Positions 1-64,000 of a DNA stretch of 64,000 bases are shown here, in pieces. Numbering within the stretch: position 1 is the stretch's first letter; each line of letters opens with the position of its first letter. This DNA is from Eledone cirrhosa (taxonomy: Eukaryota). The position numbers and the translations under genes were made by a program. The stretch lies in the NCBI GenBank assembly GCA_964016885.1, contig OZ024742.1, positions 112,530,001 to 112,594,000 on the forward strand, in the 5' to 3' direction. The notes beneath the pieces are model-generated. The model had not been told where the DNA came from and made no database searches. It saw only the letters and a program-made list of their open reading frames with translations.

Positions 1-74
1 GGTCGATGAAATAAAGTACCAGTAATATACTGGGTTATTTTCTTGGCCTTGTGCCAAATGTAGAAACAATTATT
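1..74 (+). mobile_element. SINE 3' fragment (tRNA-headed SINE family, truncated by window edge)
   Basis: GGTCGATGAAATAAAGTACCAGTAAT...CTGGG...GGCCTTGTGCC...TAGAAACAATTATT matches the 3' half of the copies at 4934-5125 and 5531-5716. Confidence 0.75.
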
Positions 75-294
75 TTTACCCCCAAATCGGGTATGTAATA
101 CATTTTGTTGGGTTTAGGATTTTAGATACATGACAAGATCTTTAACGAGTATAGAGTGGGAGCCTAGATTTGAATGACGAAAATCACCAATTTGATTGGA
201 CAAGCATTCGATACAGATTACTTTTTGGTGTATATATATTACTGTTATTCTATCAAATCCATTATAAAATATATTATTATTTAAGTGGAAGTAT

Positions 295-511
295 GGCAGT
301 GGATTGGCTGTATCGGTAGAGGATCGGACACCATTATTTGAAGCATAGAGTTATGGTCCTTTAGGATCTGAGTTTAACTTTGGTTAACTTTGCCTTTCAT
401 ACTTACGGGGTCCATCAAATAAAGCATCAGTAATGCACTCGGGTCGATTTAATTGATTGTTACCTTCCCGTCAAAATTACAGGCCCTGTACCTAAAGTGG
501 GAATCATTATT
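295..511 (+). mobile_element. SINE, diverged full-length copy
   Basis: Head TGGCTGTATCGGTAGA (A-box-like), CTGAGTTTAACT (degenerate B-box), central CTTTGCCTTTCAT..TTACGGGGTC..AAATAAAG..CAGTAATGCACT, A/T-rich tail; aligns with 4934-5125. Confidence 0.75.
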
Positions 512-526
512 TAAGCGGAAGTAGAG

Positions 527-590
527 TGGTGGATTGGCAGTGTCGGTAGATCATCGGATTCATGCTTTGTGCTCTGAGTTCGAATCCTGT
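527..590 (+). mobile_element. SINE 5' head fragment
   Basis: GGATTGGCAGTGTCGGTAGA...CTGAGTTCGAATCC: A-box-like and B-box (GTTCGAATC) motifs shared with the other SINE copies. Confidence 0.6.
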
Positions 591-1951
591 ATATCTTATG
601 TATGCATGTATGTATTAGTGGGTCAGTGTGTGAACTTTATGTATTGAGCCTATGTAATTCAGCGGAGGATGTCAACTTTGGCTGATAAGCAGCTATTATC
701 GATGGACGTCCATAAAACCGCCTAGGAGACATTTTCCTTGATACTCATCTCGAGAAAATACAGAAAACCAGTGTTGAGATTATTTAGAATGTGTAATTAA
801 AACGCAATATATCCCTGTTTGCATTATGAAATAACAGGAAAATCAATAATTAATTTTGGACACCATCACTTACCTCCATATATATTAATTAAAAGTAAAC
901 TGTGGCATTTGGCGTATGTGATAGTTATACTTCACGATATATTCAATCATTATAGTTTAGTACTTGATTTTAATATTTTTCTTAAAATAATATGCTAAAC
1001 TCACGCACATCATGGCAAGCACAATATGTTTGGTGAAATGATAAAGCGTAACGTTTCTCGTGTATGAGGTCATATATAGTTAAGTACGAGAATGGATAAT
1101 GCTTGCCATTCTTACTTTTATAAATCATCAAAATACAATGCAGGTGTGTGGTTGTGAAAATGTTGATGTCTATATACGAGTGTGTGTCTTGGTTTATGTA
1201 CACCTGAATATTGTTATATGTGTGATTATAATCATGCATTCATATATTTGTATATTGTAAACATGAGAAATGTGCATCGCACAGAATTGGATTTACTATT
1301 GATGTTTTCGTTCATAGAATCTGTTCTATTGTATTATATTTCTGATCCCGAAATATTATTCATATACGTCATGCCGTCTCTTATGAATTAAACAAGAGAT
1401 TTGGAAGTTTGATTTTATTTCAGACATCGTGCTATTGTGAGACGTAAGTTTTATATCTTCTAAATCAACAAGCAGTAATCAAACCGATGCATATAAAGTT
1501 AATAACGTGATCATGTCAAGCAAGTTAATTTTAATTTACATCAAATATAGGACAAGGCATAGCAATTTCAATTTTGGATTTGTTTTTTATCATTTTGAGA
1601 TTACTTGCATAATCACATTAAAATTTTAATCATTTTCTTCAATGAATTCTATTGTCATGCTTATTATATTTTTAGAGTAATTGCATCCAACTAACGCCGA
1701 AAGCAGTAGATATCGTTGTTGTTGATGATTATTATGATGATGTGCTTGCTGTTGTTACTGTTTCTGTCGTGGATATTGTTGCTGGTGTTGATCTTATTTG
1801 TCCCATATTACCCCTGACTAAGGACACCAATTAGTAAAGTAACTAATCCGTAGAGGTAGCTAAAGAATGCTATATATATATATATGTATGTATGTATGTA
1901 AAAGTTTAACAGAAATAAGAACATAGTCGGCTTGAAATAGCAGGAATAGGG

Positions 1952-1987
1952 TCTTAATGTTTCGGGCGCAAGTCCTTCTTCAGAAGA
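1952..1987 (-). ncRNA. Degenerate minimal type-I hammerhead ribozyme in a PLE end fragment
   Basis: Minus strand TCTT-CTGAAGA-AGGACTTGCGCCC-GAAA-CA-TT-AAGA. Core CUGAAGA/GAAA, stem I UCUU/AAGA; stem III probably ACGU decayed by CpG loss. An ~80-nt tail then ends in (TA)n. Confidence 0.5.
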
Positions 1988-2104
1988 AAGAATGATAAAT
2001 GAGATATATTGAAGGGGCGGGCGGGGTGTACTTGGAAAAAATGTTGACATCTCATGTTGCCATCTCATATATATATATAAATATATATAAGTGGTTATTG
2101 TTAT

Positions 2105-2239
2105 CTTCTTCTTCTTCTTCTTCTTCTTCTTCTTCTTCTTCTTCTTCTTCTTCTTCTTCTTCTTCTTCTTCTTCTTCTTCTTCTTCTTCTTCTTCTTCTT
2201 CTTCTTCTTCTTCTTCTTCTTCTTCTTCTTCTTCTTCTT
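2105..2239. repeat. (TTC)n/(GAA)n microsatellite
   Basis: Pure trinucleotide run; source of the poly-S/E/R ORFs. Confidence 0.98.
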
Positions 2240-3466
2240 TCTCTCCTAGGAATAGTTCCCTTATCACCGTACGTGCTTGGGAATGGGTACTGCTCTCTTA
2301 AATATGCCAAACATGGGCCAATGTTACGATTTTATTAGGTGTTATGGGGTCAGTGACACTGACATTGAAAACGTAGAATGAGTGATATATAAGTTTAATG
2401 ATAATGTTTCAGAGATACATTTGGCTACCGAAATGATAGTGAACGCAACTATGTTAATCCTAATTTGAAGCGGTTGGTGTCATTAAGTGCATACACTTTA
2501 CTCTACTCATTTATTTGTGCCCATGCAATTTATTCTACATGTATATAAATAATGCTTTATGTTCCCTCTCGACACACATGAATTAACAATCAAACACCTC
2601 CTGTAACAATTTTCTGCCTTCGTAAATCAAAGAAAACTCATATTGTGCAATATAGACGAAATTCAGATAGAAAAATAATGATGGTGATCTTCAGGTATTC
2701 TTGATAAGCACTGAATTAGTCTAAAGGAAAACAGCACCAAACTTTCAATTTTCTTGAACATCAAGGAGGCAGGTTACATATTTGCTAAAGCAGGTGACAA
2801 TCGTTTCTGCTTACAGCTTTTTATTGACGGCGCTATTATCAGGGAATTCAACTTTTGTAATTTTAGAAATGGATATGGTGATTTTAAAGCGTATCCTTGA
2901 ACAGGAAGTTGTGCGGTTATTTGCTCGATATGGCACTACACACAGTGAGAATTGCTAACGTAATTTTCCATCTCAGATTAAGACTTTTGTTTCAGATCTG
3001 GTATCAAGAAACATAGCGTACTTTTACGAGTTACAATTTTCTACTGTATTCTACATTCAGGCTTTAAGGTTGACTGGTGTATTAATCAGCAGGGTATTAT
3101 TTCCAATTTCAAGACACAAACGGCGTAATGATTCCTTCTACCTACATCTAAATAGATACTACAGGGAGTTCAATTTAATAATCAAGGGCTAAATTTCGGT
3201 ACGAAATTTGACAAGTTATTTGTTTATGAGAATTAAATATCTATTCATATCTCAATTTCAATGGTATCTCACAAGAAATCGAGATTCATTTCTGATCATT
3301 ATATAAATCAAATCTAAATATTGATGCGGAGAATTTTGAATTAATAAAGAGATACTGGATAAATGCAGAAAACAACACTGTTTAAAAAGTCAGAAGTCGT
3401 TATAATATATTTGATTCGTACAAAAAATAAAAAATAAATTATCGCTAGTTATCGAATAGTTATGAT

Positions 3467-3516
<50 letters not shown>

Positions 3517-3900
3517 CATATATCTTATACGGACGTCACCGGATTCATTCCAGCGACGTATGGGTATGACCACTCACTTGGGGTGTAAAATACTTGCATC
3601 AGTGAAACTGCATTTTGAAATACAACGTGCACACATTATAGTTAGTTTCAGAGAGTTATTGAAGTGTAAAGACACCTCGATATATATTTCCTGGTCGGAT
3701 ATCATTTCTATGCAATACTCTATCTATATTGTTATTAAAATTATTTGCAGAGAATTGGTTACAGACAGCCGATAATAGGCAATCCGTGCGTCACATCTGT
3801 GGATGCCGAAACTCAACATCTGGATCTTTAAAATCTCGGAATCAACCAGTTCAAATATCATATATATATATATACATATATACATAATCCCCCCCCCCCC

Positions 3901-3968
<68 letters not shown>

Positions 3969-4020
3969 ATAGATTAATCATTGCAATATCTGGGCTTCAG
4001 GCATATATATATATACCCTG

Positions 4021-4284
4021 TTTATAAAGAAATACGGTATGTTTATAATTAAACATTTAGAAAGCCGTGGCTATGAATAACACACTGTCAAGTAACGCCA
4101 CCAGGCGGTGGCCGGTCGATGCATTTCGAACACAACCGGTACTCGTCAGGACGATCTATTCCGCTTTTGCATCTGCCGGACTTATATAGGCGAAGATATA
4201 TAGTTTTTAGTCTGTGTAAATGAGACGATTAAAGACATGGCATTCTAAATGTTTATTTATTAATATAACGTATTTCTTTAGAAA
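4021..4284. mobile_element. Small inverted-repeat PLE-end remnant enclosing a hammerhead motif
   Basis: 4021-4070 is the imperfect reverse complement of 4231-4284; HHR motif lies between the arms. Confidence 0.55.
4115..4152 (-). ncRNA. Minimal type-I hammerhead ribozyme motif
   Basis: Minus strand GTC-CTGACGA-GTACCGGTTGTGTTC-GAAA-TGCA-TC-GAC. Intact core, palindromic stem III (AUGCAU), AUC cleavage triplet, 3-bp stem I, weak stem II. Confidence 0.55.
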
Positions 4285-4933
4285 TCCGAAATTCCAATAT
4301 ATATTTGTATATAGCTATGTTCGAAGTTAAATTTTAATCCTATTTTATTATAAGTTGAGCCAACATATACAGCTTCATATGCAAATGATATTAATCACCT
4401 CATCTACAGTTGTGAAAAAAACATTCTTGTCCATGCTTATCAACCAGCAACCTAATCTTTGATTGAACTCTATTTAGAAACATATAATACCAGTGCACAT
4501 TAATTTCCAGCTGAAACACAGTTATAATTCTCAACTTAATTTTCCTGCGAGTAAAATAAAGATTATTGCATAGAAAATGACGCCATTTGCCATCAATTCA
4601 CTATATAGAAGCTCATATTAAATAGTTATTGCTTTTTATTCAGTAACAAAATCAGAATACTAATCATATTCTGATTAGAATGCTAAGATTGTGCAGGTGT
4701 AAAGGGATAAATTAAAGCAGTACTTAATCACTTGAACGCTTCCAATGCAAAAGTTATATCATACACTTCCAGGTAAATACACATGCAACAATGATTTGTA
4801 AGAATTGAATGTAAATCGCCAATTAATCTTACACTATTAACAGTGAAATTTCTATGCATTATATTCGGTAAATATCAAAGTCTGCAGATAGAAACAGTAA
4901 GTGTACATGAAACAATCATTATTTTTCTGATTG

Positions 4934-5125
4934 AGGGTGGTGGATTGGCAGTATCGGTAGAGGGTCGGACGCCATGCTTTCCAGCATAGTTACGTCCCTT
5001 TACGATCTGAGTTCAAATCCCGCCGAGGTTGACTTTGCCTTTCATCCTTACGGGGTCGATAAAATAAAGTACCAGTAATGCACTGGGTAATTGCTGGCCT
5101 TGTGCCTAAAGTAGAAACAATTATT
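4934..5125 (+). mobile_element. SINE, well-preserved copy (tRNA-derived head plus conserved central domain)
   Basis: A-box-like TGGCAGTATCGGTAGA, B-box GAGTTCAAATCCC, central GGTTGACTTTGCCTTTCATCCTTACGGGGTCGATAAAATAAAGTACCAG, tail GTAGAAACAATTATT. Confidence 0.85.
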
Positions 5126-5326
5126 TTTCTGATTTAGGCATAAGTCAAACAATTTTGGGCGAGGGGGAAGTCGATTAAATTGACCCAAGTGCGTTACTGT
5201 TACTTTATTTTATCGACCCCGTAAGGATGAAAGGCAAGGTTAATCTCGGCGGGGTTTGATCTCATAAGGTAAAGGGCCGTAACTCTATTTAGCAAAGCAT
5301 GTTCTTCGACGCTGTAACGATACTGA
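5126..5326 (-). mobile_element. SINE, tail-to-tail with the preceding copy
   Basis: Plus-strand TTTATTTTATCGACCCCGTAAGGATGAAAGGCAAGGTTAATCTCGGCGGG is the reverse complement of the SINE central domain. Confidence 0.8.
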
Positions 5327-5530
5327 ATACTATTTTTTTTAGATTGATTCGAGATATAGAGATTTTGGCAATGGTTATATACTCCTCCACAAAAAAAAGG
5401 ACACTGAGACATATTTGTCTAGTGTTTTCTAAGAAACAATATGAGGTTAACTAAAGCCTTGTGAATCAAATTTACAATGGAATTGTGCAGGGTCTCGTCG
5501 TATGTCTCTATATATCTATCCATCTATCGT

Positions 5531-5716
5531 TTGGCAGTATGGGTAGAGCATCAGCCACCATGCTTTGCCGCATAGTTATGACCCTTGACCCTTTACGTTC
5601 TGAGTTAAAATCCCGCCAAGGTTAACTTTGCATTTCATCCTTGCGGGCCGATAAGATAAAGTACCAGTAATGCACTGGGATAATTGCTGGACATGTGCCA
5701 ATAGTAGAACCATTAT
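5531..5716 (+). mobile_element. SINE copy
   Basis: TTGGCAGTATGGGTAGAG...CTGAGTTAAAATCCCGCC...CTTTGCATTTCATCC...ATAAAGTACCAGTAATGCACTGGG. Confidence 0.8.
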
Positions 5717-6139
5717 CCGCCCTTGTGGCAAATAAAGAAACCTGTCTACCTATCGATTTATCTATCTACAGACATACACACGCACACACATACACACACA
5801 CACACACATACACATATAATTCAAGAGATTAGCCTTGTCCGACATTGTCACGCTAAGGATTTACGTGTCTGTGGAATGTATAAGTATATGTGTTTTTATA
5901 TGTGTATATATATATATATTGTAGAAATCCTCTAACGAAACGGCCGTCTGGAAGGAAAGAGATATTTATTTAATAATGTCTCATATAAAATCATACAACA
6001 ACCTATCCACGAAATACTGATTAGTTAGCACCCCAACACTAAATTGGGATATACGTAGGTATATCCTAATGTTTGTTGAGTGAGATGGAGTTAGTCGGCG
6101 TATCGCTTAAGGATTTCTCTGTTTATGTATTGTATATAT

Positions 6140-6165
6140 AAGCATCTTAGCTATCATCAGACACA

Positions 6166-6244
<79 letters not shown>

Positions 6245-6286
6245 AATATATATATATGCATGTGTCTGATGATAGCTAAGATGCTT
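6140..6286. repeat. Perfect ~30-bp inverted repeat flanking a (TA)n tract; arms contain a truncated HHR 5' half
   Basis: AAGCATCTTAGCTATCATCAGACACATGCAT...(TA)n...ATGCATGTGTCTGATGATAGCTAAGATGCTT. CTGATGA-TAGCTAAGATGCTT resembles the HHR at 46549-46593 but lacks GAAA. Confidence 0.8.
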
Positions 6287-6384
6287 CCGTAGACGGTATG
6301 CCGGTTGAGAACTCTATGCTCTTACAGAGTAGAGTATGATAGAATAGAAAACGAATGCATCACTGATTCTTCATTTCCTATTCT

Positions 6385-6470
<86 letters not shown>

Positions 6471-6489
6471 ATCTATGTGTGTATATTTA

Positions 6490-6555
<66 letters not shown>

Positions 6556-6914
6556 GGAAAACGAAGAATCAGTGATGCATCGGAACTCAATCTTTTACGT
6601 ATTACAATTGTTTTTCCGGCGAACAGCTCGAGATGCGATCCTGTTTGTGGATCGAACCTGACTCTGGATTCTCAAGTCCCTCATATACGTCTAGTGATTT
6701 CGAAGCAAATTTTCTTTCTACAGTGTTCGGAACTTTCGAGTCTATATCATCCGCCTTCATGCTATTTGCGCGTCCTTAGATTGGTCAATGGTTTGTGATG
6801 TCATCATAGTTAATGACCACTGAAATCTCCCCACTGGCCATCTCATAGAGGCGTGAGCTGTCACTCACCCCAATCCCATCTGTAAAATTACTGCTGTGTG
6901 TATATACCCCCCCC

Positions 6915-6963
<49 letters not shown>

Positions 6964-7491
6964 TGTAACTGTACTGGCATTGATGTGCGTGTATGTTTAC
7001 ATGTAGGTAAATATTATGTATGAGGGCATTTTCACCACACCTTCCAAACCAACAACAACACACCGCTCTCCCAACGAAATGTTTAGACACTTACTACCTT
7101 TATTGTTATTTTTTCTCTAAAGACCACAACAGTAGATATTACTTTCTATCAAAAAGAAGAAAAAATCTAACATTCACTAACTTGTTATCGTATTTCTTCA
7201 CCAAGGTCAATTCAGGTAAAACTAACCATATCAACACCTCCAAATACCACTCTCAATTAATCATCTTGATTTTCTTTTTGTTTTCAGTTTCATATCATCT
7301 AAACGCATCTGTTTGACACCTCATTAACGCTTCCCCAGACACGCACCCACATTCGCTATCTGTATATATACACCAACAACATATTAAACATTCATTGACT
7401 CCGTTTCACCAAAGGTCTCTAACGAAAACTTGATCTGTATGATGCTATTTTACAACCCCTTCCAAACCAACAACAACAAATACATAATGGT

Positions 7492-7609
7492 CTTCTTCTT
7501 CTTCTTCTTCTTCTTCTTCTTCTTCTTCTTCTTCTTCTTCTTCTTCTTCTTCTTCTTCTTCTTCTTCTTCTTCTTCTTCTTCTTCTTCTTCTTCTTCTTC
7601 TTCTTCTTC
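7492..7609. repeat. (TTC)n/(GAA)n microsatellite, probable 3' tail of the adjacent RTE LINE
   Basis: Pure run directly downstream (minus strand) of the RT fragment at 7610-8060. Confidence 0.9.
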
Positions 7610-8060
7610 CTTGGAGAAATAGCGGCTGTACATGGAAACATTCTCTGTTGTCCAAGCTACGCAAGATTCGTGACCATATGTAAGGGTTGGCAAGAATGCT
7701 GAATTGAAGATGGTGAGTTTGGCTTTTACGCCTACCTCCCTTCTTCTGATTACCGAATGCCGAATCTGGCGCATTTCTGCACCAGCTCCTGCAATTTCTG
7801 CATTTTATTCAGCCTTCTGCATTCAATCCCTCGTGCACACGGCCCCGAGATACTTGAACATCTCTACCTGCTTCAGAGGAAATCTAGTTACCTGTAGAGT
7901 GCGCTGCGCAGGATTCCTTGAGAGTAGGATCGTCTCAGTTTTTGCAGCACTGATTTTTATTCTAACCATTCAGAACTTGGGATTAAACCTAGAGATTGGA
8001 TGTCAGAAATCCCCCTCTGTCGTGTTAAGTAACGCCATTTCGTCTGTAAGGAAATAACTT
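7610..8060 (-). mobile_element. RTE-clade LINE fragment (RT C-terminal region)
   Basis: Minus-strand peptides KISAAKTETIL, LKQVEMFKYLG and KAKLTIFNSAFLPTLTYGHESC are typical RTE RT thumb motifs (KxNxxKT, FKYLG, LxYGxE). Confidence 0.75.
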
Positions 8061-8559
8061 CTAACCCGGCTGCGCATATCCTTTCATGCAAATAATGAAT
8101 ATACTGCTCTCGGAAAAAAATGTTAATCTCTCATTAAACACTCATTAAATTTGTTTTATATTGATATTTATGTTATTTCTTCACCAAATATTATTTTGGT
8201 AAATCTGACTATCACAGTGTTTCTCTCAACACCAACACCCCTAATACTATTCTCACTAAATGATCTTGATTTTCCTCTCTTTTTTTATTTAATTTTCATC
8301 AAAATATGACATGTACTTTACAACTCATTAACAATTTCCCAGACGCACACCTACTTTTTTTTTTATATATACACCATCAAAATACGACTTTAGCTCAGTT
8401 TGACAATTACAACTGAAGAATACGAGAAGATTCCCCAGAAAGTTAACTAGGATCAATTGTCCACCTATATTAACAAAAGACATATTGCAAATTCGTAAAA
8501 TTGTAAAACTTTGAAATAAATTGTTATAGAAGTGAAGACATTTTTTTTCACATATACCT

Positions 8560-9470
8560 TACAGGGAAAAGGTTCCTACGCATTTTACAATATTTTACGA
8601 TCTTGACCGAGGTAGATTGACTAAGACACGTTGAAAGTATGTTACTGAATACTTCATATCTGAAACAATATTAGAGGAAATGTCATAGGCACTTTCCATA
8701 ATAATAAGTATGATTCTCATAATTATGAGGAAAAGATGGATTCTCTAATTGCAGAGCGCTAGAAACTCAAACAAAACCTCCCATCTGAAACAGTTATACA
8801 CGATCAAAATTCCATCGTACATAATGTGTTCAAAGAATGGAATGAACTTAATCTGGAAAAAGAAGTTTCTTTTTTTAAAAAATCAAATGAGAAAATGTCG
8901 GAGCCAGTTATTGAACCAAAGAAAACAGGTATACTGGAAAGCATTGCAGATTAAAATTATAGCGGACACGTACGAGATAAGGTGAAGAAAGAAACATGTG
9001 ATACTTCCGAAAACATTCCGAATTAAAGAAATAACATCGGAGCCAAACTAAGAGACAAAAATGAGATTGAAGCAAGCACTCCAGGAATTTGAATCTGAAA
9101 TCACCCTCCGCCGGTCGAGACTAGTAAAATTCAAATATAAACTCGAGGAATATAATACCAACATACGTGAAAAGATTAATAAAAGATGCAGCAGCAATAT
9201 TCGTGAACACTCTGACTTATGGAAGACCGATTCAACTAGGGAGAATTAAGATCTAACCAGGTCCTGGATGCAAAAAACACTATGGGAGCAAACATATGAA
9301 GAGCCTATAAGGAAGAACAATGTAAATGCAGGAACCTATCCCATAAGAAACCCTCAAATTCGAGAATATCAAAAACACAACAATACAGATTTCTCACGCA
9401 GTAAACAAACATCAACCAGAGATAAAAGTATCGCTAACGCACAAGTAAACACAGACATAATATAAAAAAA
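8560..9470 (+). mobile_element. Possible degraded N-terminal region of a PLE ORF
   Basis: A-rich coding-like sequence broken by stops; KHVILPKTFRIK (~8990-9027) resembles the PLE N-terminal IPKxxRIK motif. Confidence 0.3.
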
Positions 9471-9489
9471 AAAACAGATCAGGATACAA

Positions 9490-11080
9490 CCCCAGTCAAA
9501 TCCCCCATATTAAGCAGTTCTGGGTGTCAGTTGCTTGATATCTGATTGTACTTTGTCAACCGTCAATTGAATGCTAATTCAGGTATCTCCAGCCTTTACG
9601 GAATAGCAGAGTGTATACCTTCATCTACCCTTGACTCAGTGTTTACGACCTTTTCAAAGTATTTCTTCCAAGGTATCTGATTCTTATTTGTGACTAGGAT
9701 TGTACCGTGAGAAAATGTCAAACCACTCCTGGGGATTTCTCATAGGACATACGGTGGTTTATACGTAGGTTGCATAGATGGCATATTTGAGAGTTTTCTA
9801 GGAACCTACAATATCATTAAAAATCTCACCAGAATCAATGGTTGAGTTATGCTTTTCTGAAAGCTCTAGCCTACTATCCGTGGATCTCAAAGCATCCTCA
9901 TCAACCTTGGATGAGATGGGTGACTTTTGAAGAGGCTTTTTAGTGCGAAGATTGCAAACGGACTGGTGAGCAGTGCGTAATCCGAGAGAAAGTTAGAGAA
10001 GTGAAAAGAACGAGTGTTTTTTTAAAAATCATTTGTATGTGATGCCATAGTCAACCCTGTGCTAATCCCTTGATAAAGCATGCATCCATGTTGAAGCAGC
10101 CTACACATATATCTGTTCATATCTCCGACTCTATTAAACCGAAGAACGACATCCCGTGTTTGATTGACATTGCTATATCTAGCGTTGAAGCTCCGCTTTA
10201 TCACAAAATGTTTCTTGCAGACAATAGTAGAGAACATAGTGAAGCTGGTTATAAATTGTTATGATATCCTTCTCAGATGAATAAAGAGAAGTGGGGTAAA
10301 ACCTCACTAGTGTAACGTATTTGCTAGACGCAGAGAATGAGTCACGAAACGGTCACTGACACCTTTGAGGAATGATATTAGGGATCTATCAATGTCAGAC
10401 CTAATGATAAATCCAACATCAAAAGGATGATGGATTCTTCAGTTTTTCTTGTTCAAAAATATGTTCCATTTTACTTCTCGTACTGATAGCGATGTTACAT
10501 CTGTTGACTCCATTGATGATGAGGGATAATATTCGTCAAAGACATGAACTGCTATCCCTGAGCATGCACGTGTGTCAGGAAGCAAACTATAAGATTAAAT
10601 ACTTTGTTTAATATCTACCACATATATAGATAACCAAACAGCTCCGGTGTACTCTCGGGTCAAACGATTCAGCTATTATTTTTTGCTTAGAGCTCCTTTT
10701 ACCATACCCGCCTTCTGTAGGGAAAGCAGTAGTATGACTACAACAAACTATTTCGAACCATCAGGGAATATAAACGACACACATTGCTTATATTTTGTGA
10801 GGCTATCACAATGTTGGTTATCCCAATGTAGAGCTCCAGCTAAGGCATTCCAGTAATACGCGTTAATTTTCCCCGCCACCATTGCTCTCACGCTAGTGGG
10901 CTTTCTGTTAAGGCTGCGATATACACAGAACTGGTAGAGCTCTTGTGGTGAAGAACGCCTGTGTTGGACCAACCATACTTTCTGTAAACAAAGGATTGGT
11001 GCAAACGTTTGCCACGAACCAAGTGAACAACACCATTCAGCAATTGGATGGTCATTGACACTCGAGAATTCCTCCGCTCT
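9490..11080 (-). mobile_element. Degraded RTE/BovB-like LINE (5' region, APE and linker)
   Basis: Minus-strand GTILVTNKNQIPWKKYFEKVVNTESRVDEG (~9610-9710) matches the RTE linker (G.lltdk..il.rW.ehF..lLN); heavily interrupted, boundaries approximate. Confidence 0.5.
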
Positions 11081-11153
11081 TCAATATATATATATATATA
11101 TATATAGTAATAATAAATGTGAAGAATAGAATCCGAATAGGGCTCAATAATGA

Positions 11154-11237
<84 letters not shown>

Positions 11238-11242
<5 letters not shown>

Positions 11243-11675
11243 TTCAAAATATTAACAAGTATAGACATTCGTGTGGTCAAGTATATTTTATTATACATAT
11301 TTCAGATGTACTGAGCTATCTTCAACATTACGTCCTCATCAGATTAAATAAGATGATGATTGACATACCTTGACTAAGTAGATGGTTAACATTCTGTCAT
11401 GGCAAAATTAATTTTAACCATGACGGAATTTTAACCATCTACTTAGACAAGGTATGTCAAACAACATCTTATTTTATCTGATGAGGACGTACTGTTGAAG
11501 ATAGCTCAGTACCTCTGAAATATTTATAATAAGATATACTTGATCACACGAAGGTATATATTTGTTAATATTTTGAATTAATATTAATAACTCCGGAAAA
11601 CCATCGCTGTGGAGTGCTTCTAATCTTTTGTAAAACGTTATTCATTGATTTATTCATTGAACCTTATTTAACCTT

Positions 11676-11680
<5 letters not shown>
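11238..11680 (+). mobile_element. PLE terminal hairpin-plus-tail element in (TA)n
   Basis: Inverted arms 11238-11402 and 11418-11582, unique tail 11583-11680, (TA)n on both sides; each arm carries a HHR. Confidence 0.8.
11470..11536 (+). ncRNA. Type-I hammerhead ribozyme (mirror copy at 11284-11350, minus strand)
   Basis: TATTTTAT-CTGATGA-GGACGTACTG(loop)CAGTACCTCT-GAAA-TATTTA-TA-ATAAGATA: 8-bp stem I, ~10-bp stem II, 2-bp stem III, AUA triplet. Confidence 0.75.
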
Positions 11681-11722
<42 letters not shown>

Positions 11723-11875
11723 AATATGTATAAATCAGTAGAACAAATACTTATTATAATAAGAGATTAAAGTTTAAGTGAAGAATCGCTGGTTTCAATT
11801 TAATATGTTCGTATTATATATACACACATATATATATATATACGTATATATATTATATTATATATATATATATAT

Positions 11876-11987
<112 letters not shown>

Positions 11988-13052
11988 TCCTTTCAACTCT
12001 TGCCACCCTAGACACGTTAAAATTAATATTCCCTACAACTTAGCAAAGATAATCTGTACTGTATTCTCCAATAAAAACAACTGCTACGTACGGCTACAAG
12101 AACTAAAGGACACACTCATAGGCAGAGACTACCCTGCATCACTAATTGGCAATGGAATCCAACGTGCCCTAAAACTCAGTACCCAGGACCTTAGACAGCC
12201 TAAAGTAAAGCAACCCAAACTAAAAGCTCTTCCATACATCTCCACACACAACCACCTCAACAATGAGGCCTTTGACACCATCCTCCAGAACATCCCTGCG
12301 TTGAAAAAGGACCATAGAATGAACCAAATCCTAGGAAGACACGATATCATAAATAGCAAATGACAATCTAAGTCAATGAAAAACATCCTAACACATGCCA
12401 AAGTACTGCCAACCACAACAACGAAACCCACAGTAAACAAATGCGATACACCCAACTGTGGCATTTGCATCAACCTAATAGAGGGTTCGGAATTCTATTT
12501 CAAAGAAGGATAACGTTTTACAGTAAAACACAATTTCACATGCGTATCAGAAAATCTAATATATGTATTAACTTGCTCAGGTTGTCGAGAACAATACATA
12601 GACCAGACCAAAAACAGCATCGGCCAACGCATAGCTGTCCATAGATCCCAAATTAAAATACGGGAATACAGGAAAATACGACTGAGTGAACACATTGATA
12701 CCTGTGCCGCCCAAAATAATCCCAACTTCAGAATCTTTCCCCTCTACAAATTTAAAGATAATGCCACCCACACCCAGCGCATCAGCAAGGAATCTTACTT
12801 TATTAACAAATACGGACCCCGTCTAAACACTTCTCACTAAGACAAACCCACAACATACAGTCGTCCACATACATACCTACATCAGCATACATCTCTACCC
12901 ACATATAAACACAATGACATACGTAAACACACATGTTCTATGGTGCAACACAAATATACACAAATTTGCATACCTTTTGATGTCTATAGATATAAACGTG
13001 CCGACCCACACACATACATAAACGCACACATGCATTGCACGCTGATGGGCAC

Positions 13053-13259
13053 ATACATATTTGTACACAAGTATTCCAATACGGCAAGGCCTAATGAATT
13101 CCCCTTGCAGTACGTACAATCTGGACACACTCGAGATACATATTTGTACACAGGTATACAATTTCTGGACACACTCCAGATACATATTTGTGCACAGGTA
13201 TTCCAATACGGCAAGGCCTAATGGATTTCCCTTGCAGTACGTACAATCTGGACACACTC
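13053..13259. repeat. Short tandem duplication (~80-bp unit plus partial)
   Basis: CATATTTGT.CACA.GTATTCCAATACGGCAAGGCCTAATG...CAATCTGGACACACTC occurs twice with a shortened copy between. Confidence 0.85.
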
Positions 13260-13638
13260 ACACACACTTTGGTATTATGCCAGTACTATATATCATTTCA
13301 CACCTTTTATTATTAAGGTTTTTGATGTTCTATTGAGAGAAACGATTTTACTGAAAATATCGAATAGTGTACACCATTTTACTAGAAATAAATACTGCTC
13401 CACCGACTCACACGCACACACATATTCTCATACACACACACATATATACACACAGACATACACACGCGTACATTAAAATACAAAGAGACACATACACACA
13501 CACACACACACTCACACAAACACACACACTTCTCCGTATAAGACAAGAGCTGAAGAATATCTTTTAACATGTAAAAATAACCCCCACACACTTACAGACA
13601 CATTCCTACTGACCATCCCTCTACCACGAATTACTCTG

Positions 13639-13748
<110 letters not shown>

Positions 13749-14141
13749 ACACACACTTGTCTTAATAGGCATTTGAACTGTCAATAGGCTGCGGTTCGCA
13801 CACACATCCCTGCTGACCATTATCACAACAACGAACCTCTTTACTACTACTACATACACACATATATGTTTTGAAATACTTATTTCTCAGTGACTTCTCA
13901 ATCAGCCGACACAAACCTACATTTGGCGCAAAATCAATTTTTAACATTCACATGACCTCTACCGACCAATCAAAATTGTTTTGACCACAATCATTCTTGC
14001 AACACGAATCATTCTTGACCACAATCATTCTTGCAAAACTTATTTTAGTACCGCTGGAGGCACTTTTTTAACATAAAAACAGGTAGAATTCCCAAAACTA
14101 ATCAGATCAGAGCAAACATCATGGACGCTCTATCTCAAAAT

Positions 14142-14180
14142 GATTTTTGAAAAGCATTAGAAATGCGCAACCGGTAAAAC
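14142..14180 (+). ncRNA. Variant hammerhead motif (U3-A8 core, GCAA instead of GAAA)
   Basis: GATTT-TTGAAAA-GCATT AG AAATGC-GCAA-CCGG-TA-AAAC; same motif at 47823-47859 (+) and ~47716-47752 (-). Confidence 0.5.
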
Positions 14181-14336
14181 TTAAAACCAAAACCGAATAC
14201 TAACCAATACTATTATTAATTCTCACTTATTCCTAATTAAACTATTTTTCACTGTGAACAATTTGTCAGCATGTTCTTTTCCGTTTACCAATATATCAAA
14301 CTTGTGTGTTACACCTCTATTCTTTTAAATATATAC

Positions 14337-14800
<464 letters not shown>

Positions 14801-15255
14801 TATATATATATATATATATATATAATTATGAAGAGAGAAGAAACATTTAGATATAATTAGTAATAAAATGTATCATACCTAAACTGTTCCTAAATTCCTC
14901 GACTACGTAGTTTCGTGGCATAAACAAAGGATGCGGATGCATTCATGTATATATGTGTGTGTCCGCATGTATCTGTGTGTTTCTAAATGTATTAATAACT
15001 CCCTCTGATCGAGCAATCTTTGAAGTGTGGGGACAACTGGAAAGCTTCCATTACTCATACTTCTCGCCTTCTTCACTACCTCTTCTACGGCCTCGATATG
15101 AATACCCCCTCCGCCTCCGTGGTATTTTTTTCGTGGTTATAAGAGGCTTAGCTCTGTTTCTCGACCGTTATATCGCGTGACTATCTCCCCCTCCGCCTTT
15201 TGGGATTCTTTCTCACGTCGTGTAGACGCGTTCTTGAGACTAGTAAAATGAGGTA

Positions 15256-15343
15256 TCCTCTTGATAAGTCGGCAGACCTCGCAAGGACTCTATATCTTTG
15301 ATATATTGTTTTTGTTTATGCCACGAAACTACGTAGTCGAGGA
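15256..15343 (+). ncRNA. Type-I hammerhead ribozyme, U3-A8 covariant core, extended stem II
   Basis: TCCTC-TTGATAA-GTCGGCAGAC...GTTTATGCCAC-GAAA-CTACGTAG-TC-GAGGA: 5-bp stem I, palindromic stem III ACUACGUAGU, GUC site at 15336-15338. Confidence 0.8.
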
Positions 15344-15846
15344 ATTTAGGAACAGTTTAGGTATGATACATTTTATTACTAATTATATCTAAATGTTTCT
15401 TCTCTCTTCATAATGTATTTTTAACTCTGATACTGGTTCAGTCTAGTTCAAACTGAATTGGTCTGTCCCAGTCATCCATTGAGCAACATCGGTGAAGTTG
15501 GCACCCTTAACTCACAGTTGGGTGCGGATGCATTCATGTATATATGTGTGTGTCCGCATGTATCTGTGTGTTTCTAAATGTATTAATAACTCCCTCTGGT
15601 CGAGCAATCTTTGAAGTGTGGGGACAACTGGAAAGCTTCCATTACTCATACTTCTCGCCTTCTTCACTACCTCTTCTACGGCCTCGATATGAATACCCCC
15701 TCCGCCTCCGTGGTATTTTTTTCGTGGTTATAAGAGGCTTAGCTCTGTTTCTCGACCGTTATATCGCGTGACTATCTCCCCCTCCGCCTTTTGGGATTCT
15801 TTCTCACGTCGTGTAGACGCGTTCTTGAGACTAGTAAAATGAGGTA

Positions 15847-15934
15847 TCCTCTTGATAAGTCGGCAGACCTCGCAAGGACTCTATATCTTTGATATATTGT
15901 TTTTGTTTATGCCACGAAACTACGTAGTCGAGGA
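15847..15934 (+). ncRNA. Type-I hammerhead ribozyme, second identical copy
   Basis: Same sequence as 15256-15343 shifted by 591 bp. Confidence 0.8.
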
Positions 15935-16171
15935 ATTTAGGAACAGTTTAGGTATGATACATTTTATTACTAATTATATCTAAATGTTTCTTCTCTCTTC
16001 ATAATGTATTTTTAACTCTGATACTGGTTCAGTCTAGTTCAAACTGAATTGGTCTGTCCCAGTCATTCATTGAGCAACATCGGTGAAGTTGGCACCCTTA
16101 ACTCACAGTTGGGTGCGGATGCATTCATGTATATATGTGTGTGTCCGCATGTATCTGTGTGTTTCTAAATG

Positions 16172-16244
<73 letters not shown>

Positions 16245-16772
16245 TGTATATATATATAATGTATTTTGCAATACACTGTATGCTTAATTAAAAGTACCGA
16301 CATTGTCGCTTACTTAGATTTTCGACAGGCAGGGGGAGATAAGTTGACAGCGCTGTTGCGTACTGATTGGTACTTGTCAAAACTCAGTACTCACCCTGTC
16401 TGCCGAAAATGATGTATGTTCGTTTCTCATAGAATTCCAGTAACAATCAGGAACTGATTCTACAGAGCGGTCGCCAGCGAGGCATAAATTGAAAATTCGA
16501 ATTGGTGCTCTGAAATAGCGATATATAGATATATAAATGTATATATAGTGTATCTTGCAATACACTGTATGCTTAATTAAAAGCATTTTGAAGACCATAC
16601 GGGTTTTCGTTCGCATTTGGAAATATCCTATTAAGGATAAAATCTCGAGCTTCGAACTCATCAGGAAACAAACTTGTTAGGACAGAATATTTTCTTAAGT
16701 GATCCCCGTCAGAAAATAATGCAAAATGGCTAAGAATTGTGACGTGGCAGTGGTTATATATATGTATATATA

Positions 16773-19700
16773 TAACGAAGGAATTGTGGTAAGGAACCAG
16801 ATCGACCATCTCGCACCATAGTACTCAATACTAAGTGTAGTAGAGTGGGTAATATGAAAAGAAAAAACCCCGACGGCAGAGCTCAAGCCGTTTCGACGAC
16901 TATTTCTGGACTAAATTAGAATGTTTAATCTGGTAAATAAATAGCCAAACTAATCAAGGGGTACTACCTGATATGGGAAGATAGTAATTGTCAAGAGGAT
17001 TAGTCAAAATTTGTTATAAAGACAAATAAATCTATCATGGCATTTGGTGGGAGATAGGGGTGTCTGAAATTGCCGGTAGAACAAAGAAGGAGTGAAGAAA
17101 GCCAATCAGGGGTTGAAAGTGAAATCTATACAGCAGAAGTTAAGGATAGTGTAAGAAAAGTCGAAAAATTGTTCTGGAGAAAATGAGGAGCGGAGTTGAA
17201 AGAATAGGTAAGTCGAATGGGAGTAAAAAAAAATAAAATAAAATAAAAAAACAAAAAAAATGTATATATAAACAAAGTTAGATAGTGAGAAAAGAATAAA
17301 AAAACAAAAACAGTAGAATCTAGAAACAGCTGCTATAATTAGTAGGTATTGCTAAGCTATAGAAAAGTTTAATAAGTAGAGAATTTAAATAATAAATAAG
17401 AGATTGTAGTTGGTTGTGAAACACAGATGAGGAAGAAGATCGGGGATGGAAGGAAGTGATAGGATGATACGGAGTTTAGAAGGAAGCGTAGAAGAAAAAA
17501 AAAAAAGGTACGGCTACCTATGTAAGCAGGGGTTTCCCCTTACAAATTCGGCAGGTGGGGGTATCAACCCTTGTCTACCAACCCGAGTCGTTATGGGGTT
17601 TGAGGGCGAAGTTAGTCCTACGGAATATGTTTGCATGCGGGTACCAGTTCGTCTTTCTTGTTTAGCAGTTGGTCCTTCGAAAACAGCATTGTAATGTTTC
17701 CTCCGAGAATAAGTTACAAGGACGCAGTCCTCCCGTGTAAGAGTTAGCTCTGGATAGTTAGCTCCAAGTGAAATTGTAGGTAATATTATTATCTTTGATT
17801 TCCCAGATGTTGCCCGAAAGTGTATTGGCATGTCGCCGGACCCGGTTTCGGAAGTATGTCGGTGTTGGTTAGCCGGGTCTTGAGGTCACAAGCGGTTAAT
17901 CCTATATAAGCTTTGTTGGAGGTGTCCGTCCTCACGTTGCACTGGTAGATCACATTACGTTCTCGGCATCTGTTGTTTAGGGGGCGCATGAACCTATCAA
18001 GTCAGTTACACCTCCTGGTCGGCTCTCCACTGATGTCTAGGTTATTTCTTCCATAGAGGTTGAGTTTTTTGTTGTTAGAAGAGACGATGTTTTGTGCGAA
18101 TTTAGGTGTGGTGCTGTAGGAGAGTTTGATGGTATTTTTGTTGCTTATGTTGTGGTAGCGGTGTTGTAGTGGAAAGTGTTTTTCGAGGAGCCTAAAGAAG
18201 ATTTTCCCGATAGGTGTTGCCACCTCGGCATGTGGGGAGGATTGAACAACGTTACCTTGCCTGAACGGCGGTGGTGCCTGCTGGTTCCGCAAATGGAAGC
18301 TGGATAAAAGGATATTTCCTCCCGGAAGTCACTCCGCTTGGAGGCCTGGTTGTAATGAGGCGCATGTTCGTCGGATATATGCTCATTAGCGGACAAACGA
18401 GATATGCGGAGGGAGATGTTTTTAACCAGGTTATTGATGATGTTTCTAGGATGGTTAGAGCGGCGGTGTTCTAATGCAGGTTGTCGTTTGGTTTCCTGTA
18501 TGTCTAGTACAGATCATTTACGAGGTTAAGGGTAACGTCCAGGAAATTTACTCGGGTTAGGGACGTTTGTAGGGTTATTTTAAATCCCCAGTCCCGGAAG
18601 AAGCTGATTAGTTGTTTACGGACCCGATCTGTACTACTGGGGTTGCACCCTTTGAGGTTGGCGAGCCCATCATCGCGGTAAAATCCACCGCCAAATGCAG
18701 GAAACATTTCGGTGAGTTTAAATAGTAGGAATAATCCTATAAGATCTGCGACCTCGGCCGAATCCGTCGCGCCCATCCTGACGTCGAAGGGGGAGTCAGG
18801 AGCTCTCTTTATCCATTTGGAGTTGTCAAAAGGTAGGACTGTCTCCCTGGTGTGGAGAATGAAATTTCTTTCATGGTCTGTGATGGGTGTGAGTGATTCG
18901 GCCAAGTCGAAGGCGGCCGTAAGGAGCGGTAAGGTAATAGATGCATAATAACTCTGTACGTCAAACTGGATGAATTTTGTGTCAAGTTTGTCCTCCATAT
19001 TCCTGAACCATGAGATTACTTCCTGGGTGCTAACCATAGGCTAAGTATCGCGTCTTGCTTAACTTTTGGTATATCGCGGTCGAGGATTTTTTTTACTGAT
19101 TCTCCCTATGTCTGACTTCGTTGGGTTTATAAGCCTGATGGATGGTTTGCGGTCGAAGTCGGATTAGTGGTCCTTCAGTGTGAAGTAGGGAGTCCGTGCG
19201 TCTAGGGGTTCAGTGCGGTCGACGACCCCGAGACTGGACGTAAGTTGCCCATCTCGATTTATGCCCTCGATATTTGAATTGTTAACCTTTTTTATAGGTG
19301 GAGTTTAGGCTGCTTCTGATCAGTGTGTTTTATCTGTCAGGGTTGACCAAGTAAAGGTTTCGAGTTTTGTCCGAGCGCACCATAATGTCGTTGGTGTTTT
19401 CATATTCTGTTATTGTGCTACTGAGTTTTTGTAGGAATCTGTTGTGTCTGGGTTTGCATTTAATGCTATTGACCAGTTGGAAAAGGTCGTTCTCGGAGGA
19501 TGAGAGCATAGGTTTCGAAGGGGGAGATTTGTAGGTATTGAATCCGAATCTCTCCTTGGTATCGAATTCATGATTGTCGTGGTATCTGTTGTAGACAAAA
19601 GTACTCCATCTTAGTATTTTCGCAAACAGGTCGACTTTTGGCGTGAGCATCCGAAGGTAAAGTTTTCTCCGTGGAACTGGGATGTTCTTGGTGGAGAAGC

Positions 19701-20413
19701 TGATGTTGTGTTTTCGCATGGTGGGGGTGAAAAAACTGGAGCTGGGCGGAAATGTCTGGATATGGCGTGGTAGGGTCGGAAAGTGCTCTACTACGGAGAT
19801 AAGAGCTAGATAACGAAGGAATTGTGGTAAGGAAACAGATGGACGATAACGCACCAAAATACTCAATACTAAGTGTAGTAGAGTGGGTAATAGGAAATAT
19901 AATGACTCCGACCGCAGAGCTCAAGCCGTTTCGACGGCTATTTCTGGACTAAATTAGAATGTTTAGCCTGGTAAGTAATACCAGGCTAAAAATTCCAATT
20001 TTACAATTTCTAAATTTCTTTTTACTTGTCTAAAATTATTAACCTGTAATTGTAATTGGCTGATTACGCTTTACTAACTATTTATAGCAGCTGTGTTAGA
20101 CCCCCTGAAAAGTTAGCTTTACATTTTTTCACCACCAACTACAATCTCTTATTTATTATTTTCCATTCTCTACTTATTAAACTTTTCTATTCCTACTAAT
20201 TATAGCAGCTGTTTCTAGACTCGACTGTTTTCGTTTTTTTTATTCTTTTCTCACTATCTAAATTTTTTTTATATATACATTTTTAATTTTAATTTGTTTT
20301 TACTCCCATTCGACTTACCTTTTCTTTAAACTCCGCTCCTCATTTTCGCCAGACAATTTTTTGACTTTTCTTACACTATCCTTAGAATCTGCTGTTTAGA
20401 TTTCACTTTCAAG
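16773..20413 (-). mobile_element. Near full-length Hydra-like PLE pseudo-copy with direct pLTRs and an inverted 3' UTR copy
   Basis: Frameshifted ORF pieces SFSTKNIPVP, IQFDVQSYYASI, FDVRMGATDSAEVADLIG, GGFYRDDGL, VNFLDVTLNL and GIY-YIG VIYQC..AYIGLT..LKTR. Direct repeats at 16773-16936 and 19811-19974; 20133-20413 is the inverse of ~17112-17413. Confidence 0.9.
16867..16962 (-). ncRNA. Type-I hammerhead motif in the PLE 3' pLTR (U3 core, extended stem II)
   Basis: Minus strand ACCCC-TTGATTA-GTTTGGCTATTT...AAATAGTCGTC-GAAA-CGGCTTGAGCTCTGCCG-TC-GGGGT. Perfect stem I and stem III; position 8 is U, probably decayed from A. Confidence 0.65.
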
Positions 20414-21504
20414 GCATGAATTAAGTGAGACTGTAACTACTCTAAAATAATAGCATAAGGTCTTCTAAATGCTTTTAATTAAGCAAACAGTGTATTGCAA
20501 AATACACTATATATACATTCATATATATATCACTATTTCAGAGTACCAATTCTAATTTTCAATTTCTGCTTGACCGGAAACCGCTCTGTAGAATCAGTTC
20601 CTGATTATTACTGGAATTCTATAAGAATCAAACAATCATAACAAGCGGAGTAGTCAGCTTCGATAAGCATCAACAAGTGCGAAACAAAGCTCTGTGAGCT
20701 TTATATCCCATGTTTGCTGAACATTGAAGTAAGTCAGACTGTCACTATTCTAAAACAATAGCGTAAGGTCTTCGAAATATATACATTCATAGATATATCG
20801 CTATTTCAGAGTACGAATTCTAATTTTATATATATATTTGTATAAATATTTATACACACAAACAAGCAGACACCCTCCCATATATATGTATATATATATA
20901 CATACATATTTGCAACTATTGTTCTGGTTTCGTCTACTAATCACACGTTTTTAACTTGACCTATATTCTAAGTGAAAAATTATAGTATACTAATTTGGCT
21001 AATTATATTTTTGGAATATTGTCCTTCATGTTCTTTTAAGTGCGTCAACTCGTCTCCAAATAGCATGTAATATTGAAAACTATTTAATAGATTAATCACT
21101 TAATGTATTTTTTATACATATTTCTCATTCTTGTTTTTACACTGTAAATTTAATGTAAATGTTTATTTCACCACCATCCGTTTTTTATTAATCCATTCAT
21201 GACTATCGCTTACATTTTCGACGGGTTCTTGCTTTCCACAGTAAATTTATGTAATTGCAAAAACAAAAAAAAAAGAAATGCCGGGAATATTGGATAACAT
21301 GTTATTATATACTCGAAATTCCTGGCAGAGACTTATTGGTGCTCTCTTGATATACTATTCTTCTGTGACAGTATCAACCAGGCAGAGCTAATCACCCTTA
21401 TACGACTGAGCATATCCAATTCCATCCAGAGAAGGATATGGTGTACAAGAGGAAGTGAGAAAAACATATGAAGAAAGGATCGGCACCAATACAGACCTGA
21501 CTCT

Positions 21505-22041
21505 TTATTTGTTGACCCTGAAATGATGAAATGTAGAGATATCATTTGCTGGATTTTAAGTGAGAACAAATAACGCAAGACATTATATTCGAGGTTCCTC
21601 TGATTAGCTCAAATACGGCCAAAATTGTATCGGTCAGTATTTCATCACCGAAGCATTTATAGTTTCATTTAACGGATAATCATTTTCTAATTATATGGTT
21701 TGTACCGCATTGATAATGGAAGGTGCATTTCTCATTGTAGGCATAACCTTATTGGCGAGAAATATTTCTGAATTCAGATGCTAAAATATACATATATCTT
21801 CAAGGATGTCAATATTGAATCCAATGGGATGCATGTCTATTTACGACATTTGAATCATCCTATTCTATTTGGAACATTATGAAGCTAAATGCTTGTGTCA
21901 TGTCAGCCATATCTCAGTCATTTTAGAGTTACCATATCACGTTGTTAAATTCAGCAGAGTTGTTAGCTAGGTTCTCTGTCCTTGGAATTTGTTCATTTGA
22001 TGCATGTCCTTGCTGATATACATGAGCTCGATCAGATCTTG
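21505..22041 (-). other. Speculative last two coding exons of an unidentified host gene
   Basis: AG/GT-bounded open 109-nt segment 22041-21933 (RSDRAHVYQQGHASNEQIPRTENLANNSAEFNNVI) splices in phase to an acceptor at 21517, giving WVNK-stop; no recognisable homology. Confidence 0.2.
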
Positions 22042-23069
22042 CTTATGGTTAAACAAAAAGGAACTACCTATAAAAAAATGATTACCACTAAAGTGTCCAT
22101 CATATATTATATAAAATTTTATTGTATCAAATTAAATCAACAAATTGAATACTTTCATTAACAATCTGCAAATCTCCGAACCTTTCCGTTTTCCCATTCA
22201 ATCTCTCTCACTCTCTCATTTTCTTTATTTATCCATCTCCCAGCCTCACACAAATATACATACAGTATCCATCACGTGTGTGGTTGCGTAAGCGGTGGGT
22301 ATGTATGCGTGTATACCTCACAACACCTATACATACACAAATGAATGTATATTATTTCCGTACATTGTAAATGTCAAGAGGCTGGCAAATGTTCTACACC
22401 TCGTTGTCTTTTATTCTAATCTAACTCAGCTTTTATAAATGTTTGTCTTCGACAGATTCCCCGAATTAAACTTTTAATTGCTTTTGCATTTCATACATTT
22501 TGTATTTATTATTTATTTTGATTACTATTTATATTATTCTAAAGAATCATTATTTGTGTTATTGTTGATTCCACCTTCAACATTATTTCCATCACCAGAA
22601 TTGTCATCATCCTCATCATCACCATGGCTCTATATACTTATTAAACTTTACTTCGTTTTTCATATCCACATAATTGCCAGCTTCGTCACCATCACTATTA
22701 TATTTTCTATACAAAATACAATTTTAATAACTACATAGCGTTCAAGCAAATAATTTTGCTTTCATAAGGAAAATTAATTACAGAAAATATATCCTTGATC
22801 TTTTAGACCTCAGTTTGAAATGACAATAACTAAAATATGAATGAGTTAGTGTAGAAATCTTGAATATAGATTATTCACTAAGACGATGTTTTTTTCGCAT
22901 CATTAACTTTTTAGTATAGTAGTATCTTTAACAAAATTAAACTCAATTAATAGAACAACTCTTATGAAATATTTGCCATAGTACAGGTTGTTTGAGAAGA
23001 CATGCGGTTCAATACAATCTTATATAATGTTTTATATTAATTATATATATATATATATAGATAGAGAGA

Positions 23070-23101
<32 letters not shown>

Positions 23102-23323
23102 GAGTGAGTGTGAGAGAGAGAGAGAGAGAGAGAGAGACAGTGGTGGTGTGTTTGGGCAGACCACTAAATATGGGATAACTCAATATATAGGGAGACGCAA
23201 AACGGGTATAAAGATATGTAACATCCTGACCGTGGCACCAGGTGTTCATCAACGCGGCCCAGGGGATTGATGAACATGCAAACCGACACCGGCCCCGTGG
23301 TCGGTATTTTAATATCTCCCTCT

Positions 23324-23389
<66 letters not shown>

Positions 23390-23512
23390 GTGGTTTTTTT
23401 TTACAAAATGAAAAATGACCGAGGTGTCCTACACGAGTGAAAGCATAAGGAAAAAAGATGAAATCGAAAGTGCAACTGGGGTCTTTTTTTTTTTAAATGT
23501 ATTTATTTGGTT

Positions 23513-23549
23513 CCTTTACCGGTTTCGCAGTTCTTGTGCTTCTCAAAGG
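23513..23549 (-). ncRNA. Minimal type-I hammerhead, U3-A8 core
   Basis: Minus strand CCT-TTGAGAA-GCACAAGAACTGC-GAAA-CCGG-TA-AAGG: stem II GCA/UGC, palindromic ACCGGU, GUA site; an ~130-nt tail ends in (TA)n at ~23380. Confidence 0.65.
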
Positions 23550-23987
23550 TAGAATTGAGATGGAGGGTTTGTGGATGTTCTCACATATATATATATATTT
23601 GCGGGGACCATCTGAATTATGCATATACTTATTCAGGTATTTGATTATTTCTCTGTGTTCCATGATTCTGCTGTGTGATTTCCATGTAACCATCGGCTGG
23701 GGCCGATCACCAGCTATATGACGTCCTCTCACAACAATACACTTCACAAGATTCTCGTTTTTATCATTGAATGCTATTTGATGAACTCGGGCCCAAGGGT
23801 AGGTTGCAGTCACACCATCTAACCGTCGAATACGGAACAATATCTAAAATTGCTCAATAACCGTATCTACAAATTTATAAGGCCTTCGTCAATATTTAAT
23901 GTATTGTTTTTATAATCCACCTGGACTAGCGAAATGAATTGCGAGTAGTACATTGGTGTGTGGAATGCACCATTTTAGTCAGGTAAC

Positions 23988-24069
<82 letters not shown>

Positions 24070-24199
24070 GGGGGGGGGGGGGGATACCACAGTTATCGTT
24101 ATAGGTAATCTCAGTTAGAGGTTGTGAGTACTGTGCGTCGTGGATAGTTTTAACATACGGCTTTGTTCGATTCAACAATATGTTTCCATAGTTATGCAC

Positions 24200-26230
24200 A
24201 GAGTTCACGGTAATTCCTATGCAGGTTATACTTGGAGTAATAATAGTGAAATAATGAAGAGAAACATGGTTGGCTGTACAATTCTTTCATTGATCAGGTG
24301 AGTCTAGATGTCGCTAATCGCTTGACGTTGCGTCACTCGATCTCCAATACATTATTTACCTCCGATCAAGACATCAGAGTACGTAGATATAAAAATAATT
24401 CACTCGAGGCAAGATATATATAAATGAATAGCGTATAATCAAAACACTAACATCAATAATAAAAAAAAATATGGTAAATAGGTAGAGAATTTACAGACGT
24501 AAAAGGTAAAAAGTAAAAGATAAGATAGGATACATTAAAAACGTAAGAAAATAAGAAAATGGAAAATATAAAGAAATAAATAAGGATAGGTGAGAGCATG
24601 TAAGTACAGAGTATGTTTGTTGTGGTGGTGAGGTGAGGAAGTGTTCTTATAATGATTCTTTGGTGGGTTTAGTGCTAACATGAAAAAACAAAATTCGAAA
24701 TATACATAGATACGTGTAGAGAGTATGATATAGTGACAGATGAAAGAAAAAAGAAAAAGCAATAAATTAGTGATTAATTGAGGGATACACGTATGAGATT
24801 TAATGACTAGGGGTGGATTGTTAAGGGAGGTTTGACAAACGTGTGTTGTAAATGTTTTGCTGATTGTTCTATCTTAATGGGGTTGATGCTGTTTCAGGGA
24901 AAGAGGGTCAAAGAGATGTTCAGAGAATTATGAGGCAGTGACCAGTAGGCCGTTTGACAGTTAATAGCAGTGTGATGGTGTATATTCTATATGCTAAAAT
25001 CTAGGTGGTTCAGTTCTAATTTTGGGATTGCTGCTTCAAATCATGGTGGTTTGAAGTTTGTGAATATGGTAGCTATTTTATGCCTACAGAAAATTGATCT
25101 TTCTATTTCGCCGTTAAGCAGCATCCCATCGTACCTTAACATATGGAGTAGTTCTAAACTACAAAGTCCGCAGTGGGACATCTTGTTGCTGTAGGCCCTT
25201 GCTACGGATAATGTTGACCAGTTAATCTTATATTCTTGTTTTTTTTTGTTTTTAAGCTGGTAGATTTTATTGGCGAGCGTCGTAGAGTTCTCCAATCTAC
25301 GGGTCGTCATGGAGTGTCTGTGCACGTACCACCTTTTTTTGAACTCCTCAGTCGTGGAACCTATGTAGGGCCAATTAGAGTTGCCTGAATATACAGTACA
25401 CAGGTACACCATACTCGAATCCAGGCATCTATATTGTAGTGGGCACTTATCCGGTAGGTGGCAATTACAATTTGAGGCTTTTATGTGTGCAGGTTCTCCG
25501 TTGCGGTTTTGTAAGTTGTTGTGGGTGGGATGTGATTTAGGCCTATTAGTGTTTTGTTGTGATGCGCTCTGGTGTGTTTGTGGTTGTGAAGTTGTTATGT
25601 GTTTGCGTTTTGTATTTGGTGCTATGGTGTATGTTGGTGGGTTACTTTCTTTAGAGATATGTTTGTGGTTGATTTTACGTATGTGTGATTCTATGTTGGC
25701 TGCAGTAGAGTAGGATAATTTTATAGTTTTTCTATTAAATATTCTATGGTATTTGTTCAGTTCAGGTAAGTGCTTGTCGGGTAGTTTAAATAATGTAGCA
25801 GGTAGTTTGGCTTTTATAGAGGAGTTGAATATTAGATTGAACCATAGGTATTTTCTATCTCTGGATCTTCTATAGTTTTGGGGATTCTTATATTAGCGTT
25901 CGGTTCAGTTATTGTTGGTGCTTGTTGTCTAATTCTATGCTTAGTCATATGCTTGATACTTCTATATGAGCGGGTAGTGTTGTTGTCGTTCGGTTTGTTG
26001 TTGCTGTCTCTACCTAATATGTATTCCAGCTTCTCCTTATGTCCAGCCTTATGTAAAGCTATGTTATAATAGTTTGTGTGTTCGTTGAAATGTTCTAGGT
26101 TGGAAGATAGGCGGGATATTCTGAGGGATATACTATGTGCTATGGAGTTAATTATGGATCGGGGGTTGGTTTGAGTTATAACTAATGTGGCTAGATTTTC
26201 GTTATTCTTATGGAAGGGCTCTATTCATCC
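24200..26230 (-). mobile_element. 5'-truncated Hydra-like PLE (thumb, linker, GIY-YIG, 3' UTR)
   Basis: ORF 25041-25412 VYLCTV...YIGSTTEEFKKRWYVH...STTLA...CGLCSLE, preceded by NCNCHLPDKCP (CxCx5C); homologous to the ORF at 33705-35630; 3' boundary approximate. Confidence 0.8.
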
Positions 26231-26870
26231 TGTGTTTAGAAATTTGCAAAAGACATGACAAATCAATATCCAAGTAGGCCGAGAAACAAAAAAAAAATAC
26301 AAAACGGAAAAAAAGTTCATACATTTACCCAAAAGAACACATAATTCTAAACAATCATACAACTAAACTTTCTTTATTTAATAAATGTAAAATCCCTTTT
26401 GGAATATACACTATTATAAAAATGTAAACAAAAGCTTAAGTTACTGAAAAAGATAATAACCAACGCAAAACTGCAAACCGACATGAAGAGGTGCAACGTT
26501 CCTAACTACGGGTTGTGTAACTAACTATGGAAGGCGACGTATTCCACTTCAAATAAGTTCCTATTCTAAATATTAAAAACACCTTCTTGCGCGATTCCGA
26601 AAATGTAATATATATTATAAAATGTAAGGCCTGCTATGAGCTTTACATTGACCAAACCGTAGTAGCTCTTCGAGAAAGAATGACATTTCACTGCCAACAA
26701 ATTAGAGATCCATATAGGAAAAAGAACCCACATAAACAACATTTAGAGGAAAGCGGAGGCCGAACTTTAGAGCATTTCAATGTTTGCATGTCGTAATAAT
26801 GTTGCCAGTGAACTTCAGTGGAATAAATAATTGGCAAATAATTGTTGTTTTATAGAAAACTAAGAAATAT
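26230..26870 (+). mobile_element. Degraded Neptune-like PLE GIY-YIG fragment
   Basis: CNVPNYGLC...DSENVIYIIKCKACYELYIDQT...RMTFHCQQI...QHL. Confidence 0.7.
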
Positions 26871-27258
26871 AGTCAAATGCTGAACGATTTGCATACAAAA
26901 CATTTCATATCTTGTCAAACCATAGTTACCTCCTCTGTAAAAATTGTGTTTTTTCTTCGACATAAGAGACATAGATACAACTATTTGTGTCCCTTGTGTA
27001 AACAAAAACACAAAAGAAAAACTAATATATTAAACATTTGGAAACCGGTAAATTACAAGAGTACGAAAACTATTAATTTTGATGTAAACAAAAAAGACTT
27101 TCCATGTTTATATACACGTAATGTATATTTATTATACGCGTAACATGTAAGTACAAATTAGAAACACTGTTCTCTTTGCGGCAAGAACATTATATCAAAT
27201 GTGAGGTTTATATCAAATAAAAACGCATTAGATGGTCTTTTCAAGTATTTAAATATTT

Positions 27259-27313
<55 letters not shown>

Positions 27314-27315
27314 TG

Positions 27316-27452
<137 letters not shown>

Positions 27453-27461
27453 TATATATAC

Positions 27462-27499
<38 letters not shown>

Positions 27500-27529
27500 A
27501 TATGTGTGTGTGTATATATATATGTATAA

Positions 27530-27623
<94 letters not shown>

Positions 27624-28399
27624 ATATATATATATATATGAGATAGATATAAGTATATATGTCCACCTTTGGGAATTTCGGAACATTTTACCTGTTGGCG
27701 AAATTTATATGATAGGAGAAATCAATAGCTCGTAGCGATATATGCACATAGCTATACAAACATAAGGGTAGGCGCTAATGTGCATATTAACGTTAAATTT
27801 ATATGTTCTAGGAAATTATTAATACTACGACACTTAGTTTCTGGTTAATATTATAAAGAATTTCATATAATTTAATACAGCTTCATATATTTATGTATAA
27901 AACATTAGATATCATACCCTCAAGTTTATTTTCGAAGCTAGTATATAAATATATAAATTATTTAGATAAATTTGTTTACAGCAAAAATATATAACTATCA
28001 ATGGTGTTAAATATACATACACAATCACACATACATATATTAACATGCCCCACCACAAGACATACACAATTTCAATTCTCGCCAACATTATATCTATTAC
28101 GGCTGTGAAATTCTGACGCAAAACATTTATCATGATCTATTGAATTTATTCATATAAAATAAAATAAATTATTCTAGCTCTAATAGATGTCTATAAAATA
28201 GTTTAACTAACTCACGTCGGTTTCCATACCGTGTGTATTTTAGTTTCAGGTATCATGTCACTCAGCTCATTTAAAAAAGTTTGACAAGGTTGAGCATTGC
28301 TCAGATTCGTGTGACCCTAGCATAATTCATATGGAGTTTAAAGTGTCATATACAATGGGTGGGCATTTAAACAGTAACACACTGCGGTTGATTTAATCG

Positions 28400-29150
28400 A
28401 CTTTCCCCGATTCCAACAGGACCAGATGTATATTCTCCAGTTATGCGTGGTTTTTGAGGGGACAAATGCCGTCTCGATCGGAACAATCAGAACAGCTAGA
28501 TGGCACTTCTTCTGCGTTGACCTAGAGATAATTATCCATGTTAAACCTTAGGAACTGTGAAAAATCCCGGACGACATACGCCTACAAGTAATGACCCGGG
28601 GCAAAAGGCCGCACTGGTTTATCTGCGTCAAAACAGTTCACTTGGTTGCCTACTTCCCTCATTTTAAAAATGGAAGGGGTCGAAAACTTCTAACCGCAGA
28701 GACAAAATACCACAACAGCATCAAAAGCCGCAACAGTAAAGCAAACCTTATCACCAACAACAACAAAAGCAGTAATAACAACACCAACAAGGAACATTAA
28801 AACCACTGAGGGAGACGCCAAAACAATCTCTTCCTCTCCCCTTCTTTCAAACAAACACACAAACACATAGAACATCACTGACACACCCATAAACACACTC
28901 GTACACACCTCTGACACAGAGTGTAAATACACCAATTCCTCCACATCTTTAAATGAAGATGAGGAGGACTTCCAGAAAGAGCAAAAAGCAAAAAAGAAAA
29001 CACAAATAGAAAAAGAAAAAATCAGCTCAGCACACAGCAACAAGCCCACAAAACACACCCACAACATCACCGACCCCACACCGAAACGTCTACAAATGAT
29101 GCCCTACAAAAGAAAATACACGCAGATACCAACAACGACAGATACCCAAG
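28400..29150 (+). mobile_element. Degraded L1/Tx1-like ORF1 remnant
   Basis: GKRPHWFICVKTVHLVAYFP resembles a decayed CX2CX4HX4C knuckle, followed by a T/K/N-rich low-complexity tail. Confidence 0.4.
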
Positions 29151-29229
29151 TTTAGATTGCGGCATCTCCATATATTATCTCCCAAAACGGTGAACATGTG
29201 TGGCCACCGTTAGACTGTCCTTCCGCAGC

Positions 29230-29900
29230 TTGTCTCTGACTGAGCTGTAGTTCTGGGTTAAGAAGAAACCGAGGCTGCGCGCTTGGCATCCGGAATGTTG
29301 CCAGGCGATCAATGCTTTCTGCCAGGCGAGCAATGTTGTCAATGGAAATTTCGCTCTAGAGTTCTACAGAGGATTAGTGGTGGGCAAGGGCGACGACGCA
29401 CTCAGAGAGACTCTGGGCGTCGACCAAGTCGTACTGATCAGATAGTTCCGGAGGACATTTGAGCCGGGGCCTATGGATAGCTTCCAGAAATCCTTCGCTT
29501 GGCAGTAGTATCAAGTGCCACTGCGGGTTTGGGATAAACTCTACAAACATTGAAGTGATGTCATATGAACCTCCCCGCATTGCAAACAGAGCGACAAAAC
29601 CGTTCTGCATGCACGCGTCGAGTGCTCGTTAATTGGTGGCTTGTAGAATTTTATCGAACAGCTGTTTCCGCGTGTAATAAGGATACGGCTATCGACCGAG
29701 TCGATAGTAATAATCGCCCCACCAGCTAGTTTTGGTCGGGAAGGGCAGTCTGGTAGCGAGAGCGAAAGATGTGTGGTGCATCATGTTGAAAGAACTGAAG
29801 GCAGACACATTACTCTTCCGTCAATCTTTCATCGACTTTTTCAAGTTTCACTTAGAAAGGGAGGTAAGTTGGAGAGAGATGTAATTTGATAAAATATGTG
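29230..29900 (-). mobile_element. Possible degraded Gypsy-type gag remnant
   Basis: GC-richer island; the minus strand gives SEISIDNIARLAESI, reminiscent of the gag slxxLAxLADxI motif; many stops and shifts. Confidence 0.25.
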
Positions 29901-31223
29901 TGAATACGGCGAGAATAACCCGTGTAATTAGGCGTACAATGAGCATGCGCATGTAGATTGGCTAATTTGAGGAAGCGAGGGGTACCCTTCCAAGGTACCC
30001 AGGAAGCGTCAGGTAGTTCCGGAGTGGTGGGGTACCCGAGTTTATCCTGGATGGTAATCTCCCCTATTGGGAAATGTTCATTGTTAGTATTTTTCTTGTT
30101 GATTGTTATTATATATTGTATTGCTTACTCTATGTTTATTTTAAAAAAACAACAGTCACAGCGTATTGTATTGCGCCCTATATGTCCGACCATGTGGCCA
30201 ATAAATGAAAAATATTGTTATCATTATTATGAATATATATATATATATATATATAAAATATTAAATAAATAATGAACAAACAATTCCTTATATTAAACAA
30301 AAAAAGTTCACTATTTAACGATCGTTTCTAGGGCATATATGTGCTATAATTGGTATGCATATTTAACAGATCTATGTACAAAATTATACAAAATTATACA
30401 AATTATCAAGATTAAATATACATACCTAACTCATATATACGCCGTCTTCAGAAATAATGAAGTATATTTATTGATAATAACAACAATTCAAAATATCAGT
30501 TCAAAATTGACCAATGAAAACACAAAGGGTTAAAAAGCAGTTTGGTGTGTGTATATACATGTAAAACCCCACACGCATTTTACAATAATGTGTGTATAAT
30601 ATGTATGTGCATACTAAAAAGATGGATGCAAATAAAAAATTTCAAGGTTAATATCTCTGTAAGCTTAATGCGCTGATAATATACGCAATGATACTTATGT
30701 AGTCAAGCATATAAATATATTTTTTTCATACTCACACATATCAGTATAATCACACATACATGTGCGTATATATATAAATATACACATAACCACGAACACA
30801 CAAACACACACACACCCCCCACTCACATTTATATATGTGGATATAAAATCATAAGCAAATAGAAATTAAGTCACTCACATAAACACACTGGTACACACAT
30901 TTCAAGATCAAGATACAGAAATTAGGTGGGAGGGGGGGGGGAGGGGTCAGTGTTAGGTTGTGAGACCAGACAGCCTAATATAAATGTATCTATAAATTAT
31001 GAAAAATAAAAAAATAAAAACAATAAAATATATTACATATAATATAATGTACATACGCATACAGATATACATACACATACATACATGTACGCGCACATAG
31101 AGATATCTACACATACATACATACACACATACCTATACTGTCATACACACACATACATTTACACGAACATACACATACACATATAAAAAGATAAAAATAC
31201 GGACACACACACGCGCAACACAT

Positions 31224-31272
<49 letters not shown>

Positions 31273-31383
31273 TATACACACACACACATAGACTCATATA
31301 TATATACATACACATACATATACTTATACATAAACATATATATCCCACACTCATACCACCATGAAAACACATACGAACATCCA

Positions 31384-31432
<49 letters not shown>

Positions 31433-31528
31433 ATACACACACGTACACATATATGCATATATACATACACATATACACACATACACATATATACATATAT
31501 ATACACACACACGTAAAATACAGACATG

Positions 31529-31571
<43 letters not shown>

Positions 31572-31663
31572 TTCATTACCCTTATATATACACATAGTAT
31601 ATATACATACACAACCTCACTTATACACATATACACATAAGTTATATTACAATAATAATAAAG

Positions 31664-31702
<39 letters not shown>

Positions 31703-31841
31703 TATACACATATATACAAATATACATACATACACATACATATACATACATACATACGCATACATACATACACCTAAATATAAACATATATAAATACACA
31801 CATACGAATAAAGACATATATTCACACATAGACACCTATAT

Positions 31842-31887
<46 letters not shown>

Positions 31888-31976
31888 ATATACACACACA
31901 TACACATACATACACATATATATATATATATACACATATATACACACGCACACACATACAGACACACATACACACC

Positions 31977-32011
<35 letters not shown>

Positions 32012-33704
32012 ATGTGAGTGTGCGCAAATACATACATATATATATACACACACACATACAAACACACACAAACACATACATATGCATACATGCACACACA
32101 CACACATATATCACATAGATACAAAGATAAACATATAAATAGAGAGACATACAAATATATACAGAACCCATATACACATACATGCAAACACGCATATACA
32201 TATATACATATATACACACATATATATTCCTATATACAAGCATACACATACACACACATATATACATATACCTACACATATATATACCACACATTCACAT
32301 ACACGTACATATATAATACATATATATATACATATATATACATACATATGTATGTACAATCATATATACACACTCAATCTTACATTCATATTTACATGCT
32401 CATATATGTATTTTTATATCTAGAAATAAATACCAAAAAAACTATATAGACACCCATCTACCCATATATTCATACATATACACTTACAAAAACAGATGAT
32501 AATAGTATGGGGGAAAGGGGGGGGGGTTGGAGAAGGGGATCAAAGTAAATATATGTTTCAAGAAACCTATAATATTTTCCATATCTTAATTCAATGTATG
32601 TTCTTACATATTTTCAATGTTAGGAAATACGAAATCTATGCATCACAAAATAAAAAAGTATACCATTAATCATATGTCAACTAAACCAAAGATAGTCAAC
32701 ATATTGATTTCCAAGGTGTAAATTAGTTAGGTTTATAATATTTGAAGCAGAATTATGAAGTCAAACAGTAGTAGATTATTAATTACATTATAACTAAATT
32801 AAAGTTAATAATAGGGAAAAGAAACCCAAATAAAAATAAAATAAATTATTACATCGGTAGTAGCATATAAATTATATGTTAACTAAGTTAAAAATTATAT
32901 ATTTATTTCAATAGTATATGTTAATTAGTATATGTTAATTAGGTATACAATACATAAAGCAGATATTGTATTTCATCAATAGCATAATATAATTATATGC
33001 AAATAAAAATCAAAATTAATACGCATACACATACATATACATACACATACACATACGTATACATATACATACACATATATATATATATATATATACATAT
33101 ATATACACACATACATACATATATAGTCACATAAATATACATACAGATACACATACAATACACACATATACATATACATATAGATATACATATCTTTTTC
33201 AAAAAATCTGCACAGAATATATTAACTAGGTATATATCCAAAAACACCTCCCATTCTATGATTACATGAAATTTTGCAATTCGTCTGTACAAGGATACTA
33301 ATTTTAAGCAAATTAAAATTAAAATTAAAGTTTTAGGTTGATTAAAGCTAAAACCAAATAATAAATATATTTCCAAAATGTATATTAATTAGGTCAATAA
33401 TACTAAAAATTCTTTCTCCGTCATAGGATACATGATATTATTTTGTTATATTTTATCTGTAAAAGAATTATAATAAAAAAAATTTTATAATAAAGGTTAA
33501 ACTAAATTAAAAAATTATAATAAAAGGTTAAAATAAGTTAAAATTAATCTATAAATTAAATTACTGAATATATATTAGTAATATTTAAAGGTTTTTCAAA
33601 ATTAATGATTACATAATATTTTCTCATCTGTAATAAAATATTAATTAAATTAAATTTATAGGTTAACTAACATTTAAATTAAATTAAATTCTAGAATAAT
33701 GTTA

Positions 33705-35630
33705 TTAATTAGGTTTATAATATTTAAATGTTTTTTTTAGTTTATGATTACACGATATAATTAATTCCTGTCTTTTATTTAATAAGATATCCCTAGACTT
33801 CATTATTTCAAATAGTTCTTGGGAACATAATCTACATTCCTTTCTATTATTTTGATAAGGGGTGGCTCTTTTGAGCACACTCCAGGTCAAATCATATTTT
33901 ATATTTTTATTTTTATAACTATTGATTTTTTCTGCTAGAGATGTTGTATTAGCCAGTGCGGCATTTTTAAAGCTATGTTTGTGGGTATTATACCTTGTCT
34001 TAAAATTGTTAGAGGTAGCTCCTATATATGAGCAAATAGAATCTTTAGTTTTAACATTACATTTATAGACTATGTTGTTAACAAGACAATTCCCTTTTAA
34101 TGGGCAGTTTGTTTTGTTTCTACAGTTACATCCTTTCGTTAATTCTGTATTTGAGGAGATATTATTGTTAATTTGATGTACTGGTGGTATACTTATAGTT
34201 TTCTTACATTTATATGCATTATATGCACTTATATTTTGTTTTATGTTATTTGTTGTAGAATATGAGAATTTAACTGTAGACCTATTTAAGATTTGATGGT
34301 ATTTGTGGTTTGGCGGGAAGTTTTTCTCAAGGATATAAAAAAATTTTTTAGCAATATTATCCTTAACTTGTAAATTAAAAGGAGCATTATACCAAGTAAC
34401 TCGTCTATTACGGTTTCTATGTTGTTTATTATTTTTATTATTTTTATATGTTGTATCATGATTTTTACTAGGAGGAATAATGTTAATGATCTCACCACAA
34501 CTATTTTTAGTTATATTTGTAGATTTAGGTGTTTTATCTTTTTTATTAGGAGTTTTATTATTAATATTTATTATAGTCTTATGATGAGTAGTTTTTTGAG
34601 GGTTACTATACTTTATATTAGAAGATTTAGTATTTTGGGGTATACTGTGGGTGGCATTTAGGTGTGTACCTTTCATTTGGTGTTTGTTGGTAATATTATG
34701 CTGTATGTTTTCAGTATTTTTAGTAGAAGTTATATACTCTAATCTATTTTTGTGGCCACTTCTATCTAGAGCTTCATTATAAAAGGTCGCATTTTTATCA
34801 AATACATCTTGGTTAGAAGAAAGGTTAGAAATTCTAAGTGATATATTATATGCAAGGTTTTTAAGGATAGATTTAGGGTGATTAGATTGTGAGTGTATGT
34901 AATGTAAGTTTTGGTTAGGTTTATGGTAAGGTTGGTATATACCCGTAGCTAAATCTAAAGTTATATCTAGGAAATTTACTACTTTACTTGTTTTTTCAAA
35001 AGTAATATTAAGATTATAATAGTCCTTAAGGAAAGTTCTAATATGCTTTTTGTTTTTTTCAATTTCTGAAAGGCTAAGGTTGTTAGAAAGAAGAAGACAG
35101 TCATCACGATATAAACCACCTTTGAGGTGGGGAAAAGAGGCATTTATGTTGAAAAGGAGAAAGAGGCCCACAAGATCAGTAATTTGGGCAGAATCGCTTG
35201 AACCCATAGTAATATCAAAAAGATTACTATAAGTGTTTCTGGTCCAGTATTCATTCTGAAATTCAATAAGTGTTTGTCTAGCATGTGTAATAATGTTAAT
35301 GTCATCCGAAGTTAAATTAGATCTATTTTTAGCAAATATTAATGCTTTGTTCAGGAGTATGGGTGATATAGAAGAATAATAGTTATCTATATCGAACTGT
35401 AGGAAAGAAGCAGAAGATTTACACCTAATATTTTTAAACCAATTAATTACCTGGGAGGTGTTTTCCCAGAGTGGTAAAATAACGTATTTTCTTATTTGTG
35501 GGATGACTCTATCTAAAATTTTTTTGCTAATTATTCCAATATCTGATTTGGAAGGACATATAAGTCTAATAGAAGGATTAGAGTTAAAGTTAGATTTGTG
35601 ATCTTTCAGGTTGAATTGTGGACTTCTCAA
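33705..35630 (-). CDS. PLE reverse transcriptase plus GIY-YIG endonuclease, uninterrupted but N-terminally truncated (641 codons)
   Basis: LKDHK..RLICPSKSDIG, QFDIDNYYSSI, FDITMGSSDSAQITDLVG, GLYRDD, VNFLDITLDL, linker CNCRNKTNC (CxCx5C), IVYKC..YIGATSNNFKTRY..H, CRLCSQE. The region equivalent to the STKNIP N-terminus is absent, so the TTG start is probably not real. Confidence 0.92.
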   Translation of the reverse strand: MRSPQFNLKDHKSNFNSNPSIRLICPSKSDIGIISKKILDRVIPQIRKYVILPLWENTSQVINWFKNIRCKSSASFLQFDIDNYYSSISPILLNKALIFAKNRSNLTSDDINIITHARQTLIEFQNEYWTRNTYSNLFDITMGSSDSAQITDLVGLFLLFNINASFPHLKGGLYRDDCLLLSNNLSLSEIEKNKKHIRTFLKDYYNLNITFEKTSKVVNFLDITLDLATGIYQPYHKPNQNLHYIHSQSNHPKSILKNLAYNISLRISNLSSNQDVFDKNATFYNEALDRSGHKNRLEYITSTKNTENIQHNITNKHQMKGTHLNATHSIPQNTKSSNIKYSNPQKTTHHKTIININNKTPNKKDKTPKSTNITKNSCGEIINIIPPSKNHDTTYKNNKNNKQHRNRNRRVTWYNAPFNLQVKDNIAKKFFYILEKNFPPNHKYHQILNRSTVKFSYSTTNNIKQNISAYNAYKCKKTISIPPVHQINNNISSNTELTKGCNCRNKTNCPLKGNCLVNNIVYKCNVKTKDSICSYIGATSNNFKTRYNTHKHSFKNAALANTTSLAEKINSYKNKNIKYDLTWSVLKRATPYQNNRKECRLCSQELFEIMKSRDILLNKRQELIISCNHKLKKTFKYYKPN

Positions 35631-37252
35631 TGCTAATATTATGCTAATATTATGTAATCATTAATTTTGAAAAACCTTTAAATATTACTAATATATATTC
35701 AGTAATTTAATTTATAGATTAATTTTAACTTATTTTAACCTTTTATTATAATTTTTTAATTTAGTTTAACCTTTATTATAAAATTTTTTTTATTATAATT
35801 CTTTTACAGATAAAATATAACAAAATAATATCATGTATCCTATGACGGAGAAAGAATTTTTAGTATTATTGACCTAATTAATATACATTTTGGAAATATA
35901 TTTATTATTTGGTTTTAGCTTTAATCAACCTAAAACTTTAATTTTAATTTTAATTTGCTTAAAATTAGTATCCTTGTACAGACGAATTGCAGAATTTCAT
36001 GTAATCATAGAATGGGAGGTGTTTTTGGATATATACCTAGTTAATATATTCTGTGCAGATTTTTTGAAAAAGATATGTATATCTATATGTATATGTATAT
36101 GTGTGTATTGTATGTGTATCTGTATGTATATTTATGTGACTATATATGTATGTATGTGTGTATATATATGTATATATATATATATATATATGTGTATGTA
36201 TATGTATACGTATGTGTATGTGTATGTATATGTATGTGTATGCGTATTAATTTTGATTTTTATTTGCATATAATTATATTATGCTATTGATGAAATACAA
36301 TATCTGCTTTATGTATTGTATACCTAATTAACATATACTAATTAACATATACTATTGAAATAAATATATAATTTTTAACTTAGTTAACATATAATTTATA
36401 TGCTACTACCGATGTAATAATTTATTTTATTTTTATTTGGGTTTCTTTTCCCTATTATTAACTTTAATTTAGTTATAATGTAATTAATAATCTACTACTG
36501 TTTGACTTCATAATTCTGCTTCAAATATTATAAACCTAACTAATTTACACCTTGGAAATCAATATGTTGACTATCTTTGGTTTAGTTGACATATGATTAA
36601 TGGTATACTTTTTTATTTTGTGATGCATAGATTTCGTATTTCCTAACATTGAAAATATGTAAGAACATACATTGAATTAAGATATGGAAAATATTATAGG
36701 TTTCTTGAAACATATATTTACTTTGATCCCCTTCTCCAACCCCCCCCCCTTTCCCCCATACTATTATCATCTGTTTTTGTAAGTGTATATGTATGAATAT
36801 ATGGGTAGATGGGTGTCTATATAGTTTTTTTGGTATTTATTTCTAGATATAAAAATACATATATGAGCATGTAAATATGAATGTAAGATTGAGTGTGTAT
36901 ATATGATTGTACATACATATGTATGTATATATATGTATATATATGTATTATATATGTACGTGTATGTGAATGTGTGGTATATATATGTGTAGGTATATGT
37001 ATATATGTGTGTGTATGTGTATGCTTGTATATAGGAATATATATGTGTGTATATATGTATATATGTATATGCGTGTTTGCATGTATGTGTATATGGGTTC
37101 TGTATATATTTGTATGTCTCTCTATTTATATGTTTATCTTTGTATCTATGTGATATATGTGTGTGTGTGTGCATGTATGCATATGTATGTGTTTGTGTGT
37201 GTTTGTATGTGTGTGTGTATATATATATGTATGTATTTGCGCACACTCACAT

Positions 37253-37287
<35 letters not shown>

Positions 37288-37376
37288 GGTGTGTATGTGT
37301 GTCTGTATGTGTGTGCGTGTGTATATATGTGTATATATATATATATATGTGTATGTATGTGTATGTGTGTGTATAT

Positions 37377-37422
<46 letters not shown>

Positions 37423-37561
37423 ATATAGGTGTCTATGTGTGAATATATGTCTTTATTCGTATGTGTGTATTTATATATGTTTATATTTAGGTGTATGTAT
37501 GTATGCGTATGTATGTATGTATATGTATGTGTATGTATGTATATTTGTATATATGTGTATA

Positions 37562-37600
<39 letters not shown>

Positions 37601-37692
37601 CTTTATTATTATTGTAATATAACTTATGTGTATATGTGTATAAGTGAGGTTGTGTATGTATATATACTATGTGTATATATAAGGGTAATGAA

Positions 37693-37735
<43 letters not shown>

Positions 37736-37831
37736 CATGTCTGTATTTTACGTGTGTGTGTATATATATGTATATATGTGTATGTGTGTATATGTGTATG
37801 TATATATGCATATATGTGTACGTGTGTGTAT

Positions 37832-37880
<49 letters not shown>

Positions 37881-37991
37881 TGGATGTTCGTATGTGTTTT
37901 CATGGTGGTATGAGTGTGGGATATATATGTTTATGTATAAGTATATGTATGTGTATGTATATATATATGAGTCTATGTGTGTGTGTGTATA

Positions 37992-38040
<49 letters not shown>

Positions 38041-38807
38041 ATGTGTTGCGCGTGTGTGTGTCCGTATTTTTATCTTTTTATATGTGTATGTGTATGTTCG
38101 TGTAAATGTATGTGTGTGTATGACAGTATAGGTATGTGTGTATGTATGTATGTGTAGATATCTCTATGTGCGCGTACATGTATGTATGTGTATGTATATC
38201 TGTATGCGTATGTACATTATATTATATGTAATATATTTTATTGTTTTTATTTTTTTATTTTTCATAATTTATAGATACATTTATATTAGGCTGTCTGGTC
38301 TCACAACCTAACACTGACCCCTCCCCCCCCCCTCCCACCTAATTTCTGTATCTTGATCTTGAAATGTGTGTACCAGTGTGTTTATGTGAGTGACTTAATT
38401 TCTATTTGCTTATGATTTTATATCCACATATATAAATGTGAGTGGGGGGTGTGTGTGTGTTTGTGTGTTCGTGGTTATGTGTATATTTATATATATACGC
38501 ACATGTATGTGTGATTATACTGATATGTGTGAGTATGAAAAAAATATATTTATATGCTTGACTACATAAGTATCATTGCGTATATTATCAGCGCATTAAG
38601 CTTACAGAGATATTAACCTTGAAATTTTTTATTTGCATCCATCTTTTTAGTATGCACATACATATTATACACACATTATTGTAAAATGCGTGTGGGGTTT
38701 TACATGTATATACACACACCAAACTGCTTTTTAACCCTTTGTGTTTTCATTGGTCAATTTTGAACTGATATTTTGAATTGTTGTTATTATCAATAAATAT
38801 ACTTCAT

Positions 38808-38952
38808 TATTTCTGAAGACGGCGTATATATGAGTTAGGTATGTATATTTAATCTTGATAATTTGTATAATTTTGTATAATTTTGTACATAGATCTGTTA
38901 AATATGCATACCAATTATAGCACATATATGCCCTAGAAACGATCGTTAAATA
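38808..38952 (+). ncRNA. Type-I hammerhead with ~116-nt stem II (mirror copy at 30312-30456, minus strand)
   Basis: TATTT-CTGAAGA-CGGCGTATAT...GGTATGTATATTTAA...TTAAATATGCATACC...ATATATGCCCTA-GAAA-CGATCG-TT-AAATA; palindromic stem III ACGAUCGU, GUU site. Confidence 0.7.
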
Positions 38953-39142
38953 GTGAACTTTTTTTGTTTAATATAAGGAATTGTTTGTTCATTATTTATT
39001 TAATATTTTATCTTCACTCTGTATACCGTTTATCTTTCACCGAAATTGGATTTTCATTACATCTCTTCTTTCCATGATATCCGGAATACATTGAGTTCTT
39101 CATACGGATTGGACACTACCGTAAACTCTTGGTAGATTTATC

Positions 39143-39187
<45 letters not shown>

Positions 39188-39515
39188 AAGTGAGTCCTTC
39201 ATCAGTAACCCTCCAACCGTCCTCGGCATTTCATCGCTTTAAGGGCCATATGCCTCAGGTTGGTGCGAACAACGGCTAAAAAAAGTCGTTGGGACACGTA
39301 AATGAAGGGGGACGCTAGAGTAACAACAAAAAGGGTTTAAGCAACGGAAAGTGAGTAGAAATAGACAAGTCCCAGATCTCTATGAATATAAACTCTGTGA
39401 AATCGTGAACAAGAGACGAAAGACCATCGAACCTGGTAGAAATGTGAGCAAGGAAAGAATTTCGCCCAAGTTTGACGGGGGGAAAAAAGAGAGAGAGAGA
39501 GACAGAGAAAGGAGA

Positions 39516-39604
39516 GAAGAGGAAGAAGAAGAAGAAGAAGAAGAAGAAGAAGAAGAAGAAGAAGAAGAAGAAGAAGAAGAAGAAGAAGAAGAAGAAGAAG
39601 AAGA
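39516..39604. repeat. (GAA)n microsatellite
   Basis: Near-pure run. Confidence 0.95.
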
Positions 39605-40735
39605 TAAGGTGGTCTGGTCTGCGAAATCGGTAAACGCAAGTTTTGTGAAGTCACAGACGGAAGAGAGAGAGAAAGAAATTCCATACCAGCTCGGTCAAGA
39701 CTGCGCGAGAAAAGAATTACACACAGGTCAAACTTGAAGGAGGAGGAGGAAAGAGGAGGAGGTGAGGTAGTGACAGAGAATGAGTGAGTGAAAGTTGAGG
39801 AGAGGGTAACAGAGAGGGAGAGAGACTGCTAGAAGTGGTAAAGATACAAGGAACAGACAGACAGGCAGCATGGAAAATTTAATATGTGTATATATATATA
39901 TATATATACATATCGTTTATACTTGTGTAATAGTCGAATTCTTTATACCAAATTTCAGGATAAATATATGAAGCCAACTGTTACGTTGAAACTACTTTTG
40001 GGGGGCTTGTAATTAAAACCACTGTTCAAATACAGTTTTAGTAGCAGAAGAACAATGAATTACAGTAATATTACCGTTTCTATGCATCAAACCACACGTT
40101 CTAATAAATATCAAAACACATAATCAAAGCAAAGTAGCTCTTTATAAATGTTTACTCTTCCTCACTAACTCGAATCCAGAAAACGTAAACAGGCTAGCTT
40201 AATGCAATAACTTAATGTCACACAATTAGTGCTTTTACCATGGATAATATATCTACCTGTGTGCCAGAACTTACCGTAGTACGTGTCACATTTTGACTCG
40301 TTATCCGTGAAATATGAATGTCGAACTTTAAACAAGCTCTATAGAAAAGTTCTGATAATTTGGCCAAAATTAGGGTGTCGACCTTTACATGATATCGGTT
40401 ATTACTCGAGTATATAAGTTATATGCATATGAGAACAGTGATAAGGGTAAAGAAAAACAGAGGAAAAAGACTACAGGACCACGAGAGAAATAACCTTTTG
40501 AAATGTCAGATGACATTAAGGGCTCTGGAGCAAACTTTGTGTGTCTGTGTGGGTGTGTGCGTGAGTCACAAAGGAAGAGAGCAGACTATACATAGGAGGA
40601 GCGCTCAGAGAAATTACAACAGAAATAGAGAGACAGAGACCGGGGAGAGGGGTATAAAAAAGCAGCGAAAAGTCGGAAGGAAAATTAATACAGAATAAAT
40701 GATATATATGTATGAGATAAAATAATGGTATTTAA

Positions 40736-41600
40736 CTAATGTAATGGTACGCGATTGGGCCCACCCACAGCCTCGGCGGACAGAATGGAGAAGGCGTTTC
40801 CCAGGAGGACGGCAAGGAAGACGCGCTGGAAAAGCCACTCCAACTCGCGGGGCTCACACCTACGGCGGGCCAGCTCAGCGCCTATGGTGGTGAGTAAGGA
40901 GGTAGCCCTGGGGCCGAGGACCCAAGAAGTTTCCACTGCCAGGGGAAGGACCGCAAACCTGTCGGAGAACGACCGGTATTTGAGGAGTTTGGCTCCCTCA
41001 GCTCGACGTGCAGCAGAACCTGGGTCAGTCGCAGACTGCACCAGTTTGCGGCTGCACAAAGTGTCGGTGCAAGTGGCATCCCAGAGGAGGGGTTTGCCAC
41101 CGCGGAATGGGAAGATGGTCATGCCATCTGGCCGTTTGCCGTCCTCTCGATCCAGCCCCACCGGTTTGAGCTGAGAGGGAAGTCTGCAGTGTCCAAGCCA
41201 TGCTTATGACCTCCTTGAGGGCAGTATGGTGTGGAATGCAGCCGGTACTGTGGCGACAGGAAAGCGGGTGGAGGCGGAAGAGTCCACGGTGGAATCGCAG
41301 CGACATTGGTGTGGCTGGCAGTTCCGACGCCAGAGCCTCAAGGAAACGCCTATTCGCAGGCTATGTTTGTCTAGCTGCGTGCCAGTGGAGAAGGAGGGTA
41401 GAGCATGGAGCCAGGCCCCATTGTGGGGTTTGGAGGTCGTACGAAAACAAGCAATGCGGTGCTGGTCGAACTGGCGCCTGAGGCTGTCTGAGGCCAGGTT
41501 GCACTGGATGGCATCCCAAGTGCGTTGAGGGCACTTGACTTCAACAGAGGAAGAAGGAGGAGGGACGTCTACTGGGCTAAGTCCCAGCCGGTCCCACGTC
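40736..41600 (-). mobile_element. CRE-clade non-LTR retrotransposon 3' fragment (Zn knuckle plus restriction-like endonuclease)
   Basis: GAWLHALP, LRIGVSLRL, CRC...HPLSC, DGKRPDGMTIFPFRGGKPLLWDATCTDT, PLAVET, LFQRVFLAVLLGNA; GC-rich; frameshifted. Confidence 0.85.
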
Positions 41601-41799
41601 TCACTGGTGGTCTCACGTTCTCTGAACACAGAGGGTTCTGTTGTGTTTTGAAGAAAAGTTATATATATTTGTGTAATGCTTGATATAGTAAGGGTTGAGG
41701 ATGTCAAGGTCCTGTTAAAGTCTCTGTTAACGGCTTAATGGTTTTAGTAGTGCACAGAATAATATATTAATAATTTGGAATTTTCAGAAGTATTAAATC

Positions 41800-44650
41800 A
41801 TTGTTTAAAACTTGCGTAAGAGATATACTAAGAAATAAAGTTACTCAATTTATTCTAGACAACATGGATATGACGAACGTGTATTTTTTCATCTCTTAAA
41901 ATATAGTTCCCTTGGTATAATTTAAGGTTGTATTTCTTCATAAATTATTTCCCCGTTTAGAGTTATCAATTGGATTACTCTAGAAGAAAAGAATAACGTG
42001 CATTTCTTAGTCGTATTTTCGTCAGTCCTGGTTGCAGTATCTGTTGTTTGTGTAATATATCTTGTTCCAGACATACATTTATAAGTTCGGCCAATACTGT
42101 CCTCTGTGCAGCCGAAAAATACTATATAGTACATCAGATTTTCTCATTTGTATTTTATTTCTGTATTAAAAAAAAAATGATTTACTCTTCTAACTATTTT
42201 GAAATTTACATTCATCATCACGGCACGTCCAAATTTACTATCTCAATATATGTTCCATCTAATGAAAATTATAGGGATCTTTGGTCTCTGCGTGCTTGCA
42301 ATGAATGTGGTTTTTCCTTACTTCAATTTTATGCTTTGAAAAATAATTGTTTGGTTTGTGTTAATGATGCCAAATACATATTATACATCTGGATAATAAG
42401 CCTGTCAAATAGAATATTTCTTTAAAATTCTAATTATATATATAAAACGTGTTTGTCATTTTTTCGGGGGATGTCATGAATCCAAGGGTTCATTTCTATT
42501 AATAAAATCAAACTCTAAGTTCACCGTGGCCTGTTTCAGTAGATTTGGATTCAACACTATTTCTCTTGTCATTCAATATAAAATGTACCGTTTGATGTAT
42601 GAAGTGAGGCATAAATGAGATTTGAAACATTGATGTTTGTCTATCTTTCAGTCAGGCATTGTATTTTAATTCTGGTACTACATTACCAAAAATGTTAATT
42701 ATATCATATATTTTTATGTTGTTTTGTGGGAACATTTCAAATTGTGTGCAATGTACGTATTTCGCATTTTGATTTGTTACACAATATAAAACTGCCACGA
42801 AGAAAAGTGTTCCTCTTCCAGCTAACGTTTTCCTTGTATTTGCGAGCAAACGTCACTTTCTATTCATGATATAATTTATATTCTAGGAATCGTATTATAT
42901 GTGTAGCATATGAGGGCGCTGCATTTGGTTCTTATTGTAGGCCTATAACTTTTCCCATTAACGTTAAATGTGATTTTTTCGAATACTTGGTACAGTGTTA
43001 GTAAATCTTGTTTGAAAAGTCCACTTAGTTTGTCAATGTTTTTTTTTCTATCTTGCACTTGAATCTCGATTCGATGAGTTTCACATGTTGGGGTAAAGAC
43101 ATGTTCCGACAAATATTAAAATAAAGGTTAGCGAAACTGCCGATGGAAATTATTTAAGAAAATCCATGTCATCTCACAAATGACACAGGACTATTGGATA
43201 TGGAAGTTTAATAAGCACATTTATAAAGTGGTAGTGACGATGTTTTGGATAATATTGTCCGGAAAAGAATGGTCACATCTTAATACCATTACTACTCTGT
43301 AATGGATATTTTGGTTTTTAATGGCCTCTTGCATCTTTGAGCATATATGAATGTTTGTTCAGCCATATAATTTGATTTGCCCCACTTAAGACTAGCATAA
43401 TTAATACATTTATTAGTGAAAGAGTATGAGCGTTGTTTGATGAATGCATTTATTTCGTTTAGAGTGTTCTTCAACCCCATTCGTATTTTCCTCCTTTTAA
43501 TAGTTCTACTACATTTTTCTTTAAATAAAACTGTAATCATAATGCTATTTACTCAGCTTTCGTTAGCTTGCTTTAGAATACGTGTATTGTTTGTCATTGT
43601 ATGTAGGATCTCTCCTTTTCAGAGGTTTTGTTTGTGTTAATCGGTCCCAATGGAGAATTTAGAAATGCGTCAGTATATGTATCTGTCCCTCTCATTCTTT
43701 CTTATTGTTGATCAGTCCTCCCAGTCGGATATGTTTAATGAACATGAATGGCAGCCATTAGTTCCGAGTTGATTTATGTTGGTATGGATGTATATGTGAA
43801 ACCATTCAATATTTTATCAAATGAATCGTGTTTATGTTTATTTTCGGTAAATATGACATGGAGATCAACAATTTTGGATGCGTATATATTCTTGGTGTCA
43901 TCAGATTTGATGACAGGAGTTAATGCGTTAAATCTAAAAGGTGGTTACAAGATTACAACTTCAGGAGTTCTGTTTCCTTTCTGGGTGGAATGGGTCCCTA
44001 ATTTTCCAGATTCTCTATATTTTTACTATTCTATTTTGTCCACTTGCATATCACCCTTTCTTTTAAAGAATCGAACATTGTCTATACCGTTGGTTGTATA
44101 TTATGAGGGTTTAAATCTTCTATGGGGACCGCCTATTTACACCATTTCATCTTATGCTCTCCTCAAAAGGCATTTTCGTTGTTGGTTTTAGGAGCTGTGA
44201 CAGCTTTTGTAATTGTAGTGTATGTGTTTCTACCTTGAATTTAAGCTGACTTTCCGTTAGATTCTGCATATGTTTTACAAAGCTTTGTGGCTGAGTTTTT
44301 TTGTCTAAAGGTTTTGTGATATGTTATCTTACTTTCACTTTATTTATCCAATTTTCGCATATTTTCTTTTGTCTTTTTTTGATTATAGGAGTCGCTCAAT
44401 ATTTCTCTTCACATATCTCAGCAAATTATTCTGTTCTTGCCCCACTATTATTGGATTTACTTTCATCCTATTTCCTATTTGTTTCCATAAATGTTGATAT
44501 TTTTCTCGACAGATACGATCAATTCGTTTAAAACTGTGAGTACAGATCGTGGGTCATATTGTCTCAAATCTTTCTTGACATCACATTTACGGGATTGTAG
44601 AATATGTATTTCTGAATTTGAACGACACAATCCTAGATATTTATATATTT
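41800..44650 (-). mobile_element. Highly degraded near full-length Neptune-like PLE
   Basis: Minus-strand remnants in order: FVRDDMDFL-like segment (~43170), FEKITFNVNGKSYRPTIRTKCSA (RT motif B region) and NLMYYIVFFGCTEDSIGRT (GIY-YIG). Confidence 0.6.
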
Positions 44651-45524
44651 CTGATTTCTGTATATTATAAAACTTGTGTTTCAGTAAATATTCACCATTT
44701 CTAATCGTTTTATTTCATTTTGTTATTTTATGTTTATATTTCACACACATACTCCCACGCACATGCACACAACCAAGTACACACACACACACACATACAC
44801 ACACACACAATAAAATGAACCTGTGCTACATATATAATATATATATAAGCGTGCATGTATGTATGCAGTGTGAAGACGAGATACATGTAGTGATGTGTGC
44901 TCTTTATATCAAGTATTTGTATCATTTGTAATGGGTATGTATTATATGAAGCGGTTTATGTGAGACATATATATGCAATATACATATATTTACCCCATAG
45001 TTTACCTCATTTTATCTATTTATCATCTAATTTCTAGATGTACGGATATATAGATAGTCCTCCTACATCATCCATCTTTTATTATCATACTTTCATCTAT
45101 TGTTCTCCTACTTGTCTATCGCGTTGCCATTTCCACCCCACCTGTCATTTCCTTATCTTATTATCTACCTTGTCTAGGCACATCTACCATTCTCTACTCC
45201 ATCCTGACCTTTTGTAACACTCCTAACCTCCATCACACTTCTCCCTTCCATCACCGACGCCACAACGTCCTCCTCCTACCTCATCATCTCTCTAGCCCAA
45301 TGAAACAATCCTTCCCCATTCTTTTCACAATGGCACTTCTGTCCATTTACAACCACTTGTGCTTGTTAGAACTGATCAGCCCCAACAAATGTCACCATAA
45401 CACACTTTCTACAAGTGCTTTTCAGCATAAATTCGAGAAAGATTCTTTATGCACCACTATACACTTGCAAACGGCTCCCGCATATATGAGGAATCCGATA
45501 GCGATGACGTTCTGTTTTATATAT

Positions 45525-45555
<31 letters not shown>

Positions 45556-45557
<2 letters not shown>

Positions 45558-45745
45558 ACGAAGGAGTTGTGGTACGGAACCAGATGGACCATAACGGACC
45601 AGAGTACTCAATACTTAGGGTAGAAGACTGGTTAATAGGAAAATGTATGACCATGACGGCAGAGCTCAAGCCGTTTCGACGGCTATTTCTGGACTATTTA
45701 GTCCAGAAATAGCCGTCGAAACGGCTTGAGCTCTGCCGTCGGCGT
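45556..45745 (-). mobile_element. Solo pLTR fragment of the 16773-20413 PLE family with a short fold-back
   Basis: TAACGAAGGAGTTGTGG...GACGGCAGAGCTCAAGCCGTTTCGACGGCTATTTCTGGACTA, then its inverse at 45697-45745; same terminus against (TA)n as at 16773. Confidence 0.85.
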
Positions 45746-45785
45746 CATATTTATATACCTATATATATATATATATATATATATA

Positions 45786-46326
45786 TGTAAGTATGTATGT
45801 ATACGTACATACATATATGTATACAGACGTACAGTAGCATGCATATATATACACATATATATATACATATATATACACATATGCATACAGGTACACATAC
45901 ATATATGCACGCATCAGTTTAGCCGACGTTTATTATAACGCCGGCCGCTTTGTTCGTTTGTTTGTCAACAAACCGAAAAGCCTGAATTTATGCCATACGG
46001 TGTTAAGGCAACCACGTCACCTTTTTGTTCAACACTGACACAGGAGCGATGTATTAGTTTCAAGCTTGTTAGCTATCATCATCACCGTTTACCCATCTGC
46101 CAGATAGTTGAACGTTCGAAAGTATATACTTTCCTTATGAAAATTAACGGCTGAGCAGCCTAATTTGCAGATTGAGTGAGTTAAATCGGTCAGGCATACC
46201 GAAAACGATAAGCTGAAAAAAATGAAAACGAAATTTGATTTCTCACTCTTAATATGGCACTTACTTAAATGTAAGTATGTATGTATACGTACATACATAT
46301 ATGTATACAGACGTACAGTAGCATGC

Positions 46327-46369
<43 letters not shown>

Positions 46370-47410
46370 TATATATATACACATATGCATACAGGTACAC
46401 ATACATATATGCACGCATCAGTTTAGCCGACGTTTATTATAACGCCGGCCGCTTTGTTCGTTTGTTTGTCAACAAACCGAACAGCCTGAATTTATGCCAT
46501 ACGGTGTTAAGGCAACCATGTCACCTTTTAGTTCAACACTGATACGGGAACGATGTACTAGTTTCAAGCTTGTTAGCTATCATCAGCACCGTTTACTCAT
46601 CTGCCAGATAGTTGAACGTTCGAAAGTATATACTTTCCTTATGAAAATTAACGGCTGAGCAGCCTAATTTGCATATTGAGTGAGTTAAATCGGTCTGGCA
46701 TACCGAAAACGATAAGTTGAAAAAAATGAAAACGAAATTTCATTTCTCACTCTTAGTATGGCACTTACTAAACTGTAAGTATGTATGTATACGTACATAC
46801 ATATATGTATACAGACGTACAGTAGCATGCATATATATACACACATATATATATATATATATATATACATATATATACACATATGCATACAGGTACACAT
46901 ACATATATGCACGCATCAGTTTAGCCGACGTTCATTATAAGGCCGGCCGCTTTGTTCGTTTGTTTGTCAACAAACCGAACAGCCTGAATTTATGCCATAC
47001 TGTGTTACGGCAACCACGTCACCTTTTTGTTCAACACTTGAAACTAGTACATCGTTCAAAGCTTGAAACTAGTAAATCGTTCCTGTGTCAGTGTTGAACA
47101 AAAAGGTGAGTGGTTGCCTTAACACCGTATGGCATAAATTCAGGCTGTTCGGTTTGTTGACAAACAAACGAACAAAGCGGCCGGCGTTATAATAAACGTC
47201 GGCTAAACTGATGCGTGCATATATGTATGTGTACCTGTATGCATATGTGTATATATATGTATATATATATATATATATGTGTGTATATATATGCATGCTA
47301 CTGTACGTCTGTATACATATATGTATGTACGTATACATACATACTTACATTTAAGTAAGTGCCATACTAAGAGTGAGAAATGAAATTTCGTTTTCATTTT
47401 TTACAACTTA
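45786..47410 (-). mobile_element. Second HHR-bearing tandem array (~484-504-bp units, 2.5 copies) plus a ~350-bp inverted copy
   Basis: Units start at 45786, 46270 and 46774; inverted segment ~47060-47410; internal (TA)n length varies between units. Confidence 0.85.
46549..46593 (-). ncRNA. Minimal type-I hammerhead ribozyme
   Basis: Minus strand AACGGTG-CTGATGA-TAGCTAACAAGCTT-GAAA-CTAG-TA-CATCGTT: 7-bp stem I, palindromic ACUAGU, GUA site. The copy at ~46045-46089 has C3A and a stem III change. Confidence 0.8.
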
Positions 47411-47548
47411 TATATATATATATATATAATGGTAGATATATCGAAGAGATAGAACAACACCTGTCCGTACGACGTGTCTTAATTTATTGTTTTTTTGGTC
47501 AGTTACTACAATATTACTAAATGGCACTGTTGTAGTAACCGGTTTAGA

Positions 47549-47590
<42 letters not shown>

Positions 47591-47598
<8 letters not shown>

Positions 47599-48016
47599 TA
47601 AACGGAATAGAAAATGCTGACAAATTGTTCACAGTTGAAAAATGGTTTAATTAGGAATAAAAGAGTATTAGTGATTGTATGGGTTAGTATTCAGTTGTGG
47701 TTTTAAGTTTTTAAGATTTACCGGTTGCGCATTTCTAAATGCTTTTCAAAAATAATTTTGAGATAGAGTGTCCGTGCTGTTTGCTCCAGAGCAAACAGCA
47801 CGGACACTCTATCTCAAAATTATTTTTGAAAAGCATTTAGAAATGCGCAACCGGTAAAAACTTAAAAACTTAAAACCACAACTGAATACTAACTCATACA
47901 ATCACTAATACTCTTTTATTCCTAATTAAACCATTTTTCAACTGTGAACAATTTGTCAGCATTTTCTATTCCGTTTACCAATATATAATAACTTGTGTGT
48001 TACACCTCTATTCTTT

Positions 48017-48020
<4 letters not shown>
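47591..48020 (+). mobile_element. PLE hairpin-plus-tail element (195-bp arms, 2-nt spacer) of the 11984-14335 family
   Basis: 47591-47786 is the inverse of 47789-47985; tail 47986-48020; (TA)n on both sides. Confidence 0.88.
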
Positions 48021-48059
<39 letters not shown>

Positions 48060-49279
48060 GTGTGTGTGTGTGTGTGTGTGTGTTAGTGTGTGTTTAAATG
48101 CGTGTGAGTGAGTGTATGTGCGTGTGCGTGTGTGTGTATTCAATCATAAATCACTGTAGATATGTCATTGCAAAATCATCTCATTCCCACTTTCACACTT
48201 CTTTCTCTCACTTTCTATTCACATATATACGATTGCACCGCCACATCATCGTACACGAAAACAAGCAGCTTCTCTTGGGACCATACTACGAAAGGAAATA
48301 TTAAGGCAACGATCATATAGGCTACCACCTCATTTTGACGCAGCTCCTCTTGATACACCTATGTGTGTGGGTTTATGTATATGTAGAAATTCATTCTTGG
48401 ATAAGCACCGACGTTGGGGAGTCCACGTCCGCAGACTCACTCAATTCTCCACACTATCACAGTAGCTATCCTGTCACGCTCCAACGCTCACCCTTCAGAC
48501 ATATGAACACACTTATACTTGTGCACACCCATACGCAAAACAACGCACGTACACCCACATGTCAACTCATATATACATTGATCACCGCCTATTCTTAATG
48601 TCTTTAACCCATAACATACTCCTCGAACAGTAAATATTAAAAATCCCTGATTGAATAGGCGTGTGTGTTTTTGTGACTTTTTTTAATAATTATAACTATA
48701 TACACTTGTTGTTTATTATTCTTAAATAACCAAATGTCCCAAACCTCATATACATAAGGGAGGGTATATAAAAGAGCGAAAAAAGGGCTAATCAACACGT
48801 TTGCAACTGAAATGGGTCTTACAATGAAATCGACTTCATAAACACATGGATTTCTCCCTCCCATACTGAAAATACAAACACTCTATGTCTGAATCATATT
48901 TTTGTAAAACAGCGCAAAAGTTCATTAACCGGTTGGTGAAGCAGAATCCATATAACGTTACACGTAATGAGATCTCATTTAAATTAATCCAGAGTCACTT
49001 TGAAAAACAACGACACAATTTCTCCAAATATTGGCCAAAGGAATCAAAAACAATAACAAAAGCCACGAAATCAACGACATCAACAACTACAACAACAGCC
49101 ACAGAAACAGCAACAGCATAAACAACCCCTCCTAAATTTCAGCACATAGAACATTTACTGAATGTCACTGTTATCAGTAACCACCAAAATTGTCATCATC
49201 ATCATCATCAGCATCATCATCATCGTCGTTATCATCTTCATCATCTTCGCCTAATATTAAAATCTCTACCACCTCAACA

Positions 49280-50615
49280 AATAATAAACCAATATTTGTT
49301 TCCCCTGCATCCTCACCTCAATCCTATGGTACGAAGAAAAGTCTGTAAAGATCTATGAATGAGCATGTGACTTTCACAACGACAAACCAAAATATGCCAT
49401 TATTCAGTACGCCAGACCCTCTGCATACGCAGTGACGGCATCTTCACGCACCTACTTGGAAGTAAACGCACAATCCCTATGAACACTCCCAGCGAAAGTC
49501 AAATCATACATCTCACAATAACACCAAAAACACTTACTACTAAATCAAACCCTATAACAGGCGTAACCAGGAATCCTAAGATCTGCCGTTATTCCCAACG
49601 CGAGCAATTATGTCTGCAGCATTATTCTCCCTTCACTCATATTTCAGGGACTTGACGCACTAAGAGAAATAGGGCTCCGAACCAATATCTAACCCACAGT
49701 AAAATTATACTTTGTTACAATATTGCTGGTAAAGAATGTTTACGAAGGAAGACAATCAACCATCTGTAGAAACTATAACCTTACATAACTGTGCGACCAG
49801 ACAGCCACTCAGCAGTTGTTCCCAAAACAAGGAAAATTGAGCTGACGGAGGATAAATTCGAAGTAATCTGCTTTTCCAAAGCGGATGCACTGAAACTTTC
49901 ATATACTCAGTAAGGTGAAACATTCTTTGCATCCAACAGTATCAGAGTCTTGAGATTAATTGTTGATAACAACATAAGCTGTGCTACTCATATAAACAAA
50001 GTTGACGTAGCCCACAGGTTATTTTCTAGGATTCTCAGAATTTCCAGGTCGAGAGATATCCACACCATTAACTTTCTCTTCTCTAGTTTTGCCCGGTCAC
50101 AGGAAACAAAATATTATAAAAATTAAAACCACGCAAATGCGACCACAAAAAAATATAGATGGCATGTCAGGCATTGGCTATTGAAGTCGACTAGAAAAGC
50201 TGAAACTCTACACTTTCCAATGACACCGTGAGCGCTAAATTATCGGCATGATGCGGAAAATATCCCATTAGCTTTGCCTAAATGATGTTGGCAACAACTT
50301 TTTAAAAATAATTCTAAGGCTCGGGCACCGTGCTATCCGACCCCTAAAGAACACTTTACACATGCATATGTTAACAACATTGCGGCACAAGTATTTCACA
50401 TCAACTTGTCCCGATATAAAACAGGAGATCCTATAAATTTCGAAATATCTTTTGCTAAATTCCTCCTAAATATTCTGAAGGAGTCTGCTACACACACATA
50501 TGTTTCCGAAAACAATAACTCCCTACTTGAGCTTAACATGATGTCCAAATAAGATTTGAAAGACTTCGCTAGACATCGCCTGGTCCAATATTGGCAGAAA
50601 CCTATCAAATTGATC
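49280..50615 (+). mobile_element. Degraded CR1-like LINE RT and 3' region
   Basis: Remnant peptides IELTEDKFEVICF, IRVLRLIVDNNISCATHIN and LEKLKLYTFQ*HRER (CR1 LxxLxLxSLxxRRxR motif). Confidence 0.65.
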
Positions 50616-50617
50616 AA

Positions 50618-50660
<43 letters not shown>

Positions 50661-51043
50661 ATATGTATGTGTGTGTATATATATATGTATGTATATATAT
50701 GTGTATATGTATATATATGTATGTATGTATATATGTATATATATATGTGTGTATGTATATATATATGTATGTGTATATATGTGTGTGTATATATATGTGT
50801 ATATATATATATGTATATGTATATATATATGTATGTGTATATGTGTATATGTATATGTATGTATATATGTATATATATGTATATGTATGTGTATGTGTGT
50901 ATGTATATGTATGTGTGTGTATGTATATATATGTATATATATGTATGTATGTGTGTATGTGTGTATATGTATATGTGTATATATGTATATGTATATATAT
51001 ATGTATGTATATGTATGTATATATATATGTGTATATATATATA

Positions 51044-51083
<40 letters not shown>

Positions 51084-51270
51084 TGTATGTGTGTGTATAT
51101 GTATATATATATATGTATGTGTATATATATGTATGTATATATGTATGTGTATATGTGTGTGTGTGTATATGTATATGTATATGTATGTATATATGTGTAT
51201 GTATATATATATATATATGTATATGTGTGTATATATATGTGTGTGTATGTATATGTATATGTATATATAT
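50618..51270. repeat. Compound (TA)/(TG)/(TATG) microsatellite
   Basis: About 650 bp of alternating purine-pyrimidine sequence. Confidence 0.97.
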
Positions 51271-51705
51271 GACCCCTTAGCCTTTGTCAAGGCAGAATTC
51301 TAGGAGAAGGAAAACTCTGATATAGCACCTGCAACCCTGATGGTATCCAATGATGTTGACTTGTTCTTCTTTTTGGTAAATATCATTTCGGTTAAGAAAG
51401 TGGGACTGGCTTTGTGCAGTGCCTTTGCTCACCATAAAAGCTTCACGGCACAGGCATTGCTTTATATCTGGAGATCTCACTGCACTTGTCGTCACGTGGT
51501 ACTATGGGCCCAGCACTATGTGTCAATAATTGTCACAAGTGTAGTGTTTGTACCAGAGTTTTCAAGTCGCCGGCTGGACTAAAAAGTCACACTCGTTCAG
51601 CGCATCGGTAGGGGTTCTCCTACATGGATATAAAGTAGTGGCCGTACTCGAAAACGAGTTGGCAGCCACCATATATATATATATATATATACACATAAAA
51701 ACATA

Positions 51706-51787
<82 letters not shown>

Positions 51788-51940
51788 TATGTGTGTGTGG
51801 TATGTGTGTGTGTGTGTTCAACCTAGTTCATATTTCTACATAAGTGTAGTGGTCTATACATAATATATAAATATATATATATTTATCTATTTATCTGTTT
51901 ACACACGCATGCACACGAACAAAGAAATGGATCTATATAT

Positions 51941-51987
<47 letters not shown>

Positions 51988-54217
51988 TGCATTTATTTCC
52001 ACGTCTGTGAGCAACTGCTTGTTTTAAAATGTAACATTATGCCAGTGTTTGCTTGTATCAAGTTAATTTAATGATGGAGTGCTACACCTTTGTCTTGTAT
52101 GATGAACCTTAATCAATCATGTATGTTTTGAAAGGCGTCTAATCGGAACATATAGACATGATCTAGCAGCCTATTATATCAGCCTCTCTAACACTCAATG
52201 CCAAAGATCGAAACAGTCAATACTCTTTCAGTTCTTCTTTGCTATATGTAATTCACTAATATATTTCTAACCTTACTATGCAGTGTTTCATTATTTCACT
52301 TTCTCTTTTGCCATCGAAAATGCTTGTAGATTATTATCTATTATTCATGCATTGGCATAACATCCATTTCATACACCAACCCCCTAACTAGATATTGCCA
52401 TTTGTCAAATTCTAGATTTATTGTACACTATGACATAGTTACAAACTAAAGATGAGCAATATATTTAATTCTTCGACTTTGAAAAGTACATGTTCGAACC
52501 GAAAGTATGGCAAATGTAGTTTAGAAGCAAAGGATTCTCGGAATTTTGGCATGGATGTATCTTGGTACCGTTAGTATCTACGTAGTTAATTGCAGCAGCT
52601 GTTGCATAGATGATGTTTCTGTTGAGCTTTAACTCTAGTTTATTACTACAAAATACAAGCAATTGTGGAAATAAAATAAAATGATTATTGATGAAATATT
52701 TTTTTATACTGCTGCAAGGTATCTTTTATACTGCTGCACGGTCTCATATTCAGTTCTGTGTCTTCCGTGATTTTACATGTTGAGGAAATTAATTCAGGTT
52801 ACATATGTGAAGTAATTATCTTTGATTATGCACACCCGAAGTACTGGTATTACTGGATTAAGGGAGCGTTCGGTCTTACATGGATGGTATGAGGATCTTC
52901 TGGTTGCGAACATTATAACTCATATTACCCATTGCTCATTTACTAATATTGTAAGTTCTGTTATGCTTGAACAAATGTCCTCTAGTGCATATGAACCTAT
53001 TTTATTAATTTATTCTACATACTAAATCTTGTAACACTTTACACAACTTAATCTCGTTTTCAAACGCAACATTTCTGATCATATCTCGACAACATTATAT
53101 ATGACCTACTTAAAGAAATGTACAAATAAAAGAATTGTTTCATATGAAATCATTCGTTAAGTCATAAATCATCAGTGTGCTTCATCCCAGATCAGTTCTC
53201 TCTCACTCTCTCTATATAAAAACATTCCCATTTTAGCACCAGCAATCTGGACGCAAAACTTATGAGAAACTTTCTAGAAATTGTGCCTATCATCATATTT
53301 AATATTAGGAACAAATAAAAAATGATAACCCCTTCTGTTCCAAAAACACAACAAAATCATAAACACACTGTGTTTAGAATGCAATGTATTTTTTTAATCC
53401 AGCTCTTATTTCATAAGAGTAAGTGTACATGGAGAAACTCATTCGGTACATCTTTCATCATAAGTATGAAAGCACCCATTAATTGATTTGCTGAACTTCG
53501 ATATTATTATTTTTCTCATTATCGTTTTGCTAAAGTATATGGCACATATGTGATATCCATAGCTGGTCACTTTGGTCGTATTATCTTTCAGGCTCTCTAA
53601 TTCAATGATAGTAATGATGAGGAAGTTCTTTCAAGAATGTTATTTTTCTTATCAAATTCAGTTCTAAGTAGAGCTGGGTTTATAGTTTTGCAACATTAGG
53701 TTGTTGCTTGAATAACGATTTAACAACGGCAAGTATAATCGTAGATTCTGATACACGTTATATATATTGGGACAGAAACTGCTAAGGTCATAGTTGTTAT
53801 GATGTTCTCTGTCACATGTACGTTTATATTTTTTACTGTTGATAAACATTGATTGCCAGCTGAATTAAATATAGAATTATAAAATATAGTGAAGCGAAAA
53901 CCAATCCACACCAAAGAGTAATTTTGTTTTATTATATATTTCTGGCAATATTATAACAACATGACCCTCCCCAAACATAACAATGTATACATGTATATAT
54001 AAATATGTGTATGTTGTCTAACTTCATTAGTTTTTTCATTGTTTTGGTATTCTATGGTTGGGTTTTGCCTGCCACAATTTTGAATTTATCAAGCTATCTA
54101 AACGTAATGTTATTAGTCTGAGGACCTACCCTTATTGAGTGCGTTGCTACTCATTCCTAATTGTAGGTCGACTTTGCTTGGCCCCAGCCAAAGATTTGAT
54201 CTGACTAAGCTTCCCCT

Positions 54218-54249
<32 letters not shown>

Positions 54250-54256
<7 letters not shown>

Positions 54257-55520
54257 ATAGGGTGAAAAAGACGATTATTAGGAAGAAATATTTTATTTTT
54301 TCCTTTTATTATTTTCTCTTTTTTCTGGGTTAGAACATTTTTAAAACAAAATATTTTACTTTGTGTGAAGTGTTAACGTATTAGTTAATGTATTTACTAA
54401 TTAACAATGGCATTTATTTATTTATTTGTTTATATATTTAATAATTGTCTATTACCGGTTTCAGCATTTTATGCAATATCGAAGGGGGGAATTTCTATTC
54501 GTATAACATTTTGGAAAGAAAATAATGTGATGTTGAACATGTTAAGGATATGGGAAAGAAATAATAATATTATTAACAAACAAGGTTTTGAAGTAAAAAG
54601 AAAAAAAGAAAAAAAAAGGGGTGATGCGGAACATGATAAAGTAATGGGAAAGAAAGAATAATATTATTTACAGGCATATTTCTTGAGGATAAGCAGTTCA
54701 AAATGTGTTATTATTGCAAGAGAGCTTGGTTGGTCCATAATGGAGGCAAATGGTAGTCTGGGGTTTGATATGATTTCTCTTTTTAGAGAGTTAATATGCA
54801 GTTGGAGGTAATTCAGGGTGGTCAGGTAGGGGAGAGAGAAATGAGAGGGGGGTAATTAATTTATATAAGAAAAAGGGATAGGTAGGGTGTAGGGAGGTAA
54901 CTCTTCAGAAAACATAGCGATTGGGCTTTAGTTCATTGTTCGTTCCAGTTTTAGTTTAGTCCGAAGTTTAGTCCACCAAGTAGAGGTTGGAATTTGTTAA
55001 GGAAGTACGTTTCCTTATTGGTACGATGGATGAAAGAAACGTTGTCTATAAATTTGTAAATGGGGGAAATTTTAAAGTTTGGACGTTGGTTGGTTAGGCG
55101 ACATGTTCACTCAAAACAATCTTTCTGTATTCTTGTATTTTGATTTGTGATCTATATGTAGTTAGAGGCTGTTTTCTGTCTCTCCTATGTAGTGCTTTCG
55201 ACAACCTGAGCATGTCCAAACATAGATTAGGTTTTCAGATGCACATGTAAAGTTGTATTTAACTGTGAAATGTTTTCCTTGTTAAAAATGGAATGATGAA
55301 TCTTCTATTAGATTTATGTATATACCACAGTTGGGCCTTCCGCATTTTTTTTACTGTAGGTTCCATTGTGAGGTTTGGATGGGTTCTGGTTTGTGTGAGG
55401 TTGTTTTTTTTATCATTGTCATGTCCATAGAATCATTAGATAATGATTCTATGGAGTTCCTTTTTCTATATTGGTCTGATTATTAATTATTTAATTAATT
55501 CGTCATTGAACCACACTGTG
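54250..55520 (-). mobile_element. 5'-truncated Neptune-like PLE (same family as 11984-12840)
   Basis: Minus strand KCGRPNCG...NFTCASENLIYVWTCSGCRKHYIGET...RSQIKIQEYRK; nucleotide similarity to 12440-12780. Confidence 0.75.
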
Positions 55521-55635
55521 AATGGTTGCCAAAAACATATCTATATATATGTGTCTATGGCCTTGTCTAATTTATATGTATATACACTTAAAATTGTGTA
55601 TATACATATATCATATATATATATATATAAATAAT

Positions 55636-55723
<88 letters not shown>

Positions 55724-55730
55724 GGGGAGA

Positions 55731-55776
<46 letters not shown>

Positions 55777-56323
55777 TTGTATGACTTGGTAGTTTAGCTT
55801 AATTCCATTAACCAAATCTACTCGAACTCACTGACGTCAGATACTAAAGGTGTCAACCGCCACTGAATCACAAAGTTACAAGGTGAAATCCTTAACCGCT
55901 CTGTATTGACTACACTGTAGCATTTATAATAAGCTAATGCAAGATGTTTTATACGTGAAGGTAGCAACACACTTTCCTACTAAGTTTTATGTTTAGCTTC
56001 GATCATAAAATAAAAGCAATGTCAAAAAAATAACTTGATGTAGTCTGTATAGATAAATAGTAGCGTTCCGATGTCATTCTGTAAAAGTACAATTTTAAAT
56101 AAAACCTCAGGAAATACCGCTTTATATCAATGAATTGCCAGTTTGCGTGATACACCAACAGAATATATATCAAACCTAAATATGATGTAGTCTTGTATTC
56201 TATTCATAAATAATGCAAATTGAAATAGTATTGGTATGTCCCCAAATCCCTTTCCAGTAGCATCAACAGAAACACTAGTATTAGTATTATTGTTATTATG
56301 GTTGTTGTTGATATTATCATAAT

Positions 56324-56392
<69 letters not shown>

Positions 56393-56456
56393 TGGTAGTA
56401 GTAGTAGTTGTAGTTGTAGTAGTAGTAATTGTAGTAGTAATAATAGAAGCAGCAAC

Positions 56457-56510
<54 letters not shown>

Positions 56511-56511
56511 T

Positions 56512-56570
<59 letters not shown>
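56324..56570. repeat. (TAG)n microsatellite
   Basis: Imperfect run; source of the poly-L/S/Y/V ORFs. Confidence 0.97.
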
Positions 56571-56571
<1 letters not shown>

Positions 56572-56743
56572 CATGGACGATCGTAATGTCACACTTGATA
56601 ATCATGAATTTCTGCAAACGAATGAGGTGAATCATTCCACGTAGAAATGAAATAAAGATTTGCTAAATAATTTTATGGTTAGGGATTTTATGCTTAACCC
56701 TTTCCATTGAAAAATGATTTTTACCATTACAAACCATACATAA

Positions 56744-56777
<34 letters not shown>

Positions 56778-56812
56778 ATAATAATAATAATAATAATAGT
56801 AATAATAATAAA

Positions 56813-59800
56813 ATGGTCAAGGGAAGATAATAAAGAAGTCCTTGAGGCTTTCTACACTGCCATGTACTACCCATCAAATACATCGAATACAGAACAAACA
56901 TATATCAACTGGAAAAAGAAACATCCCGAAAACAGAGGCTATATTGACAGTAACAAACTAGCCAATATACGAAGAAATATTGTAAGAAAAAAGTTACTAA
57001 CTGATATAGAAATTGATCAGATCAAGCTAGTAGCACAAAGTCAGCGAAGGGAAAATGAAGCATGTGTCAGGGAAAACGAGGTAAACTGTAACACTTCGAA
57101 TCCCAGGGTTGGGGCGGAATCACTGGCAACAGAACAATTTAAAGAAAGGAGCGAAAAAGTGGAGGGAGTGCATGCTCAAGATGAAACTCCAGATGAAAAT
57201 AATGAGATCGTAAATGATAAAGAAATGAATGAGAATGAACTTGCCAACTTGAAGGATGAAATTATGATCGAATGGATGAAAATGAAAGAATCTGACATGG
57301 GGCAACGAGACACCCTCCCTAAGATCCAGAACTCCAAACAGAACCAACAGATAATACACAAGACTAACATAATTCTCAAAAACATTATCATCACAAACAA
57401 ACTAAACATTACTGACTTAAATCATCTCTATTATGCATCGGCTAAAGTCACCACTCACTTATGTGGAGTGAAGATGAAAAAACAAAGGAATTCCCACAAG
57501 AAATCTACTTGGCAAGATAAAATCAATCGCCAAATAAACCTTCTTCGATCTGACATAGAAATTTTAACAAACTATAAAGTAGGTGAACATGTTAAACAAA
57601 CTAAACTTAGAAAATAGAAAAAAAAAGTACAGTATAAGATCAACATGTGACATAGACATGCTGATAGAAACAATCAAGCAAAAAGTGTCGGCCAAAGCTG
57701 CTCGTATAAGGCGCTTTGAAAAACGATCTAGATTCTATAAGGACAATAATATGTTCAAAAACAACCATAGAAACATCTACAGAAAAATTGGTAAGTCAAC
57801 AATAACTGCTAAATCAATACCACCCAAGGAGGAAGTGCAAGAATTCTGGGAAAAGATCTGGGCCGAAGAAAAAGTTCATAAAATACATGCCCCATGGATA
57901 GACAGACACATGAAAGATACAGCTCACCTTGAGGAACAAACATGGGAAAATATAACAGTTGAACAGTTGCGCTTGGCTCTAAGAAAAACCAGCAAATGGA
58001 AATCCCCAGGAAAAGACAAGATACAAAACTTTAGGATAAATGCCTTCACAGAGTCTCATGAGCTGTTAGCCCAACTTTACAATGAAATAGTTAAGGAGCC
58101 TGAAAAGATACCATCATGGCTAGGTAACGGCATTACATTCCTGCTACCGAAGAATGATGAGACAAACAATCCCAAAAATTACAGACCGTTAACCTGCTTG
58201 ACCACAATGTATAACATTTTAACATCAGTCCTAACTGAATACACATATGACCACCTGATAACAAATGACCTATTTCCCATTGAGCAGAAAGGGTGTAAAC
58301 GAGGCTCATATGGCTGTAAGGATCAGCTTCGGGTTAACAAAATGATACTGGAAGATTGTCATAATAGACACAAAAATCTATCGATTGCTTGGTTAGATTA
58401 TAAAAAAGCATTCGATAGTTTGCCACATTGAAAAATGTTTAGAGATTTTCAAAATATCCCCCGTTGTCAGGAGGTTTTTGTCATTCAGTATGAGGACATG
58501 GAGAACGACACTCCTTTTGAATAGTGAAACAAAATCACTGGAAGCTGGAGAAGTTAACATTAATTGTGGAATTTTTCAGGGTGACTCTTTATCACCGCTT
58601 TTATTCTGCATCGCACTTATACAATTAAGTAAAATGCTCAATGAAACAAAACATGGATATAGAGTCTATGACAAAACCATTAATCACCTGTTCTACATGG
58701 ATGACCTGAAACTATTTGCAAAAAATGATGAACCATTGCAAGGGCTATTATCCACTGTGAAGCAGTTCAGTGATGACATTAAAATGGAGTTTGGACTGGA
58801 TAAATGCGCCAAAGCAACGTTCACCAGAGGAAACCTGCTGAAGAGTTCAGACATTAATCTTGATCGGGGAACGTGATAAGAGAGCTTGATCAAGATAAAA
58901 CTTACAAATATCTAGGTGTTTGTGAAGGAGACGGAATCAAGCACTCGACAATAAGGGAAAGGATAAGAAAGGAATGTTACCGCAGAGTCAGAGCAATCTT
59001 AAGAACGGAATTGAATGCAAGGAATAGGATCGATGCCATAAACACGCTTGCCATACCAGTAGTAACCTACAGTTACAATGTCATCAACTGGTCAAGCACA
59101 GAGATCCGTAGGCTCGATACAAAAATCCGAAAATTCTTAACCATGCACAGAATGCATCACCCTAAGGCAGACATAGATAGAATATGTCTGCCTAGGAAAG
59201 AAGGAGGACGTGGGTTAATCCAGTTAGACATTGCGTTGAAAACTGCAACAATTGGATTATCCACATATCTAAGGGAATCACATGATTGGATGATCAAACT
59301 CGTTTTGAAACACGAAAGCACCAAAAGATCATATTCCATTACAAAAGATGCACAAAGATACAGTAATGGACTACAAATTTCAGAAGTCCCATTTACTGCT
59401 GAAATGGAAAACACAGAAAAAGCAAAGCAGGTAAAAGTAACTGCAAAGAAAGAACTGCTACAGAAACTGGCTAAGAAATGGCAAGAAAAGCCTCTGTATG
59501 GAAAATACCCAGAGCGAGCTAACAATCCTGATGTTGACAAAACTTTAACCCATCAGTGGTTGGCATCCTCTGGACTGAAATCGGAGACTGAAGGACTGAT
59601 TATATCAGCACAAGATCAGTGTCTGCCAACAAAAAATTACCAAGCCAACATAATAAAAAATGGGTGCAGAACATTATGCCGTGTATGCAAAAAACAACCA
59701 GAGACCATGGAACATTTAATTTCAATGTGCTGTCCTATAGCTCCAACCGAATACCTAAACAGGCATGACAGAGCTGCACAATACATACATTGGATAATGT

Positions 59801-60383
59801 GTAAGCATTTTGACCCGCCCCATCAAAAGAATTGGTGGGAGCATCAACCACCTCCCATACTTGAAAAAGATCACATCTCAATCTTGTGGAACTTTAGCAT
59901 CCAAACAGACCGAAAATTAGATGCAAATAGACCTGATATAATATTGAAGGACTTTCAAAGGAGGGTATGCCTGCTAATTGATATGTCTGTTCCAATAGAC
60001 AAGAATGTATCTCTAAAAACATTTGAAAAATTGAGCAAGTATAAGGACCTGGAGATAGAAATTGGAAAAATGTGGAAATTGAGAACTAAAACAATACCAG
60101 TGGTTGTAGGCGCTCTGGGAATGATACCTAAGGGGTCTAACGACTACTTATCGCAAATCCCAGGAAACCGGCGTATAGGAGAAATACAAAAGATAGTACT
60201 AATGGGAACTGCCCATATACTAAGGAAGATCCTGTCAATATAAGTACATCACAAGTCTAAACAATAAGGATGCATGTGTGAATATGTATGATCTTTCCTG
60301 AACATGGCGGACCTTGTTGTCTCTTGAGGTCACTGGTTGTGACTTGGTGATAACTCGTAGAAACATAAAGCAAGATAAATGCA

Positions 60384-60385
<2 letters not shown>
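56813..60385 (+). mobile_element. Dong/R4-clade non-LTR retrotransposon, copy 1 (frameshifted)
   Basis: RT motifs WKSPGKD, NYRPLTCL, DYKKAFDSLPH, GIFQGDSLSPLLF, HLFYMDD, YKYLG; CCHC and RLE motifs CRVC..ETMEH..C..RHD, RPDI, LIDMSVP, KLSKY; (TAA)n on both sides. Confidence 0.92.
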
Positions 60386-60448
<63 letters not shown>

Positions 60449-60450
<2 letters not shown>

Positions 60451-63400
60451 GGTCAAGGGAAGATGGTCAAGGGAAGATAATAAAGAAGTCCTTGAGGCTT
60501 TCTACACTGCCATGTACTACCCATCAAATACATCGAATACAGAACAAACATATATCAACTGAAAAAGAAACATCCCGAAAACAGAGGCTATATTGACAGT
60601 AACAAACTAGCCAATATACGAAGAAATATTGTAAGAAAAAAGTTACTAACTGATATAGAAATTGATCAGATCAAGCTATTAGCACAAAGTCAGCGAAGGG
60701 AAAATGAAACATGTGGCAGTGAAAACGAGGTAAACTGTAACACTTCGAATCCCAGGGTTGGGGCGGAATCACTGACACCAGAACACATTAAAGAAATGAG
60801 CGAAAAAGTGGAGGGAGTGCATGCTCAAGATGAAACTCCAAATGAAAATAATGAGATCGTAAATGATAAAGAAATGAATGAGAATGAACTTGCAAACTTG
60901 AAGGATGAAATTATGATCGAATGGATGGAAATGAAAGAATCTTACATGGGGCAACGAGACCCCCTCCCTAAGATCCAGAACTCCAAACAGAACCAAAAGA
61001 TAATACACAAGACTAACATGATTCTCAAAAACATTATCATCACAAACAAACTAAACATTACTGATTTAAATCATCTCTATTATGCATCGGCTAAAGTCAC
61101 CACTCACTTATGTGGAGTGAAGATGAAAAAACAAAGGAATTCCCACAAGAAATCTACTTGGCAAGAGAACATCAATCGCTAAATAAATCTTCTCCGATCT
61201 GACATAGAAATGTTAACAGACTATAAAGTAGGTGAACCTGTTAAACAAACTAAACTTAGAAAATTGAAGAAAAAGTACAGTATAAAATCAACAATGACAT
61301 AAACATGCTGATAGAAATAATCAAGCAAAAAGTGTCGGCCAAAGCTGCTCGTATAAGGCGCTTTGAAAAACGATTTAGATTCTATAAGGACAATAAAAGA
61401 AACTTCTACAGAAATATTGGTAAGTCAACAATAACTGCTAAATCAATACCACCCAAGGAGGAAGTGCAAGAATTCTGGGAAAAGATCTGGGCCGAAGAAA
61501 AAGTTCATAAAATACATGCCCCATGGATAGACAGACACATGAAAGATACAGCTCACCTTGAGGAACAAACATGGGAAAATATAACAGTTGAACAGTTGCG
61601 CTTGGCTCTAAGAAAAACCAGCAAATGGAAATCCCCAGGAAAAGACAAGATACAAAACTTTAGGATAAATGCCTTCACAGAGTCTCATGAGCTGTTAGCC
61701 CAACTTTACAATGAAATAGTTAAGGAGCCTGAAAAGATACCATCATGGCTAGGTAACGGCATTACATTCCTGCTACCGAAGAATGATGAGACAAACAATC
61801 CCAAACATTACAGACCGTTAACCTGCTTGACCACAATGTATAACATTTTAACATCAGTCCTAACTGAATACACATATGACCACCTGATAACAAATGACCT
61901 ATTTCCCATTGAGCAGAAAGGGTGTAAACGAGGCTCATATGGCTGTAAGGATCAGCTTCGGGTTAACAAAATGATACTGGAAGATTGTCATAATAGACAC
62001 AAAATTCTATCGATTGCTTGGATAGATTATAAAAAGAGCATTCGATAGTTTGCCACACAGTTGGATTGAAAAATGTTTAGAGATTTTCAAAATATCTCTC
62101 GTTGTCAGTAGGTTTTTGTCATTCAGTATGAAGACATGGAAAACGACACTCCTTTTTAATAGTGAAACAAAATCACTGGAAGCTGGAGAAGTTAATATTA
62201 ATTGTGGAATTTTTCAAGGTGACTCTTTATCACCGCTTTTATTTTGCATCGCACTTATACCATTAAGTAAAATGCTCAATAAAACAAAACATGTATATAG
62301 AGTCTATGACAAAACCATTAATCACTTCTTCTACATGGATGACCTGAAACTATTTGCAAAAAATGATGAACAATTGCAAGGGCTATTATCCACTGTGAAG
62401 CAGTTCAGTGATGACATTAAAATGGAGTTTGGACTAGATAAATGCGCCAAAGCAACGTTCACCAGAGGAAAGCTGCTTAAGAGTTCAGACATAAATCTTG
62501 ATCGGGAGAACGTGATAAGAGAACTTGATCAAGAAAAAAAAATAATAAATATCTAGGTGTTTGTGAAGGAGACGGAATCAAGCACTCGACAATCAGGGAA
62601 AGGATAAGGAAGGAATGTTACCGCAGAGTAAGAGCAATCTTAAGAACGGAATTGAATGCAAGGAATAGGATCGATGCCATAAACACGCTTGCCATACCAG
62701 TAGTAACCTACAGTTACAATGTCATCAATTGGTCAAGCACAGAGATCCGTAGGCTCGATACAAAAATCCGAAAATTCTTAACCATCCACAGAATGCATCA
62801 CCCTAAGGCAGATATAGATAGAATATATCTCCCTAGGAAAGAAGGAGGACATGGGTTAATCCAGTTAGACATTGTGTTGAAAACTGCAACAATTGGATTA
62901 TCTACACATCTAAGGGAATCACATGATTGGATGATCAACTCGTTTTGAAACACGAAAGCATTAAAAGATCATATTCCATTACAAAAGATGCACAAAGATA
63001 CAGTAATGGACTACACATTTCAGAAGTCCCATTTACTGCTCAAATGGAAAACACAGAAAAAGCAAAGCAGGTAAAAGTAACTGTAAAGAAAGAACTGTAA
63101 AGAAACTGGCTAAGAAATGGCAAGAAAAGCCTCTGTATGGAAAATACCCAGAGCGAGTTAACAATCCTGATGTTGACAAAATTTAACCCATCAGTGGTTG
63201 GCATCCTCTGGACTGAAATCGGAGACTGAAGGACCGATCATATCAGCCAACAAAAAATTACCAAGCCAACATAATAAAAAATGGATGCAGCCCATTATGC
63301 CGTGTATGCAAAAAACAACCAGAGACCATTGACCATATCATTTCAATGTGCAGTCCTATAGCTCCAACCGAATACCTAAACAGGCATGACAGAGCTGCAC

Positions 63401-64000
63401 AATACATACATTGGATAATGTGTAAGCATTTTGACGTGCCCCATCAAAAGAATTGGTGGGAGCATCAACCACCTCCCATACTTGAAAAAGATCACATCTC
63501 AATCTTGTGGAACTTTAGCATCCAAACAGACCGAAAAATAGATGCAAATAGACCTGATATAATATTGAAGGACTTTAAAATGAGGTTATGCCTGCTAATT
63601 GATATGTCTGTTCCAATACACAAGAATGTATCTCTAAAAACATTTGAAAAATTGAGCAAGTATAAGGACCTGGAGATAGAAATTGGAAAAATGTGGAAAT
63701 TGAGAACTAAAACAATACCAGTGGTTGTAGGCGCCCTGGGAATGATACCTAAGGGGTCTAATGATTACTTATCGCAGATCCCAGGAAACTCGCGTATAGG
63801 AGAAATACAAAAGATAGTACTAATGGGAACTGCCCATATACTAAGGAAGATTCTGTCAATATAAGTACATCACAAGTCTAAACACTAAAGATGCATGTGT
63901 GAGTATGTATGTTCTTCCTTGAACATGGCGGACCTTGTTGTCTCTTGAGGTCTATGGTTGAGACTTGGTGATAACTCGTATGAACATAAAGCAAGATAAA
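60449..64000 (+). mobile_element. Dong/R4-clade non-LTR retrotransposon, copy 2 (frameshifted; 3' UTR runs to window edge)
   Basis: Colinear with copy 1, ORF stop at 63864, same 3' UTR stem GACCTTG..TGAGGTC; separated from copy 1 by (TAA)n at 60385-60448. Confidence 0.92.

What the first reader, a model, noticed from the sequence alone, without database searches (positions are those of the whole stretch)
30253..39147. 8.9-kb giant hairpin PLE: open RT-EN ORF between two near-identical 3.37-kb inverted arms
Seen: arms 30253-33620 and 35646-39011 differ, as far as I could see, by one substitution (RIAK vs RIAE in the ORF track) and a 2-bp microsatellite slip despite dozens of unstable repeats. 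The ORF has no stops, only the right arm has the 136-bp tail, and there is an 11-bp duplication ATGCTAATATT at the inversion junction (35630-35651). Known: PLEs often have inverted 5' pLTRs, typically hundreds of bp. Inference: a very recent insertion from an active family, formed from two oppositely oriented cDNAs joined by microhomology; if transcribed it would form kilobases of dsRNA (an ADAR or siRNA substrate).
Basis: partly seen in the sequence, partly recalled or inferred. Interest (0 to 1): 0.72.

Follow-up and report, generated by a model that had tools for sequence, protein, structure and literature searches.

The report
Penelope hairpins record likely RNA circle
This 8.9-kb hairpin is a real but ordinary, front-truncated copy of a young, abundant Penelope-type jumping gene, and the ends of its thousands of sister copies suggest that both sides of a DNA cut were likely copied from one RNA, probably a 6.2-kb circle that would be closed after its own ribozyme cuts it.

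Summary
Observation confirmed: the arms differ by one substitution and one 2-bp slip, only one carries the 136-bp tail, and the 11-bp junction duplication is there. But the stop-free ORF lacks the first 170 of 813 residues and has no start codon, so this copy cannot encode the full enzyme. It belongs to a young Hydra-clade Penelope-like family (6,188-bp unit, 3,457-bp microsatellite-rich 3'UTR, long-loop hammerhead missed by Rfam). Its size is ordinary here: 23 of 62 two-armed copies span 5 kb or more. Family-wide, tailed and tail-less ends are 3,893 and 3,875, and 62 of 62 two-armed copies have exactly one tail, which fits priming at two fixed RNA sites. Copying stops at one base (likely the RNA start) on 1,000 of 2,152 first passes but on 5 of 230 later passes. 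This points to a circular full-length template, proposed in print in 2014 and not shown in the papers I found. The scan had already reported twin priming, twin hairpins and small-RNA circles on other DNA of this genome. I saw no lap test for an autonomous element in the notes returned. dsRNA would need outside read-through and is untested.

The parts
30233..30252 (.). (TA)n target, left side
   Evidence: the boundary is ambiguous by 2-3 nt of TA microhomology
30253..33620 (-). Left arm: family 3'UTR (unit positions U2816-6188), ending at the fixed tail-less end U6188; microsatellite-rich
   Evidence: the tail-less end pattern occurs 3,875 times in the genome
30307..30461 (-). Predicted type I hammerhead ribozyme, left copy; likely RNA start at 30458, facing outward
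   Evidence: mirror copy of the right motif
33621..33704 (-). Start of the 3'UTR, present once (part of the 2.0-kb loop of the hairpin)
33705..35633 (-). 5'-truncated Hydra-clade RT / GIY-YIG ORF (family aa 172-813), with an N/K/T-rich linker 119 aa long against a median of 24.5 aa (50 of 116 proteins measurable); no start codon
35634..35645 (.). 12-nt junction insert (T, then the first 9 nt of the right arm, then CT), which makes the 11-bp tandem duplication 35630-35651
35646..39011 (+). Right arm: inverted second copy of the 3'UTR (U2816-6188)
38803..38957 (+). Predicted type I hammerhead: stem I 38803-38812 / 38948-38957, core CTGAAGA 38813-38819, extended stem II of about 110 nt, GAAAC 38936-38940, palindromic stem III, predicted cut after 38947
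   Evidence: fold z = -5.18, 0 of 200 shuffles as stable; core invariant and stems I-II kept across 31 haplotypes; not found by Rfam
38806..38806 (+). U5983: family-wide stop point of first-pass cDNAs, likely the RNA 5' end
   Evidence: 56 of 120 stopped arms end exactly here and 8 go 1-4 nt further
39012..39147 (+). 136-bp tail: first part of the family 5'UTR (U1-136), holding bulged stem 1 (39016-39023 paired with 39087-39096)
   Evidence: the tailed end pattern occurs 3,893 times
39148..39183 (.). (TA)n target, right side; the first 3 nt are shared with the element

Best explanation
This is a recent, front-truncated, two-armed insertion of a Hydra-clade Penelope-like retrotransposon, likely made when the element's enzyme cut both strands of a TA repeat and primed two cDNAs at two fixed sites 136-139 nt apart on one RNA, probably a 6,188-nt circle that the predicted hammerhead would release and a ligase would close. 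Steps: (1) Shown: the unit, its two fixed ends, one tail per two-armed insertion, (TA)n targets, and arms that carry one haplotype. (2) From the literature: the RT of an anole PLE starts at two internal sites that bound the tail and extends both strands in vitro (PMC11167929). (3) Inferred: each start is set 4-8 nt before a bulged stem (NCTC...TT-GAGN). (4) Inferred: transcription starts at U5983; priming on this linear leader runs off after about 205 and 345 nt and gives the 550-bp mini-hairpins. (5) Inferred: cutting at two successive hammerheads frees one unit-length RNA that is circularised; priming on the circle has no end to run off and gives arms of any length and arrays of several laps; the trailing RT must displace the other cDNA. 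(6) Inferred: the two cDNA ends were joined by end-joining with slippage; here they stopped at U806 and U2816. My odds: twin priming about 0.8, circular template for long arms about 0.55-0.6.
For: One-tail rule: 62 of 62 head-to-head pairs among 191 listed ends on C1 1-99.3 Mb are tail plus no-tail; label shuffles gave mean 31 and maximum 46 in 100,000. The rule also held in 18 of 18 two-armed loci with both ends seen (counted by eye), and in 25 of 37 minis with both ends callable, with no two-tail or no-tail pair and 12 not callable. Totals 3,893 against 3,875. Either arm can be the longer, and tail-only arms (L096, L097, L116, L126, L141, L143, L144) share nothing with their partner. One template: 0.28 substitutions/kb within insertions (33 of 43 pairs had none) against 3.5/kb between loci, on unmasked sites. 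Lap test: 1,000 of 2,152 first passes stop between U5987 and U5972, against 5 of 230 passes made after a full lap (Fisher p = 8e-50). The stop is sharp, and the structure just upstream is weak, -2.5 to -4.0 kcal/mol, against -35.7 for stem II, which RT passes. Private differences in 8 three-unit sets are spread evenly, 10:10:10, with no excess in the second lap. Hammerhead fold and conservation. The same bulged stem can be read by eye in the printed Hydra-2_Amil sequence.
Against: No RNA evidence at all: no circle, cut or transcript was seen. In the anole element, hammerhead mutants did not affect insertion in vitro, no RNA-seq reads ended at the cut site, and no difference in start site between strands was seen (PMC11167929); nothing there enforces one tail per insertion. 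A weak hairpin does end exactly at U5983 and competes with stem I in the longer RNA, so a first-pass-only stall is not excluded. Cap evidence is weak: G precedes U5983 in 9 of 26 clean cases against 2 of 20 inner insert bases, and re-copying of the downstream GA explains several. Arms starting at the predicted cut are few, and the pattern is confounded by stem I microhomology (51 junctions). The 10:10:10 test includes one edge artefact and mostly 1-2-bp repeat slips that may be sequence errors; substitutions alone are 2:3:4. Bulged stem 2 is not the lowest-energy fold (-26.0 against -26.3) and shows no covariation in the 12 leader variants seen.
Confidence: 0.5

Rival explanations
1. Twin priming as above, but on linear RNA. 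U5983 is a first-pass stall (structure or bound protein) or a strong-stop point with efficient strand transfer, and long arms and arrays come from read-through transcripts of tandem source loci.
For: Frangieh et al. favour unprocessed multi-copy RNA and found the hammerhead dispensable in vitro. Tandem loci exist as possible sources. A weak hairpin ends at U5983. Several tail arms stop at U75-89, on bulged stem 1, so stalls do occur.
Against: If U5983 is the start site, transcripts of one-and-a-part-unit loci should end there on the second pass, yet 225 of 230 go on. Second-lap ends show no other pile-up in the loci read. There is no excess of second-lap differences. The hairpin is far weaker than structures that are passed.
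Confidence: 0.3
2. Self-priming or fold-back: one cDNA (or an antisense RNA) folds back and copies itself, and the endonuclease later trims the tail from one end.
For: Proposed in PMC3846280 (passages) and, for the tail, in PMC8557442. It explains identical arms and palindromic junctions.
Against: Tail-only arms share no sequence with their partner. In this window the short arm carries a tail that the long arm lacks, and across loci either arm can be the tailed one. Tail-less ends are also common in one-armed copies.
Confidence: 0.1
3. An older insertion whose arms were homogenised by gene conversion, which hides its age.
For: Inverted repeats can convert each other (general knowledge, recalled).
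Against: The ORF, which lies in the unpaired loop, scores the same as the self-match against two units on C4 over 1,981 bp. Directly repeated units are as identical as inverted ones.
Confidence: 0.05
4. Assembly artefact (fold-back chimera or mis-join).
For: Long inverted repeats are hard to assemble. No read or contig spanning the inner junction was seen (short-read contigs only).
Against: The two flanks differ, the ends are asymmetric and family-specific, both sit in (TA)n, there is a 2.0-kb loop, and the arms differ at two places. The same architecture obeys one rule at 62 of 62 loci.
Confidence: 0.03

Closest known systems
Hydra clade of C-terminal EN+ PLEs (Craig et al. 2021, PMC8557442), e.g. 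Hydra-1_Obim, Hydra-2_Amil, Penelope-13_HM
   Same: RW-K/R, DKT, CxCX5C, CxxC and CxH motifs, C-terminal GIY-YIG type endonuclease, (TA)n targets, a type I hammerhead about 70 nt before the 3' end, an inverted 5'-truncated copy (966 nt in Penelope-13_HM).
   Different: Unit 6,188 bp against listed lengths of 1,080-3,045 bp; 3,457-bp 3'UTR, 35% of it alternating purine-pyrimidine runs; tail 136 nt against 30-40; hammerhead stem II region about 110 nt against about 10-25 in the listed Hydra motifs; N/K/T-rich linker about 95 aa longer.
Penelope of Drosophila virilis and Poseidon of Anolis carolinensis (PMC2377424, PMC11167929)
   Same: Partial tandems, large inverted repeats of variable size, a start site inside the pLTR, two RT start sites bounding the tail, both strands cut and extended in vitro.
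   Different: Different clade. Neither paper, in the parts read, gives a one-tail-per-insertion rule or a circular template; the anole hammerhead was dispensable in vitro.
Circular-template model for PLEs (Cervera and de la Pena 2014, PMC4209133) and non-LTR retrozymes (PMC7229834; bioRxiv 10.64898/2026.07.22.740005)
   Same: Hammerhead with a palindromic stem III suited to dimer cleavage; proposed ligation to a circle and more-than-unit reverse transcription.
   Different: There the circle is a proposal for autonomous PLEs and is shown only for 170-400-nt non-coding RNAs. Here the unit is a 6.2-kb coding element and the evidence is a genome-wide lap test.
L1 twin priming (recalled, no call)
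   Same: Two target ends prime on one RNA and give an inversion.
   Different: L1 products are non-overlapping and the internal site is not fixed; here both sites are fixed and the same RNA stretch is copied twice.

Membership tests
Hydra-clade PLE | Single ORF with RT and C-terminal GIY-YIG endonuclease | tested here: met
   813-aa ORF with RT motifs and YIGAT at aa 707; matches Hydra-1_Obim motif by motif by eye. Pfam gave no RT or GIY-YIG hit for the truncated protein.
Hydra-clade PLE | RWK motif, and DKG changed to DKT | tested here: met
   RWR at aa 37 (K to R) and DKT at aa 115 in the full-length copy; both are missing from the truncated window copy
Hydra-clade PLE | CxCX5C linker; CxxC and CxH around the conserved E and N | tested here: met
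   CNCRNKTNC at 673, CRLC at 771, CNH at 799
Hydra-clade PLE | CCHH motif absent from the endonuclease | not tested
   No alignment with CCHH-bearing PLE endonucleases was made
Hydra-clade PLE | Insertion into (TA)n | tested here: met
   Both window ends; outer ends of the loci picked by ORF match run into TA-type repeats. The genome-wide end patterns require TA, so they do not test this.
Hydra-clade PLE | Canonical type I hammerhead near the 3' end | tested here: inconclusive
   Core, stems I-III and position are met, but stem II is about 110 nt, Rfam misses it, and cleavage was not assayed
Hydra-clade PLE | Generally short (<3 kb) | tested here: not met
   Unit 6,188 bp. The paper gives this as a tendency, not a diagnostic.
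Hydra-clade PLE | Placement in the RT phylogeny | not tested
   Reference sequences of the other clades were not held as session sequences, so no tree was built
EN+ PLE insertion structure | Partial tandems, inverted 5'-truncated copy, tail at one end | tested here: met
Autonomous (functional) copy | Full-length ORF behind an upstream pLTR | tested here: not met
   The window copy lacks aa 1-170 and the 5'UTR
Retrozyme-like circular replicon | Unit-length circular RNA detected | not testable with these tools
   No RNA run could be laid

The most novel reading that the evidence does not exclude
An autonomous, protein-coding Penelope-like element transposes through a 6.2-kb circular RNA released by its own long-loop hammerhead and copied from two fixed start sites into both ends of a cut TA repeat. 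The linear precursor gives only the mini-hairpins. This would supply the missing mechanism for pLTR and tandem regeneration and for the inverted, one-tailed structure, and the long 3'UTR would seed new (TA)n targets with each long copy.
Probability: 0.45. Interest if true: 0.8.

Novelty: new variant of a known kind. Interest (0 to 1): 0.52.

Why it matters
How PLEs make their tandem and inverted forms, and what their hammerheads do, are stated as open in print (PMC8557442; PMC2377424; PMC11167929). This family gives counts that separate the models and names exact bases to test: start U5983, cut U6121/6122, primers U6188 and U136-139. It has also likely left several hundred near-perfect palindromes of 5-17 kb in one genome (about 900 by extrapolation), which bears on genome stability, repeat annotation and possible dsRNA. 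Each full 3'UTR carries seven (TA)n runs of 20-44 bp. The window copy itself is ordinary.

Tried and rejected
Rfam scans of the locus and of the full pLTR-leader junction gave only microRNA-like matches to microsatellites, all below gathering score, and no hammerhead; the motif was found by eye and by folding. Pfam gave no significant family for the truncated ORF. Sequencing runs: no RNA holder listed, which is no evidence on expression. Logan contigs of four runs cover the family ORF, but no listed piece or joint bridges the inner junction; short-read contigs cannot show absence. The outer junctions were not examined with reads. The all-against-all BLAST timed out and was replaced by mapping to one real copy and pairwise alignment. 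Self-nesting in the family's own TA runs: two first tests found none; a BLAST test found 2 of 138 flanks, both sides of one insertion on C21, so it happens but is not shown to be enriched. Cap-derived G and starts at the ribozyme cut were suggestive only. No host exon was identified among 125 of 220 candidate ORFs scanned (those of 60 aa or more), which does not exclude an intron. Rejected: host DNA captured as arms (they are family 3'UTR); a functional copy (truncated); an antisense hammerhead (no core). An empty-site search was not run. No structure or complex prediction was run. Literature searches. None returned a demonstration of a full-length PLE circle or a one-tail rule, but most subscription journals and bioRxiv supplements are not covered.
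Full report
Observation. Self-BLAST and pairwise alignment give arms at 30253-33620 and 35646-39011, 3,368 columns, with one substitution (33274/35992) and one 2-bp indel (32320-21). The slip is private to the left arm when compared with two close relatives. The 650-codon frame at 33705-35657(-) has no stop. The 136-bp tail is on the right only, both ends abut (TA)n, and the 11-bp duplication is at 35630-35651.

The family. A DNA search of the 3.0-Gb own genome gave 3,791 candidates; 40 were scored, and the top matches are about 100% identical over 1,981 bp. I fetched 27 regions around them and used one real copy on C4 as ruler (U). The unit is 6,188 bp: tail U1-136, ATG U290, an 813-aa ORF ending at U2731, then a 3,457-bp 3'UTR, 35% of it alternating purine-pyrimidine runs, with seven (TA)n runs of 20-44 bp. 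The window holds U806-6188 on the minus strand and U2816-6188 plus tail on the plus strand. The arms are therefore the element's own 3'UTR, and the tail is the start of its 5'UTR. The window ORF equals family aa 171-813; it lacks the RWR and DKT motifs and any start codon before the RT core, so this copy cannot make the full protein. I did not identify the host; earlier scan notes call it octopus-like, which I did not test.

Clade. Section 11 of PMC8557442 (read in full) defines Hydra by RWK, DKT, CxCX5C, CxxC and CxH motifs, (TA)n targets, a canonical hammerhead and a length mostly under 3 kb. The protein motifs are met, and the protein follows the printed Hydra-1_Obim sequence by eye (supplement finds). 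A search found 114 unnamed relatives at E <= 1e-20; the linker before the WxNxPF motif is 119 aa against a median of 24.5 aa among the 50 of 116 proteins where both motifs were found. No tree was built. The length is twice that of any listed Hydra element (supplement part 2 of 59).

Hammerhead. Rfam found none. By eye, 38803-38957 holds stem I, CTGAAGA, an extended stem II of about 110 nt, GAAAC and a palindromic stem III. Free folding gives this topology (z = -5.18; 0 of 200 shuffles as stable). Over 31 haplotypes from 106 copies the core never varies, and changes in stems I-II mostly keep pairing, largely through G-U, with one G-C to A-U swap and two positions of the distal stem II that break in some copies. 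Cleavage is untested. Palindromic stem III motifs that work as dimers are described for PLEs (PMC4209133, passages).

Is this copy special? No. Exact patterns count 3,893 tailed ends and 3,875 tail-less ends next to TA, 302 tails that continue into the 5'UTR and 828 mini head-to-head junctions. On C1 1-99.3 Mb, 124 of 191 listed ends form 62 head-to-head pairs within 30 kb; 67 ends are unpaired. Of the 62, 34 span under 1 kb, 23 span 5 kb or more and 11 span 9 kb or more. Extrapolated, that is about 5,200 insertions and about 900 two-armed ones of 5 kb or more (inference). Within-insertion differences average 43 substitutions and 105 indels in 178,421 columns over 43 pairs, so one and one in 3,366 is the norm. 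Large inverted repeats of variable size are already described for D. virilis Penelope (PMC2377424, passages), and the inverted copy with a one-sided tail is the standard scheme (PMC8557442, passages).

Age. Arms made in one event start out identical, so one substitution in 3,366 sites means recent; it may be an RT error. With the octopus calibration quoted in PMC13282606 (0.09 per 25 My; passages) it would be about 40,000 years, with an upper bound near 200,000; whether that rate applies here is untested. The sub-variant of the 3' end that the window carries has 24 exact tail-less ends.

How the two arms arise. All 62 pairs have one tailed and one tail-less end (shuffles: mean 31, maximum 46 of 100,000). 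Either arm may be longer, and in seven of 60 tail-selected loci a tail-only arm faces an arm with which it shares nothing. This excludes simple fold-back, the self-priming idea of PMC3846280 (passages), unless extra trimming is assumed. Units within one insertion share a haplotype (0.28 against 3.5 substitutions/kb). PMC11167929 (parts 1-2 of 4 read) shows two internal RT starts bounding the tail, extension of both strands and a predicted dimer, but no strand difference. I wrote the twin-priming reading before consulting the scan; the scan had reported it on other families of this genome. From note e1-8837782 I took the twin-hairpin idea and checked it. Stem 1 (U5-12 with U76-85) is in the lowest-energy fold; stem 2 (U143-149 with U252-260) is within 0.3 kcal/mol of it. 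The two ends lie 4-8 nt before these stems, and the tail is long because stem 1 encloses about 65 nt. Covariation for stem 2 was not available.

The lap test. Arms pile up at U5983: 56 of 120 stopped arms end exactly there and 8 go 1-4 nt further (this set was partly chosen for such junctions). Among tailed ends next to the target, 2,152 reach U5987 and 1,152 go on to U5972. Among tails reached after a full lap, 230 reach U5987 and 225 go on. If U5983 is the start site, as an in-pLTR start in D. virilis suggests, linear transcripts would end there on a later pass, with or without strand transfer. A template with no end fits: two successive hammerhead cuts release exactly one unit, which closed into a circle holds both start stems. 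In eight three-unit sets the private differences fall 10:10:10, as expected for laps of one template; this is weak, because most are repeat slips and one is an edge artefact. Against the circle: no RNA data; the anole hammerhead is dispensable in vitro; a weak hairpin ends at U5983; cap and cut-site signals are ambiguous. The circle was proposed in PMC4209133 and is shown only for small retrozymes (PMC7229834, passages; bioRxiv 10.64898/2026.07.22.740005, abstract and Discussion; its supplements are closed). Searches returned no demonstration for an autonomous PLE. Scan notes reported rolling-circle footprints for 310-470-nt elements; I saw no lap test for a coding element among the notes listed, and none near this window or matching its end sequence.

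This junction. Arm A ends at 35633 and arm B starts at 35646. The 12 nt between are T, the first 9 nt of arm B, and CT, which reads as a join followed by slippage back onto ATG (inferred). True microhomology is at most 2 nt.

dsRNA. The likely start sites at 30458 and 38806 face outward, so the element would transcribe flanks, not the hairpin (inferred). A hairpin RNA needs read-through; no host exon was identified, and no RNA run was available. Untested.

Artefact. Not tested with long reads; short-read contigs did not bridge the inner junction. The asymmetry and the family-wide rule make an artefact unlikely.

Verdict. A real, recent, truncated copy, ordinary for its family. The family is a long, microsatellite-laden variant of the Hydra clade whose insertion counts make the open question of PLE integration directly testable. 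New variant of a known kind; interest 0.52.

Noticed in passing
window 56772-60379 and 60409-64000: Two tandem 3.6-kb copies (95% identical) of a frameshifted non-LTR retrotransposon with what looks like a C-terminal restriction-like endonuclease (label recalled).
   Followed up: no
window 17674-19719 (-) and 25047-26239 (-): Two older, broken relatives of the same Hydra-type protein, 33-47% identical.
   Followed up: partly
window 11342-12641: Head-to-head hammerhead-like cores at 11342 (-) and 11478 (+) next to a Penelope-like ORF fragment.
   Followed up: no
window 45782-47411: Direct repeats of about 770 bp and a 700-bp palindrome (93%) with a hammerhead-like core at 46586 (-), ending in (TA)n; likely another two-armed insertion.
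   Followed up: no
window 26557-26793 (+): GIY-YIG fragment, Pfam E = 0.00024, below the curated cut-off.
   Followed up: no
window 40739-41734 (-): Broken ORF pieces resembling a CRE-type retrotransposon endonuclease (label recalled).
   Followed up: no
G000:C21:5756182-5776565 (L038-L040): A 15.9-kb two-armed copy inserted into a (TA)n run in the 3'UTR of an older copy of the same family.
   Followed up: partly
G000:C6:86219533-86231458; C7:31864879-31875734; C3:330775424-330798578: Palindromes with essentially no spacer (5.9-kb and 5.4-kb arms) and a 23-kb insertion with a 17-kb arm of 2.8 laps.
   Followed up: partly
L104 (G000:C1:23581576-23589876): The first 13 nt after the stop point U5983 are repeated three times at the junction, like repeat addition at a template end.
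   Followed up: no
runs X5 and X6 (organisms B and C): Contigs of two other organism labels hold close relatives of the ORF, up to 98-99% alike over 200-290 bp; close kin or transfer was not resolved.
   Followed up: no
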